Source: Lytechinus pictus
Lineage: Eukaryota
Direction of reading: 5' to 3'
NCBI RefSeq assembly: GCF_037042905.1
Contig: NC_087251.1
Span: forward strand, 17,610,001 to 17,674,000
DNA length: 64,000 bases
The notes beneath the pieces are model-generated. The model did not search any database and was not told where the DNA came from. It saw only the letters and a program-made list of their open reading frames with translations. A program made the position numbers and the translations under genes. Every line of letters starts with the position of its first letter. Positions within the stretch are counted from its first letter, which is position 1. Positions 1 through 64,000 of this stretch are shown here, one piece after another.

Positions 1-893
1 TGGTTTAAGGTGAGATGAGAATTTAAAAAAAAAATGGGATCATGATTATCGAGACTAAGCAGCGGCGTGATGAGCCAAACATTTTTAGGGTGCCAGATAT
101 GGCTTATCGGGCAAAATATATATATGGGTTTTTTAAAGTTTTTTTAAGTGAGCGGAGCGAGTACAAATTTCGATATTTTTATTTGAAAAATCCAATACAG
201 ATTTTGACATAATATTCAGAAAATAATATGTTTCACCCTTTGAAACTATTTCCCCCTTTCCTTTTATCTTTTTTTTTTTTTTTTTTTTGGGGGGGGGGGG
301 TCGTGAAAAATTGGGAAGGAGAGGGCAAGCGCCACTAGCACACCCCCTCCATATGTAAGCCACTGGGACTAAAGATGCCTTATGAAATGATTATAGGCCA
401 TCACAGGCCAAAATATAAACTTAAAAAACCCGTAGAAATAGCACGATGTAAATTAAAAGGAAAATATTTCAGAAAGGAAAGGTTTTGAATATTGCATGGG
501 AGATGATGCAACATCCAGCATTTTGAGCAAACTTCATATTTAAAATATTAATTAGTTGTGGAATTAATGTGATTTAAAGTCTGCTATGAACGGATGAGAT
601 TGTAAAGTCTGTGGGAAATAGGCATATTGCTTTCCTTACTTGCCTTCTATAATTTCTATAGTTTCTAAAATTTGGTCAATGTCACCTATCATTGATTTGG
701 TCAATGTCATAAATAACTCATCGTACACTTAACCTGAAGTAAAGGGTATGCCTATAGTTGTTAGTACAAATCATCTCCCGCTTCCATAAAAATGCTAGGA
801 TATGACCCCCCCCCCCCGCAACATTCACGCCAGTGTATTCAAAAGATGAATTACTGGTTTTTGTCAAAGTTATAACCATATTTAACAGTCACA

Positions 894-1138
894 GACGGGC
901 ATGGTGGCTCAGTGGTAGAGCATCCGCCTCATGAACAGGATGTCGTGGGTTCGATCCCCGGCCGAGTCATACCAAAGACTTATAAAAATGGGACCTTCTG
1001 TCTTCTTACTTGGAGCTCAGCATTTAGATTTGAGAAGGGTAATAAATAAATAACATATTATGTTATGCAGGGCCCGCTGGAGGAGCAGTCTTATGATTGA
1101 AGTGGCTACCCTGGGTAAATAAAACGTTATTATTATTT
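894..1138 (+). mobile_element. tRNA-derived SINE
   Basis: A box TGGCTCAGTGG (~905) and B box GGTTCGATCCC (~948), followed by a non-tRNA body and a LINE-type tail CCCTGGGTAAATAAA...(TTA)n. Confidence 0.75.
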
Positions 1139-1140
1139 AA

Positions 1141-1256
1141 AAAACTCATAAATTGACGTATTATAACCATACTCTCATGATACAGCGGAGATAACCTAAA
1201 ACTCATAAATTGACGTATTATAACCATACTCTCATGATACAGCGGAGATAACCTAA
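1141..1256. repeat. 57-bp perfect tandem duplication
   Basis: ACTCATAAATTGACG...GATAACCTAA occurs at 1144 and again at 1201. Confidence 0.9.
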
Positions 1257-1521
1257 GCAATAAGCAAAATGTAGGGATTTGTCATGCCCAAAATCTTGTA
1301 AGATTAGATTCGAACGTAGCGACCGCGCGAGAAATTTTGCATTCTTTTGGCACTTTGACTGCATTTAAAGATGAACCAATGCATTCATTTGATGATAAAA
1401 AAATATCGTTTCTGTCTTGAAAAGTGGGGGGGGGGGGGGGGATTGTACATTGTACATGCATGCCATCCCCCTTTCCAAAAAGTTTGGGGGTATACCCCCT
1501 CCACCATACCCCGGGGATGTA

Positions 1522-1677
1522 CGCTGTAAAAACGCTGTTTAAAATTAAGCCCGTAACTCTAACAACTACTGTTTAAACTTGTTAACAAGTTGTTTAAGAA
1601 ATGTAAACAATTACAAAAAAGTTTAAACAACTTGTTGTTAGAGTGACAGGCTTAAACAATGTGCATTTTTTACTGTG
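1522..1677. mobile_element. small CACTA/EnSpm-like MITE
   Basis: Ends CGCTGTAAAAA ... TTTTTACTGTG, internal inverted AACAAC/GTTGTT motifs, TA on both sides. It interrupts the terminus GGGGATGTA|CGCCAGTG of another repeat. Confidence 0.55.
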
Positions 1678-1792
1678 TACGCCAGTGACATAAGGCTAGT
1701 CAATACTGAACATCCTGTCTGAGTTTCTGGTGTGCGTATCATTAACATTTTTTTCTCTCAAGTTGTCAGATCTGACATCTTTCCTTGAATCC

Positions 1793-2049
1793 GGGGAGTG
1801 TTTCATCAACATTTTCATCCGACAAGTTGTCAGATCTGACATCTTGCTCTGATGTTGATTGGCTGAGAGGTACTGTTACTATGGTAACTGTCGGATAAAA
1901 TGGGACTTGTCGGATAAAACGTCCGACAAGTCCTTTCATGAAACGCTCCCCTGATTGGCTGAGAAGCACCATAATAATGCGGTAACTGTCGGATAAAATG
2001 GGACTTGTCGGATAAAACGTCCGACAATTCCTTTCATGAAATGCTCCCC
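1793..2049. mobile_element. MITE with duplicated right half
   Basis: TIR GGGGAGTGTTTCAT ... ATGAAACGCTCCCC (1951). The right ~98 bp are tandemly repeated up to 2049. Contains GTTACTATGGTAAC (1875-1888). Confidence 0.7.
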
Positions 2050-2823
2050 CGTTCACATGACCAAGTTCAAATGTCATTTAGCGTCAGTAAACTTACCAAA
2101 CTGGTGAATCAACATCAAAATCTTTACCAAGAATAAGTTTTTGAAATGTCATCATAAGTTTACAAGAAAATAGATCTGGTTCATAAAAAAAAAGAATATA
2201 AGAGTAATCAAGTATCACTGAACATCCTGCGCGAGTTTCAAGTTATATGATCAATGTCAAAGGTCATTTAGGGTCAATGAATATAGTATTTTGTTCATTA
2301 TGAATGGCGTTTTTGTTGTTGTAAATAATCATTCAATGTCTGTTGTTTTCAAAGTCAACACTGCTGCTATATTGAACAGTTGAGACTGCCATAGATGCGT
2401 TCCATTGTTTTTTTCATTATTAATTCAATTTCATCCAAATATTTAGTTTATTAGACATTGAGCCAGTAAAGCACTTTGAATGTATCAAAAGATTATTCAA
2501 AATGAAATAGTTGAAATGTTATTGTGGTACAGATTTTTTTTCTTCAAATTTTAAATTGAACCATGTAAAAACACTAACACGTCCATCATTGCCCATTATG
2601 GTACATGCATACCCCTATTTCTATTGTTTTTTTTTTTTTTTTTTTTTGGGGGGGGGTCTAATTTAACAAAAGACATAAGAATATAATAATGTATTCACAA
2701 CATTAAGAAAATTAATTTATTTTAACATCCATTTTAAAACGGAACAGTGTATCAACCTGCGGTAATAGTAAGTAAATTTGGATGTCTCTCTTTTGCACCC
2801 TCCCCATTTCTTTATACTTGCAG

Positions 2824-2950
2824 TGGTCATTCGGAAGGAATGGGTGTATCTGGTATGGCTTTTCGGGATTCCTATTTGCAGTGGCAAGCATGGCCACGTT
2901 GACGGCAATTGCTCTCTTCAGATATTTAAAGCTGTGCAGAGAAAATGTCG
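2824..2950 (+). CDS. OPN5: opsin (neuropsin/opsin8-like), internal exon, TM3
   Basis: Polypyrimidine tract and CAG acceptor. Encodes WSFGRNGCIWYGFSGFLFAVASMATLTAIALFRYLKLCRENV. GTAAG donor at 2951, phase 1, which fits the next exon. Confidence 0.85.
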
Positions 2951-4584
2951 GTAAGAACTAAATTGATGACCACCGTGACACCCCCCTTTTTGGGGGTTGT
3001 CAAATCTGCAACGTGAGAAGTAATCTGTGACTTTCAAAATATATAACTTTTATGGAAATATATAAAATAATGAGAAAGGGTGTTACATAATACGATTTTA
3101 AAGGCGAATTCTTAGATTAGTATCTAATTAGTAAAACAATTAACCCCCTATAAGCTCTATCATTATGTAATAATTATAATACACGTACACGGGCAACTCC
3201 AGGATAATTTGATTGGGAGCAAATGAATCAAAGATCAATTATACAGTTATACGACTAAGAGAGAGAGCTGCAAGAAAAAAATTATTTGCGATCAGTTGCA
3301 AATTTCTGATGCAAATTTCAAATATACAATTGATATGTAGCTAAAGCAAATTGATTTTCGCAAATTTGCAATTAATTGCTAGACTTATAATTATTTTTAA
3401 TCCAAACTGACTTGCAATTGATTGCAGGTTTTTCTATCAAATCCCCTTCTGCTAACATGTCTAATACTCTTCTTTCTTATCCTCTTTTTGTTCTCTCTTC
3501 TTTTTGAAAAATTATCAGCCTATCCACCCCGTGGTACCTTTTTTTATTTGATACAAACAAAATAAACCCAATCCTTTTTGTAACGCAAATTACAAACGAG
3601 GAATAACCGAGACTCAGATAATTCACTTATAATGCAGATGGAGAGAAACGTTTTTGCATATTTTTCCAATTATTTTTAACAACAAGCCAATGTAACCCCA
3701 TATCACAATAATCCAGTGTAGAGCACTTCTAATTCATTAAATCAATAGGCACAGGCGCAGATACATCATGTTTTAATGATATTTAAAGCAATAGACTTAG
3801 TGTGATTCGTGACTTTGTTGCAAAATAAGTTGAGACGATCAAAGCTGAAATTATTCCCATTGCAGTAAACAAATAATGAATGTTTATGAGTGCAAAATTG
3901 CACGGTTGATGACGTCATTGCAAAATGGGCTGAATGAACGATATCAAAGAATCAATCAAATCACAAGGATCTATCTAGGTGTCATATAAAATACAATGAC
4001 AAATATTGTACCCACTATAATAATATATTCCAAGGCAACTGATAATGACTGCAGATTTCATAAATTCTCATTGTCATGTTATTGATTTAGAGAGTTAGAA
4101 GGATCAATCCAGACCACTGGCAGATTGTGGCTTAGGTGAACACAAAATTGTAATTCTATCATGGAGAAAATTTTCGAACACCAACCAGATTAAAGTAATG
4201 CATAGTTATCAAATATTTATTTGTTGTTTGTATGTCACAATTTATAGTCTGCAAACAAGTATCCCATGCATTTCAGCATTCTAAAACGAATATCTTTGAA
4301 GTAAAAATTATAAAAATATCATTATTCGGAACTGATAAAGAGGGGCACAGGGGGAACGTGTCCCTAAAAATCAAATCATGCCCCTTTTTTTTTTGAAAAT
4401 TTTAAAGGGAAATTTGTTGTTGTTTTATTTTTTCAGCTTTCTTGTGTCATATATTTTGTTAAAGCTAGTCAAGTATTGATATTCATCATCACAACAATGC
4501 AAATAAATCAACGTCATATATGTATTCTTAAAGGTTGGTTATTTAATGTCTCTTTTTAAATGATCTCTTTAAATCTATCTCCAG

Positions 4585-4681
4585 ATCAGTATAATTCGCG
4601 ACCATTTGTCATTAAAGTGATCATCGCTATTTGGGCCTTCTCTTTATTTGTTACAACCCCTCCTCTCTGTGGCTGGAGCAG
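4585..4681 (+). CDS. OPN5: opsin (neuropsin/opsin8-like), internal exon, TM4
   Basis: CCAG acceptor. Encodes (D)QYNSRPFVIKVIIAIWAFSLFVTTPPLCGWS(S). GTTAGT donor at 4682, phase 2. Confidence 0.88.
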
Positions 4682-6174
4682 GTTAGTATCTTCACTTTTC
4701 TTTTGGGGCGTATCAAAGTCGACAACAGGGGCGGATCCAGGCAAGGGTTTAGATCCCGACTGGATGGGGGATATATTCCCTAATATTTCAATGGGATGGG
4801 CTGTGTTATCACCCCTCTTAATTTACTTTAAGGTCGAACATCATAAAATTTATAATGAATCATCACAAGTATGATCATGATGATAAGGAGTGGGTACAAG
4901 ATGATAATGATCATTATTATGGTAGCATTGACTGTCGTATATACGCATGATGACCATCTTTTTTTTTGGAATGTTATGTTATTGTTATTGAATGAAACCA
5001 TTCCTTTCAGAAATTTCATAATTATAGAAGCAGATCATGGATGGAAAGAGAATAAAGTCCAGAATGATGTCAAATAACATGTTCATGATTCTGTATTATA
5101 TGATATTAACTTTCAAAAATTAACCCCTCCCCCAAAACCAAGCGAAAAGTGTGTGCCTAGCTTATTTTATCTACCTCTACGAGTGTGCCCCATTTATTTT
5201 ACTACCCTTTTGAAAGTGAACTCATCTTTTTTTAATAGGGTTTATGATATAAAATAAGTGGAGGACATATTAAGAAAGAAATGAGAATTAAAATTGAAAA
5301 TAGTGTATAAAACGGAAATAATCATTACAATAAAAATTGCTCATTTCATGTAAATTTATCAAATATTTCAGCTCGCTCTTCGCGCTCGCATTATTGATAT
5401 AGTTATTACATTGAAGAGTATAGATTCTAGTAATTCGTTTGTAGGAATTTTTAGAAGTATACATTAATGCCGAATTCAGTGCCGGCGGCACCATGCACAG
5501 GGGGTAACCACCCCTATGAGTAGGGCCTAGTGATAAAGGGGAGAAAGAAGAAGAAAAATAATATATATATATATAATATTTACCTACTTTAAACACGCAA
5601 CACTCACCCACACACACCCTAACTCACGGACACTTCCACTTTAAAACCTGAGCGGCAGACTGAATCAGACATACACGGTTATTACGGGGTAAACTAACAG
5701 TGATGTTTTTCTCTCTTGACAGTGATTCACGTTTATGTAACCACTCATTATTGACAATAATTGTATCTGTAGCCTTGACAGCATAGACGGGAGATGCGCG
5801 TATACAAGTTAACATCTGATATTTATCATCATCAGCAGCTGCAGCAGCAGCAGCAGGACGAAAAGAAAAGAGAGAGAAAAAAGTATGGTATTGCAAAAAA
5901 AAAGTCTATCGCAACTCTGATAGTGATCCTAAAAGTGCGCCATGATTATTCTACAGGATGGATTTGACGCTCTACGGTAGGCCTATATGTTACATTACTA
6001 CTAACATAGATTAGATTTATATGGAAGCTTTAAATTGCCGCCCAGATGTAGAGATAATCATCTCGTTTATCACTTAGATAAAATGACCAGGGTCCCGTAA
6101 CACAAATGTTAGCGTTTAATCGCTAAATGAAATGGCCTATCAGGTTCGCCGTTGCATGTGCAATTCTACATTCT

Positions 6175-6400
6175 TTCATTTATTTATTTTTTATTTATTT
6201 ATTTATTCATTTATTTATTAAAATATAATCAGGTACAAAAAATTCAGCATAAAGCTGGGGTTTTTTCATCGATAACCTGATGAAAACAGAAATGCACGAT
6301 TATAACAATAAACATCGAAGATATACATGTATGTAAATAAAATCATACTAAATCACTATCTAGGCAATGCAGCAACATAAATAAACTAATATATTTACAT
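6175..6400 (-). mobile_element. 3' tail of a non-LTR retroelement (L2/CR1-like)
   Basis: (TTTA)n run next to an ATCAGGT...ACCTGAT stem-loop. Left and right limits are approximate. Confidence 0.35.
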
Positions 6401-6570
6401 AAATTATAATAAGAAAATGAATAACATGATAATGTTCTCACAACCGAAAATACAGATGTAAAATACAAATTAAAGTAATGAAATAAACAGTGGCACAAAA
6501 TGTATAAGATTGAACAAGCAATTAATTAAGAGGAATAGCACATGCTCATATTCGGCAAGAGTGCGTCTTT

Positions 6571-6990
6571 TCATCTGATCATCTCTCTCACGGGATGTAG
6601 ACATAACGAGATCCTGGACCTTGTCATCTGATCCTCTCTCCACAGGGTGTAGACATGACGAGATCCGAGATCTTGTCATCTGATCATCTCTCCCACAGGA
6701 TGTAGACATGAGGATATCCAAGATCTTGTCATCTGATCATCCCTCCAACAGGATATAGACAAGGCGAGATCCAAGATCTTGTTATCTAATTATCTCTCCC
6801 ACAGGGTGTAGACATGGCGAGATCCGAGATCTTGTCATCTGATCTTCTCTCCCACAAGATAAAGACATGGCCAGATCCAAGATCTTGTTATCTGATCATC
6901 TCTCCCACAGGATGTAGACTTGACGAAATCCAAGATACTGTCATCTGATCATCTTTTCCGATAATTAAGGATTGTAGACATAACGAGATG
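6571..6990. repeat. ~53-bp minisatellite, ~8 copies
   Basis: Unit TCATCTGATCATCTCTCCCACAGGATGTAGACATGRCGAGATCCAAGATCTTG starts at 6571, 6624, 6676, 6729, 6782, 6835, 6888 and 6941. Confidence 0.9.
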
Positions 6991-7066
6991 ATAATCATTC
7001 TATTCACATTTCGGTTCACCTTTTAAGCATAATATCAGATTATATAACATGTACAAACAGCTTATA

Positions 7067-7680
7067 CCGTGTGAGTAAAAAAAAAACACATGATACCTCA
7101 CAAACCCCCATTTCAGGAAAAGGAATGTCATGAACACATAATTATTATATTTGGCCTGAATACGTTCTCCCAAATAATTTGATACCACACGCCTGTAATA
7201 TGTGTTAACGCTTGGATGGTCAGGAGGTATTCTTTGCAGTGATGTAAATTTTGACTTGCGCCAAAGTAAGGCATGACTGCAATGAATGAATCCAGATGTC
7301 ATAATCCTACAAGGGTTGCATTGAAATCCATTTCAAAACACCTTTTCAATAGTTTACATTATAATTGTTTGATTAACACTTTTTACTATCGATTCTCAAG
7401 TTAATTTAATTGAAAAGGGATTTGTAAATATGTTTATGACATCGGTGACATCTTGATTCATTCATTGCAGTAATTGCTTATTTTGGCGCAAGTCAAAATT
7501 TACATCTCTGCAAGGAATACCTATACTGATTATCCAAGCGTTAACCCATATCACATAAATATGGATTTAAATTGATTGGGAGAAGATAATGATTATGCGT
7601 TCACAACATATTTTTTTCCTTAAAATGGGGATTTGTTGCTTAGGTGTCAAGTTTTTTCTCTCTTTACTCACACTACACGG
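7067..7680. mobile_element. old MITE with ~235-bp TIRs (Tc1/mariner-like)
   Basis: 7067-7302 is the diverged reverse complement of 7445-7680 (e.g. GATGTAAATTTTGACTTGCGCCAAA / TTTGGCGCAAGTCAAAATTTACATC). TA flanks. Confidence 0.65.
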
Positions 7681-8332
7681 TACATTACAAAAAGTAAGAT
7701 CGAAAGTAATTAACAGATTGCTGTTTTGAAATTCAAAACGTTTATTTAAAATTCAATTGTATAATGGTATACTGTGTACAGACGCATATAGATGTGTTTC
7801 ATTGTCACGAAGAAGAAAAGGAATATGTGGTCGCCTAACAAACTGACATTTGTTTTTCTTCTGGCAGAAGCCACGACAGATTCATATGGTATATAGCAAT
7901 AATCAGCAGTATGTGTAAAAGGATATTAATAACAATATATGTATACACCTAAAACCCACGACACAATCTAAAAACAATTCATTCAAATTTGAATAAATAT
8001 CTATTCAGAGGGCAATTTGTTAGAATTTTTATAAGAAATAACAGATGTTTGTCTATAAAGTCTATTTGTTTAAAATAATTTTGGTAGAAATTAAATCAAG
8101 TACCCTCGCCTATTGGAAAGGGTATCTATCTAAATTCATGTAGATTGTTTTTTAAGTTCACAGGACAGGTATATAGGCCGAGAATCGTGTCCTTTTGTAT
8201 CCAGTAAATATTGAAATACTATGAGCCCTTGTTACTGGAAACTGAATGAATAAGATTATGCGGTATGCATGATAATTCCTTAAATGTAATGAACTATTAT
8301 TCCCTTTCTTTTACTCTACCTCACATCATCAG

Positions 8333-8555
8333 CTACGTTCCCGAGCCCTACCGCTTATCCTGCACGATAAACTTTGCTGACACGAGTTCGGCATCTCTAT
8401 CGTATACCTATTTCACAATCATTGCCGTATTCCTCGCTCCCCTGGGCGTCATCGTAGCTTGTTACGTCGCCATAGCAAGGAAAATGATCCACCACAATAG
8501 GAGAATCAATGTCATACGTAATGCTGGAAGGATACTAGAAGTACGTCTACTGAAG
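8333..8555 (+). CDS. OPN5: opsin (neuropsin/opsin8-like), internal exon, EL2-TM5-IL3
   Basis: CAG acceptor. Encodes YVPEPYRLSCTINF...LGVIVACYVAIARKM...EVRLLK, with E181- and C187-equivalent residues. GTGAG donor at 8556, phase 0. Confidence 0.9.
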
Positions 8556-9058
8556 GTGAGGTTGAAGGATAAGTGCCATGTTGTCTGATATAAGATGGTT
8601 CTTCTCTGATGATATAATACTGTGATTTAACCTTATTCGGTTTCTCGGGTAATGCTTTCTATCAATAAAGGGAGTTATTTCTTTTACATAAAAGGCGATG
8701 AGAATCGTAACTAACTATCTCTCTTCCTCTCTCCTCTCTTATCATTCTCACTCTGGACCATCGTTCTCTTCATTGAACTTTTTATATATCATGGATTAAC
8801 ATAAACAAAATCTCTTGCCTAATTCCTTATGAATTATTTCCTATATACATCTGGCTATGCTCATATTACAAGAAATGCTCGGAATATCCACATCACACGG
8901 CGCAATTATCTTTAAAAACAGCATATATAAAGGACCAGTGGTTTGGAACTGAATCCCTTCTCATATTCAGCGGAGCTCTAAATATTATGTTGTTGTTTTT
9001 ATCTCTCGTTTGACCTCTTAAGGAGAAATAATGAAATTTGAAATAAAAATCCAGTTAA

Positions 9059-10845
9059 GGGTGATTCCATACGTGTCGTACGGGACATTTAGAGAACATT
9101 TGACAGTTTTTTTTAATAAGAAAAACAAAAAATATTCCAGTAACTAAAGGTGATCATCAAGTACTACCAGAGTGTTAGGAAAACCAAGACTTAACATGAC
9201 TTGAATTCACATCCTGTATAATTCAGATTTAAAGTAGTAATGTGTCGTACGGACGCAGAAAAAGTGGCTTTTTTAGAAACCTCAAGTTTGTACTCTAAAG
9301 TCTGTGAGTTGGACAGATAATTTTCATAGAAACTGAACTCAAATTGATATTTAATTACCCAAGAACAAACAAATCTATGAAAGAAAGCAAAATAAACATT
9401 CATGAATAAATAAAGCAAATTACAATTTTCGAGAACATTGTGGCGTACGTGACACTCAAAATGTGTCGTACGGGACATCTCTAAATTGAAGCCAAACTTT
9501 CTTACTTTATGTCTCTTTGACTTCTTCATCACTTTATTTGGCTGATGATAATGATAATCCTATCAAACTAAAGACATTCATTATGTTAGAAACCGCTCTT
9601 GGCTGAATATTTCTGTCAATATATCAAAAACAAAATAATGTGTCGTACGGGACACTTGTGTGTCATACGGGACACTTGTGTGTTGAACAGGCACTTGCGT
9701 GTTGTACTGGACAGCCTGAATAAAACAATGAACTTTTTATCAATCAGAAGGGGAACATTGCCCCTAAATTCTTCCTTTTTAATGAAAAGCCTTTTAATAA
9801 GTAGTCATTCAGGACAATATAATTAAGTAACCTTTTTTTTACAATTTGAAAAAAGTAAGGAGTTTTAATACTGTATATAAAAAAATAAGTGATCATCAAG
9901 GGAAGTCCAAATAGATGATTGATATGTAAATATTTTTTTTACATCTTATAATAATTTCACATTAGAATGCAAAAGGAAGTCATCTTCCAGGCTTCCAGGT
10001 TTTCTTTTCATGCTCAATGACAAAGAAATTAACCTGCTCTGACCAGTGAAAATCACCAGTTTAGCTGAAGGGATTCACAAAAGAATACGCCTACATGACG
10101 TCAATTAAAATGGTTAGAATCACCTATTTCATGTTCTATGGAGATAAAAAAAAAAAAGAACTTTTTTAGTTCACTTTATGTCAAATCAATTACTCAAATT
10201 AAAATAGGCCTACTATTTATAGTTTCTGAATCAAAATCCTGCAATTAAATGCAGTATATATTGTGTGTCGTACGGGACATGTCCCGTACGACACACACTG
10301 TGTCTTTCGGGACAACTTTTAATAGGACAATTATTGAAAAATGAAAGGCAGTAATTAGATCCTTATGGGATAAATCGATCACCCATAGGTCAAAGATAGA
10401 GAAACTGATATTGTGAAATTGCATCATAAAAAATAAAATTGTAGGAAAAACTTTTGTATTTTCATGTGTCGTACGGGACATTGCCAAAAATAGGTTCGGA
10501 AAAATCAGGGCTGCCCCTATTATGGATCATGAAAATGTTGTAGATATTATTTGGAACCATCAATGATACATTTTTCCATTGACCTGCAATATTTTAAATC
10601 TTCTCTTGCTTTGCCAATGATCGTTTCAGGCAGTGTTTGTATACTTGACTATTTAATTAGCAAAATTATTGAAAATTGAAAAATCTATCGTGTCCCCCCA
10701 TAAAACTATATCTGACTTCACTTTTTGTTAAAACTCATAATTTTCATAAAATTTAGGTATCATAGTAAAGTATTATAATACTTATGACTTTTTGAAAGCA
10801 AGTTGAAATTTATGATATTTTTGAAGTTCTAGTGTGGAATCGCCC
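9059..10845. mobile_element. non-autonomous TTAA-flanked DNA transposon (Kolobok-like)
   Basis: TTAA|GGGTGATTCCATAC ... GTGTGGAATCGCCC|TTAA. About 10 internal copies of TGTGTCGTACGGGACA. Confidence 0.75.
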
Positions 10846-11914
10846 TTAATCGGTGAAACATCGTTTATGATAAGTCCTTGTTTAAAGCATCCAACGAAAA
10901 AAAATCATCCAAACTACATTAAAGAAAAATAATTTTATATGGTATTTATTCCTACTTTAACAAATACTAAAGTCGATACACGTGACAGGGCCACAGGGAT
11001 TGAAAAATTAGGAACGGAATTTATTTATTTTAGCTTAATAATGTCCTGTAAAAGGCATGCTTGGTAAATTTGAAGTATAATCCCAGAATTAGCTTATTTG
11101 TTTCTGGAAAAATAATTCTTGACAATTGGGGACTAACCATGTCGACATTGTAGCGTAACTGATCGATGAAAAGCCTCTTGATTTTTTGATAAATTATTGA
11201 AAACTAAATGGATAATTAGGCCTACTCAAGTGATGTTTTAACCACAATGACGGTGGCGTGAAATTTACATGCTGTCATGAATTTTGCACTTCTTACTGGC
11301 GAAATTTCGTTTATTTAGTATAACATTCAAGCAACAGATGAATATTTTATTTAGTATTAATACTTTTGTACCAATCGTGTACTTGCTTGCCACCCCAACC
11401 CTCCGTTATGACAGGCCGCTCATGCCTTTCCAGATCACTGCTGCTGATTTCGCAGATCGATCTACACAACGATTTGTTCATATAGCAAGGATTATATATT
11501 CGCACTTCAGCTTTTATTCATGGCCTTAGGGTTGTGCATATTAACCATTTTTACTTTATGTGGAGTTCGTATCATTGGTAAAAATACAGTTTTGTTTTAC
11601 TTCTTATTATAGAAAAAAAACTTGCAGATCTCCTTCCAAATGAAAATAGATTACGATCTTTTCAGTCTATAAAAGCTGATTAAGGTTTCATATCATATGT
11701 TTTTGAGAATCATCACTATTGTCAGGTTTTACGTATTGAATATATTATAATATTTTCATCATCCGCTATCGAGTTGTTTTGATTCGGAAGAAAAGATCTT
11801 TGGTTCAAAGATATTTTTTCAAGGCTACCTCAGGATGTCCAGCAAAGGAATCTCATCTTTTTTTTTCTTTTAAGTCGTTACCATTGCTTGGTATCTTTGA
11901 TTTGTAATCATTGT

Positions 11915-12047
11915 AATGATGATGATGATAATAATAATAATAATAACAATGATAATAATAATAATAATAATAATAACAATAACAATAATAACAATAACAA
12001 TAATAACAATAACAATAATAGCAATAATAATAATAACAATAATAATA
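11915..12047. repeat. (AAT/AAC)n microsatellite
   Basis: Visible trinucleotide run. It is the source of the poly-N/I/Y ORFs. Confidence 0.95.
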
Positions 12048-12879
12048 GGAAGAAGAAGACGCTTCGGAACGCAAAATGAGTATTTCGTTTTTTGTATTGA
12101 AAAGTAACGCATACAGCAGAATGTTAAACGGAATATGATAATGTAAAGATAACACTAACTTCATTCTATATGAACCTTCCAATAGTTGTTTAAACAGTTA
12201 AAGATCTCAAACAACGAAGGTATCGGGAACTTTTGATATTTAATTCTAAGTAAATTAAGCATGGTTATTTAAAGCTTTTAAACAACTACTCAAAGGTTCA
12301 TACATTGAACAGCGTTGTATGAAATTTAAAAAGCGTTATACTGTATATAGTTATTGGCCCCTACGTATCAAAAAATATGACCGACCCTCAGCAGATTTGT
12401 TTTCATGAACCTGTGATACTTCAGAGGATAATCGAAATAATTTGCAGGAAGATTAAAAGTTTATTTGTTTAAATGTCAAAGCACAAGTCTCTGTACTATT
12501 TTCACTATGCATGTGAAAACTTGATCAATCCTGGTACATGCAATCGATATATAGAAGAAAATATATTCTTTGATAATTAAGAACAGGGGTGGCATCATGA
12601 GCTATCTTAATAAAGAGGGTAGGGGCGAGAAGCCGTGAGATGACCTAATATGTGTCGTCAAACTATTTTCATTTCAATGACAAGAGAGTTACACGATGCC
12701 GCCCCTGGTTAAACAAAATAAACGGGAATATTTGGGTTTGGGCCTACAACATGCCCCCTTCTTTTGTTGCTTAGCAAGTTTTCTTCATTATTTTAATGTT
12801 TGTATCATTCCACAGCTATTTCCTTTTCTCTAAATCCCCACCTAACTTCTCTCCCGCTCTCTCTCTTTCTATCATGCAG

Positions 12880-13656
12880 ACTGCCTGTGCAATCACATCG
12901 GCTTACATATTATCTTGGACACCCTACACCATTATTGCCGTTTGGGTCACTTTCAGACCAGTTACTCAGATTCCAGCAGCATTTCGTATCCTGCCCGCCT
13001 TCTGCGCCAAAACCTCGTCCGTTTACAATCCCATCATCTACTGTATCTTCAACAAGTCTTTCCGCCAGGAAGTCAATTCCTTTGTGTGTTGTTGTGCCTG
13101 CCAGTGTTATAAAATAAGCGTAAATCTTGATATGAACAGCCACGCCCAACGCCAATTCCGACGAATAGAGTCCAAAAGAGGCAGAAACATCACTTCTAGG
13201 CAGCGACCTTTGATGATCTACTCCAGCCCGTCCAGGTGGCATCGTGACTTATATGAATTATGGAGAAAAAGAATTATCCTCGTTTTGAATTGTAATTGTA
13301 AAAACAATGATTCCGTGGAGAATATCAACGTCACCTTCAGGAGGGACAATGACATGGGGGAACTGAATATCTCGACGGCGGAAGTGCACTGTCTAGAACT
13401 GAACACGGCCATGACGCGAGGCAAACCAACAGTACTGCCTGTCTTGGACGAAGTGCCATCAGAAACAGCGCATTGTTCCTCTCACCTACCAGGCTCACTT
13501 GATGGTTCTCTCATACAATACCACCCTCAACCATGCCAACCGAGTACATCGACCCCCGCCGATGAGTTCTTAAACCCATCAGGTTTAGTTTCTCGGAATA
13601 GATGTGTCATCATGGTGAGACCAACCATTGAAGAGGAATTGTCTTCAGATTTTTGA
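12880..13656 (+). CDS. OPN5: opsin (neuropsin/opsin8-like), last coding exon, TM6-TM7 and C-tail
   Basis: CAG acceptor after a CT tract. Encodes SWTPY, PAFCAKTSSVYNPIIY (retinal Lys at 13009-13011), NKSFR and a CCCAC cluster, ending in TGA at 13654-13656. The four exons total 1224 nt in one frame. The subfamily call comes from recalled similarity to sea-urchin neuropsin, not from a search. Confidence 0.9.
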   Translation, partial: TACAITSAYILSWTPYTIIAVWVTFRPVTQIPAAFRILPAFCAKTSSVYNPIIYCIFNKSFRQEVNSFVCCCACQCYKISVNLDMNSHAQRQFRRIESKRGRNITSRQRPLMIYSSPSRWHRDLYELWRKRIILVLNCNCKNNDSVENINVTFRRDNDMGELNISTAEVHCLELNTAMTRGKPTVLPVLDEVPSETAHCSSHLPGSLDGSLIQYHPQPCQPSTSTPADEFLNPSGLVSRNRCVIMVRPTIEEELSSDF

Positions 13657-13825
13657 AAATAGTACTAATGTCCAATGACATTTTTTTCTTATGAGGTGTA
13701 CGTCAATGCATAGACATATTGGGTGTTGCAAGAACGTTGAGTTGCAATTGCAAATCAAATGGCAAATTTGTAGCTGATCCCGATCGATTGCAAGTAGCAA
13801 TCAATCGCCAATTCGCGTTACTTAA

Positions 13826-15591
13826 GGCCCGGCACACTGGCCGGTGGGCACAAAGCGTATTCACAAAGGACCCAGCGGACGAGCAGAATTTCGGGGGTGG
13901 TTCCATTCGTTTTCTTCCGCTCCAGAAATGGACAAAATTCCAAAATTAGCGGGGGAAATGCGAAAAAAAAAACGAACGTGGTAATGATTTATGTAGCGCC
14001 CCCGGGGGGAGGGGCACTCGACCAAAAAAGTAGTAGGCCTGTGCCGCGGGCGAGACAAAAAACGGGGGCCTTGGAGCGGGCTTATTGTAAAAAGGAGGGT
14101 CCTCGGAACGGGCTTCGGAACTACAAATGTTTGTGAAAACGGGGGTCCTTGGAACGGGTCGCCTTCGCGTGCATGAGTGCGTATTCATCCCTATGGAACG
14201 GGCATACGTGCACCAGGCGGCACGGGCGCCGGGTGCGCGAGCGCAGAGGCGATGGTCGGACAGCGCTTTGCGGCCGCTTTTCACCAAAATTGCGGCTCAT
14301 CGTAGCAGATCAATGCGGCCGGAACGGCGTAACGAAAAATATGCGAAGCTTTGGAGCGGATTTCTTTCTTCTTTTTCCTCGATAAGAAGAAAATGCTTTG
14401 CTTTGGAGCGACTTTCTTTTTTCTTTGTCTCAATAAGACAAAAATGCTATGCCTTGGAACGGAAATTTGGGTGTAAAAATGGGGGTCCCCTCCGCGGCAC
14501 ATACCCACTATGCATTATATACTGAGTGCCCCCCCCCCCGGGGGGCACTTCCATTGACGAGTGGATACCATGCGCGACCATGGGGTCTCGAAAAGCACCC
14601 TAAATATATACGTATTTTCCATATTCTGAAAATGCACCCCTTCACAAGTATTGGCGTCTGAAATCCTACCCTTAACAAGTATTGGAAACAAAACGATACT
14701 CTTGGTAAGTATTCCCTGAAATGAACCTCTAAACAAGTACAGCGATATTTTATTGTTATGTCACGGGTCCGTCGGTCGTCGGTTCGACCTTTACACGTAC
14801 GGCCCCAGCTTCCACACCTCGCTCAAATCGGACTCTAAACACGTAGTGTTGAGGCAAAAAGGACATCCTTTATCAAACATTTTAATTTTGTTTTATCATC
14901 CCCGCAAATTTGACCCAAAACACGTAGCTTTCCTAGCAAAATAGATACCTTTTTTCATTATTTTTGTGTTTTTGACACCCTTATCACGTACGCAACGTGC
15001 CCTATCTTGAAAAAGACATCCTTTTTACGTGTTTTTTTTTGGTCGCGCATGGTATCCACTCGTCAATGTAAGTGCCCCCCCCCCCCCCGCGGGTGTAGCG
15101 CGGATATTAAATTGATGTTCATTGAAAACATATAGCGGAAAAACGGATGGAAGTGGATGACAGCTCCGAAGAGGCTACCGAGGGTTTTGAATACTACGAG
15201 GTGCGCTTACATCCTTTCTATTTCCGCGCTACTAACGATACGTTCCATGTACATTATCTTTCCTCCCTCTTTCCATTGTTCAGCTGCAGTGGATTTGAGA
15301 TGCGAGGAAGCCCAGAGGATGCAGAGAGGACACAGCTAACGTTAACGGATGATAACGAACATGGAACGTTTGTCGCTCGTATTATATGTTGCCGCTTTAC
15401 GTCGTAAACGGTGGAAAGTTCATCCGTTATAAAAGTTTTGTGCAGCTCAAAACTTTTTGCGCGAATGAAATCACAGTAGACAATGCTCGATGGATAGACC
15501 GTATAAATCACTATGCAATGAATACACAACGGATGCATAGCGGTTCCGTTTTACATCTTCTTTGTATCCGTAAGTGCAGTTGGACCGGGCC
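13826..15591. mobile_element. TTAA-flanked MITE hosting a composite MITE
   Basis: TTAA|GGCCCGGCACACTG ... CAGTTGGACCGGGCC|TTAA. Confidence 0.6.
14000..15093. mobile_element. composite of two CCCGGG-ended MITEs with one 8-bp TSD
   Basis: TSD TGTAGCGC at 13992-13999 and 15094-15101. Unit A (14000-~14542) has GGGGCACTC/GAGTGCCCC ends. Unit B (~14537-15093) has TIR CATTGACGAGTGGATACCATGCGCGACCA. Confidence 0.8.
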
Positions 15592-16845
15592 TTAAGCAGG
15601 CGTGCGATCAAAATGCAAATTGCAGCTGATTCGCAGACGATCTGCACTATTTTGCATGAACAAAACATGCTAGACTATAAGGCAATTTAATGGAGGATTT
15701 AACGTAACTTGCGTTCAAGTGCAAAATTTGCGATTAATCAGAATTAGACTTGAGCTTGATTTTGGGAATTGGCGCTCGATTTGCAATCAAACGCAGGTAC
15801 AAGCGTGCGTTTCATTTTTCAAGGTGATTAAATCTGTTCCCATGGTTGCTCTTCCTTACTTCAGCAGAAACCCTACATGGTACTTTGTACTAATTATCCT
15901 TAAAGTCCTCCACCAAGTAGTTTATTCACCTTAATTTGAGGTTTCTAGTCATCACCAGCTGAATGTATTTTATATGTTTTCTTTCCCATGCCAATATTTC
16001 CAAAGTTTAATATACAAGCAAAACTAATAGCTTCGTGAAGTAATGACATTAGCATAAGTAGGAGTATGCATATAATCTGTATTAAAAATATGAACAGTTA
16101 AGTGTCTGGTACAAGGAGAACATCCGGAAGGATGAGCCAATTAAGCTTGTGATCTGCGTATCATAATAAAACAAATAAACAATGCAGTAAAAGAAACCCA
16201 AATATATGAATTAAAATACACTACTCACACACAGACCCTCGCACACTCCACACACATTCTCTCTCTGTCCCTGCTGTGTTTATACTGAGGTATATATTTT
16301 GTTATGTAATAATGTATTATTTGCTTTGTCGTGAAAGTGTTTGTTTGCACCTTGTTAATTCTGAAACAGAAATAAAATCCAGTCTAATAATCTATTATTT
16401 CAGATTATTTTCTGTATTCATATTTAAATTTCTACAAACACATTTAGTAATAGTAAAGCACTGACTGCCACCAAGCTCTGATTTCGCCATTTTCTTTCTG
16501 TTCTTGTGGCTATACCAAAAACTCTGCGATTTTCCTATAATCTATTTTAAACCCCAATAACTTTTTAGTTTTCCCATGAAACTGGCGGCATCACAGGTTG
16601 CGATCAAAGGCTACAGTGCACCTGTGTATTCGTTCGTACTTCTTTAGAAATTTAAAGCTAAATGAATTGGAATATTAATGGATTTAAAATGCTTATCAAT
16701 CAAATCTTTGTACCTTAAATTATCACTTGATATAATTTCCAAATTACTACTCTTGGTAGGTTCCTGATCATTATCATGATTTAACCCAGCTTCCTCATTA
16801 CATGGTCGGAAATATTTTCAATACTTTCAAAGGCATCAGATCAGT

Positions 16846-17967
16846 CAGGGGTGGCGGCACGTATTTTTGTTTGGGGGGACGGGCAAAGCCAAAAAGGGCA
16901 CTTATATGCCAAAAAGGGCATTTTGGTACAAACGGACATTTTCACCATGAAATTATCATCCGTGCGAAGAAGTTGTGTGTTTTGTAGTAATTAACTTGAG
17001 CAAATTTTTTTAAAAGTGATTTCTGAATTATAAGATATATATTAAGGTTTTATTTTTTAGCGAGTGAGCGGTTTGGAAAAATTGTAAAATCTTAAGTTTT
17101 AAAACTTGCTTTTGAATCAATTATGGACCTAATTACTATTAAAAGGGCGTTCTTGTGAGATATCGCGAGTCACGAGCTCAAACTTTTGGAAATTTCATGT
17201 AATAAGACATGAAAAGTAAACATTCCTAGTTTTTGTAATCATGAAAAAGGATGTAAATCTAACTAAAGAATTAACGCGAGCTGAATTTTTTTTTAATATA
17301 CTGACCAGAAAAGGAATCTTTTAAAGACTGCATTTAGCGACTAATAATATACGGGCTAAATATCTCACCAATCGAATAATGCGAACGCGAAGCGCGAGCA
17401 AAAAAAATTGTGATATTGTAACCAGATCCAGAACACTTACACTGGACATTCTAGGCATTTTATTTAACCAGGAATAACATTACTACCTTAATAAACAATA
17501 ATTGGTGCGAGCGCGAAACATAAGCCAAAAATGTAACATTCTAAGTATATTTGTATGGACAGGATGAGTATCTTACTGAACAATTATTGATGCGAAACGC
17601 GAGCCAGAAAATTGTGATTTTCTCACCTGAAAAGTGTATTTTCTAAGCACTGTTTGTAACCAGGAACAGAATGAGTACCTTAATAAACAATAATTGATGC
17701 GAGCGCAAAACGTGAGCCAAAAATGTGTGATATTCCAACCTGAAAACTCGACATTCTATGCATTTTGTAACCAAAAACAAGAAAAATACCTTATACTAAA
17801 CAATAATTGATGCGAGAGCCAATTTTTTTTAATTTTCTATCCTAAAATGTATTATATTTTACTTCAAAAAGGGTATTTCATTTTGAAAAAGGGCACATTT
17901 CCTACGGAGAATTTCGGGGGGGGGGGCACTTTCCCCCTGCCCCCCCCCCCCCGTTCCCCCGCCCCTG
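16846..17967. mobile_element. hAT-like MITE with internal GCGAAGCGCGAGC tandem units
   Basis: CAGGGGTGGCGGCACG ... CGTTCCCCCGCCCCTG. Degenerate 8-bp TSD AGATCAGT/ATATCACT. Confidence 0.6.
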
Positions 17968-18319
17968 ATATCACTAGTGTTGAGGCAAGATCTGACAATA
18001 GAAAGTTATAAATCAATTAAGTTTTATGGGAAAGAAAACTCGGTCCGGAGAAAACTATATCTTTATCGACAATTTTTCCCCCAACGTAGTTTAAATCAAT
18101 CGCTAATGGATTTTCCCCAGATGAGGATCAGTGCAAATCACTTTCCGGAAATATTTTGAACAGACAAGTGATTCAGATAATGATGATAATATCGGAAGTT
18201 ATATACAAGTTCTAGAGAAGTTAATGGGGAAATCAAGGATCCGGTGACGCAGTAATAGATCTTGCTATTCTTATTATCAGAGCATTCGCATGTGAATTGA
18301 GTGTTACTAAAAATAGGAT

Positions 18320-18903
18320 CCCGGGGGGGCCACTTACATTAACGAGTGGATACCATGCGCGACCAAAAAATACGTAAAAAGGATGTCTTTTTCAAGATAG
18401 GGCACGTTACGTACGTAACGTGATAAGGATGTCAAAAACACTAAAATAATGAAAAAAGGGTATCTATTTTCGCTAGGAAAGCTACGTGTTTAGGGTCAAA
18501 TTTGCGAGGGTGTAAAAAATTAAGACTAAAATGTTTTATAAAGGATGTACTTTTGCCCCAAGAGTCAACACTACGTGTTTTAGAGCACGATTTGGGCGAG
18601 ATATGGGAGGTGCATGCATGGGGCTGTACTAAACCCAATGATGTGGGTGAAGGTAGGCCGACGACCGACGTCCGTGACATAATGAAAATATCGCTGTACT
18701 TGTTTAGTTGATTATAAACTGCCCTTGTTTAGGGGGTCAATTCAGGGAATTTTGTTTCCAATACTTGTTAAGGGTATGGTTTCACACGCTAATACTTGTT
18801 AAGGGGTGCATTTTCAGAAAATGGAAAATACGTGTTTAGGGTGCTTTTCGATACCCCATGGTCGCGCATGGTATCCACTCGTCAATGGAAGTGGCCCCCC
18901 GGG
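18320..18903 (-). mobile_element. MITE, inverted second copy of unit B (14537-15093)
   Basis: CCCGGGGGGGCCACTTACATTAACGAGTGGATACCATGCGCGACCA TIR. Perfect 8-bp TSD AATAGGAT (18312-18319, 18904-18911). Confidence 0.85.
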
Positions 18904-19039
18904 AATAGGATACTCAATGTAATTTTTTTTAGACAAGGAATTGTACCTTCACATTTGAAATCCGGTTAGGTATATAAATACACCCAGTGCACTATATACA
19001 TCAATAATTTACGTCTGACAGTTAAACTTCACATTTTGC

Positions 19040-20000
19040 TCCCTCATCTCGCTGAATTTTTTATGGCTCCGGCAAACCATGGCTATTGAAAGACATTGAG
19101 AAACAAATTGATTTATATCATTTCGGTAACAGACCAGGATTGTCAACATCACGATCTCTTTGGTCTACAAGAACATCATCTCTATGACAATGCAGAATAT
19201 AACCAGGGATCATGAATTGGATTGTAATTTTGTTTGATATCAAACGATGTACTTTATTATAATGAAACTCTATCTGACATCAAAGTTAGTCATGCCTCCG
19301 GTGTACCCCAAGGGACACGGCTTAGCCCAATATTCGCACTGCACAGCATGGACCTATAGGTCCATGGTTACAGTCAGTAATGAATAATTAGTGCAATACT
19401 GGTCGTAATCAATTATGTCACTCAATCATTCAACGCGTTTTACCTTACAATTCTATCCCTTCTTTATCGGGGTTCTTGCCATTAATGACGCGCCTTTCGT
19501 GCAAAGAGTATCAAACTTCTTGGAGTTGTTATTCAATCTGATTTAACATGGAATTTACATGTCGATGGTTTTATGGTGCAATAAAAAAGTGTATATGTTA
19601 ATGAGACTGAACATTTTCAATTTACCTAATTTGGTTTTGGTTCCAATGTGGGTTATATATGACTTATTTCAGAATGTTGTGCTCCAGTGTCCACCGCAGT
19701 CTGACATTAAAGCAGCATTATTGAAACTGAGAACATGAAAGAGTATCACAAATGCATGTCAGGTATGTAATTTACCAACACTTGAGGAGAGAAGACGCAC
19801 TGGCACTGTGTAAAAAAATAAATGGCAAAGTTACTTTCAAATCATCCTGTGTAAGACACGGCTACCTAAAAAATAAAACCACCAAAAACATGCCAACATA
19901 TCTCTTCATCTTTAAAACACTCTATTGAACAATTTCAAACAAGAACAACAGGATTTAGAAATAGTGCATTGTCTTTTTTAGTTGACATACTAAAAAAAGT
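19040..20000 (+). mobile_element. decayed CR1/L2-type LINE reverse-transcriptase fragment
   Basis: Broken frames give SGVPQGTRLSPIF (19297), IKLLGVVIQSDLTWNLHVD (19510) and LPTLEERR (~19773). The probable 3' UTR resumes after 24381 and ends in TTGAATTGAATTG (~24600). Confidence 0.8.
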
Positions 20001-20095
20001 TGAGTGTGTCGACTAAGACAATAGTCACTCTCCCCCTCACCATAAAAAATTATGCACAAAGTGCCAGCCTCCTCTTCTTCAAGTAGGCTGTTTTA

Positions 20096-23000
20096 TATGA
20101 GGCGCCGAATGTACCAATATTATATAGAACAATTATTTGTTATATAATCATTATTTATTAAATAATAACTATTATTTATATATAATTTACATTTTATTTG
20201 TAAATAACTACTATTATATAAAATATCATTTCTAATTATTTATATATAATTCCAAGTAATACTTCATTATTTGTAAATAATAATAGTTCGACATTCCATT
20301 ATTTATAAATAATGATTATTTGTTTTTCATTATTTATAAATAATGATTATTTGTTTTTCATTATTTATAAATAATGATTATTTGTTTTTCATTATTTACA
20401 AATAATGATTATTTGTTTTTCATTATTTATAAATAATGATTATTTGTTTTTCATTATTTATAAATAATGATTATTTGTTTTTCATTATTTACAAATAATG
20501 ATAATTTTTTTTTTCATTATTTATAAATAATGATTATTTGTTTTTCATTATTTATAAATAATTTGTTGAGTTTTCCATTATTTATAAATAATGATTATTT
20601 GTTAAATAATGAAAACGTCTACTTCATTATTTATAAATAATTTTTTCGAGTGCACCATTATTCTCATTATTTATAAATAATCATTATTTAATGTTCGAGT
20701 TTTCCATTATTTATAAATAAAGATTATTTGTTAAATAATGAAATATCTACTTCATTATTTATAAATAATAATTTTGTTTCAATATCCCATTATTTATAAA
20801 TAATCATTATTTATAAACAATTTTAACAGTTTGCAATTATATACAAATAATAATTATTTATATACAAATAACCATTATTTATTAAATAATGCCATTATTT
20901 ATTAAATAATGCCATTATTTATTAAATAATGAAAAACTCGCTATAACATGCAAATGTGGGACCGCCCATGATATGAATATTCATGATGCGATTTCCTTTT
21001 TCGTGATTTTTCTTCAAAATTTTTTGTCCATTTCCTCTTCATAATGACATTTCTTGAAGCAATTTTCTAGGGATATGGTCTGATTGTAATATTCTTCATT
21101 TTCTATATAACTTCGTCTTCGTAGAAATATCAAAAAGTGTAATTTTATACGATTTTTCCTACAGTTCACAATCCCCATAGGCGCGCGTGTATCGTAGGGA
21201 CAACCGGTGAATCGACGGAGTGCTCTTCATCGAAATACTACGTTGGTTGGTCCCCGGAAGTGGCGGGCGGAATTTAGCCCGAATCCTCGATGGAAGTCGA
21301 TCAAGTGCATATGAGCTGAGAGAGTGAAATATCAGTGTACTTGTACAGGCTCTTCTACTTTTTATAAATATTTCTTGTTGCTTTTTTTGTTAAGTTAATT
21401 TTTCCTGGTGTAGAGATAGTTTCAGTTCTAATAATGCACTTCAAATACATTTTGGAGTGTCTGTTTGAGGCGTTTGGGGCGATTTCACCCTGGCCCCAAA
21501 ATGCTCGCAACGACAATACGGGGGCATGATGACCCCTAAATTTTTAAAAACTTATTTTTCTATTGAAAATTATCACAAAATTCACCAAAAGTGTGCACGA
21601 AAGCCTTTGTATTTCACTTTTAAAACTGCAAAAAGTGCCCAAATGACAAGCTTGGTCGCTTCGCTGTGTCGCTTTCAACTTGAGAACGTTTACGCGTCTG
21701 CTTCCCCCCCCCCCCCTCTCCTCCGAAAGAAATTCTGTATACGGCCATGCTCTAAAGAGCCTGGCACATTGATTTATGTATACTTTCATTTTCATTATTT
21801 TTATCTCATTATCAACATGGCCTTACGCAGAATTTTTTCCAGGGGGGCCGGGGCCGGAGCATGACGCGCGTAAACTTTCTCAAAAAAATCTTGAAAGCGA
21901 GACAGCCACGGGACCAAGCCCAAATGACAAGCTTGGTCGCTTCGCTGTCTCGCTTTCAACTTGAGAAAGTTTACGCGTCTGCTCCCCCCCCCCCCCCTCC
22001 TCCGAAAGAAATTCTGTATACGGCCATGCTCTAAAGAGCCTGGCACATTGATTTATGTATACTTCATTTTCATTATTTTTATCTCATTATCATCATGGCC
22101 TTACGCAGAATTTTTTCCGGGGGGGGGGGGGTGGGGGAGCAGGACGCGCGTAAACTTTCTCATAAAAATCTTTCTCAAAAAAGCGACCAAGCTTGTCATT
22201 TGAGCTTGGTCGCGTCGCTGTCTCGCTTTCAAGATTTTTTTGAGAAACTTTACGCGCGTCCTAGCTGCTACCCCCCCCCCCCCCCCCCGGTAAAAATTCT
22301 GTGTAAGGCCATGATGATAATGTGATAAAAATAATGAAAATGAAAAGTACATATAAATCAATGTGCCATATGCTCTTTTGAGCATGGCCGTTCACAGAAT
22401 TTCTTTCGGGGGGTGGGGGCAGACGCGCGTAAACGTTCTCAAGTTGAAAGCGAGACAGCGAAGCGACCAAGCTTGTCATTTGGGCTTGGTCCCGTGGCTG
22501 TCTCGCTTTCAAGATTTTTTTGAGAAAGTTTACGCGAGTCATGCTCCGGCCCCGGCCCCCCTGGAAGAAATTCTGCGTAAGGCCATGTTGATAATGAGAT
22601 AAAAGTAATGAAAATTAAAGTATACATAAATCAATGTGCCATGCTCTTTAGAGCATGGCCGTATACAGAATTTCTTTCGGAGGGGGGGGGGGGGCCGGAA
22701 GCAGACGCGTAAACGTTCTCAAGTTGAAAGCGACACAGCGAAGCGACCAAGCAATTGTCATTTGGGCACTTTTTGCAGTTTTAAAAGTGAAATACAAAGG
22801 CTTTCGTGCACACTTTTGGTGAATTTTGTGATAATTTTCAATAGAAAAATAAGTTTTTAAAAATTTAGGGGTCATCATGCATGCCCCCGTATTGTCGTTG
22901 CGAGCATTTTGGGGCCAGGGTGAAATCGCCCCAAACGCCTCAAACAGACACTCCAAAATGTATTTGAAGTGCATTATTACTATTATTAGAACTGAAACTT

Positions 23001-24381
23001 ATCTCTACACCAGGAAAAATTAACTTAACAAAAAAAGCAACAAGAAATATTTATAAAAAGTAGAAGGGCCTGTACAAGTACACTGATATTTCACTCTCTC
23101 AGCTCATATGCACTTGATCGACTTCCATCGAGGATTCGGGCTAAATTCCGCCCGCCACTTCCGGGGACCAACCAACGTAGTATTTCGATGAAGAGCACTC
23201 CGTCGATTCACCGGTTGTCCCTACGATACACGCGCGCCTATGGGGATTGTGAACTGTAGGAAAAATCGTATAAAATTACACTTTTTGATATTTCTACGAA
23301 GACGAAGTTATATAGAAAATGAAGAATATTACAATCAGACCATATCCCTAGAAAATTGCTTCAAGAAATGTCATTATGAAGAGGAAATGGACAAAAAAAT
23401 TTGAAGAAAAATCACGAAAAAGGAAATCGCATCATGAATATTCATATCATGGGCGGTCCCACATTTGCATGTTATAGCGAGTTTTCCATTATTTAATAAA
23501 TAATGGCATTATTTAATAAATAATGGCATTATTTAATAAATAATGGTTATTTGTATATAAATAATTATTATTTGTATATAATGGCAAACTGTAAAAATTG
23601 TTTATAAATAATGATTATTTACAAATAATGGGATATTGAAACAAAATTATTATTTATAAATAATGAAGTAGATATTTCATTATTTAACAAATAATCTTTA
23701 TTTATAAATAATGGAAAACTCGAACATTAAATAATGATTATTTATAAATAATGAGAATAATGGTGCACTCGAAAAAATTATTTATAAATAATGAAGTAGA
23801 CGTTTTCATTATTTAACAAATAATCATTATTTATAAATAATGAAAAACAAATAATCATTATTTATAAATAATGAAAAACAAATAATCATCATTTATAAAT
23901 AATGAAAAACAAATAATCATTATTTATAAATAATGAAAAACAAATAATCATTATTTATAAATAATGAAAAAAAAATTATCATTATTTATAAATAATGAAA
24001 AACAAATAATCATTATTTGTAAATAATGAAAAACAAATAATCATTATTTATAAATAATAAAAAACAAATAATCATTATTTATGAATAATGAAAAACAAAT
24101 AATTATTTGTAAATAATGAAAAACAAATAATCATTATTTATAAATAATGAAAAACAAATAATCATTATTTATAAATAATGGAATGTCGAACTATTATTAT
24201 TTACAAATAATGAAGTATTACTTGGAATTATATATAAATAATTAGAAATGATATTTTATATAATAGTAGTTATTTACAAATAAAATGTAAATTATATATA
24301 AATAATAGTTATTATTTAATAAATAATGATTATATAACAAATAATTGTTCTATATAATATTGGTACATTCGGCGCCTCATA
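20096..24381. mobile_element. 4.3-kb foldback (palindromic) non-autonomous transposon, IS3EU-like
   Basis: GTTTTA|TATGAGGCGCCGAATGTACCAATA ... TATTGGTACATTCGGCGCCTCATA|GTTTTA. The ~2.1-kb arms are near-identical reverse complements with the centre at ~22200. Confidence 0.88.
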
Positions 24382-24611
24382 GTTTTAAAATGTATTGTAT
24401 CATGTTATATCCATTCACTATCTTTTATATTTTTTCACGTAAATTTTGCATTAGTTCTTTAAATGTATAATTTTTGTAATGTATTTTACTATGTCATTTA
24501 TTGTGCCTATATAAACTTATAAACATGAAAGTTCCAGCTGTTTAGGTTTTTTTTTTAATGTGCGACAGTTAAAAACATGTTTGACTATCAATGCCATTTT
24601 GAATTGAATTG

Positions 24612-24905
24612 GAAGGAGAGAGAGGGAGAGGGGAGAGAGAGAGAGAGAGGGAGAGAGAAAGGAAGAGAGGTACAAGTTAGAGATGGTGTGAAAGAGAGGA
24701 TGTGAGAGAGATGGGGCGAGGGAGGGGGCGAGGGTGTGTGAAAGAGCGGGTGAGAGAGATGGGGCGAGAGAGGGGGGCGAGGGTGTGTGAAAGAGGGGGT
24801 GAGAGAGGGTGTGTTAGAGAGGGGGTGAGAGAGATGGAGGGAGAGAGGGGGGCGAGGGTGTGTGAAAGAGGGGGTGAGAGAGGGTGTGTTAGAGAGGGGG
24901 TGACA
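24612..24905. repeat. GA-rich minisatellite, left part
   Basis: Units GAGAGGGGGTGAGAGAGATGGGGCGA/GGGTGTGT, the same type as 34111-36227. Confidence 0.9.
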
Positions 24906-25607
24906 CAGAGATACGATCTTACGTATACGTATTACGTATAAGCTCCTAGAGAGGGAACCTTTGGAGGGAACTCTTTCCGCGCGTTATTATTTCCATAGGT
25001 TTTGTCAAAGACCTTATAATAATATGTACATAGCCAACATGGCTGCCGGTGTAGCGGCGGATTCGGTTCCACCGGCGGATACCGTATCCGCCGGCAGATA
25101 TCGTTCTAAATGGCCGATATCGTTTTTAATCGGAACATGCATATCCGCCGGGTTTGCGCGGCTTGAAGTTTGCAGATTTGGTTCCTTGGCGGATTTGGTT
25201 CTATTGACTATACGTGTAATTCAGACAACCTCGGCAGCGCGCGCATGCGCGGCTCTGGCAATGTCAATCGCAATGGGGGGGGGGGGGGGGGGGGATTTTC
25301 GTCCGCCTTTAGTGAATTTTTATTCAGGGGCGGATCCATACAGCGTTTGACATAGGGCTCGATGGAGGTGAGGATTAATAGGAGAAATAATGTCTCGATA
25401 TTTCATGTATTACATAGACCTGGCACATACGCCAAAACTTTGCTATTTATTATTATCAGATTTTGATGAAATTTTCATCATTTTGTTTTTGTGAATTTGT
25501 ATACTATTTTCAGTCCGCAGTATGCATCGATCTCTTTAACTGTGCTTTTTCACACCAATGTTAGTGTCAGTTTGCCAGACTGTTTGGCGAAAATGTGCAC
25601 CCCCATA

Positions 25608-26856
25608 CAGTGCGTATAAAAAAAACGGGACAGTTTTGAAAAGTCTATAAAAAATTGTTTCAAATTATGATATCTATATTTTGATGTTTAGATGCTCTGA
25701 AATCTTATCTTTGAAATGCCATTTAAAAAAAAATTGTTCATGCTTGAGCGAACACGGAACGTTTTTGTCGGGGGTTCAAAGAGAGGCTTGCGCCAAAATG
25801 GCAGAAATTAGAAATTTGATGATCAGACTTTTTGCTAATCAGCAGGCTTCCTTTTTACCTTTTCATTATCTTCGCCATGATTTTCGAATTATGCTGTCAA
25901 ATTTTATTTACAAATGTATTTATATACTTGAATTATTTTGTTTTTTCATTAAAACTTCTTTAACCTTTGAATTTTCCTTCATAAGTAAGGAAAGAAGACT
26001 TTTGTCAACCCAAGGAAGAAGATTTGCGTTATTAATCATGTTAATTGGGAGAACTTGTAGTTATTCAAATCGTATTTTATTAGGTGAAAAAAATTACGTT
26101 ATGGTACCTTTATAATAGAAAAACATGAATCCTATTTTCAAGGGGTCATTGATTCCTTGACCAAGTTTAATTAAGTGCTTGACAGGGCAAACAGGAAAGG
26201 ATTCATGACATGTCTTTCAATGGCAATGTATTGAGTAAATTTTGAAGGAGCTAGATATGGCAGATCGGATAAAATGTATTTAAATAGTTGTGAGCGAGCA
26301 AGCAAAAATTTCCACTTTTTTTAATATCCAATTCTACGTAACACCCCGAGCCCCCACCCATCTGTATGCCACTGTTCAAAAGCACCATAACCTTTGTAGC
26401 ACACAATGGAAGGATTAAAAAAATACACGCTTTCCCATACTTCGGTTTAAAAATTTTGTTTTTGGTTATAGAATGAATATTGAAAGCTAAAAGAGAACAT
26501 ATTAAAAAGAAACAACAGAACAATGCAGGCAAATAAACAGATTCGAAAATGAATTTTAACAGCATAATTCGAAAATTATGTCAAAGATAATTAAAAGGTT
26601 AAAAGGAAGTCTGCTGAATAGCAAGAAGTCCGATCATCATATTTATCATGTTATGCCATTTTGGCGCAAGATTCCTTTTTAACCCCAAACAAAAACATTC
26701 CGTGTTCGCTCAAGCATGAACAAAACTATTTTTTAATGGCATTTGAAAGATAAGACCTCAGAGCATCTATTAACACCAATATATAGATGTCATAATTTGA
26801 AACAAATTTTTTTTAGACTTTTCAAATCTGTCCCGTTTTTTTTTCGATACGCACTG
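25608..26856. mobile_element. Tc1/mariner-like MITE with ~330-bp TIRs
   Basis: TA|CAGTGCGTATAAAAAAAACGGGACAG ... CTGTCCCGTTTTTTTTTCGATACGCACTG|TA. Confidence 0.8.
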
Positions 26857-27799
26857 TATAGGCATATTGGTTTTTGAAACTACAAATGTTTAGAAAAATT
26901 TCAACAAATTAAAACTTCATATTTCCAAATAAATGATGCAAATAAGTGTATGAAAATATGTTTTGCTGTTAACTCATATTATTGCTTGTAGAATGCTAAT
27001 TTTGGGTGAAAACATAAATTTGACATTTTTAACAAAAACAAAAAAAAGAATGTCAAAACATTATTTATTTCTTATGTAGTTTATTGTAGGCCAATTTTTA
27101 ATTTATCATGAATTTTTTTTTTTTCTTTTTTTCTTCAATATTTTTGTTAAGGAATCTGAACTTTAGATCTAAAAGTTAGATACGCCACGTATCGTATGCT
27201 CCTTAATTTACCTCTCAGTCATCTAATTTTAAGATCAATATGGGATCTTTAGTGAAACATAATTTCTCCTTTATATCTTTTGTTTCTCTTACTATACCCC
27301 CTTCTGGTTTTTCATCTCTTTATTTTTTGCCTTTCTTTCTGTCCCTGCTCATTTCGCCCCTTTGCCTCTTCTCCAGTTTCCTAACATTTCTGGCACATTA
27401 TGAATATATCTGGGGCGTATACGCGTGGGTGATATAGCATCAAAAAGGGAGAAATAGAAAGAGGAGGGAAGGGAGAAAAAAAATATACGAGAAAATGTGG
27501 AGGAAATAATAATAATACATAGGAATTTCGCAAATCAAGAATTTCATTTGCAGTGATCATTATCTATACTTCCCTTTAGAAAACTTATTACAAAATCCTG
27601 CCATTGTTTGCCTTTATTTAATACTCTGTATCAATCATAATTGATGCATATTGTATCCAATTTATCCCTAAAATTGTGATAAGAAGTATTTAATAGGTAT
27701 AAATTAATTAAAAATGCATGTTTTTTATTACAAGACGTATTTTTTTTAAACAGTGCACACCCATATATTTACCACTAATGCATATAGCATTTCCATTTA

Positions 27800-27934
27800 T
27801 TTGAAAGCAAGATAAAAGAGCGTTGCAGATTAAATGCCTCCAGGCTCACGGGCATAGGTGCCGCGGCCAGGGATCGAACCCCGGACTTTCTATGTATAGC
27901 CAGGCCGCCTAGACCACTCGGCCACGGCACCTCC
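27800..27934 (-). mobile_element. tRNA-derived SINE, 5' part
   Basis: Reverse strand reads GGAGGTGCCGTGGCCGAGTGGTCTAGG...GGTTCGATCCCTGG (A and B boxes), then a non-tRNA body. Confidence 0.7.
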
Positions 27935-28139
27935 ACGTATGTGAGTGAAGGATATCGCGATAGCGCAAGAACGATATCTTCCGAAGAGAGTGGCCTTTTT
28001 TGGTACTGAATCCGCCGGAGTAGAACACGATCCGCCGGCGGATTTGGTGCCTAGAACAGTATCTGCCAGGCGCAGGATCCGCCGGTACACCGGCGGACAA
28101 TTTGAAGGTTGATTTTGGAGGGTCAATGTTTTATTCATG

Positions 28140-28245
28140 AGAATGACGTCAAAATACGCATAATGCACTTGTATGATTGGATAAAACGCTAATGTTTTAT
28201 TCATGTTTCATGCATTAAACATTTTTCCGTCCCACAATTCCCTAC
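28140..28245 (+). promoter_or_regulatory. candidate Pol II promoter motif cluster
   Basis: TGACGTCA (CRE, ~28144), GATTGG (CCAAT box, ~28175) and TCCCACAATTCC (ZNF143-like, ~28230), upstream of a GTAAGT donor at 28433. Confidence 0.3.
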
Positions 28246-28602
28246 GATATCTGTGCGAGGTGTCGTTCTTTTGGACTCTGCGAATTTCAAGTTTCTGAAA
28301 CGAAATAGCTAGACTAATTATCTGTTTATAGAATTGATGTTCGAAATCATGTTTTTTTAGTAAACTTCATTGGAGGAGAAAATCTTGGAGGGAACATCAA
28401 TACTATTCTAATGACATTCCATAGGAATAAAAGTAAGTTACGCTCATTTTCATGTTTTGATCTCACCTGCAAAATTGTAATGTGTTTGCCGGGGTTCGGG
28501 GCTCATCCTGTATTATTACGTACTTGTAAACCTCAATTCCAATATTTCTTTTGCCTGACTTCCAAATAAGTGTGATCATTGAGTTTCTCAAAAAATACTA
28601 TA

Positions 28603-28756
28603 CAGGGGCCGCGGAACCGGGGGGGCTGGGGGGGCTTCAGCCCCCCACTTTTTCCAAAACCGTGTACAAAAACGCAATAATGACCATACGATTGTGATTT
28701 TCTGCATGGTCAGCCCCCCCCCCCCCCCCACTTTGAAAACCGTTCCGCGGCCCCTG
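28603..28756 (+). mobile_element. short MITE (CAGGGGCCGCGGAAC TIR)
   Basis: Terminal inverted repeats; near-TSD CTATA/CTATT. Sister copy at 30744-30879. Confidence 0.75.
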
Positions 28757-29247
28757 CTATTGGGTGTCCGGACACGTAACAGAAATGAAGCCTTGTTTTT
28801 ATCTCAGGAATAAACCAAAAATATAGGTTGAATAGTTTTTTTTTTCACCATCAATATTTGTTCTTTATAATATTTTCTTATATTCTATGCTAAAAAGAAT
28901 TAAAGACATTGCTTGTAAACTTTTCAAAATTGAGAGTAAAAGTCATGTGTCCGGACACCCAACCCGTTCGGACACACAACCACTGGGTATACTATAGTTT
29001 GTCGTAGATCTAGACATTCATCGGAATGCTTCATGTAGGTCTAAAGTAAACCTGTATTTCAGTTTTATTGTGATTAGACAATTATCAGGGGTAGATGTGG
29101 ACTTGTTTCAGACCTCCTTTTTTTTAGTAACGACAAACTGTCGATTTTAGGCCTATTCAAATTTAGGTCAATGTAGGGATATGGTCGCCTTTGATATCGC
29201 CGGTGCTAGCCGGCTAGCGAGATTGTCGATGTAGTCATGGGGTATGA

Positions 29248-29322
29248 AAATAGCGGGGACGGACTAGGCCCAAACTTCAAGCTTGAAAGTTGAAGTTTAG
29301 GCCTAGTCCGTCCCCGCTATTT
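29248..29322. other. 33-bp-stem hairpin
   Basis: AAATAGCGGGGACGGACTAGGCCCAAACTTCAA - 9-nt loop - TTGAAGTTTAGGCCTAGTCCGTCCCCGCTATTT, one mismatch. Confidence 0.85.
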
Positions 29323-30743
29323 CATCTTCATATGAATAAGTATAATTCTCAGCAGTTTCTTTTATTCAGGAACGTTTTACTTCAGAATAATTAGTGATGA
29401 AATACGATTGACTTAGCATTAGTGTCTGTTATAATATTAGTGTTAAGTGTTACTGTTACTTATATAGTCTTAGATTTGAATGAAATGGCGTAGCCTAGCC
29501 CTAGACCTAAATCAAGTCTATTTGAAGAGGATACCCTGGGCCTGGCCTGGGGTGGTAATTTGAAAACGTTCTTAGTGTTTACTTCATTCAAATGTGATGT
29601 GATTCTTAAGTTATACAGGCCCAGCATAGACCAGATCCAGATTCAGCTATATACAGCTGTAGAAATATGTGGTTGGAATAATTTTACTTTTATAAACAGA
29701 GTGAGGTAGGCCTATGCCTCTAGCTCTATGACTGAGATAGAGAATGAAGTTTCGGGTCCAGATAACTTTTTTGTTCTAGTTTGGAATATTCATATGTGAG
29801 ACCTGGGATATGGGCAGCTAGAAATTTCAAAAATATTGTTTAAGAAGAGTAATTTTATTTATCTCTAAAACACTCAAATTTAAATTGTCAATTGCAGATC
29901 CAATGGGACCAAGTTCTTAGCAGTTCACACCTAGTCAGAAGTACAAAATTGAGAACCATATGCCGATCAGCAAGTGTTAGTTACAATCTAATGAGGAACA
30001 TGATATCTGAATGGAAAAATTGCAAGGTATGCTTACTGTTTTGATAATATACAGGCTGTATCTAAGTTCATCACCCCCCCCCCCAAAAAAAAAAAAATAT
30101 ATTCCCCCTTTTTTTGGAGGGGGTGGGGTATGGCCAATTGTGCTGAAACATGATGCAATATCATGTAATGTTAAAGTTCCATTGTGAGTTAATATTTGTT
30201 TGAATTCAGATTCACCAGTATTTCCATTTTTAACACTGCAAACTAATTATCCATATCTCCTGTCTATACATGCATTTGCATAAAAAACCAAGATATTAAC
30301 AGTTATCACAAATTCTGATAAATATTTGAATTAATTTGCACTCTTTATTTTCAAAACATACTGTAGATAGTTATATTGATATATGAATTTATCTGGATGT
30401 GGGACGAAAGTGACTGCATGTGCTAAACTTGTTTTATCACTGAAGAGTATAAAATAGAGTTTACATCTTTTTTTAAATAAACTGGACTAGATGAGTAAGA
30501 ATAATTTACAGCTTATTTTGTTCTTTTCTCTTTTTTACCATGCAGGTTTCCCACTTCCCAAGCTGTTTAAGTACTGGTATCACAACATAAGTGCCAAGAA
30601 AAGACATGAAGGCCAAGTTAACAAAAAGTAGTTACTTCATTGCAATAACACATTAAAAATGAATTAATTTGAAATAAATATATTAATAAAGCATTGAATG
30701 TTACATCTGTAGAAAAGAGTGCGGGACAAGTTCAGGTTCATCA

Positions 30744-30879
30744 CAGGGGCCTCGGAAAGGTTTTCAAAGTGGGGGGCTGACCATGCAAAAATCACAATCG
30801 TATGGTCATTTTTACGTTTTTGTACATGGTTTTGGAAAAAATGGGAGGCTGAAGCCCGCCCCCGCTTCCGCGGCCCCTG
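30744..30879 (-). mobile_element. short MITE, inverted copy of 28603-28756
   Basis: Same internal sequence in reverse. 5-bp TSD CATCA. Confidence 0.75.
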
Positions 30880-31338
30880 CATCACCGGGCAATGACATTG
30901 AGGTATACAAGTTTAGGTACAAAATTTCACACAAAATACAAGTAAGAAATATTTTTCTAACGGGAAAATGTATCACCTTTTATTGATATTTTGTACTTCT
31001 ACTAGTTCGTAGTAGTTTTCATGAAAATGAATATTATTTTCCAGTTTAAAGGCCTATTCAATATTAGAATAGGTCTTCTTTTAGTGACATACTTAGGGTT
31101 GTAAGACAAAAAATATTGTATTTTGAAATAAAAATCATGCATAGCTACATGATAATAAAGGTGATCAGGAGATTAAGAAATAATGTTAGTATCACTCCTG
31201 GACCTCATTTCATAAACAAGTTATTACTATTGCAATCTTGTCATTATGACAATTATGGTAAAAGGGCTGAGCAAGAAATTAAGGTTTTTATGTTACCTAA
31301 AACAGGCTGGGGGCAAAGTTACCATGATTACAAGTCTT

Positions 31339-32320
31339 CAGTGGCGTAACTATGGGGGGGGCATGTGCCCCCCAATCAGCTGACAAAAAAACGAGGAAAG
31401 GGAGAAAAAGGAGAGAGGAAGAGAAACGTAGTGGGAAAGAAGAAATTATTGTTCATTATAATATTATGTTATGTTATATTACTTAAGAAACATTTTTTTA
31501 TAACTTTATGAAACATAATTTGCTCATGGCCTATGTCTTCATTGTTCCTGGTGCGCGCACTGTCTAACAAGATATATAATCCTGTTTTCAAGTCAATATA
31601 TACCAAATATATTTTGTCGCACTTCGAGCTATTATTGTGTTATGTAAAATAGTATGCTTCTTTTTCATGATTGCCCCATTTTAAGGTCTTATTATAAAAT
31701 ATTTTCTGTCCGTGCTTACGTTCGCATTAGTGGATTGGTGAGATATGTCTTGGCTTCAGTGCTTAAAATGTCCCCTTTTCTGATCTGAATATCAAACATT
31801 TTCAGCTCGCACTTTGCGCTCGCAATATTTTATTAGTGAGATGCGTATGTTAATAATCATGATTAAAATGACTGCAAGTGCTTCATGTGTTTAGATGTAA
31901 TTCTAACAAAATCAGCAAGCGCTTGGCACTCGCATTAGATGACTATGGGGAAATATGTACTCTTAATGGATTCCTAAAATATAGTCCTTAAAATCTCCCT
32001 GTTTGGGCTCAATATATACAAAGATTTCAGCTCGCGCTTCGCGCTCGCATTGTTTAGCGAGATAGGTACGTATTTTAATTAAAAATTTGATTAGAATGTC
32101 CCTTTTTTTAAGGTCTTAATATCAAATTTTTTTAGCTCGCGCTTGGCGCTCGCATTATTTGACCAGTGAGATATATATCCGTTTAATGGCACTGTCCTTA
32201 AAAATGTCTCTATTAGGTCAATATACCTGGCAACTGAGCGCGCTTCGCGCGCTCACTAAGTGACTCAAAATTTTTGCTGGTGCCCCCCCCCCCAATGCCG
32301 TGACCCACGGTACGCCACTG
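31339..32320. mobile_element. hAT-like MITE
   Basis: CAAGTCTT|CAGTGGCGTA ... TACGCCACTG|CAAGTCTT (8-bp TSD). Internal GCTCGCGCTTCGCGCTCGCA tandem units. Confidence 0.85.
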
Positions 32321-34110
32321 CAAGTCTTCATAACTTATGTAGGGTTATTAAGTTGCATTTATTGTTATCTTCATTTGTAAAAAATGTGAAATGGGTTACC
32401 ACTGCAATAATATATAAATAGACTATATTTCAAAAATAGATTGAATTCTAACCACAGTGACAGTAGATAAATCAAATTTTGTTAATGATTCGCTAATGTA
32501 TTGATTGGGGAAGGCACTCTTTAGGTAGATTCTGGCATTGTGTCCCCCCACCCCTTATGAGGAGTGGTCTCACATCAGTAGACTTTATCTTGTCTGCAAA
32601 TTTGAAAGGAAATTACCAATTTTTTTGAGTGACAAATTTTGGGGGAAAAATAAACGAATATCAAAGATTTTTATGCTCTTTTATGGAATATTAACTATAG
32701 GCTCATCGAGATCCTTTGAATGAAATATTAACAAACATTGTACAATGAAGAAAAATGTACTTGATCCTATTTTTGTACATTTACATACATACCCCTACCC
32801 AGTAACAGCCCTTTTTAGCTGTGCATTGCCTTTATTTTTAAAATACAATTTAATGCTTGGTAGACGCTAATTATTATTTTTATGTTAATGTCAATGTTTT
32901 AGAAAATGGATTCCTTAATAAACATGTTAATTTTGAATTGAATTTTTTGATCTTGGTAATTTTCATTTATCAATTAAGTGTGATGATATATTGCTTCTGA
33001 GCTGTTATGCACAAATGGCACAAGATGTTGCATTGTACTGAAATGTGATGATGCCACTGTTACATGAGATCAAACAGCAGTCAATTAAAATATTATTCAA
33101 GAGAAATAAGGATAAGAGTGGGAAAGAAAGTAAAATGACAGGAGAATTATTTGCTTGTATGCATATAGTTATGTCAGTTTCTGAGAGAGAGAGAGAGAGA
33201 TGGGGGGGGGGTGAAAGTTCAGTTTGTTTTGAAAGAAGCAATTATAAGACCTTACTGTTCATGACGGGGGGGGGGGGGGCTAATTATTTCTCAAATTTTT
33301 TTAAACCTACATATAAAATGTATTTTTTCTTTCCATATGAAAATTACACCAGATTCATTTTCAGTTGAAAATAAAAAAAAGAAATACCCTATAGCCTACG
33401 ATCGGTTGCTCTCTTGCCTATTTAATTTTGAGAACCCCCTCCCCCCTAAAATATGGTATATACCTAGGTCATGATTATTGATGCTTGACATAGAAGTCGC
33501 CATTTAAAATTAAGTGCTCCGAGGACTGCTATTCATAATAGGACTTATATTGGAGACTACAATTATTGAGAAGAATTTGATTTGTTATCATCTTTGTTTA
33601 TATTATGAAAAAAAAGGTTCATTTCGTTTTCTGCAATAAAAAGAAAAAAGGGCTCCAGAAACACAAAGAGATGTCATCGTATATGGCAACATTTTCTTTG
33701 GGAACCTCCTCTGTAATATTTTTTAGCAAAGATCCTGGCCATTTGCAGCTAAAACATAGCAAAGATGCAGTACTAATCGTTACAGGCAATAACAAATAGA
33801 TCATTAAAATAGATGAATAATAAAACTCTGAGGAGGAAAAAAACGAATGATCTGACATGATGTAATCACAGACACCAACGATATTAAATCAGGTCGCGCA
33901 TTATGCTAATTAGTGACAAAATACTAATTTACATATTTTTACGCTATGCGCGAAGGACGTTCCATGACCACGCCTTTATTTCGCTGCTGTATTAAAACAG
34001 TGGCGGTGTCCATAGGCTTGTATACGAAAAATGGGAGCAGTGTGCACTTTTGACCATCCAAAATTTCCCCCAATTCTGACCGGATGCAGAAGCAGAGTTT
34101 CACCCCCCTG

Positions 34111-36227
34111 GGGGTGACAGAGATGGGGCGATAGAGGGGGGCGAGGGTGTGTGAGAGAGGGGGTGAGAGAGATGGGGCGATAGAGGGGGGCGAGGGTGTG
34201 TGAGAGAGGGGGTGAGAGAGATGGGGCGAGAGAGGGGGCGAGGGTGTGTGAAAGAGGGGGTGAGAGAGATGGGGCGAGAGACGGGGGTGAGAGAGGGGGT
34301 GAGAGAGATGGGGCGAGATAGGGGCGAGGGTGTGCGAGAGAGGGGGTGCATGAGAGAGATGGGGCGAGAGAGGGGGGCGAGGGTGTGTGAAAGAGGGGGT
34401 GAGAGAGATGGGGCGAGGGAGGGGGCGAGGGTGTGTGAAAGAGGGGGTGAGAGAGGGTGTGTTAGAGAGGGGGTGAGAGAGATGGGGTGGGAGGAAGGGG
34501 GGAGAGAGGGGCGAGGGTGTGTGAGAGAAATGGGGTGGGAGGAAGGGGTGAGAGAACTAGGGGCGAGGGAGTGGTACAGGGTTTATGAGAGAGGGGGTGA
34601 GAGATATGGGGCGAGAGAGGGGGGCGAGTGTGTGTGAGACAGGGGGTGAGAGAGATGGGGCGAGGGTGTGTGAGAGAGGGGGTGAGAGAGATGGGGCGAA
34701 AGAGGGGGGCGAGGGTGTGTGAGAGAGGGGGTGAGAGAGATGGGGGGAGATAGGGGCGAGGGTGTGCGAGAGAGGGGGTGAGAGAGATGGGGCGAGAGAG
34801 GGGGGCGAGGGTGTGTGAGAGAGGGGTGAGAGGAAGGGGGGAGAGAGGGGCGAGGGTGTGTGAGAGAAATGGGGTGGGAGGAATGGGTGAGAGAACTAGG
34901 GGCGAGGGAGTGGTACAGGGTTTATGAGAGAGGGGGTGAGAGATATGGGGCGAGAGAGGGGGGCGAGTGTGTGTGAGACAGGGGGTGAGAGAGATGGGGC
35001 GAGGGTGTGTGAGAGAGGGGGTGAGAGAGATGGGGCAAAAGAGGGGGGCGAGGGTGTGTGAGAGAGGGGGTGAGAGAGATGGGGGGAGATAGGGGCGAGG
35101 GTGTGCGAGAGAGGGGGTGAGAGAGATGGGGCGAGAGAGGGGGGCGAGGGTGTGTGAGAGAGGGGTGAGAGAGATGGGGCGAGATAGGGGGCGAGGGTGT
35201 GTGAGAGAGGGGGTGAGAGAGATGGGGCGAGAGAGGGGGCGAGGGTGTGTGAGCGAGGGGGTGAGAGAGATGGGGCGAGAGAGGGGGCGAGGGTGTGTGA
35301 GAGAGGGGGTGAGAGAGATGGGGCGAGAGAGGGGGGCGAGGGTGTGTGAAATAGGGGGTGAGAGAGATGGGGCGAGAGAGGGGGCGAGGGTGTGTGAGAG
35401 AGGGGGTGAGAGAGATGGGGCGAGAGAGGGGGTGAGAGAGATGGGGGGAGATAGGGGGCGAGGGTGTGCGAGAGAGGGGTGAGAGAGATGGGGCGAGAGA
35501 GGGGGGCGAGGGTGTGTGAGAGAGGGGGTGAGAGAGATGGGGCGAGAGAGGGGGGCGAGGGTGTGTGAGAGAGGGGGTGAGAGAGATGGGGCGAGGGTGT
35601 GTGAGAGAGGGGGTGAGAGAGATGGGGCGAGAGAGGGGGCGAGGGTGTGTGAGAGAGGGGGTGAGAGAGATGGGGCGAGAGAGGGGGCGAGGGTGTGTGA
35701 GAGAGGGGGTGAGGAGAGAGAGAGATGGGGCGAGATAGGGGGCGAGGGGGTGCATGAGAGAGATGGGGCGAGGGTGTGTGAAAGAGGGGGTGAGAGAGAT
35801 GGGGTGGAAGGAAGGGGTGAGAGAACTAGGGGCGAGGGAGTGGTACAGGGTGTATGAGAGAGGGGGTGAGAGACATGGGGCGAGATAGGGGGCGAGGGTG
35901 TGTGAGAGAGATGGGGCGAGAGAGGGGGGGAGAGAGATGGGGCGAGGGAGAGGGTGTGTGAAAGAGGGGGTGGCGAGGGTGTATGAGAGAGGGGGTGAGA
36001 GAGATGGGGCGAGAGAGGGGGGCGAGGGTGTGTGAAAGAGGGGGTGAGAGAGGGTGTGTTAGAGAGGGGGTGAGAGAGATGGGGTGGGAGGAAGGGGGGA
36101 GAGAGGGGCGAGGGTGTGTGAAAGAGGGGGTGAGAGAGGGTGTGTTAGAGAGGGGGTGAGAGAGATGGGGTGGGAGGAAGGGGGGAGAGAGGGGCGAGGG
36201 TGTGTGAGAGAGATGGGGTGGGAGGAA
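34111..36227. repeat. GA-rich minisatellite, 2.1 kb
   Basis: Variant units of GAGAGGGGGTGAGAGAGATGGGGCGAGAGAGGGGGCGAGGGTGTGT. Confidence 0.95.
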
Positions 36228-36524
36228 TATCACTTATCAATTTGCATACAACGGCACTTTATTCAGTTACGTGGATTGGTTTTCTATTAGGCTATTACCA
36301 CGTCCATTCACTTTGTACATACCTAAGTCAGCTGTTCATTTGAATAGTAGATTTCTAAAACCACGACGTGGCCAAAGAATCATTATTCTCTCAATACATA
36401 AAGAAACATAAGATTATGAACATAAATGAAGTCATGTAATCATATCTGTTAGAGACCCTACCTCCTTTCCAAAACAAAAGTGCATGCACCACACTCCATA
36501 CACACATTCACAACACCCCCCACA

Positions 36525-38990
36525 CATGGGCGGAAATCCCAGGGGGGACAGGGGGGACGTGTCCCCCCTACTCAAAATAGTAGGGGGGGGACACAATATC
36601 AAATGTCCCCCCTACTATTTTTTGTCTTTTATGATGGTAAGAAATACATCATTCTAAATCGAAATAAAACATGTATTTTGGGGACGAGTTGGGACGAGAT
36701 GACCGTACTTTTGGGACGATAACCTTTTTTTTGCTTGTCAAATTTTCCCGCCCCTTGTCCCCATAGGCGGATCCAGGAGGCCGAGGCCCCCCCCCCCCTA
36801 TTGGCGGAGCAAAAAGAGAAAAAAGGGAAAGAAAGAAGGAAAAAGGAAAAAAGGAGGGAAAAGAGAGGAGAAAAAGAAGAGAAGGCGACGAGTGCATAAA
36901 ATAAGATGAAGGGAAGACTTGGAAAATAAAAAGAATCTTTCGTGCCACTATATAAAATGTTCGCTCGCGCTTCGCGCTCGCATTGCCTGTTAGGTGATTT
37001 ACATATCTTGTTCAATATGGAGCTCAAATATCAAGTTTAGAAGTCAATATACAAAGCATATTTTACCTCGGAGATCGAACTTTCATTATTTTATGTGATT
37101 TACAAATTGATTTTTAAAAAGTGCTCTGTAAAAATGTCAGTTTTATGGTCTGAATAATTTTATCAACATTTGCTGCTTGCGCTGCGCGCTCGCAAATTTT
37201 GATTTATCAGGTACCTATTATTTTCGTGTATTCCATAAAGTTTTCAAAATATCCCTTTTCAGGTCTGATTGTCAAGACGTATCAGCTAGCGCTGCACGCT
37301 GGCATTTTGATTGGCGAGTTATGTATGTTTCAATATTGATTATACAACAAACTACTTAAAATCCTCTTTTCATGACGGTTTATCAAAAATTTTAGCTCGC
37401 GATTTGCGCTCGCATTAATGGTTAAAAATAAATTATATTAACTGATGCATCCTATTCATAATTACAAAAGTGAAATTTCCAGTTTTTATGCCATAATATC
37501 ATCAGATTTCGCGCCCTCTTTAGGCATTAATAAATATGATATTAATTTAATAATTAAATTGTCCCTTTTGTTTCATCTCGCGCTTAGCAAGAGGAATAGG
37601 AAGATAGTCATCATTTTCATGACATGTCGTAAGCATGTCCCGGTCCTATGTCAAAACTCAAAGTAATAATAATGACAATTTTAGCTCTTTTTTTTTAAAG
37701 TGCAATCCATATCCACCTTACAATTTTCCTACGAAGTGCTTGAAATATAAAGCGGTAATTGACTCTTTTTTCAGATCGGAATATCAAAGTTTCATGATTT
37801 TCATGATTAAAGATGTATTTAGAATGCCTAGATTATAGGTCTAAATATGAAACACGCGCGCGCATGTTTATTCAAATACTCAACTTGTTCTCTATTTAAA
37901 TCACTATCCAGTTTCAGATCACAATATCAAAATTTTTCTGCTCGCGCTTTGTGCTCGCATTATTAATGTAGGAAGACCCCCTATTACTCATCCTTTTCAT
38001 GATTTACAAAACATTAATTTCAATTGATTTATTTTATTTAAACACGGTAAAAAGCCCTCGATCAGCCTATGGCTGTTTACAAAACATGAACAGAGTGGCC
38101 CATTTTTAGGTCTAAATTTCGATTTTTTTTCTGCTCGCGCTTCGCGCTCGCATCAATTGTTGAATTATATATCTATCCTGTTCACGATTACAAAAATTGA
38201 TTAAAATTTTCCATTCTTTCTTTAGAAATTTTTTGATTGTTGAAATATGTAACGCCTTCATGGCTAAGTGCAAGCAGTCCTTAACAGGTACCTTTTCAAC
38301 AGATACGTATATAAAAAATTTCTGCTCGCGCTTTGCGCTCGCATGATTAATACTCATCTTTTTCATGATTTACAAAACATGAATAGAGTGTCTCGTTCAG
38401 TAAATATTATAGGACTAAATCTCGAAATTTTCCGCTCGCGCTTCGCGCTCGCATCAATTGTCTAATTATATACCTATTCTGCTTGAGTTACAAAAGTGCT
38501 TAGAATTTCCATTCTTTAGGTAAAAATGTCCACAAAAAAAAACAGCTCGCGCTTCGCGCTCGCATTATTTGATTGTTAAATGCTAACTGCACGCAGTCTT
38601 TAACAGTTATCTTTTCCATCAGTTCATTTCTGCTCGCGCTTTGCATTCGTAGTAATTATTAAGTTGCATACAGATTTTTTTCAGGATATCAAACATTGCC
38701 CAGAATGTTCAAATTTTAGGAAAAAATACATAAAATTTCAAAAAATTAGCTCGCGCTTCGGCTTCGCATCATATAAATAAGGATTATGATATTATATATG
38801 AATTTATAAGAATAAAGCTAAAAACTGACTAATGAGGACTACCCCTTCAAAGAAACAAACACAAATCATCTTCGAGCTGCCGATCGGGGAAAATATGGCT
38901 GAAACAAATTTCCGCCCCCCCCCCCCTATTGGCGAAGGCTGGATCCGCCCCTGTGTCCCCCCTACCTTTTGGGAGAGATTTCCGCCCCTG
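36525..38990. mobile_element. hAT-like MITE (host)
   Basis: CCCCCACA|CATGGGCGGAAATC ... GATTTCCGCCCCTG|CCCCCACA (8-bp TSD). Confidence 0.8.
36762..38953. mobile_element. nested MITE with GCTCGCGCTTCGCGCTCGCA array
   Basis: TGTCCC|CATAGGCGGATCCAG ... CTGGATCCGCCCCTG|TGTCCC. More than 10 diverged internal units. Confidence 0.75.
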
Positions 38991-39168
38991 CCCCCACACA
39001 CCCTATTACAAATGGCCCATTTCTGTAATCAAATTTTTGTCTATTTTTATGAACATGCATTAAAAAGGAATAAAATTCCAAATGAATAACTGATAATTCC
39101 CTATCCCTTCCAATTAATGCAAATAAACAAATATCATTATGTGATGCTTCTTAAAAATTTCTTATTAA

Positions 39169-39736
39169 AGGGATGGTCCGGGCTGAAAATATTTATATCC
39201 AAGTAAATAGAGTAAAATTTACAGAACAAAACAAAACGAAGTTATGGAATTTAAGATTATCAATATTTTGTATAAACATTTATATGCACATCATGAATAT
39301 TCATTAGGTGGGCTGATGATGTCTCATCCCCAATTTCCTTTTCCTTATGTTATTACATGAAATCATAAATGTTTCATTTTTTCATATAAGTGTAAAAGAT
39401 GTGTCTCAATTATGATGAAATAAGTTGCGGCAATAAATAACTAATGCACTTAATCAGTTGTCAATCCAATTGTTTTAGTTCTTGGTAGAAATTTTTTGAA
39501 TAAACCTTAATTTCATATAATAAAATACAAAAGAACAATTGGGATATGACATCATCAGCCCACCTAATGAATATTCATAAAGATATGCCTAGAACTGTTT
39601 CACCGGAATAATGCAGATCTTTAAAATTCAATAACTTTGATATTTGTGATCCGATTTTGATCAAATTTTCAGCATTTTGATCTGTGAATTTCACTCTATT
39701 TATTGAGATATAAATATCTCCAGCCTGGACCATATC
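39169..39736. mobile_element. Kolobok-like MITE
   Basis: TTAA|AGGGATGGTCCGGGCTG ... CAGCCTGGACCAT. Inverted ATGAATATTCATTAGGTGGGCTGATGATGTC blocks. Right tip is degenerate. Confidence 0.65.
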
Positions 39737-39997
39737 AAAAATAAATGTTTTTTGGTGAAAGCTAAATCCCAAAGTTCAAAATATGCATAACAATTAGCAA
39801 TAGCTTCACACACAATCATAATCCTGCAAAACATTTATGGTTTTGTTGTCCATAGTTTGGCTTTATTTTAACAAATATATAATTTCTCATATAATACAGT
39901 ACATGTAAGTACAAATCATATGCATACAAATAATTGAAAAACAGCATTCATATTAACATGCAATCAATGTTCCATAAATCAATAAACAAGGAGCTTA

Positions 39998-40379
39998 TGC
40001 TAGGAGTGCACTAGGCGGTGCCAGTTCGCAGCCAGTTGGTGCCAATGCAAAGAGGCTGTGGCACCACCTACTGTTGCTAATAAGGTACCAAGCGGTGTGC
40101 AGTGCCTCAAACTGCCTCCCAACTTGCAAGTGGTGGCACGTAACAGCTCAAAAAATTGAATTTGTCGCGACAAAAAAGTAAAATGTTTGAAATATTCATC
40201 GTGCCAAATTCAATTTTGGGTGACGTTACGCGCCACCACGCGCAAGTTGAGAGGCAGCTTGAGCCACGTACTGCACGCCAGTAGGCACCTTTTTGGTGAA
40301 ACTAGGCATCCAAACGCAAATATTTTTTCTGTAGCCGCTTTGCATTGGAGCGAACTGGGCGCCCATTGGACTCCTAGCA
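39998..40379. mobile_element. PIF/Harbinger-like MITE
   Basis: TTA|TGCTAGGAGTGCA ... TGGACTCCTAGCA|TTA (3-bp TSD). Confidence 0.65.
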
Positions 40380-40498
40380 TTAGATAAAACATTAAAAAAA
40401 GTGTTTGAATAATAAATTGATCAATATTTCATCTCCAATTGATTGAAATTTTGATGAAATCATTACAATGCAGAGATTATAATGTATCAAATTATAAA

Positions 40499-40552
40499 CT
40501 ACACTACTACTACTGTTACCACTACTACTACTGTTACCACTACTACAACTGT

Positions 40553-40593
<41 letters not shown>

Positions 40594-40665
40594 GTACTAC
40601 TACTACTACTAATACTACTACTACCACTACTACCACTACTACCACTACTAATACTACTACCACTA
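40499..40665. repeat. (ACT)n microsatellite
   Basis: Visible trinucleotide run. Confidence 0.95.
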
Positions 40666-42704
40666 GCCCTTCAAACAAAATCCACAGGCAATACATGTCT
40701 GTAAAATGAAATAACAAGGGATCACAGAGCCTATATTCATAATTCATCGTAACATCCTCGTAGTCAAATGAAAATACATGTACATAGATTTGACACAGAA
40801 AAATAGGCTAGAAGCTATTGCAAACAAAAATATGATTTTAGCAGTGGTACGTGGCATGAATCTGTCTCCTGCATGCTGCTGTGGGATGCAATACAGATTG
40901 ACCCTATAAATCACTTCCTACTTGTGATTACCAGTGGTATAATAAGGCTTGCAAAATAAATGGAACCGAACTTGGTATTAAAAATTTTTTAATTGAGTGA
41001 ATGAATATTCCTAAACCAATCATTTGTTGTCTTTTTAACCGTATTGGTGCTTAGTTGACAAAAGATTGCCCCCAAGGTAGCTGGCATATCAGTCCTAGTT
41101 GTTTTGCCCTGACAACCAACAGCATGTTCAGTATCATTACCATCAACAAGTGGTAACCCATTACAGATTAGAGATGCCCCTCAAAAGCTATCTCGGCCAT
41201 TGACCCCTATAGCGTGAAATGTATCCCAAAAGCCTAGTGCTGCTTGCAAAGTGCCTAATTGTGGATGTCTGAGAAAACGCAATCCAAAGCAAAAACAGAA
41301 GCAAGCAAAATATCTTCACCTTCTTCACCTACTGCCCGACAACAAACAGATACGTAAGTTATGCGGCATTTTGATAATTTAAGGAGTATGACAGTCATGA
41401 TGATTTTACAGTCCAAGGATAAGGAGTTGAGAAATGAATGAACGGTATGAGAAATGAATTGTTGACCCATAAGTTTTTGATCAGGGAAAAAATCTTCTTT
41501 TTTTTTCTGGGGCTACTTTTGAGCTCACCAGACCAAATTTGCCACATTGTATTAAAGTTTAAATTTGACCCTATGTAAATTTCAGGGGTTCTTGCTTTCA
41601 TTACTTTTTACAATAAGTTACTTAGGTCAAGTTAATTCCCTGTGCCTTTTTAATGAAAAAAAATGTCAGTTTCGACAGCGTATGTTCACTTTCGCAAAGT
41701 GCGATACACTTGTGGCTTGCCCTGGCATCGTTCAGCATAAAGTACTCACCACTCATTCATATCTTCTTTCATAATAGTGTACTGATTCCATATCAATCAT
41801 GACAAAATTAATATTTTTTTATTTATCTTACCCTTTTGAACAAGCCCAAGTTCATAATTTGATGAGCCAGGATACATCAGGGAAATGTCCCTGCTCAGAT
41901 CTTGGATGGGACAAAATATTAGACAATGCAGAAATAAAGCAGTGCTGCAAACTTGGAATGGACCGCAATACACCATTATATGCAGATCAAAACCGCTGAA
42001 GCGAGACCAATGAAATTTTCATAGAAGTTTGAACATGAAATGGGCTTTCTACTCCTGTGCATTTCATTGACAATAAGCCAGTTCGTAGTTCCTTTATGAT
42101 CAAAAGATTCTGCGCATGATCAGAGGAAGGTCATTGGTACTAAAGTGACATGGTGGTTTAAAATTTAATGAGATGAGCACCAACTTTGATGTCTTGATTA
42201 TTCATAAATTCTTTGAATTGTGTTTTTCATTTACATCCACAAAAAACAAGAATGCATGCACAAACGACTGGTATTTCACAGTTTGCCAAGTACATTGTGC
42301 AACATGCTATAATATGCATTCAAAGTAGAAATGCAACAAATACCTTCATAAAGTGTTCATTGAAGTGCTATTCTAGTCACCTGGTCTATTCAATTTCTTC
42401 ATCCTGCTATGTAAGGCATGCTTACGTAATATCTTGCTTTGAAATCTGCCTATCATAATGAAAGAAATGAAAGGTCATTTGACCAAAATTGTCCATGAAG
42501 TAACTATGAACTGGTCTATACTTCCACATTTTGAGAAATTATTAAGCCAAATGTCAGAGGGACATTTTTTAGGGATGATATTACTCTAGTCTGGCATTGT
42601 ATGGTTTTCCTGTCAAATTTTGATATCCGTACGTACCATTGCACGTTCCATACTGTGTCAATTTTTTTTATAGTTTCTGTTCCATTTTCTTTGTTACAGA
42701 CCCG

Positions 42705-42885
42705 TGGACCATTTCATAAAGCTGTTCGTAAGTTAAGAGCAACTTAAAGAACGACTGGTGATCCTTTCTTGTGGTAAATGATGTTCACCATTATGTTCAT
42801 TGGTGATTATTTAGCGCATAAGTTGGTTCACCAGTCGTTCTTAAAGTCACTTTTAACTTACAAACAGCTTTATGAAACACCCACC
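42705..42885. mobile_element. small MITE
   Basis: TTTCATAAAGCTGTTCGTAAGTTAAGAG...AGAACGACTGGTGA inverted against TCACCAGTCGTTCT...TTAACTTACAAACAGCTTTATGAAA. Confidence 0.7.
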
Positions 42886-44096
42886 AGGTTTCATATAGGT
42901 CATTGCCGATAGAACAGATTGGTTAAACACTTTTCTCTTAAGACAAATTGGCATATTGCTCTTCTTTGAAATTCTTTTACTTGGAGTGCTGATAAAAAAA
43001 AGGAAAATTCGACAAGCAAAAATGAAGTTTCATAACAAAATATAAGTAATTTTGCTTACAGTCATTTTTAAAAACACCTTCCAGAATTCCAAAGGTACGT
43101 GCTCATGCCCATGGAGAATAATACCCGAAGCACCGCCGCTTCCCAGGGTCATGCATATGATAATGCATCAATATTAGGAAGTTTTAATTCATCTTTGGAA
43201 AAGGTAACACTTTGACAAATAGATTTAAATTAAATCAAAAGAACATACTTTAATTCTATGATCGACTTAAATCCCTTTAACGATATTCTCCCGTATCAAT
43301 TCCTTATCAGTATTTCATTTCTCCTTGTAGGATCTGGAGATAAATTCACCTAAAGAATAGGATCCGCCAGGGGGTACGCTATAGTGAACGGACCAAAAAA
43401 GGTCATAGATGCCAGAGAAAGGCAGTACAGTGAGATAATTACGTTTGCAACACCGAGTACAATTCACTATTCTGATTGACCCATGTCGAGTCGGATTCAT
43501 TGAATTAATTAGGACAGTAAGAAGTAGTAGACAAAAAAAAAAGAGAAATTAAAAAGGGGAAAGGAACAGATGGGCTACTACTCCCTACAACATTATCAAC
43601 CCCAGCATTCAGTCAAATTGATTTCTTGCAACCGAAACATAAATGAAGTTTGGCAGGATTGGAGACTACATCCCAGATTACTACAAGGCAAGTAATAAAG
43701 TTATTTACAGTTGGAGCTTTAAGATAGTATAGACTTTAAGACATAGTCTTCTATGATCTTATATCACTTTATTTCAGGAAATGCCACTCGGTCACCTCAA
43801 AAAAAAAAATGAAACCTATCGCGAAGGGTAAAATATGTGCAGAAAGCACACAATACGAGCGTGAAGCAAGAAGTCCCTGCAGCAGGGGTTAGGGCTTGTT
43901 CAAGGGCCCTGGAAGCTAGCTAATACAATCTCTGCCCTATTTTTGGACCATTTCAAAATATTTTTAACACCTTGGTTACTTTTTCAGCAACATATATTCA
44001 TGAAAGCAATTCCACTTCATAAATTAAGACTTGCCAACTTTCACTGAAACCCAAGAAGTAATTAAAAAAAAGAATATTTTTGAACTCTTATTTCTA

Positions 44097-44905
44097 CAGT
44101 GCGTCCCACAAAAAACGAAACCGAGATTTATCATAACTTAATCACAAATACAATAGACAAATGACCTACCATTGTAAAGCTTAGAATCTCCTCTTTCATC
44201 TGAAATTACTTAGATTATTTCTCATTCACGCATGAGTGAGCAAAAACAATTTGAAGAGGGGAGACCAAAAAGTCATTTGGCGGGCTGTATCTGGGTTTCA
44301 AAAAGAAAACCACATTTCTAAAAAGTTCAATATCTGTTCTTTAATTTGATACCTTAATTACAGAAAATGGTCAAGAAAAAAGAAAGTTCTGGTTATTTGA
44401 AATAAGGCTTGAATTTCAATAATTTCATAAAATGAAGAGGTTTTACAGGCTAGCGTTCAAACTCACTCGACACTCCGTTTTGTTGACGATCAGCCATGCA
44501 TGAAGTCTTTTGTTAACCATGCGATAGCTTCTGTGGGAAACCGGTGAAAACACGTTTATTTAATGAAATTATGGAAATACAAGCATTGTTTCGTGGGAAC
44601 GTAACTTTTTTACTTCTTGACCATTTTTTGTGATTAAGGTATCAAATTAAAGAGCCGATATTGAACTTTTTAGGCATGTGATTTTCTTTATAAAATTCAG
44701 ATATCCCCCGCCATATGAGTTTTTGGTATCCTTTCTTCAAATTGTTTTTGCTCACTCATGCGTGAACGAGGAATAATCTAAGTAATATCAGATGAAAGAG
44801 GAGATTCTAAGCTTTACATTGGTAGGTCATTTGTCTATTGTATTTGTGATTAAGTTATGATAAATCATTGCTAAATGTCGGTTTCGTTTTTTCTGGGACG
44901 CACTG
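44097..44905. mobile_element. Tc1/mariner-like MITE with long TIRs
   Basis: TA|CAGTGCGTCCCACAAAAAACGAAACCGA ... TCGGTTTCGTTTTTTCTGGGACGCACTG|TA. Confidence 0.85.
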
Positions 44906-44930
44906 TATAATCACATGTTTACTGAGTTAA

Positions 44931-45525
44931 AGGGGAATCCAGCCTTGGCCATAAAATGTTATGCTGGGAAGGAGAAAAATAAATTAAACAGAATGGTGAA
45001 AGTTTGAAAGAAAAATCGGACAAGCAATAAGAAAGTTATAGCTGCTTTGAAATTGAGAACACTAATAGTATGTAGATTTCAAATAGGCAACTGGGTAAGT
45101 AAATTATGACAAGGGGCAAGGACAACTTTCCCATAGGCCATGTACTTTATTATCAGGGATTTGTGGTTTTCTCTTAAGTACCCATTCCCCTGGGGCAGTA
45201 ATCTAAATAACTAAGGTAGTATATTATTTAATGTCCTCGTGAAAGAAAAATATAATTTGAAATAAAACTTTTGGGAAAAATGACATTTTAGCCATAATAT
45301 GTATTGGAGTACATGGAAGAGTAGTCCTTGCCTTACATCACTATGACATCCCATATGCGGCCAATTTGAAGTCTCCATGAGTATAGCGATTACCAATATT
45401 TACAACTTTTTAAAATGCATTACTTTCTTGTTGTTTGTCTAATATTGTTCAAACTTTCACCTATCAACTTGTCTGATTTTTCTTTTTCTTATAAAAACAA
45501 GTTTTAATTTGGGTTGCATTCCCCT
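44931..45525. mobile_element. Kolobok-like MITE
   Basis: TTAA|AGGGGAATCCAGCC ... GGTTGCATTCCCCT|TTAA. Confidence 0.75.
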
Positions 45526-46619
45526 TTAATCTCCAAAGTCACCCCTTCCACCTCAAAAAAAAAAAAAAGAGAAAGATCATGCATTGAGAGGATTTTTCAT
45601 GTATTTATAAGTGTGGTGTGGGTTGTGTGAATAAAGTATTGGGTACATTATGGGCTTAAATGTGCATATAGTTAGTTTGAATTACTGTTGGATACAATCC
45701 ACAGACATCACACACAATTTACAAAGCACACATACATGTAATGTATTACAATGCATTACAATAGAATAGGTCAGTTCAACTCTCAACACATTAACAAGTG
45801 TTTTGAAAACGCAGAAGTATATAGACAATTAACTTCCAGTTTGATGAGTCTAAATTTGATAGGAATGTATTGGTCATCTATTCAAATATATGATATAAGG
45901 AGGTAATTATCAAATATCATCAAGAGTTTTTGAAAAAAATTATGATAAATGAGAACATGTGAATTTGCAGTAATGGGGCCTTCATTGCCAAACTTCTACC
46001 CAGAGCTTCAGGCAGTCAAAGCGCTGGAGAATCCACTAAGAAACCTGCTGCTGAAATGTTGTCATAAACTGAATGGACGATAGCCTCATCAATTTACATG
46101 GAAATGCATAAAGATTGAGTAAAAGAACCCAACAATAAATGTAATTTCCCCCCTAAAATCATGACTGTTACCAAAGTTATAGTTGGGCTCTGGAAACGGC
46201 AAGTAAAACAGTCATTTTGACTGTTGAGCACATACAAATTTCACACAAGACGGTGGGTGCTCATCCCAGTACTGAAGCGGGTGAATGAAGTGCACCTAGC
46301 TTTAACACATGTATGGACAAATCTAGTCATAGTTATTTTACTATAGATGGTTCCCACTGCACTGTCAAAAAAGTGCATTGAGCCCAAAATAGTGTACCGG
46401 TACTAGTATCTCTCTAGCTCTGTGATCGGACATGAAAATGAAAGAGAGGGGAGGAGAAAGGCGGAATATTCTGACTTTTTCCCGATAGATAGAAAACGGC
46501 AAACGTGAGCAAAAACGGAAATAAGATAGATGACGGGGGAAAATCCGGAATTCCGTATAAAAACGGAAAAGTGGCATCCCTGTTATTTAAAGCAAAATTT
46601 TATATCTTATATTTCATTG

Positions 46620-49600
46620 TAGTAGAGCGGATTAGCTCCAAAAATCACAACAATTGTGCAAATTTTGACTAAAGCATAAAACTTTCACAAGTATTAGTAT
46701 ATGCCGTAAGATTTATTTTAAAGATGGGAGGTAAATTGATAAATGCCATTTTCGGCCGTTGCCATGGCAACGGATTAATTTCTCCAAAATAACATACATT
46801 CCCATGTAAATGGTAAATAAACATGATATAGATGACCAAAATGATAATTTTCAGGCTCCCAATTGAATACATATGAAATTTAGAAATATTCAAGATCATC
46901 AAGATAGTTCCAATTGGTCCGTTGCCATAGCAACGGCTTGTTTTTCCCCAGAAAAATAAACATTTTGATTAAAAAAAGTTGTAGAATATGATATATCTTT
47001 AATTTCCCCTAATTTTACAGTGCTTAACAAAGATATTTTGGTTGCTAAATGTGTAAATTACATCTCAAGCCATTGCCATGGCAACCAAATAACATCTAAT
47101 TTACAAAAATAACATGGTTGTCAAGACCATGGATAGGTGGAAAATACAATTGGAATTGACTTAATCTGTATGCTTTAGTTTTGACCCCCTCATTTGAACA
47201 AAAAATACAAAATTGTTCTGCAGGAGTTCTTTATAAAGATAAAATATTATGTTGCTTTGGAAATGCTTGAATTGAATTAAAAAAGGAACAATTTTACAAA
47301 GGGCCCGTTGCCATGGCAACAGCTTATTTCCCTCTAGAAAGGTAAAAATATTGATAAAAATGTAGAATACATTTACGGTATGATCATCATTCCAGTTTCC
47401 CTAATTTCAAGGTACTAATCGAGATATGTTTGTGACTAAATTTATAAATATAACATCTTAAGCCATTGCCATGGCAACCAAATAACATCTAATTTTTTTA
47501 AAAAGTGGATGATAAGGTTAAAAACAGGTGAAAGATACAATGAATGTTAACTTAATGTGCATTCGTAAGGTCTGACCTACTCAACTAATTTAGGGGAAAA
47601 TAATACAGTCAGTGTTCTGCATGAACTAATTAAAATAATAAACATTGATGTTGCCTTGGTAATACTTGAATTCAACGATAAATATCAATGTTCCAAATGG
47701 TCTGTTGCCATAGCAACGGATCATTTACCCAAGAACTGTAGCAGTTTTGATTTTTTTAAAGGACTGTATAATCTGATTTTTCTTTCATTTCCCTTAACTT
47801 TAGGGTAAGAATAGATATGTTTGCTGTTAACATGCAAATAACATATAAATCCATTGTCATGGCAACCAAGTAACATCTAATTTGAAAAAAAATATATAAC
47901 ATGGTTGACATGATAATGGACAGGTGGAAAATGCAATTTATAACAATTAACTCAAGGTTTGACCCAGTCATTTAATTTTGAACAAAGATTACAATGTTTC
48001 GCATTAGTTCATTAGTATGATGAAATTTGAGGTTGCCTTGGTAATGCTTGAACTTAATGATAAATATCAATGTTGCAAAAAGGCCGTTGCCATGGCAATT
48101 TGATCGAAAAACAGTTTAAAATCTGCATTTTGTCATAAATTTCCCCTAATTTTAGGATGCAAAGCATAGATATGTTTGCTGTTGATGTACAAATAACTTT
48201 AGCCATTGCCATGACAACCAAATAACATCTAATTTCAGTGGCTTAATTTGGTTTCTATGTTTTAAGGGTGAACTAGTACATTGGGACTAGCTACAAGGAC
48301 AACCAGTGGTCTGACGTGTCCAAAACCCTCAGACGGCTTCCAAAAATGGAGTTTGAAATGGCTGTTGATATATAAATGGACATATAGGTCATTTCCTATC
48401 AATCTGAGATATATGATTTTGGTGTCTAGACCATGGTTTCAATGGTCAAATAATACACTATCACAAGTTGAATGGACAGTCAGTTGTCCATTATATAAAA
48501 AAATCCAAGATGGCTTCCAAAAATGGAGTCTAAAATTGCCGTTGCTGCATTAAAAAAGTAGTTTGTTTGATATCCTGGAATATGTTTATGTCATGGTTAA
48601 ATGGGTCAAATAATACATTAGGACAAGTAACAAGGACAGTCAGTGGTCAAGTTTGTCCAAAAATCCAAGGTGGCTTCCAAAAATGGAATAGCTCCTGTTA
48701 CTAACAAATGGACGTATTTCGTGTAATATATGTCAGTAAATACATCATGTACATTTGAACAAGTTACAAGGACAGTCCGTAATCCAGTGTCTCTAAACAT
48801 CCAAGATGGCTTCCGACAATTGGAGTCTAATCGGAGTCTGTTACTTAAAAATTGACATAGTTCATGTAAAATCCACCAAGAAAAAATTATTTTGGTGTTC
48901 ACACTTTGGTTTCAAGGTTTTAAAAATATGTTTAGACTGGTTACAATGATATCCAGTTGTCCATTTTTTCCTAAAAATCCAAGAGGATTTTCAAAATGGC
49001 ATCTAAAATGACTTATATCACTCAGAAATTATCTGAGTTCATACAACATCAACATGTGAGAAACATTTTTGGTGTCTACACTGTGGTATGAAGGGTCCAC
49101 TATTACATTAGGACAAGTAACAAGGATGGTTAGTTATCAATTTTTTCCAAAATCCAAGGTAGATTCTAAAATTACATCAATGGGTGCTGTTGCCAACTCT
49201 TACCTGCTTGCATTTTGAATGTAGGCACCAAAATTATTTCTCACAAGTGGATATTACATCCACTTCAAAGTAACAGTTGTCATTTTAGAACCCATTTATG
49301 GAAGCCATCTTGGATTTTCAGGCAAAATGGACAATTGTAATCAGTCCCAAAGTATAATTTGATCCTTGAAACCCTAGTGTAGACACCAAAATAATATCAC
49401 CAGGTGTATTTTTGATGTACTATGTCCATTTTTTAGTAACATTATAACCCCCATTTTTCAAGCCATCTTTGAATTTATTGACACAATAATGACACCTGAC
49501 TGTCCTTTCAACTTGACCAAATGTACAGTATTACCATTTAAATACTAGTGTAGACACCAAAATCATATCCCCATAGTATATTATTAATGAACTATATTAT

Positions 49601-52600
49601 GTCCATATTGAAGTACCAACAGTCAATTTAGACCCCATTTTGGAGGCCATCTTGGATTTTTTAACATACCAGTCCACTGACTGTCCTCGTAACTTGTTCT
49701 AATGCATTAAACCATGGTTTTATGATTATGGTTTAGACATCAAAATCATATTCCCCAGACAGATATTGAACAGACTATGTCCTAATTTATTATTTGACTC
49801 TTGAAAATATGGTTTAGACACCAGAATCACATCTCACAGGCGGATATAGAATGAGCTCTGCCAATTTTTAAGTAACAACAGTCAATTTTAGACCCCATTT
49901 TGTAAGCCATCTTGCTTTTTTTAACATACCAAACCACCGACTGTCCTTGTAACTTGTCCTAATGCATTACTTGACCCTTTAAAATATGGTTTAGACACCA
50001 AAATCATATTCCCCAGACAGATATTGAACAAACTATGTTTATTTGTAAGCAACATTAGACATTGTTTTATATCTTTTTTGGAAGCCATCTTGGAATTTTG
50101 GACATACAAGACCACCGACTGTCCGAGTAGCTTGTCCTAATGTATTATTCGCCTTTGAAATCATAGTTTAGACACCAAAATCATATCTCACAGGTGAATA
50201 TAAAATGAGCTATTCCACTTTTAAGTATCAGCAGCCATTTTTTTCGGAAGCCATATTGGATTTTCGGACATACTTGACTGTCGTTGTAACTTGTCCTAAT
50301 ATTATTAGACTCTTGAAACCAATGATTTAAAGTCAAAATCACTTCCCCTAGGCCAATATGAAATGAGCTACGTCCGCTTTAGGTATCAGCAACCATTTTA
50401 GATTCAATTTTTTGAAGCCAACTTATGTTTTTGGACATTCCAGACCACTGGCTGTCCCTGTAACTTGGCCCTATTTGATTTGATTTGATTTATTGTTTTC
50501 TTCTGCATCCATAACATTCGTATAATACATTTTTCATAACATAATAAACATTATATGCTAGCATTTTTGGCATGAATCATAAATAAAGAGTATTAAAAAG
50601 ATAATTTCAGACAAAAATGATTAACTATATGATATTCACAATTTGCAGGAGAAGGATTGTCATCATAAGCAGATTGCTTGAAAAAAAATGACAATCCCAA
50701 ACTTATACTAATTGAATTAATTAATACATTTATAAAGCAGAATGGGCATATGTACTATTGATCCTTAATAACCAATGAATAAAAAACAAATTAAAGCCAT
50801 TTTACCAAGTAATGGATGAGTTGTGGATTTTTAGCCTACGGCAGCCAGTGAGGGCACCATCTTGGATTTTCCTGTTACCCTGGAGTACTTAATTTTTCTT
50901 TTCAACCTTTCAACCAGTAAGGGTATTTTTTAAAATTTAAATATTTTAATAAGTCTACTTATCATGTAAAATTAGCAGTGAATAGATTATACTTCATGTT
51001 GATTAGATTCATAATTATGTTAATTTAAAAATTATCACAGTATTTCAAAATCTTCTTCATCAAAATCTGTAGTGTAATTTTGAGGGGTCCAGATATGATG
51101 TATTGAGTAAAATTTATTTTTAAAAGTTGTCAGCTAGCCCAGCGAAAGAGTAAAACTGTCGAAATTTTTCATTTTTTTTACAAAAATAAAATTTTGTAAA
51201 AGATTTTGGGTATAGTATTCGTAAAATAATCATATTTTATCCATTTTTCTTTCGGGTTCTCTTTATTTTTTTCTTGGTAATGATTTTTTTTGGGGGGAGT
51301 AGGGTTGCAGAATTTCTGGGAATTTTCTTGATGGAATCTTTTCATGGGAATAAACGGGAATTTGGTGGGAATTTTTTGAATTTTCGGCAATTTTCAAGAA
51401 ATGATGGGAATTTTCAAAAAGTAACAATTTTCTGATATATGCAGAAATTAAAATGCGTACTAGCAGATGATACTTGATAATTCTTTGTCATCAAATTTCG
51501 AGCCAAGTATTATGCTAAAACAGTCAGACAAAGCAAAATTTTAATGATTTCCATGTAAAAGTTGATTTACTGTATTTACATTGATTAGGAGCTCAAGACC
51601 ATGTCAACTCCTCAGATAGACTTTTGATTTCGATTTATCAACGCCTATTATCCCCTTATATATTGATATGATGAACGGCCTTAAAGCACAAATCACACCA
51701 AGACGCTTTCTTCAAAATGGCAGCCTGCGAATACTTTGAACGAAATTGACCAGCCTCGAAATTAGAGTTTCAGGAATTTATTTGAGCCCAAAAAGTCTGA
51801 TATGATTTTTGTAGGTCTTATTTCGATGCCATGTATAATGAAATAAGATGGTGCTTATCATTTAGCATATTTATGTTCAGCACCCTCAAATAAGGGACAA
51901 GGAAATAAAATAAACATATTATTTTTATCAAAATTTGTACTTTTAAGGGACCATTGGCAACATTGATATTTATCATTATGTTCAAGCATTACCAAATCAA
52001 CATATCGTAAGAAATCATGCATAACACTTAATGCGATTTTAAAATTAAAAGAGTAGGTCAAACCTTACGCATATTAAGTTGATTTTATTGTATTTTCCAC
52101 CTGTCCATTATCTTGTCAGCCATGTTATTTTTTGGGTAAATTATATGTTATTTTATTGCCATGGTAATGCCTTAAGATGTTATTTATACATTAACCAACA
52201 GAGATATTCGTGTATGTTTGGCACCCTAAACTTAGTAGAATTGAATGAAAAATAAGATTCTACAAGGTATTTTTTATCAAAGATGGTATTTTAGGGGGAA
52301 TAAAATGACCCGTTGCCATGGGAACAGAACACACATTCGTAAACATTGATATCAATAAATTCAAGCATTACCAAGGCAACGTCAGTTTTTATCATGCTAA
52401 TGAACTCATGCGGAACACTTACTGTATTTTTTGTTCAAAACTTAATGACTGGTCAAAGTCAAACCTTATGTAGATTAAGTAAATCTTTACTTTACATTCC
52501 ACCCGTCCATTATCATTACAACTGTGTTAGTTTGTTTTAAAAATTATATCTTAATTGGTTGCCATGGCAATGGCTGAAGATGTTATTTATTTATTAACAG

Positions 52601-54221
52601 CAAGCATATATATGCTTAGCTCCCTAAAATTGGGGCAAATGAAATAAAAATCAGATTTTACAATTTTTTTTAATCAAACATGATACTTTTCTGGGGGGAA
52701 TGAGCTGTTGCCATGGCAATGGGACATTTGAAACACTAATATTTATCATTAAATTCAAGTATTATCAAGGCAACATAATTTTATTATTCTGATGAACTCA
52801 TACAGAACTCTTACTGAAATTTTTGTTCGAAATTAAATGACCGGCCAAACCTTTCGCATATTGAGTTATTTGTATTTTCCACCTGTCCAAAATCTTGTCA
52901 TCCAAATCATTAGTTTTTAGTATTAGATATTATCTAGTTGGCATGGCAATAGCTTCAGATGTTATTTATACATTTTGCATCAAACATATCGATGTTTAGC
53001 ACACAAAGATTAGGGGAAATGCAAGAAAAATCAGATTCTACAGTCCCTTTTTTAATCAAAACTGATACTAAATGATCTGTTGCTATGGCAACAGGCCATT
53101 TTGAATATTGATATTTATTGTTGAATTGACCCGTTGCCATGGGAACAGAACACACATTTGTAAACATTGATATCAATAAATTCAAGTATTACCAAGGCAA
53201 CATCAATGTTTATCATTCTAATTTAGTTCATGTAGAACACTGACTGAATTATTTTCCCCTAAATTAATTGAGTAGGTCAGACCTTACGAATGCACATTAA
53301 GTTAATATTCATTGTTTTCACCTGTTTTTAACCTTATCATCCACTTTAAAAAAAATTAGATGTTATTTGGTTGCCATGGCAATGGCTTAAGATGTTATAT
53401 TTATAAAATTTAGTCACAAACATATCTCGATTAGTACCTTGAAATTAGGGAAAATGGAATGATGATCTTACTGTACATGTATTTTACATTTTTATCAATA
53501 TTTTTACTTTTCTAGAGGGAAATAAGATGTTGCCATGGCAACGGGTCCTTTGCAAAATTGTTTATTTTTAAATTTAATTCAAGCTTTACCAAGGCAACAT
53601 TAATTTTCATCTTTATAAAGAACTCCTGCAGAACACTTTCTGTATTTTTTGTTCAAATGAGGGGGTCAAATCTTAAGCATACAGATTAAGTTAATTCCAC
53701 TTGTATTTTCCACCTGTCCATTGTCTTGTCAAACATGTTATTTTTGTAAATTAGATGTTATTTGGTTGCCATGGCAATGGCTTGAGATGTAATTTACACA
53801 TTTAGCAACCAAAATATCTTCGATAAGCACTGTAAAGTTAGGGGAAATTCAAGATAAATCATATTCTACAACGTTTTTAAAATCAAAATTGTTACTTTTC
53901 TGGGGAAAAACAAGCCGTTGCCATGGCAACGGACCAATTGGAACTTTCTTGATGATCTTGAATATTTCTAAATTTCATATGTATTCAATTGGGAGCCTGA
54001 AAATTATCATTTTGGTCATCTATATCATGTTTATTAACCATTTACATGGGAATGCATGTTATTTTGGAGAAATTAATCCGTTGCCATGGCAACGGCCGAA
54101 AATGGCATTTATAAATTTACCTCCCATCTTTAAAATAAATCTTACGGCATTTACTAATACTTGTGAAAGTTTCATGCTTTAGTCATAATTTGCACAATTT
54201 TTCGGCTAATCCGCTCTACTA
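46620..54221. mobile_element. 7.6-kb non-autonomous Academ-like element
   Basis: TTG|TAGTAGAGCGGATTAGC ... GCTAATCCGCTCTACTA|TTG. Inverted arms longer than 1 kb, built of GTTGCCATGGCAAC-containing units. No ORF. Confidence 0.82.
50474..50750 (-). mobile_element. 5'-truncated LINE tail inserted in the Academ-like element
   Basis: (TTTGA)3TTTATT tail plus GGATTGTCAT...ATGACAATCC stem-loop. The host repeat resumes at ~50751. Confidence 0.5.
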
Positions 54222-55115
54222 TTGAAAGACATTGAAGTATTAGACAAATTACAAAACCATGAACATTTCTTTAGTTAAAATATCAGGATCTAACTTTCCC
54301 ACCGTCTGGTGTCCCTCACCAGGGAACTGTTCTCCCTTGTCTCATCAAAGATCAGAGACAGTGAAATATAGATGCCATAGGGGCTCCCTGTAAGTCAACC
54401 CAAGAAACAAGACACCGTTCTCTGCCATTCAGGAGTGGGAATTTGCAACCCTCAGCTGAGTTGACCAAAACTTCATATGATGCATATGTTGACTTGGTGG
54501 ATGTTGATGCTGACAATGTAACTGCAAATTGTCAAAAGGAATTATGAGAGGAATATGTAACAGACACACATACATAAACAAAAAGTAGCCCTAGAATAAA
54601 AATTCTTCATTTTTTCCCTCTAATGAAGTACTTGTTTCTTCACATAATCACCGTACTCCCTCAATAAATAATAAAATCTTTGAAAAGGCAGAGTTGCCAG
54701 GCCAAATGTCTCTAGAATCTAGTTATTACTGCATTATTTACCCTCTAGTAATCACAATATAAACCAAACATTTAACACTGATCTCACTCAATGATCAGCC
54801 ACAGCAACATAGAAGTATAATATATGATGGAACAAGCGGCCACAAATAAATAAAAAAAAACCAGCATTGCGTAAGTTTAAAAAATTGTGCAGACGCTACA
54901 TTGCATTGCGTAAGTTTCAATAATTTTGCACAGACGCTGAAAAAAAATTTGAAATCAGCTGAAAAGCTGATCTCTCACACCGCTGAATATAATGATACAA
55001 AGGAAATCTTCTCTAGAACTATATATTATTACCAACATGATATATATAAATAAACTATATTCTATGTACATGAGTAACCTGCAATACATTTCAGATCATC
55101 AAGAAGAATAGACTG

Positions 55116-55262
55116 TCATGATAAAAGCTGTCTTAGTTCGGGAACATAGTCTTTCTTTATGCAGTCTAGGGGTGTCTGTCCTCTGTGGTCTTGCGCAGTC
55201 TTCATACTGGGTTGAGCTTTGAGAAGCACTTTGCAGATTTCTGTATTGCCTTGTTCTGCAGC
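55116..55262 (-). CDS. ANKRD39: ankyrin repeat domain protein 39, last coding exon
   Basis: TGCAG acceptor. Encodes AAEQGNTEICKVLLKAQPSMKTAQDHRGQTPLDCIKKDYVPELRQLLS*. Confidence 0.88.
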   Translation of the reverse strand, partial: AAEQGNTEICKVLLKAQPSMKTAQDHRGQTPLDCIKKDYVPELRQLLS

Positions 55263-55428
55263 CTGCATTGAAAGATAAAAGGAAAGCTCATTTCAAATAG
55301 ATTATTTTCTCAACAATTACAAAATGTCAAAAAATAATTAGCAATGGGTTATTCTTTCAGGCAAGAACAAGCTTTTACTGCACTGGGCTATTTTGACTGC
55401 ATGAATATTCCAGGGGAGGTGGCCTATA

Positions 55429-55941
55429 CAGGGTGTATCAAAAAAAGTTTACACTTTGAAAAAGCCCTGGGAATTAAAAAATATACAACACGTGGATAAT
55501 TTTTTTACGTATAATCTTGGGTTTGGGTCTCATCTATCCAATGAAAGTGAAAGTTTTGACAGAATGTTACACTTGAGTGAGCACTGTCCATTTTTGTAAA
55601 GCTCGCAGAAATTTGTTTGCGCAGAAATGCTCGTTTTCACGCTGTGTCAAGGGTAAAAAGGGCAAAAGATATCTTCAAATCAATTTTAATAGCTAAATTC
55701 TACATGTTCTTCATGATTAAGGTCTACATTTATTCGTATAACTATTTCAAAGTTCTACGCAAATCATTTTTCACTAACTTTTCAAAAGTAAGTGGTGCTC
55801 ATTCAAGTGGAAATATTTTTCGACTGTTATATGCTTAAATGGATCTGTACCAATGTTAAAATGTGGAAAAATTTCAGGATATTACAAATATATGATTTTA
55901 CAGGATTTTTTCTAAGCGTAAACTTTTTTTTATACGCACTG
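55429..55941. mobile_element. Tc1/mariner-like MITE (intronic)
   Basis: TA|CAGGGTGTATCAAAAAAAGTTTAC ... GTAAACTTTTTTTTATACGCACTG|TA. Confidence 0.7.
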
Positions 55942-56197
55942 TATATAACACACCATCCATCCCCCCCCCCCCGATCTCAGCCATTTGTGTGAAAATTAAA
56001 TTGGCATACACATTGCCTATGAGGTTATCTCCATAACCCCTTAATTAAGATTTTTTAAAGAAAACAATTTACTTTCCTTTATTATGCAAATTACACAAAT
56101 TTATGCATAATCTTTTTTCTTTTCTCTGAATCACTAAATAATTCATGCAAATTTTGGGGTTACATACTTATTTTCATATTTATCACAAATTTACTTG

Positions 56198-57307
56198 AAC
56201 TAGAAATTTGACATGTCCAAAGGACACAGATGCCCTCGCTTAAAGCAATCAGCATAAATTTATTCAATATGATTGAACTTAATATTGTGAAGAAACCAGA
56301 ATGCATATATATAATGAACAAATTCAGACCTTTGAACCAACTCACATATATAACGAGCTGTGACCTTTGACCTGTAGACTCCGAATTCGAACTTAGCCTG
56401 TTTAGTGTCATCTACAGGTCTACACACCCAAATTTTTATTTAATCTGTAGATTATTTCATTAGTGATCATGCGGAAACCAACTCGCATATTTAATGAGCT
56501 ATGAACTTTGACCTGCGGACTCCGAATTTGAACTTAGCCTGTATTTTAGTGTCATCTACCTACACACCTAATTTTGTTTAAATCCATTAAATATTTCTTA
56601 GTTATCATGTGGTAAGCAAATTGCATATTTAATGAGCTGTGACCTTTGACCTGCAGACTCCGAATTCGAACTAAGCCCATTTTATAATCTGTTGAATATT
56701 TCATAAGTTATCATACAGAAACCAACTGGCATATTTAATGAGCTGTGACCTTTGACCTGTGGACTGAATTTGAACTTAGCCTGTATTTTGGTGTCATCTA
56801 CCTACACACCTGAATTTTTTTAATCCATTAAATATTTTTTAGTTATCATGTGGAAGCCAACTGGCATATTTAATGAGCTGTGACCTTTGACCTGTAGACT
56901 GAATTCGAACTTAGCCTGTATTTTGGTGTCATCTACCTACACACCTGAATTTTTTTAATCCATTAAATATTTCTTAGTTATCATGTGGAAGCCAACTCGC
57001 ATATTCATTGAGCTGTGACCTTTGACCCGCAGACTCCGAATTTGAACTTAGCCTGTATTTTGGTGTCATCTACCTATGAACTTTGATCATTGACCTGCCG
57101 ACTCCAAATTTGAACTTAGCCTGTATTTTGGCGTCATCTACCTACACACCACAATTTTTTTTTTCTACGTTAACAAAATTTTTTAAAATCCATTAAATAT
57201 TTTTCGAGTTATTGCGCAGAAACCAAGTGGGGGGACGGAAGGACAGACGGACAGGGGCAACGCTTAATGCCCCCTCCGCACTTTGTCTGCGGGGGCATAA
57301 AAAAAAA
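56198..57307 (+). mobile_element. non-autonomous Helentron/DINE-1-type element with internal tandem array
   Basis: 5' AACTAG...ATGCCC sub-TIR, ~120-140-bp tandem cores, a GGAC/AGAC micro-repeat, then a 3' stem-loop CCGCA-CTTTGTC-TGCGG with GGGCAT and an A-run. Confidence 0.7.
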
Positions 57308-57690
57308 TCAATAGATGATTTGTAGGTAAAATAACATGACCACTTACCTGGTACTAGCACATAGCACCACAGTCAAGAATAATCATAAACCAACAGAAGT
57401 TACAGACACTTAAGAGTTTAATCATCAAATTGCTTATTTTCCTATATTCAATTTAAGTTTCTGAAACATAAATGAGATATATCACCTTTAATAGCTCATA
57501 GTTTACATCTCATTTTCATAAGCAGCTTATGCTGTTGGCCTTTGTGTTGGGGAATATTTCGAGGGGAACATTTCAACAATTTTTTAATGTAAAATTGGCT
57601 ACACAAAAAAGACTTGATATGTAGTACCATGTAAAAAAAGATAAATGCAGAACATTGCTATGCATACCAGGAAATTATTTCCTGCCATAC

Positions 57691-57897
57691 CTTATGAAGA
57701 GCTGTCTTCGAATCGCTGTCTACCAAGGTAGCATCAGATTTGGCACGGAGAAGTTGAGATACAATATCAACATGACCGCCATAGGCAGCTCTGTGTAAAG
57801 GACTTGCTCGACCTGACCGGGTTTGAAGGTTTGGATCAGCTCCATGTTGGAGTAACTTGGAAACGATGTCTTTGTGTCCATTGCGGCAAGCATAATG
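57691..57897 (-). CDS. ANKRD39: ankyrin repeat domain protein 39, coding exon 2
   Basis: CAG acceptor. Encodes HYACRNGHKDIVSKLLQHGADPNLQTRSGRASPLHRAAYGGHVDIVSQLLRAKSDATLVDSDSKTALHK. GTATG donor, phase 0. Confidence 0.92.
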
Positions 57898-58470
57898 CTG
57901 TTAAGTATTGAATGAAAATATCACATATGATAAATGAACTATACTACCAGTTAAACATCATTACAGCAATGTCTATTTATTTCCAAAAGTAATAATCTGA
58001 TATCACCAACAGAAAAAAAATGACCTCAGTGTATCCGAAGGTCTTTACTTAGAACAGAAATAAATTAATGCTGAATCAAAGCTGTTGGTCCATCGGTGCC
58101 CGATTGAGGATGCCAGTCACAGGTGTTATTTCCTGAAGACCAGTAGACCAATGAAAGAGTAATTTCTACAAATACAAGAACTTTAGTGTTTAAGACTTAG
58201 ATTTTTACCATTTCATAGACTAAATTTTCTAAAAAAAAGTTTCAAAGGATATTAACCAAGTGAGACTATAGAAATAAGATTAACATAATAGCAATTCTTA
58301 ATTTTCTTGCTTACAAAGTTACATGTATCAACCTGCAACATTACAATATTGTTGCATCCACTCTGCCATATTGGTTTACAACTATTATGATTCTTTGCTT
58401 CTCACCCTGAAGTTTTCAGGTTACATTACAGCAACCTTTGGTGTAGAAAGGTTTATGAGTTTGTACCTAC

Positions 58471-58686
58471 CAGAGCTGTGTACCCCGATTTATCCACACT
58501 ATTAACACTGCATCCAGATGACAGTAGCTTCTCAACTCTTGACAGATCACCACAGAGGGCAGCAGACCAGATCCCCCTATCCCAGTCCATTTCATCCAGT
58601 GTTTGAGTCAGTGAGGGAGTAGGAGATGGGTGTGTACAGCATACAGAGTCACCATGACCAGGATTATGATGGTGTGTCTTTGCCAT
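58471..58686 (-). CDS. ANKRD39: ankyrin repeat domain protein 39, coding exon 1
   Basis: Encodes MAKTHHH...CCTHPSPTPSLTQTLDEMDWDRGIWSAALCGD...DKSGYTAL, matching the ANKRD39 signature QTLxEMDxxRGIWSAA. GTAGG donor. An acceptor at 58711 implies an upstream 5'-UTR exon. Confidence 0.92.
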
Positions 58687-58920
58687 GACCAAGAAGTTCT
58701 TACAATACTCCTGTAGATTAAAAAAAAAAGAATTTCTTTGTTGAAATACACGATCGAGATGCATTGATAGCAGAGTACAAAACACAAGTCAAACACAAAG
58801 GGTAAATGAAAACATAATATATTTGATATAAGCTATCAGTTGCCATTATTAAGGCTATGCTTTTTATTTTTTGTTCACCAAGAAAGTAAATAAAAGTAAC
58901 ATAGTTTTCCATACTTTAAC

Positions 58921-59929
58921 CAAGGCTCGACATTAGCGGTGGCCCGGGGCCACCAGAAATTCACCTTGGGCAACCATTATTGAAAAAATATTAAGTTTTG
59001 GTGGCCCGAATCGGGCAACCAATAATTTTCAGAATAGCCCAATTTTTCTCCCCATTTTGCACGCATTCATCAACTTTCTACAGTTCAAATTGCAAGCCAG
59101 TTCGTCATGCGCCCTTTTTGTTGATCTACACACAAACACACACACAAAATTGGCCTACTGCTATAGCATTAAGTAGCTTTTATCCAGCCGGCCGCGCCTG
59201 CCGGCTGGCGTGAGCTTTGCATGCTTCAAGCAGCTGTGAGTCAGCAGCCTATTCAGACTCAGGGAGCTGCAATACGAAATGTTGCAGCTAAGAAATCTTC
59301 CACAGAACTGTGAAAATCCAAGTCAAAGTCACATTTTACACCAATGAAAAGCCCTTCTACAGACCTTTTTGCCAAAATCTGGTGTATCCTGATTATTTTC
59401 AAGCATTTAAAAGAGGAATCATGACCTCTCTTTTGACTCAAAAAGACCGATTTCCAAATGAAAATAATGCACATAAAGTACATCACAGTCCCACGTGTGC
59501 ATTTGTATGTATGTTGTTACTTGGTTTCTTTTGAAGCTGTGCCTTTTCCGGTCTTTTCGAGCCAAAAATAAACAGACAGTTACTTTCTTTCTTGTTTATA
59601 AATGACTTCTTAAACAACTCTTGAGAATAAGTAAATACTTAGGGAAGGCATTTTATTAATATGAAATGTGAATTTTTCCAACATTAATATTTTTGGCAAA
59701 TATAGCCAGGGAAGGAATTTTCTCACACTTTTCTTTTGCCGTTTTATTATTTTCTTTCATTTTTTTGACAGTGGTTAAAAAACCATTTATACCCATTTAT
59801 TAATTTTCAATGTTTTTCTTTATATTTTTCAGGCCACCAAACTTTAATATCGGGCCCCCCAAAAAAATTATTTGAAGGTTTTGGTGGCCCGAACGGGCCA
59901 CCACCAAAAAAAGTTAATGTGGAGCCTTG
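58921..59929. mobile_element. non-autonomous DNA transposon, 7-bp TSD (P-element-like ends)
   Basis: CTTTAAC|CAAGGCTCGACATTA ... TAATGTGGAGCCTTG|CTTTAAC. Sub-terminal GGTGGCCCG repeats. Confidence 0.75.
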
Positions 59930-59974
59930 CTTTAACTGTTAACGTAGAAAATTATTAATCAATTATGATAAAAG

Positions 59975-60265
59975 CTTGTTTTTAGAGCAAAAAGAAAAAT
60001 CAGACAAGTTGATAGGTGAAAGCTTGAACAATAAGAAAGTTATTCATTTTTTAAAGTTGTAAATACTGGTAATCACTATACCCATGGATACTTCGAATTG
60101 GCAGCATATGTGATGTCATACAAGCATTACTCTTCCATGTACTCAAATACATAATAAGGCTAAAATAAAAAGTTTCACTTCAACTTATATTTTTCTTTCA
60201 TGAGGACATATTCTACCTGGGTTATATTTAGATTACTGCCGCTGGGGAATGGGTACTTAGGAGAT
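59975..60265 (-). mobile_element. partial inverted copy of the 44931-45525 family
   Basis: AAAATCAGACAAGTTGATAGGTGAAAG...GGGGAATGGGTACTTA is the reverse complement of 45175-45500. Confidence 0.7.
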
Positions 60266-62299
60266 TGATAATAAACCCTTAATATCCTCTGTAATTAATC
60301 AATAATTTCAAACAATTGGAACAACTTTTTTAAGGCTTGCTAACTAAGCTCACAATATCAATTTTTCTCATAATTACACTCCTTTAAAAGATGATTTGGT
60401 AATGATTCTGTCTTCCAACTATGGAAATTTTGCTCGCTCGCTTCGCTCACTCGCATTTGGATACTGATATCCAGTAGTTTGTGTCAACAATCAATTACAA
60501 TATAGCCATAAAAAATATTGTGATAGTCCTTAAAGTGAAAGCATTGCATGCAGTTATATACCCCTGTACATATTATACATGCAGCCCATGATGCGATATT
60601 ACACACCACTTGAAAATGGTTTAGGGCAACATATCTTTCTTCCATCTATTGAAAATTTGCTCACTTGCCGCATTATACCAATAATCACACCTCGTGAAAA
60701 TTTTATTCATCATGTCTTCTAATTACTGAAAATATGCTCGCTTGCATTTGGATATGAACTTGTAGGTCAGTAGACAATTTAAAACACAATATCATTAAAA
60801 TTACAGAAATCGAAATAAAGGCCTTTAACTGAAAGATTATGTACATGATTATATGACCCGATTATATGATCTGTATACATATCCATTTAAGTGTGGGGTC
60901 CCCCAATCGCATAATTTTCTGGTCAATATTGAATTCACCTCACCCACTGCTCGGATTTATGCCAATGTCCCCTCTCCATCTGAATCTCCTTTCTCTATAT
61001 ACTTCCTCTACCTCTCTTCTCATTCTCTCCCCCCTTCTATCACATCTTGCCTTTTCCCCTCCATCCACCCTCGCTCCCCGCTCAATTTTTTTACCATACA
61101 TTTTCAATGGTCAGATGTTGATTGCAAGCCTTGCAATGTTTTAGGATATTATATCTGGCAAATAGCTCTAATTTTTTCTATATGCAATAACATCAAGCAG
61201 AGAGGAACAGAGATTGAGATGGAGAGGAGGGGTGGCCAATGTAGTGATTCCATTCATTCATGTTTCATAAAGAAACAAAGATTGAGTGCAAGAGAAATCA
61301 AGAGAGAAAGAGAAACTAAAGATAGGAAAAGAGATTAAAGATGGAAGGGTGGGGTGGCGAGGACATACATGTAGTATGGGAGAGAGAGAGAGAGATTGCA
61401 TACAAGATAGAGGGGAGAGAGCAAGAGAGAAAGACAAACTATAGAAAGAAACTACAGAGATTCAGGGGGGGGGGCGGGCAAGGACATTATGCGAGTCCAT
61501 TCATTCATGATTGCAAGAGAAAAAGGGGAGATGAGAGGTTGCAAGAGAGATTGCACGACTGGTATCAAAACTAGAGAAAGGCGGGGGAGATTGGGATGGA
61601 GTCCCTTCATTTGTGTACAGTACATGAGTGTGCTCATCCAATAGTTTGGGTACGAGATGATGAAGCTATACAATTCTTGTGAAGTCCATGCACTTGCACA
61701 CTTTTTTTATTTTTTAGTTCAACTAATGGGCATTTTCATGGTAACTGACATTACACGGCGCAATTTTACACACCTTTCATTGTGTGTATATCTAAAACAA
61801 AAAATGATGGGAGTTTGCTTTTGATAGAGTTGATAAAGTGAATGTTGCTGTATACTCTGATACTAAGTTTTTCAATGCAACCACAAAAGAACAAAAGAAT
61901 CAGCGCAGTCTTAGCGCAATTGGATTTCTGCACCTCAGCCTAACCCTTGAAGCTGGCTACTGAAGTGCAGTTAACTGTATTGGCAGGGAGAATATTCCAG
62001 TCTGATTAGCCTGAGTCCAAGTCTGATGGCATCAGCCTCAGCTCAGGAATAAAAGTTTTGTGCTAAGATTACAAAGTAAAGCAAGTTAAAGGCGCATTTG
62101 TCATGTTTTGCCGTTGTGACATAATCGTGATATAGTCCCCAAATCCAAAAATTGGGATTATTAGAATCACACCTACCAGAATGCATGAAAATCACTTCTT
62201 TTCTCCAGAACAGTCCCCAACTCTCGCACAGCCTGAGAACTTGCGAAATGATAACACACACAAATGAAACACACTTACACTTGGGTTCTCTCCCTATTA

Positions 62300-63060
62300 T
62301 ATACTCGTGATACAGTCCCCACTCTACGGGAAATCAAGTTTGATTTTCACGGCGGTGGGGACAGTTTCAACAGTATAGTATACTCGTGATGCAGTCCCCA
62401 CGCTATGGCATACACAGTTCACTTTGCACGCAGTGGGGACAGTTCAAACTGTATAGCTATACTCGTGATACAATCCCCACGCTATGGGATACACATTTCG
62501 TTTGGCACGCAGTGGGGATAACTCCAACAGTATATTATACTCGTGATACCGTCCCCTCACAACATAAAATCGTGCTCGTTCGACAAGGGGATGGGGACAG
62601 TTTCCCAGTGCAATGTGACAAGGAAGACTCATTCAAAACCTTCGGGAAATTGTCGTCATCATATTATATTATCATTTTATCATAATTATCATTATTATTT
62701 TATCATAATTATTATTATTGTTATTAAATCATAATTATCATTATTCTCTATTATCACTATTTTAATGTTATTTAATCATAATTATCATTATTATTATGCA
62801 GTCCCCGCGCTATGGGATACACAGTTCACTTTGCACGCAGTGGGGACAGTTCCAACAGTGTAGCTATACTCGTGATACCGTCCCCTCACAACATAAAATC
62901 GTACTCGTTCGACAAGGGGATGGGGACAGTTTCCCAGTGCAACGTGACAAGGAAGACTCATTCAAAACCTTCAGGAATTATTATTATTGTCATCATATTA
63001 TATTATCATTATCATCATTTTATCATAATTATCATTATTTTATTGTTAATGTTATTTAAT
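62300..63060. repeat. ~79-bp hairpin-containing tandem repeat with ~400-bp block duplication
   Basis: ATACTCGTGATACAGTCCCC...GTGGGGACAG units at ~62301, 62380, 62459, 62537 and 62867, separated into two blocks by (ATT/ATC)n tracts. Confidence 0.8.
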
Positions 63061-63634
63061 TTTTAATCATAATTATCATTATTGTTATTATTATTACTAT
63101 CATCATCATAAACATCATTTTCATGTGTTCTGGTACGGTAGGTGTAATTCTAATGTTGAGGGCTCAAACAGACGAAACGTGAATTGTAGGTCGAGAATTT
63201 AGTGATTCCTGAAACAATCTGGAACTATAAAGTCTTATCTATTGGTGACGATAAGCAAGCAGTCAATAAGCCGTTGTAAAACATTCCAACATAACAATTT
63301 ATATATTCAGATGCTAAATATGGTCATTGATCATGTTGATCAGCACAAGAAAATAAAGTTACACAGGTCTGCTCTCGAGAGGAAATCTGTTTCTCTGACT
63401 AAACAAAGTTGAAAAGAAAATGTGTTGCATCGCAACGCATCTAACAACGCGTTGCGTGTTGATGCAAAAAGGCGCACAACTCTGCAACCAGCGATGTTAC
63501 GTAACAATAGGATACGTAACAATCGCATTACCACACTAATAATCCCCATTTTTGGATTTGGGGACTATATCACGATTATGCCGTTTGGGGTTCTATTCTC
63601 AAAACTTCCAAAAGCTACAGTAGGATGGGGGATC

Positions 63635-63858
63635 GGGTGTCCGGACACTTTATATTTTTGAAGCCTTCTTTTTTGTCTTAAGATTACACTAAAAATATGA
63701 ATTCAATAGTTGTAATCATCTTCTATTTTGTTCTCTATAATATTTTCTAAAATTTTGTACTAAAATTTGATGAAACTTCGCTTGTAATTTTTTCCAAATG
63801 ACTTTCTAAAATTGATCATCCGGACACACAACCTGTCCGGACACACAACAACTGGGTA
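63635..63858 (+). mobile_element. MITE fragment related to 28761-28989
   Basis: Shared GGGTGTCCGGACAC ... CCGGACACACAAC(C/A)ACTGGGTA. Confidence 0.55.
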
Positions 63859-64000
63859 CCGGTATACAATCTCTTTCCTTGCTAAAAAATCAACCGGGTT
63901 CAGGAAAGAATCGCGTTGAGCATTCATTTGACTCTTGACTTGAAGTAGACAGGAATAACCGTCGTTTCTGGGGTTTCCTTAACAATTCTGACATTTCACC

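Follow-up and report, generated by a model that had tools for sequence, protein, structure and literature searches.

The 4286-bp element described here, which lies in a 64,000-nucleotide stretch of Lytechinus pictus DNA (the window), is probably a real non-autonomous fold-back DNA transposon with IS3EU/GingerRoot-type ends. It is practically certain that the element is a real transposon insertion, and its assignment to the IS3EU type, made from the ends and the 6-bp flanking repeat of one copy, is quite probable. Its end is common to many copies of an interspersed multi-copy family, as observed in public sequencing runs, and the element itself consists of two inverted arms meeting at a centre whose structure is that expected of a strand switch.

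Architecture of the element and its insertion site

Self-BLAST of the window returned a single minus-strand self-match, which spans 20096-24381 exactly (92.6% over 4393 columns), in agreement with the preliminary description of the whole element as a palindrome of two ~2.1-kb arms. Global alignment of arm against arm gave 2044 matches and 38 mismatches, the gap letters coming mostly from two additional minisatellite copies and the centre, and the arm sequence had no match elsewhere within the window. The label "near-perfect" that had been given to the palindrome hides a gradient. Going inwards, substitutions between the arms amount to 0% for the terminal 167 bp, 2.65% for the 31-bp array, 1.2% for the remaining outer part, 0.29% for the unique inner part, 1.8% for 280-bp unit 1 and 6.8%, together with 10 indels, for unit 2 at the centre. 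No difference was found in the outermost 264 bp, and 1781 of the 2102 left-arm bases lie within perfectly complementary runs of at least 21. The small indels and the unequal minisatellite copy number reported earlier were recovered as well: the right arm has additional pieces of 9 bp and 4 bp, and the 31-bp repeat occurs in 11 copies in the left arm and 13 in the right. Many of the arm differences are located in C and G runs. Of the 7 small insertions in the right arm, 6 produce a 4-bp palindrome, which is unusual.

The element starts with TATGAGGCGCCG and finishes with its complement CGGCGCCTCATA (TATGAGG..CCTCATA), so that the arm alignment bears out the proposed TAT..ATA termini and terminal inverted repeats are present. 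The features that define a fold-back architecture, namely long modular inverted arms, internal tandem repeats and no coding sequence, were all found. With respect to coding, the earlier statement that the element has no open reading frame agrees with the lack of any coding capacity found: the element is overlapped by three stop-to-stop frames, 116-131 codons long, without a meaningful Pfam match, and when the inner arm was translated in six frames no Pfam match had an E value below 0.065. Neither a THAP nor a transposase passenger was found in the arms with Pfam, and no protein match was found within the element. A bacterial promoter scan remained at chance level and is not relevant here. The CpG o/e ratio is 0.9-1.5 in the element versus 0.55 in the flank; this ratio and the identical ends agree with the earlier view that the element is young, but the centre is more diverged. 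We infer that the 31-bp minisatellite may provide candidate additional transposase-binding sites, and what we take to be putative ETS-like and octamer-like motifs were labelled at 21254-21262 and 20948-20955, respectively. The features of the element and its flanks are listed in Table 1.

Table 1. Features of the palindromic element and its flanks (window positions).
Feature	Position	Strand	Details or evidence
Left flank, decayed LINE-like sequence and tail	19250..20089	+	putative reverse-transcriptase-like motifs, run coverage
Left GTTTTA, candidate target-site duplication	20090..20095	+	6-bp direct repeat
Whole palindromic element, 4286 bp, no coding capacity found	20096..24381	.	self-BLAST, arm alignment, frames, Pfam
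Left terminal 167 bp, family terminus	20096..20262	+	begins TATGAGGCGCCG, equals right end; alignment, run contigs/reads
31-bp minisatellite, left	20263..20603	+	11 copies; core is an 18-bp perfect palindrome
Rest of AT-rich outer domain	20604..20937	+; mirror ~23481-23814	degenerate copies of the minisatellite's palindromic motif, 129-bp and 20-bp repeats
Inner unique domain, ~700 bp	20938..21636	+; mirror ~22768-23480	0.29% arm difference
CpG-rich patch in inner unique domain	21150-21330		
Left-arm 280-bp units	21637..22180	+	half A, spacer, half B
Centre, putative strand-switch junction at ~22180/22181	22170..22213	.	
11-nt duplication	22170-22180		of 22155-22165-type sequence
10-bp stem	22183-22192/22204-22213		encloses an 11-nt loop
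Right-arm 280-bp units	22181..22767	-	inner unit most diverged
31-bp minisatellite, right	23815..24214	-	13 copies
Right terminal 167 bp	24215..24381	-	arm alignment
Right GTTTTA	24382..24387	+	6-bp direct repeat

Junction repeat lengths of 1-11 were tested in this one copy, and a match was obtained at length 6 (GTTTTA) alone, in support of the 6-bp target-site duplication (TSD) that the preliminary description had assigned to it. Identical 6-mers flanked TA at 5 of 4740 background TA sites, the background being the window minus the element and a large GA-rich array, and 0.05% of random 6-mer pairs were identical. Identical 7-mers flanked TA at 22 of 4739 sites, and this count, being above that of the 6-mers, indicates that local repeats inflate such matches. 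As a small internal control, two TA-flanked, CAGTG-ended elements in the window were inspected and carried no flanking repeat of at least 4 bp. Two candidate classes were rejected on the junction and the ends: a Mutator-type fold-back (FB, TU, Tetris), for which TSDs are 8-10 bp (8 bp in TU), because junction lengths 7-11 do not match, and Polinton/Maverick, whose termini are AG..CT, because these differ from TAT..ATA.

The element lies 6.4 kb beyond the stop codon of an opsin. The opsin exon at 12880-13653 shows 100% identity (258 aa) to a protein labelled opsin-5-like of Lytechinus pictus, compared with 62% to the Strongylocentrotus protein, which marks the host as a Lytechinus sea urchin, and four exons of the opsin-5-like protein were mapped across 2821-13653. 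Insertion in a LINE 3′ region, as noted earlier, is plausible: the left flank carries what we take to be decayed reverse-transcriptase-like motifs and parts of it are multi-copy in three runs, but no match was found in Pfam with 3 of 3 frames or in PDB with the one frame searched.

The family terminus in public sequencing runs

Part of the arm is contained in 20 of the 24 runs listed, which carry four organism labels and come from nine studies (best share 0.61); no RNA run is on record among the arm-containing rows listed. Four runs from four studies, three of DNA (X1, X2 and X10) and one of RNA (X23), were aligned to 18950-20262, which comprises the left flank and the terminal 167 bp, and the terminus was recovered in all four. 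In X2 the first base of a contig is 20096, and its 167 bp show 0 differences from the window; in X1 a contig with 0 differences has an unrelated 28-nt flank. In X10, 18 contigs enter different flanks before 20096, the loose letters having a median of 255 nt and an agreement of 0.43, and 15 + 16 RNA reads of X23 diverge before 20095/20096. The summed depth in X10 rises from ~75-280 in most flank bins to ~10,000 in the element, a value that is not a copy number. Since unrelated flanks are joined at 20095/20096, this position is the real end of a multi-copy family. The flanks of these other copies appeared as mixed consensus letters and were not pairable. The TAT..ATA ends of this copy, whose boundary at 20096 was recovered in 4/4 runs, have the TA..TA form of IS3EU/GingerRoot, and the 6-bp TSD was found in this copy only.

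The left flank is represented in 27 of 30 bins of X10, in two versions that are 3-5.5% from the window, and all 28 X10 contigs over 20226 differ from the window at that position, which suggests that X10 is without this insertion; an empty-site row was absent from the matches listed. X1 and X2 carry the exact terminus, yet the flank appears in only 8/30 and 4/30 bins, respectively, and such gaps prove nothing. Between the element end in the window and the majority contig of X1 and X2 there is not a single letter of difference. Outside these runs, a 20-nt terminus pattern had 0 matches in viral contigs and 0 in prokaryote genomes, and its sole metagenome-contig match (L001) was discarded as a chance match with just those 20 bases in common.

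The centre, its proposed origin and rival explanations

Each arm contains two 280-bp units, each built of half A, a ~67-bp spacer and half B, in which the halves A and B are inverted copies 75-84% alike, and where a B half meets the next A half the two form a short stem with a loop of 10-11 nt. On the minus strand, the order of parts in the right arm is A-spacer-B-loop-A-spacer-B-loop, followed in tandem register by the first 12 nt of a third A half, as at an ordinary unit boundary; at ~22181 the arm switches to a B half of the opposite arm with a 2-nt overlap and the 11-nt duplication of nearby sequence. A strand switch primed at the inverted halves within the units would leave a junction of this form, and the centre was likely produced by a strand switch at inverted half-units, with either the element's own strand or another copy as template. 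Units 1 and 2 of the left arm are 96-100% alike in half A and spacer, and the right inner unit is 85-88% alike to the other units in A half and spacer. Had the centre arisen by a single fold-back copy, the inner units should be identical, whereas they are the most diverged, and therefore later conversion or a second template is needed; the divergence of the right inner unit would be due either to a second, diverged copy as template or to later conversion of the left arm. As DNA, the central 231 nt folded at -99 kcal/mol (z -20), a value that reflects the symmetry alone, and two weak Rfam miRNA-precursor matches at the centre (63.7 of 230 and 25.4 of 88 bits, far below gathering scores) are read as hairpin shape only.

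Based on these observations, the following course of events is proposed. The element would represent two head-to-head copies of a single end of a longer progenitor, and this progenitor end would have borne a tandem array of 280-bp units, each an imperfect palindrome. A 3′ end that had broken or stalled after the first 12 nt of a new unit may have annealed to the adjacent inverted half or to the array of another copy and slipped once, giving the 11-nt duplication, and copying back out to the terminus would then have yielded two usable ends and no middle. Later conversion between and within arms would have reshuffled the units. Insertion would have been carried out by an integrase-like DDE transposase supplied in trans, which would cut the target with a 6-bp stagger, and a copy lying inside a host transcript would allow its arms to pair into a long RNA duplex open to ADAR editing. 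Regarding precedents, short imperfect inverted repeats have been shown to serve for fold-back priming in yeast (PMC10622511), and for Galileo it has been proposed that one TIR was copied, together with internal sequence, to the opposite end, with a TIR1-F1-F1-TIR2 precedent (PMC3573991).

The boundary itself would look the same in a TA-duplicating fold-back of the Tc1/mariner or PHIS type, with TGAGG..CCTCA as the true ends, TA as the TSD and GTTTTA as a coincidence, because all copies would then have TA at 20096-20097; the AT-rich flank also suits such a model. It requires, however, a chance 6-bp repeat at the background frequency of 0.1% (5/4740), and the TA-flanked elements in the window start with CAGTG rather than TGAGG, and we consider it highly improbable. 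It is also quite unlikely that the same ends with a 6-bp TSD were mobilised by another enzyme group, be it Polinton, Ginger2/TDD or an undescribed one, for which AG..CT or TG..CA ends would be expected instead of TAT..ATA. The length of the repeat is compatible with this reading, given that LTR elements, Polintons and Ginger2/TDD are named as other makers of 6-bp TSDs (PMC6839031).

A different set of explanations concerns the assembly. The ends and the insertion could be real and the centre mis-assembled, through a collapsed middle or 280-bp array, a mis-join or over-polished arms, the read alignment having covered the left flank and the terminal 167 bp. The concentration of arm differences in C/G runs, the 4-bp palindromic insertions and the exact equality of the element end with the X1 and X2 majority contig point in the same direction, but a clean mis-join between repeats would not produce the templated duplication of 11 nt at the junction or the variants specific to single units that lie on both sides of it, which leaves a mis-assembled centre very unlikely. 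That the entire palindrome is a read fold-back artefact, for which its near-zero spacer might speak, is scarcely credible, because it stops exactly at the terminus of 4 independent runs, resumes unique sequence and is flanked by a direct repeat. The small indels had been offered in the preliminary description as an argument against such an artefact; they are indeed present, but the argument is weak alone because unpolished repeats carry such errors. The stronger argument, by which a pure read artefact was rejected, is that the palindrome ends exactly at an independently confirmed family terminus with a 6-bp direct repeat.

Editing-like RNA pattern and relation to known systems

X23 consists of ribo-depleted paired RNA reads, and 52 reads from ~6% of the run were analysed. 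Among the changed places in X23, 48 of 59 were A>G or T>C, compared with 24 of 76 in the DNA run X10 (Fisher P 6e-9), and when changes from A or T alone were counted the values were 48/55 and 24/50 (P 2e-5), in a comparison in which the DNA has a different organism label and individual from the RNA and the places are non-independent. Two strand-split A>G/T>C sites were displayed: T>C at 20112 in 13/21 first-mate-plus and 0/12 first-mate-minus reads, and A>G at 20189 in 0/7 first-mate-plus and 8/8 first-mate-minus reads. Both variants were present in 0/3 DNA runs, and both edited-candidate adenosines have a 5′ U, the neighbour favoured by ADAR (PMC9989829). The strand split at these sites is as predicted for A-to-I editing, if the first mate is antisense. 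Of the 52 reads, 33 are under 90% alike and none reaches 99%, and they may come from diverged copies; the 8 reads at 20189 have at least 6 other differences each, and the changed places include some reads from LINE paralogues. Reads of X23 cross the terminus on both strands, which would fit read-through transcripts entering and leaving copies.

Taken together, there is a good probability that the family RNA is edited, and the editing-like pattern supports, short of proof, duplex RNA from the family; editing could also occur without arm pairing, via sense-antisense pairing or local hairpins. The earlier proposal of a hairpin-RNA source fits the editing-like pattern of the family RNA, but none of this RNA is attributable to this copy. 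Throughout the animals, and also in sea urchin, young repeats are subject to A-to-I editing (PMC9989829), and a splicing system triggered by paired TIRs is described in worms and human cells (PMC12779559); no RNA joint was listed among the X23 alignments over 18950-20262.

In the widest reading, which we regard as unlikely, Lytechinus IS3EU-type transposons would routinely turn one end into a mobile multi-kb palindrome by strand switching at captured self-inverted repeats. As part of this reading, each arm would hold a putative inward CpG-rich promoter, from which a copy could transcribe its own 2-kb hairpin anywhere; such a copy would be a mobile source of duplex, edited by ADAR or processed into small RNA, with feedback on its own family. 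A bolder addition is that the subfamily arrived recently, through introgression or horizontal transfer, which would fit the distribution of this copy's exact end variant, which is absent from X10, where the orthologous flank is present, and exact in X1 and X2, which have two other organism labels. Since the absence of a contig is no proof, and both X1 and X2 have the appearance of fragmented or mixed data, horizontal transfer is kept as a lead only. If the IS3EU assignment is true, a third enzyme lineage with fold-back architecture would stand beside Mutator and P, a base-level record of how such a palindrome forms would be available, a 4.3-kb palindrome with almost no spacer would be seen to occur in the genome of an animal, and a laboratory sea urchin would offer a concrete long-duplex substrate of RNA. 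Current views would not be overturned, each ingredient being already known.

The use of TAY..RTA-type ends with a 6-bp TSD as an IS3EU signature in the preliminary description matches the literature (PMC10045372, PMC6839031). IS3EU elements have "always TA..TA" ends and a TSD of usually 6 bp and form one lineage with GingerRoot (PMC10045372), TA..TA was found in 72/77 GingerRoot copies, with TIRs of 100-150 bp (PMC6839031), fungal IS3EU ends are TAYGG..CCRTA (PMC12730594), and IS3EU is structurally and functionally little studied (PMC11934779). A description of an all-TIR IS3EU element was not found in the literature searched, Repbase and most subscription papers being outside the search, and none of the first 14 IS3EU names given in the supplement of PMC10045372 carries a recognisable echinoderm label. 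Fold-backs, TIR extension and editing of young repeats are already known; fold-backs are said to arise independently via transposase loss and TIR elongation, mostly in Mutator, and their first report from sea urchin dates from 1983 according to PMC4079207.

Like IS3EU/GingerRoot, the element has TA..TA ends, a 6-bp flanking duplication and a marine-invertebrate host (PMC10045372, PMC6839031, PMC12730594, PMC11934779), and its 4286 bp fall within the 3.9-12.9 kb range of GingerRoot. It differs in that arms of ~2.1 kb make up everything, compared with TIRs of 100-150 bp in GingerRoot and >30 bp in fungal IS3EU, and, unlike IS3EU, it has modular tandem repeats, no transposase and the end TATGAGG rather than TAYGG. 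With respect to RNA, the pattern resembles animal hyper-editing in its A>G changes on the transcribed strand and its 5′ U preference, in a setting where young DNA transposons are among the most editable and 86% of sea urchin sites lie in repeats (PMC9989829); unlike general hyper-editing, it concerns the terminus of one fold-back family in a single unmatched run. Tetris, FB and the sea urchin TU (PMC4079207) share with the element a non-autonomous nature and modular inverted arms with tandem-repeat and unique domains, but the element is without a middle domain, and Tetris has 8-10-bp TSDs and is placed with Mutator (PMC4079207), as opposed to the 6-bp repeat here. Galileo of Drosophila (PMC3573991) belongs to the P superfamily and has 7-bp TSDs and TIRs up to 1.26 kb, compared with 6 bp, 2.1 kb and no spacer in the element; nevertheless, the 2T/2RT non-autonomous copies of Galileo likewise have long repetitive TIRs with a repeat number that is unequal between arms, and in Galileo, too, the TIR is lengthened by inverted copying of internal sequence and the longest TIRs occur in non-autonomous copies.

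Terminal variant of the main element in public DNA runs

The left flank and the left terminal 167 bp (20096-20262) of the main element, the palindromic fold-back transposon at 20096-24381, were compared with public DNA sequencing runs. The exact terminal variant was present in X1 and X2, two runs without the flank. In X10, the run with the orthologous flank, the terminal variant of the window was not found, and all contigs (28/28) differed from it at 20226. One X10 contig, at a depth of 70, joined 20145 and 20262 on opposite strands with a shorter side of 50 nt; this contig may derive from a far shorter palindrome belonging to the same family.

Small insertions in the right arm

Across 21523-22140 and its right-arm mirror, six of the seven insertions of 2-4 nt carried by the right arm only created 4-bp palindromes, compared with about 1.4-1.7 expected (P about 0.001, in a post hoc test). 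Two of the right-arm-only insertions could have been copied from an inverted half-unit, i.e., one of the mutually inverted halves of the 280-bp units near the palindrome centre; alternative origins for the right-arm-only insertions are the opening of a hairpin and an error in the consensus.

Genes, tandem arrays and inverted-repeat elements of the window

The opsin-5-like gene encodes a long C-terminal tail. Among the tandem arrays, the second array of the 49-bp minisatellite (34110-36230) extends over 2.1 kb with a GC skew of 0.83.

Features of the window (window positions)
Feature	Position	Strand	Description
Opsin-5-like gene	2821-13653		at least 4 exons
Ankyrin-like exon	58456-58788	-	weak Pfam match (E 0.09)
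Purine-rich 49-bp minisatellite	24616-24910; 34110-36230		same at both places
Complex tandem array	56335-57185		periods 106-376 bp
TA-flanked elements	25608-26856; 44097-44905		CAGTG ends
Related MITE-like elements	14537-15082; 18318-18906		opposite orientation
Further inverted-repeat elements	7069-7673; 28600-30882; 39173-39733; 42712-42877; 62120-63580		several types
7.6-kb element	46620-54221		inverted arms about 1.7 kb, 83% alike

Inverted-repeat elements occur at high density. The two MITE-like elements measure roughly 550-590 bp, have ends rich in G and are 79% alike; the TA-flanked elements, the second of which is an 810-bp palindrome, are presumably Tc1-like. The 7.6-kb element has TAG..CTA ends, TTG flanks on both sides and internal repeats of 177 bp and roughly 385 bp, and we take it to fit an Academ-type fold-back.

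Follow-up and report, generated by a model that had tools for sequence, protein, structure and literature searches.

The stretch at 46620-54221 of the 64,000-nucleotide DNA analysed here (the window) consists of a foldback DNA transposon of 7,602 bp that is non-coding and has TAG..CTA ends. We show that it represents a single copy of a dispersed cut-and-paste transposon of the foldback type, non-autonomous and with Academ-like ends. The reading that we favour, with a probability of about 0.45, is that this dispersed foldback is mobilized in trans and inserted here recently, and that the X-box arrays of its arms are putative docking sites for host RFX proteins. The features on which the argument draws are the following.

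46617..46619, +, left copy of the target site duplication (TSD), TTG (or ATTG), from flank comparison
46620..46664, +, left 'long' end: 17-bp terminal block, 15-bp spacer and 13-bp block AATTGTGCAAATT (46652-46664)
46620..48237, +, left arm: one partial and about 3.6 units of ~390 bp
46758, 46921, 47307, 47704, 48086, left-arm A boxes
47072, 47465, 47853, 48205, left-arm B boxes
47251, 47650, 48032, left-arm degenerate C boxes
48238..50870, no strand, inner domain: inverted array of ~177-bp units centred near 49190-49220, 13 units aligned
50475..50749, -, nested ~275-bp insert with AATAAA and a (TCAAA)n tail, resembling the 3' end of a non-LTR retroelement
50870..51640, no strand, unrepeated middle segment, common to other family copies, no coding capacity found
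51640..54221, -, right arm: one partial unit, five units and one decayed unit
52312, 52707, 53079, 53133, 53529, 53917, 54080, right-arm A boxes
52155, 52558, 52937, 53370, 53765, right-arm B boxes
52367, 52761, 53188, 53585, right-arm C boxes
54187..54221, -, right 'short' end: 17-bp and 13-bp blocks as at left, 5-bp spacer
54222..54224, +, right copy of the TSD, TTG, from flank comparison; an X1 contig begins exactly at 54221
55116..55262, -, last exon of an ankyrin-repeat gene, stop at 55118-55116, supported by stranded RNA
58683-58471 and 57897-57691, -, earlier exons of the ankyrin-repeat gene

The build of the element supports its being a genuine non-autonomous transposon with terminal inverted repeats (TIRs). 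Read inward, both termini begin with TAGTAGAGCGGATTAGC, and the TAG..CTA ends named in the original prediction were present at 46620 and 54221. The predicted 3-bp TSD was likewise found, as TTG on the left (46617-46619) and on the right (54222-54224); an A precedes each TTG, so the duplication may alternatively be a 4-bp ATTG, with one end then 1 base short. The spacers of the left and right ends are offset by 10 bp. Long TIRs with internal tandem repeats, a non-coding middle, a TSD and dispersed copies, the marks of a foldback-type element, were all observed. Coding capacity was rejected, as 0 of the 55 stop-free frames of at least 40 aa in the element gave a Pfam match (E<=0.01), and among these frames no Academ-type DDE transposase or XPG nuclease was found in this copy. 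The sea-urchin TU elements of Liebermann (1983) are reportedly also of the foldback type. According to the accessible portions of PMC3573991 and PMC4079207, the Drosophila foldbacks Galileo and Tetris resemble our element in having long TIRs whose tandem modules fall into an outer and an inner domain, a middle without coding sequence, arms that differ in unit number and a non-autonomous nature. They differ in that the TSD of Tetris is 8-10 bp and that of the element 3 bp with TAG ends, and in that the element's modules match host transcription factor sites (RFX, YY1-like) and are not end-derived, whereas TIR-220 and the Tetris end have a stretch in common; a further difference is that the spacers at the element's two ends are unequal.

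As to class, several assignments were weighed against the ends. Academ elements have 5'-TAG...CTA-3' termini. AcademX, a lineage within the Academ superfamily, makes 3-4-bp TSDs (PMC10045372, in the part available), within which TTG/ATTG falls, but our element has no transposase or XPG nuclease and is assigned by its ends only. The predicted fit to Academ agrees with the TSD of 3-4 bp, and the element shows TAG..CTA ends, but no transposase ties the family to Academ, and membership, judged on sequence features, is plausible but unproven. The Repbase rule for assigning an element to a class would require its first 11 bases to match those of a classified family with equal TSD length (PMC4455052). 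A search for a partner by end pattern gave 0 loci in metagenome contigs, and 7 viral loci matching the terminal 17-mer were discarded, having no X-box inside and fitting chance. A Mutator-type (Tetris-like) foldback was rejected since it needs an 8-10-bp TSD and the flanks here share only 3-4 bases, and HINE or Helentron was rejected for the window element because its TIRs reach the last base and a TSD is present. A Tc1/mariner reading with a TA TSD (ends GTAGAG) is formally possible, but TTG..TTG would then be a coincidence, and the start of the X1 contig at 54221 fits the TTG reading where the TA reading predicts 54220 (one contig only).

The arms are densely filled with X-box-like sites. 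Within 0, <=1, <=2 and <=3 mismatches of GTTGCCATGGCAAC, the element holds 5, 17, 20 and 26 sites and the remaining 56.4 kb of the window 0, 0, 0 and 6, and dinucleotide shuffles of the element (n=300) averaged 0.34 sites, and never exceeded 3, at <=3 mismatches. The expectation of more than 20 X-box-like sites therefore holds at <=3 mismatches, with only 20 found at <=2. Exact sites lie at 46758, 47307, 53529, 53917 and 54080, four of them where they had been predicted and the fifth one base away from its predicted 53528, and GTTGCCATAGCAAC lies at 46921 and 47704, as claimed. That the motif is the RFX optimum was borne out by three exact matches in the element to the 16-bp RFX4 SELEX consensus CGTTGCCATGGCAACG (available portion of PMC5449588); 8 of the 26 sites conform to the strict GTNRCC(N0-3)RGYAAC consensus. 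The RFX/DAF-19 X-boxes of ciliary genes, as the consulted parts of PMC3414849, PMC3245922 and PMC5449588 present them, occur as one or two near a promoter, whereas the element, which has the 14-bp palindrome in exact form and, at three places, the full 16-bp RFX4 SELEX optimum, carries ~20 strong candidate sites as a mobile array lying downstream of a gene. Each ~390-bp arm unit holds three boxes, and the right arm is 91-97% identical to the left over the outer 1.2 kb and 78-82% thereafter. The best internal copy of the 17-bp terminal block in the element is still 6 mismatches off, and no stretch of the terminal 130 bp comes closer to the X-box than 7 mismatches; this unlikeness of the X-box to the terminal motifs indicates that the arrays are not duplicated transposon ends.

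The boxes had also been said to be conserved while the spacers diverge. Across 7 units the two strong box classes were indeed the best-kept 14-mers, scoring 0.92 and 0.90 where spacers averaged 0.70; the third, degenerate C class, however, was conserved at spacer level (0.71), four non-box blocks scored 0.84-0.87, and the differences between left and right arms (boxes 9/168, spacers 134/1,403) were not significant (Fisher p=0.087). Box conservation is thus modestly above that of the best spacer blocks. Among the 12 A boxes, 5 of 7 substitutions fall where the RFX consensus (as given in the accessible text of PMC3414849) has N or R, which amounts to only ~5 independent events.

Public sequencing runs show the family to be dispersed in at least two species labels: bins of the element were covered in runs of three species labels, and the unique flanks were near zero in two (X9, X11). 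Pieces of the family from organism C were ~88-91% identical, and several subfamilies were seen. In X1, the centre contigs had a depth of 104-113 against 6-10 for the flanks; X1 may be RNA, and so these depths give no copy number. An identity of 95-96% between the outer arms and an intact TSD point to a young insertion, which is probably also polymorphic. The start of an X1 contig at 54221 is the branch point expected, on the TTG reading, if filled and empty alleles coexist, and the data indirectly suggest that some individuals lack the insertion; the empty-site joint was not among the 15 joints listed of 323, so that the empty allele is one that we infer. The insertion sits within the 3' transcribed region of the ankyrin-repeat gene, downstream of its stop by ~895 bp, in agreement with the 0.9 kb predicted. 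The ankyrin protein itself was confirmed, and from its N-terminal motif we take the gene to be ANKRD39. No X-box-like site at <=3 mismatches occurs in 54700-64000, near the ANKRD39 start. RNA from the arms was low (depth 0.7-8 in one run, tissue not given), with a weak hint of outward transcription in the outer two bins of both arms (~12 vs 4 summed depth); left-arm RNA climbs outward from 0.8 to 5.3 on one strand.

The X-box palindrome was also found in other elements. A paired-box scan, a targeted search for X-box palindrome pairs with a spacing window of 136-166 that includes the ~145 period, gave at least 120 loci in metagenome contigs, and the flanks among the loci listed encode Mab-21, C2H2, rhodopsin-GPCR and Ski2 proteins, which identifies these loci as animal-type DNA. 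Among the matches listed, the boxes lie in tandem units of ~145 bp that belong to two families whose ends are HINE-like, and the HINE architecture (subterminal inverted repeats, one terminal hairpin, no true TIRs) was found in L028 and its relatives. The new observation is that the X-box palindrome is arrayed at a ~145-bp period in two HINE-like families of other animal DNA. These elements share with HINEs a subterminal inverted repeat, a terminal hairpin and central tandem repeats (~145-bp in the metagenome elements), and carry the X-box palindrome of our element, whereas the available portion of PMC7492417 describes no RFX sites for HINE repeats. The window element differs from them in its true TIRs and TSD and has no sequence similarity to them, BLAST of the metagenome HINE-like families against it giving 0 matches at E<=1e-4. 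Most substitutions in the metagenome boxes are G>A or C>T changes, located at positions 1, 4, 5 and 6 of the half-site, a pattern explained by plain mutation bias. Furthermore, since HINE central repeats are captured from varied sources (PMC7492417, in the part consulted), the X-box array families may not have arisen independently. Among viral sequences the paired-box pattern was absent (0 loci), and 4 loci from prokaryote genomes were set aside as irrelevant (two were bacterial repeats, one was duplicated over an assembly gap, and one lay on a short, foreign-looking contig rich in AT). Within the window itself, a HINE-like element at ~56335-57310 has units carrying AGGTCAAAGGTCA (6 of the window's 7 matches, 0.06 expected), and another foldback is built on a different palindrome, with 25 copies of TTATTTATAAATAA, which suggests that palindrome arrays are common in such elements. 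Judged by title among the matches listed, the literature held no X-box arrays in DNA transposons, in a search that left subscription journals and Repbase Reports mostly uncovered; titles on the X-box 14-mer concerned only RFX motifs or ciliary genes, a search linking sea urchin, RFX, ATAC and TE found nothing, and one on RFX, satellite and Helitron nothing beyond a meeting report.

On the reading that we favour, a transposase acting in trans would recognize the short ends, each made of two blocks with a spacer whose length differs between left and right by one helical turn, and the element would have landed recently in the ANKRD39 3' transcribed region and is probably missing from some chromosomes. 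The arm arrays would offer putative docking sites to a host RFX-family factor and the inner arrays to a YY1-type factor. They would be retained for the element's own benefit: most likely they would hold its ends accessible, or its partner's promoter in an active state, in cells rich in RFX, for instance those of the flagellated male germline, from which a jump would be inherited. Ciliary genes or ANKRD39 would be affected, if at all, only as a by-product. The mobile RFX-site cluster of the original prediction is, going by the sequence, the best supported of its options. Its other option, a transposase site mimicking the X-box, was weakened, because the box is unlike the terminal motifs and recurs in HINE-like elements with a different enzyme, and for these reasons docking of a host factor is favoured. 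In its fuller form, this alternative takes the palindromes for secondary sites of the element's own transposase or helper, as in Galileo, with the likeness to RFX convergent or due to an RFX-like winged-helix domain in the partner. It draws on the secondary transposase sites held by Galileo subterminal tandem repeats (excerpts of PMC3573991 and PMC4079207), on a dyad symmetry that suits a dimeric protein, on the boxes being the best-kept 14-mers and on the TTATTTATAAATAA foldback; we consider it unlikely, though deserving weight, as the box resembles neither terminal block, the 14-mer is also arrayed in HINE-like elements expected to use an unrelated Rep/helicase, and the match reaches the full 16-bp RFX4 optimum.

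The palindromes could also be neutral passengers, a unit that by chance bore an X-box, taken from a host promoter or another element, having been tandemly amplified and its palindrome persisting by recent duplication and arm-to-arm conversion rather than by selection. The units are only 65-78% identical and yet the A and B boxes stand at ~0.9, three related boxes occupy different places within one unit, and the X-box word recurs in three unrelated element families, all of which makes this quite unlikely in our estimate, even with the modest conservation excess, the decayed C box, p=0.087, the mutation-biased metagenome spectrum and the habit of HINEs of picking up unrelated repeats (PMC7492417, in part) in its favour. 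A host-exapted RFX enhancer cluster acting on ANKRD39 or a neighbour in ciliated cells could appeal to the closely packed, near-optimal sites, at distances of 0.9 kb to the stop and ~4.5 kb to the first coding exon, and to the outward climb of left-arm RNA. It is highly improbable, however: the copy is young and probably polymorphic, the boxes are family-wide and so older than the ANKRD39 insertion, 54700-64000 is free of X-box-like sites at <=3 mismatches, and validated X-boxes are typically promoter-proximal (as the available part of PMC3245922 has it). The host-selected ANKRD39 enhancer of the original prediction thus fared poorly, an insertion that looks young, polymorphic and placed downstream in the 3' transcribed region making it unlikely.

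If RFX occupies the arrays, this would explain why motif-conserving tandem modules persist in foldback and HINE elements, and would name a host factor used by non-autonomous elements for access to the germline. With ~20 strong candidate sites per copy and apparently polymorphic insertions, sea-urchin crosses could then ask, allele by allele, whether transposons seed or titrate the ciliary regulon. A broader proposal, speculative and in our view improbable, is that unrelated classes of non-autonomous transposon (Academ-like and HINE-like) in different animals have converged on arrays of the optimal RFX site at about nucleosome spacing; through the host's cilia and flagellum regulator they would open their own chromatin in the male germline, and dense, polymorphic RFX clusters (enhancers or sinks) would be scattered over the genome as a by-product. 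If RFX does not bind, we are dealing with a new but ordinary foldback family. Independently of this, the 10-bp asymmetry of the ends offers a testable clue to end pairing by the little-studied Academ transposase.

That asymmetry, the inner 177-bp array and the nested LINE-like piece are observations beyond the original prediction. The inner units each carry a CCAAGATGGC / GCCATNTT word, presumably YY1-like, and GCCATNTT sites number 11 in the 2.7 kb of the inner domain against 15 in the rest of the window. The inner domain was rejected as a separate nested element, since ends or a TSD of its own were not found and the runs cover it together with the arms; we infer that it belongs to the family and that the left arm carries a deletion. 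In X11, one contig runs from 50471 straight to 50774, skipping the nested LINE-like insert, and an X9 contig covers exactly 50475-50750; the summed depth in X11 reached ~212,000 at 50650, within the insert. In the middle segment and beyond, an X1 contig at 51501-51785 (depth 113) differs from the window by 3 letters.

The element proved to be a non-coding foldback element with terminal inverted repeats, unequal ends and arrays of the X-box, the 14-bp RFX palindrome. The following features were placed in it.

46620-54221, no strand: foldback element, same 17 bases inward at both ends, TTG on both flanks
Arm units: A box, consensus GTTGCCATGGCAAC, 12 copies
Arm units: B box, consensus ATTGCCATGGCAAC, 9 copies
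Arm units: C box, degenerate (3-4 mismatches), 7 copies
48238-50870, inverted arrangement: second modular domain of ~177-bp units
50475-50749, minus strand: nested insert of 275 bp, AATAAA and a (TCAAA)n tail at its end

The TTG on both flanks bears out the 3-bp target-site duplication of the original prediction. None of the 55 stop-free frames of at least 40 aa in the element gave a Pfam domain. At the left end the 17-bp block is followed by a 15-base spacer and a 13-bp block common to both ends, and at the right end the spacer is of 5 bases, an offset of 10 bp or one helical turn; beyond the 13-bp block the arms align gap-free to the end of the 120 bases compared. The best internal match to the 17-bp block still has 6 mismatches, and internal matches to the 13-bp block were no better than in shuffles. 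Such an element would rather probably be mobilised in trans by an Academ-type enzyme.

Self-BLAST aligned 46620-48235 to 54221-52541 at 82.8%, arm-to-arm identity falling from 91-97% in the outer 1.2 kb to 78-82% deeper in. The arms consist of tandem ~390-bp units (~3.6 in the left, 5 and one decayed in the right), which are 65-78% alike when not mirror partners, and every unit has three related palindromes, of classes A, B and C. We counted 26 sites with at most 3 mismatches from the perfect palindrome in the element and 6 in the remaining 56.4 kb of the window, the shuffle control (n = 300) giving a mean of 0.34; at this tolerance the more than 20 X-box-like sites predicted are present. Eight of the 26 agree with the biochemical RFX1 consensus, as quoted in PMC3414849, and 3 sites match the 16-bp RFX4 SELEX consensus tabulated in PMC5449588.

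It had also been claimed that the motifs are conserved while the spacers diverge. When 7 of the 10 aligned units were compared (two mirror duplicates and the decayed unit were dropped), in an alignment partly anchored on the boxes themselves, the A box ranked first (0.92) and the B box second (0.90) of all 14-base windows against a spacer mean of 0.70, and to this extent the claim stood. It failed for the C box (0.71), and the top non-box windows reached 0.87, 0.85, 0.85 and 0.84; the two arms differed at 9 of the 168 positions in boxes and at 134 of the 1,403 in spacers (p = 0.087). The excess of box conservation over spacers is real in direction and modest in size.

Furthermore, metagenome contigs were scanned for two X-boxes 136-166 bases apart, a search aimed at this motif and a fixed spacing and run without a control palindrome, and at least 120 loci were obtained. 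Among the matches listed these cluster as 109, 10 and 1, with spacings mostly of 140-149 bases and up to 13 boxes per array. Of 108 open frames in the longer loci listed, the 40 longest were compared with Pfam and 7 gave matches; the domains, Mab-21, Ski2, C2H2, rhodopsin-GPCR, RRM and RT-RNase H, point to animal host DNA. Locus L028 has a terminal hairpin beside one subterminal inverted repeat, with the complementary repeat at the opposite end, and a second family opens with a T-rich hairpin module. By structure we assigned these families to the HINE architecture set out in PMC7492417; since HINE repeats are captured from varied sources, their X-box arrays may not have arisen independently. 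BLAST of the listed loci against the window's element gave 0 matches. The palindrome also occurs three times in a Magnetococcales MAG (L129, 10001-10150) and recurs between genes of a Clostridium MAG (L130, 10001-10158 and 11264), possibly as bacterial operator repeats.

The flagellated male germline is rich in RFX factors. The reading we prefer, at a probability of roughly 0.45, is that an RFX factor would dock on these putative sites to the element's own benefit. Foldback elements are known from sea urchins and Drosophila. Sites for the transposase or a helper would have a precedent in Galileo, whose subterminal repeats contain secondary sites for the transposase; the repeat of Tetris has a stretch in common with the end (PMC3573991 and PMC4079207). 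Here, however, the X-box has at least 7 mismatches everywhere in the terminal 130 bp and is thus unlike the terminal blocks; moreover, because the same 14-mer is arrayed in HINE-like elements expected to use unrelated enzymes, a shared host factor explains the arrays more easily than enzyme specificity, and we regard transposase or helper sites as unlikely. Neutral amplification, a shade less likely still, would fit the modest A and B excess, the C box and the p value of the arm comparison, as well as the 440 metagenome boxes (among the matches listed), whose changes are for the most part G>A and C>T in half-site positions 1, 4, 5 and 6, a pattern that mutation bias explains. A host-selected enhancer appears very improbable. 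The literature searched, whose coverage leaves out most subscription journals and Repbase Reports, yielded no account of DNA transposons with X-box arrays.

The ~177-bp interior units, of which 13 were aligned, carry CCAAGATGGC-like words, which we take to be YY1-like, and GCCATNTT sites number 11 in the interior versus 15 elsewhere in the window. The sole relative of this interior word to be cited is GTCCGCCATTA, the YY2 motif in PMC5449588. The word is echoed by a palindromic, YY1-like CAAGATGGCGGCCGCCGCCATCTTG at 11107-11140 of L011, adjoining an X-box element of HINE-like type from other animal DNA.

Part of the stretch was present in 18 of the 23 public sequencing runs listed (7 studies, three organism labels), and depth was analysed over four, X1, X9, X11 and X21. 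In X9 (organism B) every element-only bin had depth and the unique flank bins had 0. The summed depth of X11 (organism C) was 540-16,500 in element bins, 75,600 at the nested insert and 0-225 in flank-only bins, with element pieces ~88-91% identical. This depth on the element against its flanks shows a dispersed family common to at least two species labels. One organism C contig skips the nested insert, and the insert forms a high-depth repeat of its own. Also in X11, identity is ~90% over the non-coding element, whereas at 85% there is hardly any alignment of the 3' flanks, a contrast that might stem from horizontal transfer or from slow evolution of a master copy.

A recent, polymorphic insertion in the 3' region of the ankyrin gene ANKRD39 is likely. 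In X1 (organism A) one flank contig starts exactly at 54221, the position at which, on the TTG reading, a de Bruijn graph should branch where filled alleles occur alongside empty ones; a TA duplication would put the branch at 54220. In the stranded RNA of X21, depth on the ANKRD39 strand was 5.1, 2.1 and 8.1 in the right flank, 0.8 inside the right arm and 6.5-8.9 in the left flank; the opposite strand had 0 in flank-only bins. On the ANKRD39 strand neither AATAAA nor ATTAAA occurs between the stop and the element, or in the left flank short of 45530. Most simply, a ~2-kb 3' UTR would span an empty site. Alternatively, transcripts would be polyadenylated at the AATAAA near 54030 and the left arm would hold an outward promoter, since depth on the same strand climbs 0.8, 2.6, 3.6, 5.3 there toward the element end. 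Both readings draw on ~15 reads per bin. The empty-site joint was not among the 15 joints listed of 323.

Two further modular elements were placed in the window.

20096-24381, no strand: second foldback, 92.6% self-inverted, TATGAG..CTCATA ends, GTTTTA on both flanks
~56335-57310, no strand: HINE-like element in an ANKRD39 intron, 135-bp units, most with AGGTCAAAGGTCA

The second foldback is built on a palindrome other than the X-box, TTATTTATAAATAA, of which its arms of 31-bp units hold 25 copies; its inner part consists of ~280-bp units, and its 6-bp duplication and TAY ends recall IS3EU. Six of the 7 AGGTCAAAGGTCA matches in the window lie within the HINE-like element (0.06 expected), and we take this word to be a nuclear-receptor DR1-type direct repeat. 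Other inverted-repeat elements were seen at 14537-18903, 25602-26862, 44092-44910, 7069-7673 and 28600-30882, among them an element that has CCC..GGG ends and some Tc1-like MITEs whose first bases are TACAGTG. Long GA-rich tandem arrays (34110-36191 and 24616-24910) repeat every 49 bp and are extremely skewed between strands. A lone exact RFX-consensus site at 1875-1888, which could be a genuine host X-box, lies upstream of a rhodopsin-family GPCR gene, opsin-like in look, whose exons 8253-8585 and 12874-13653 match 7tm_1.
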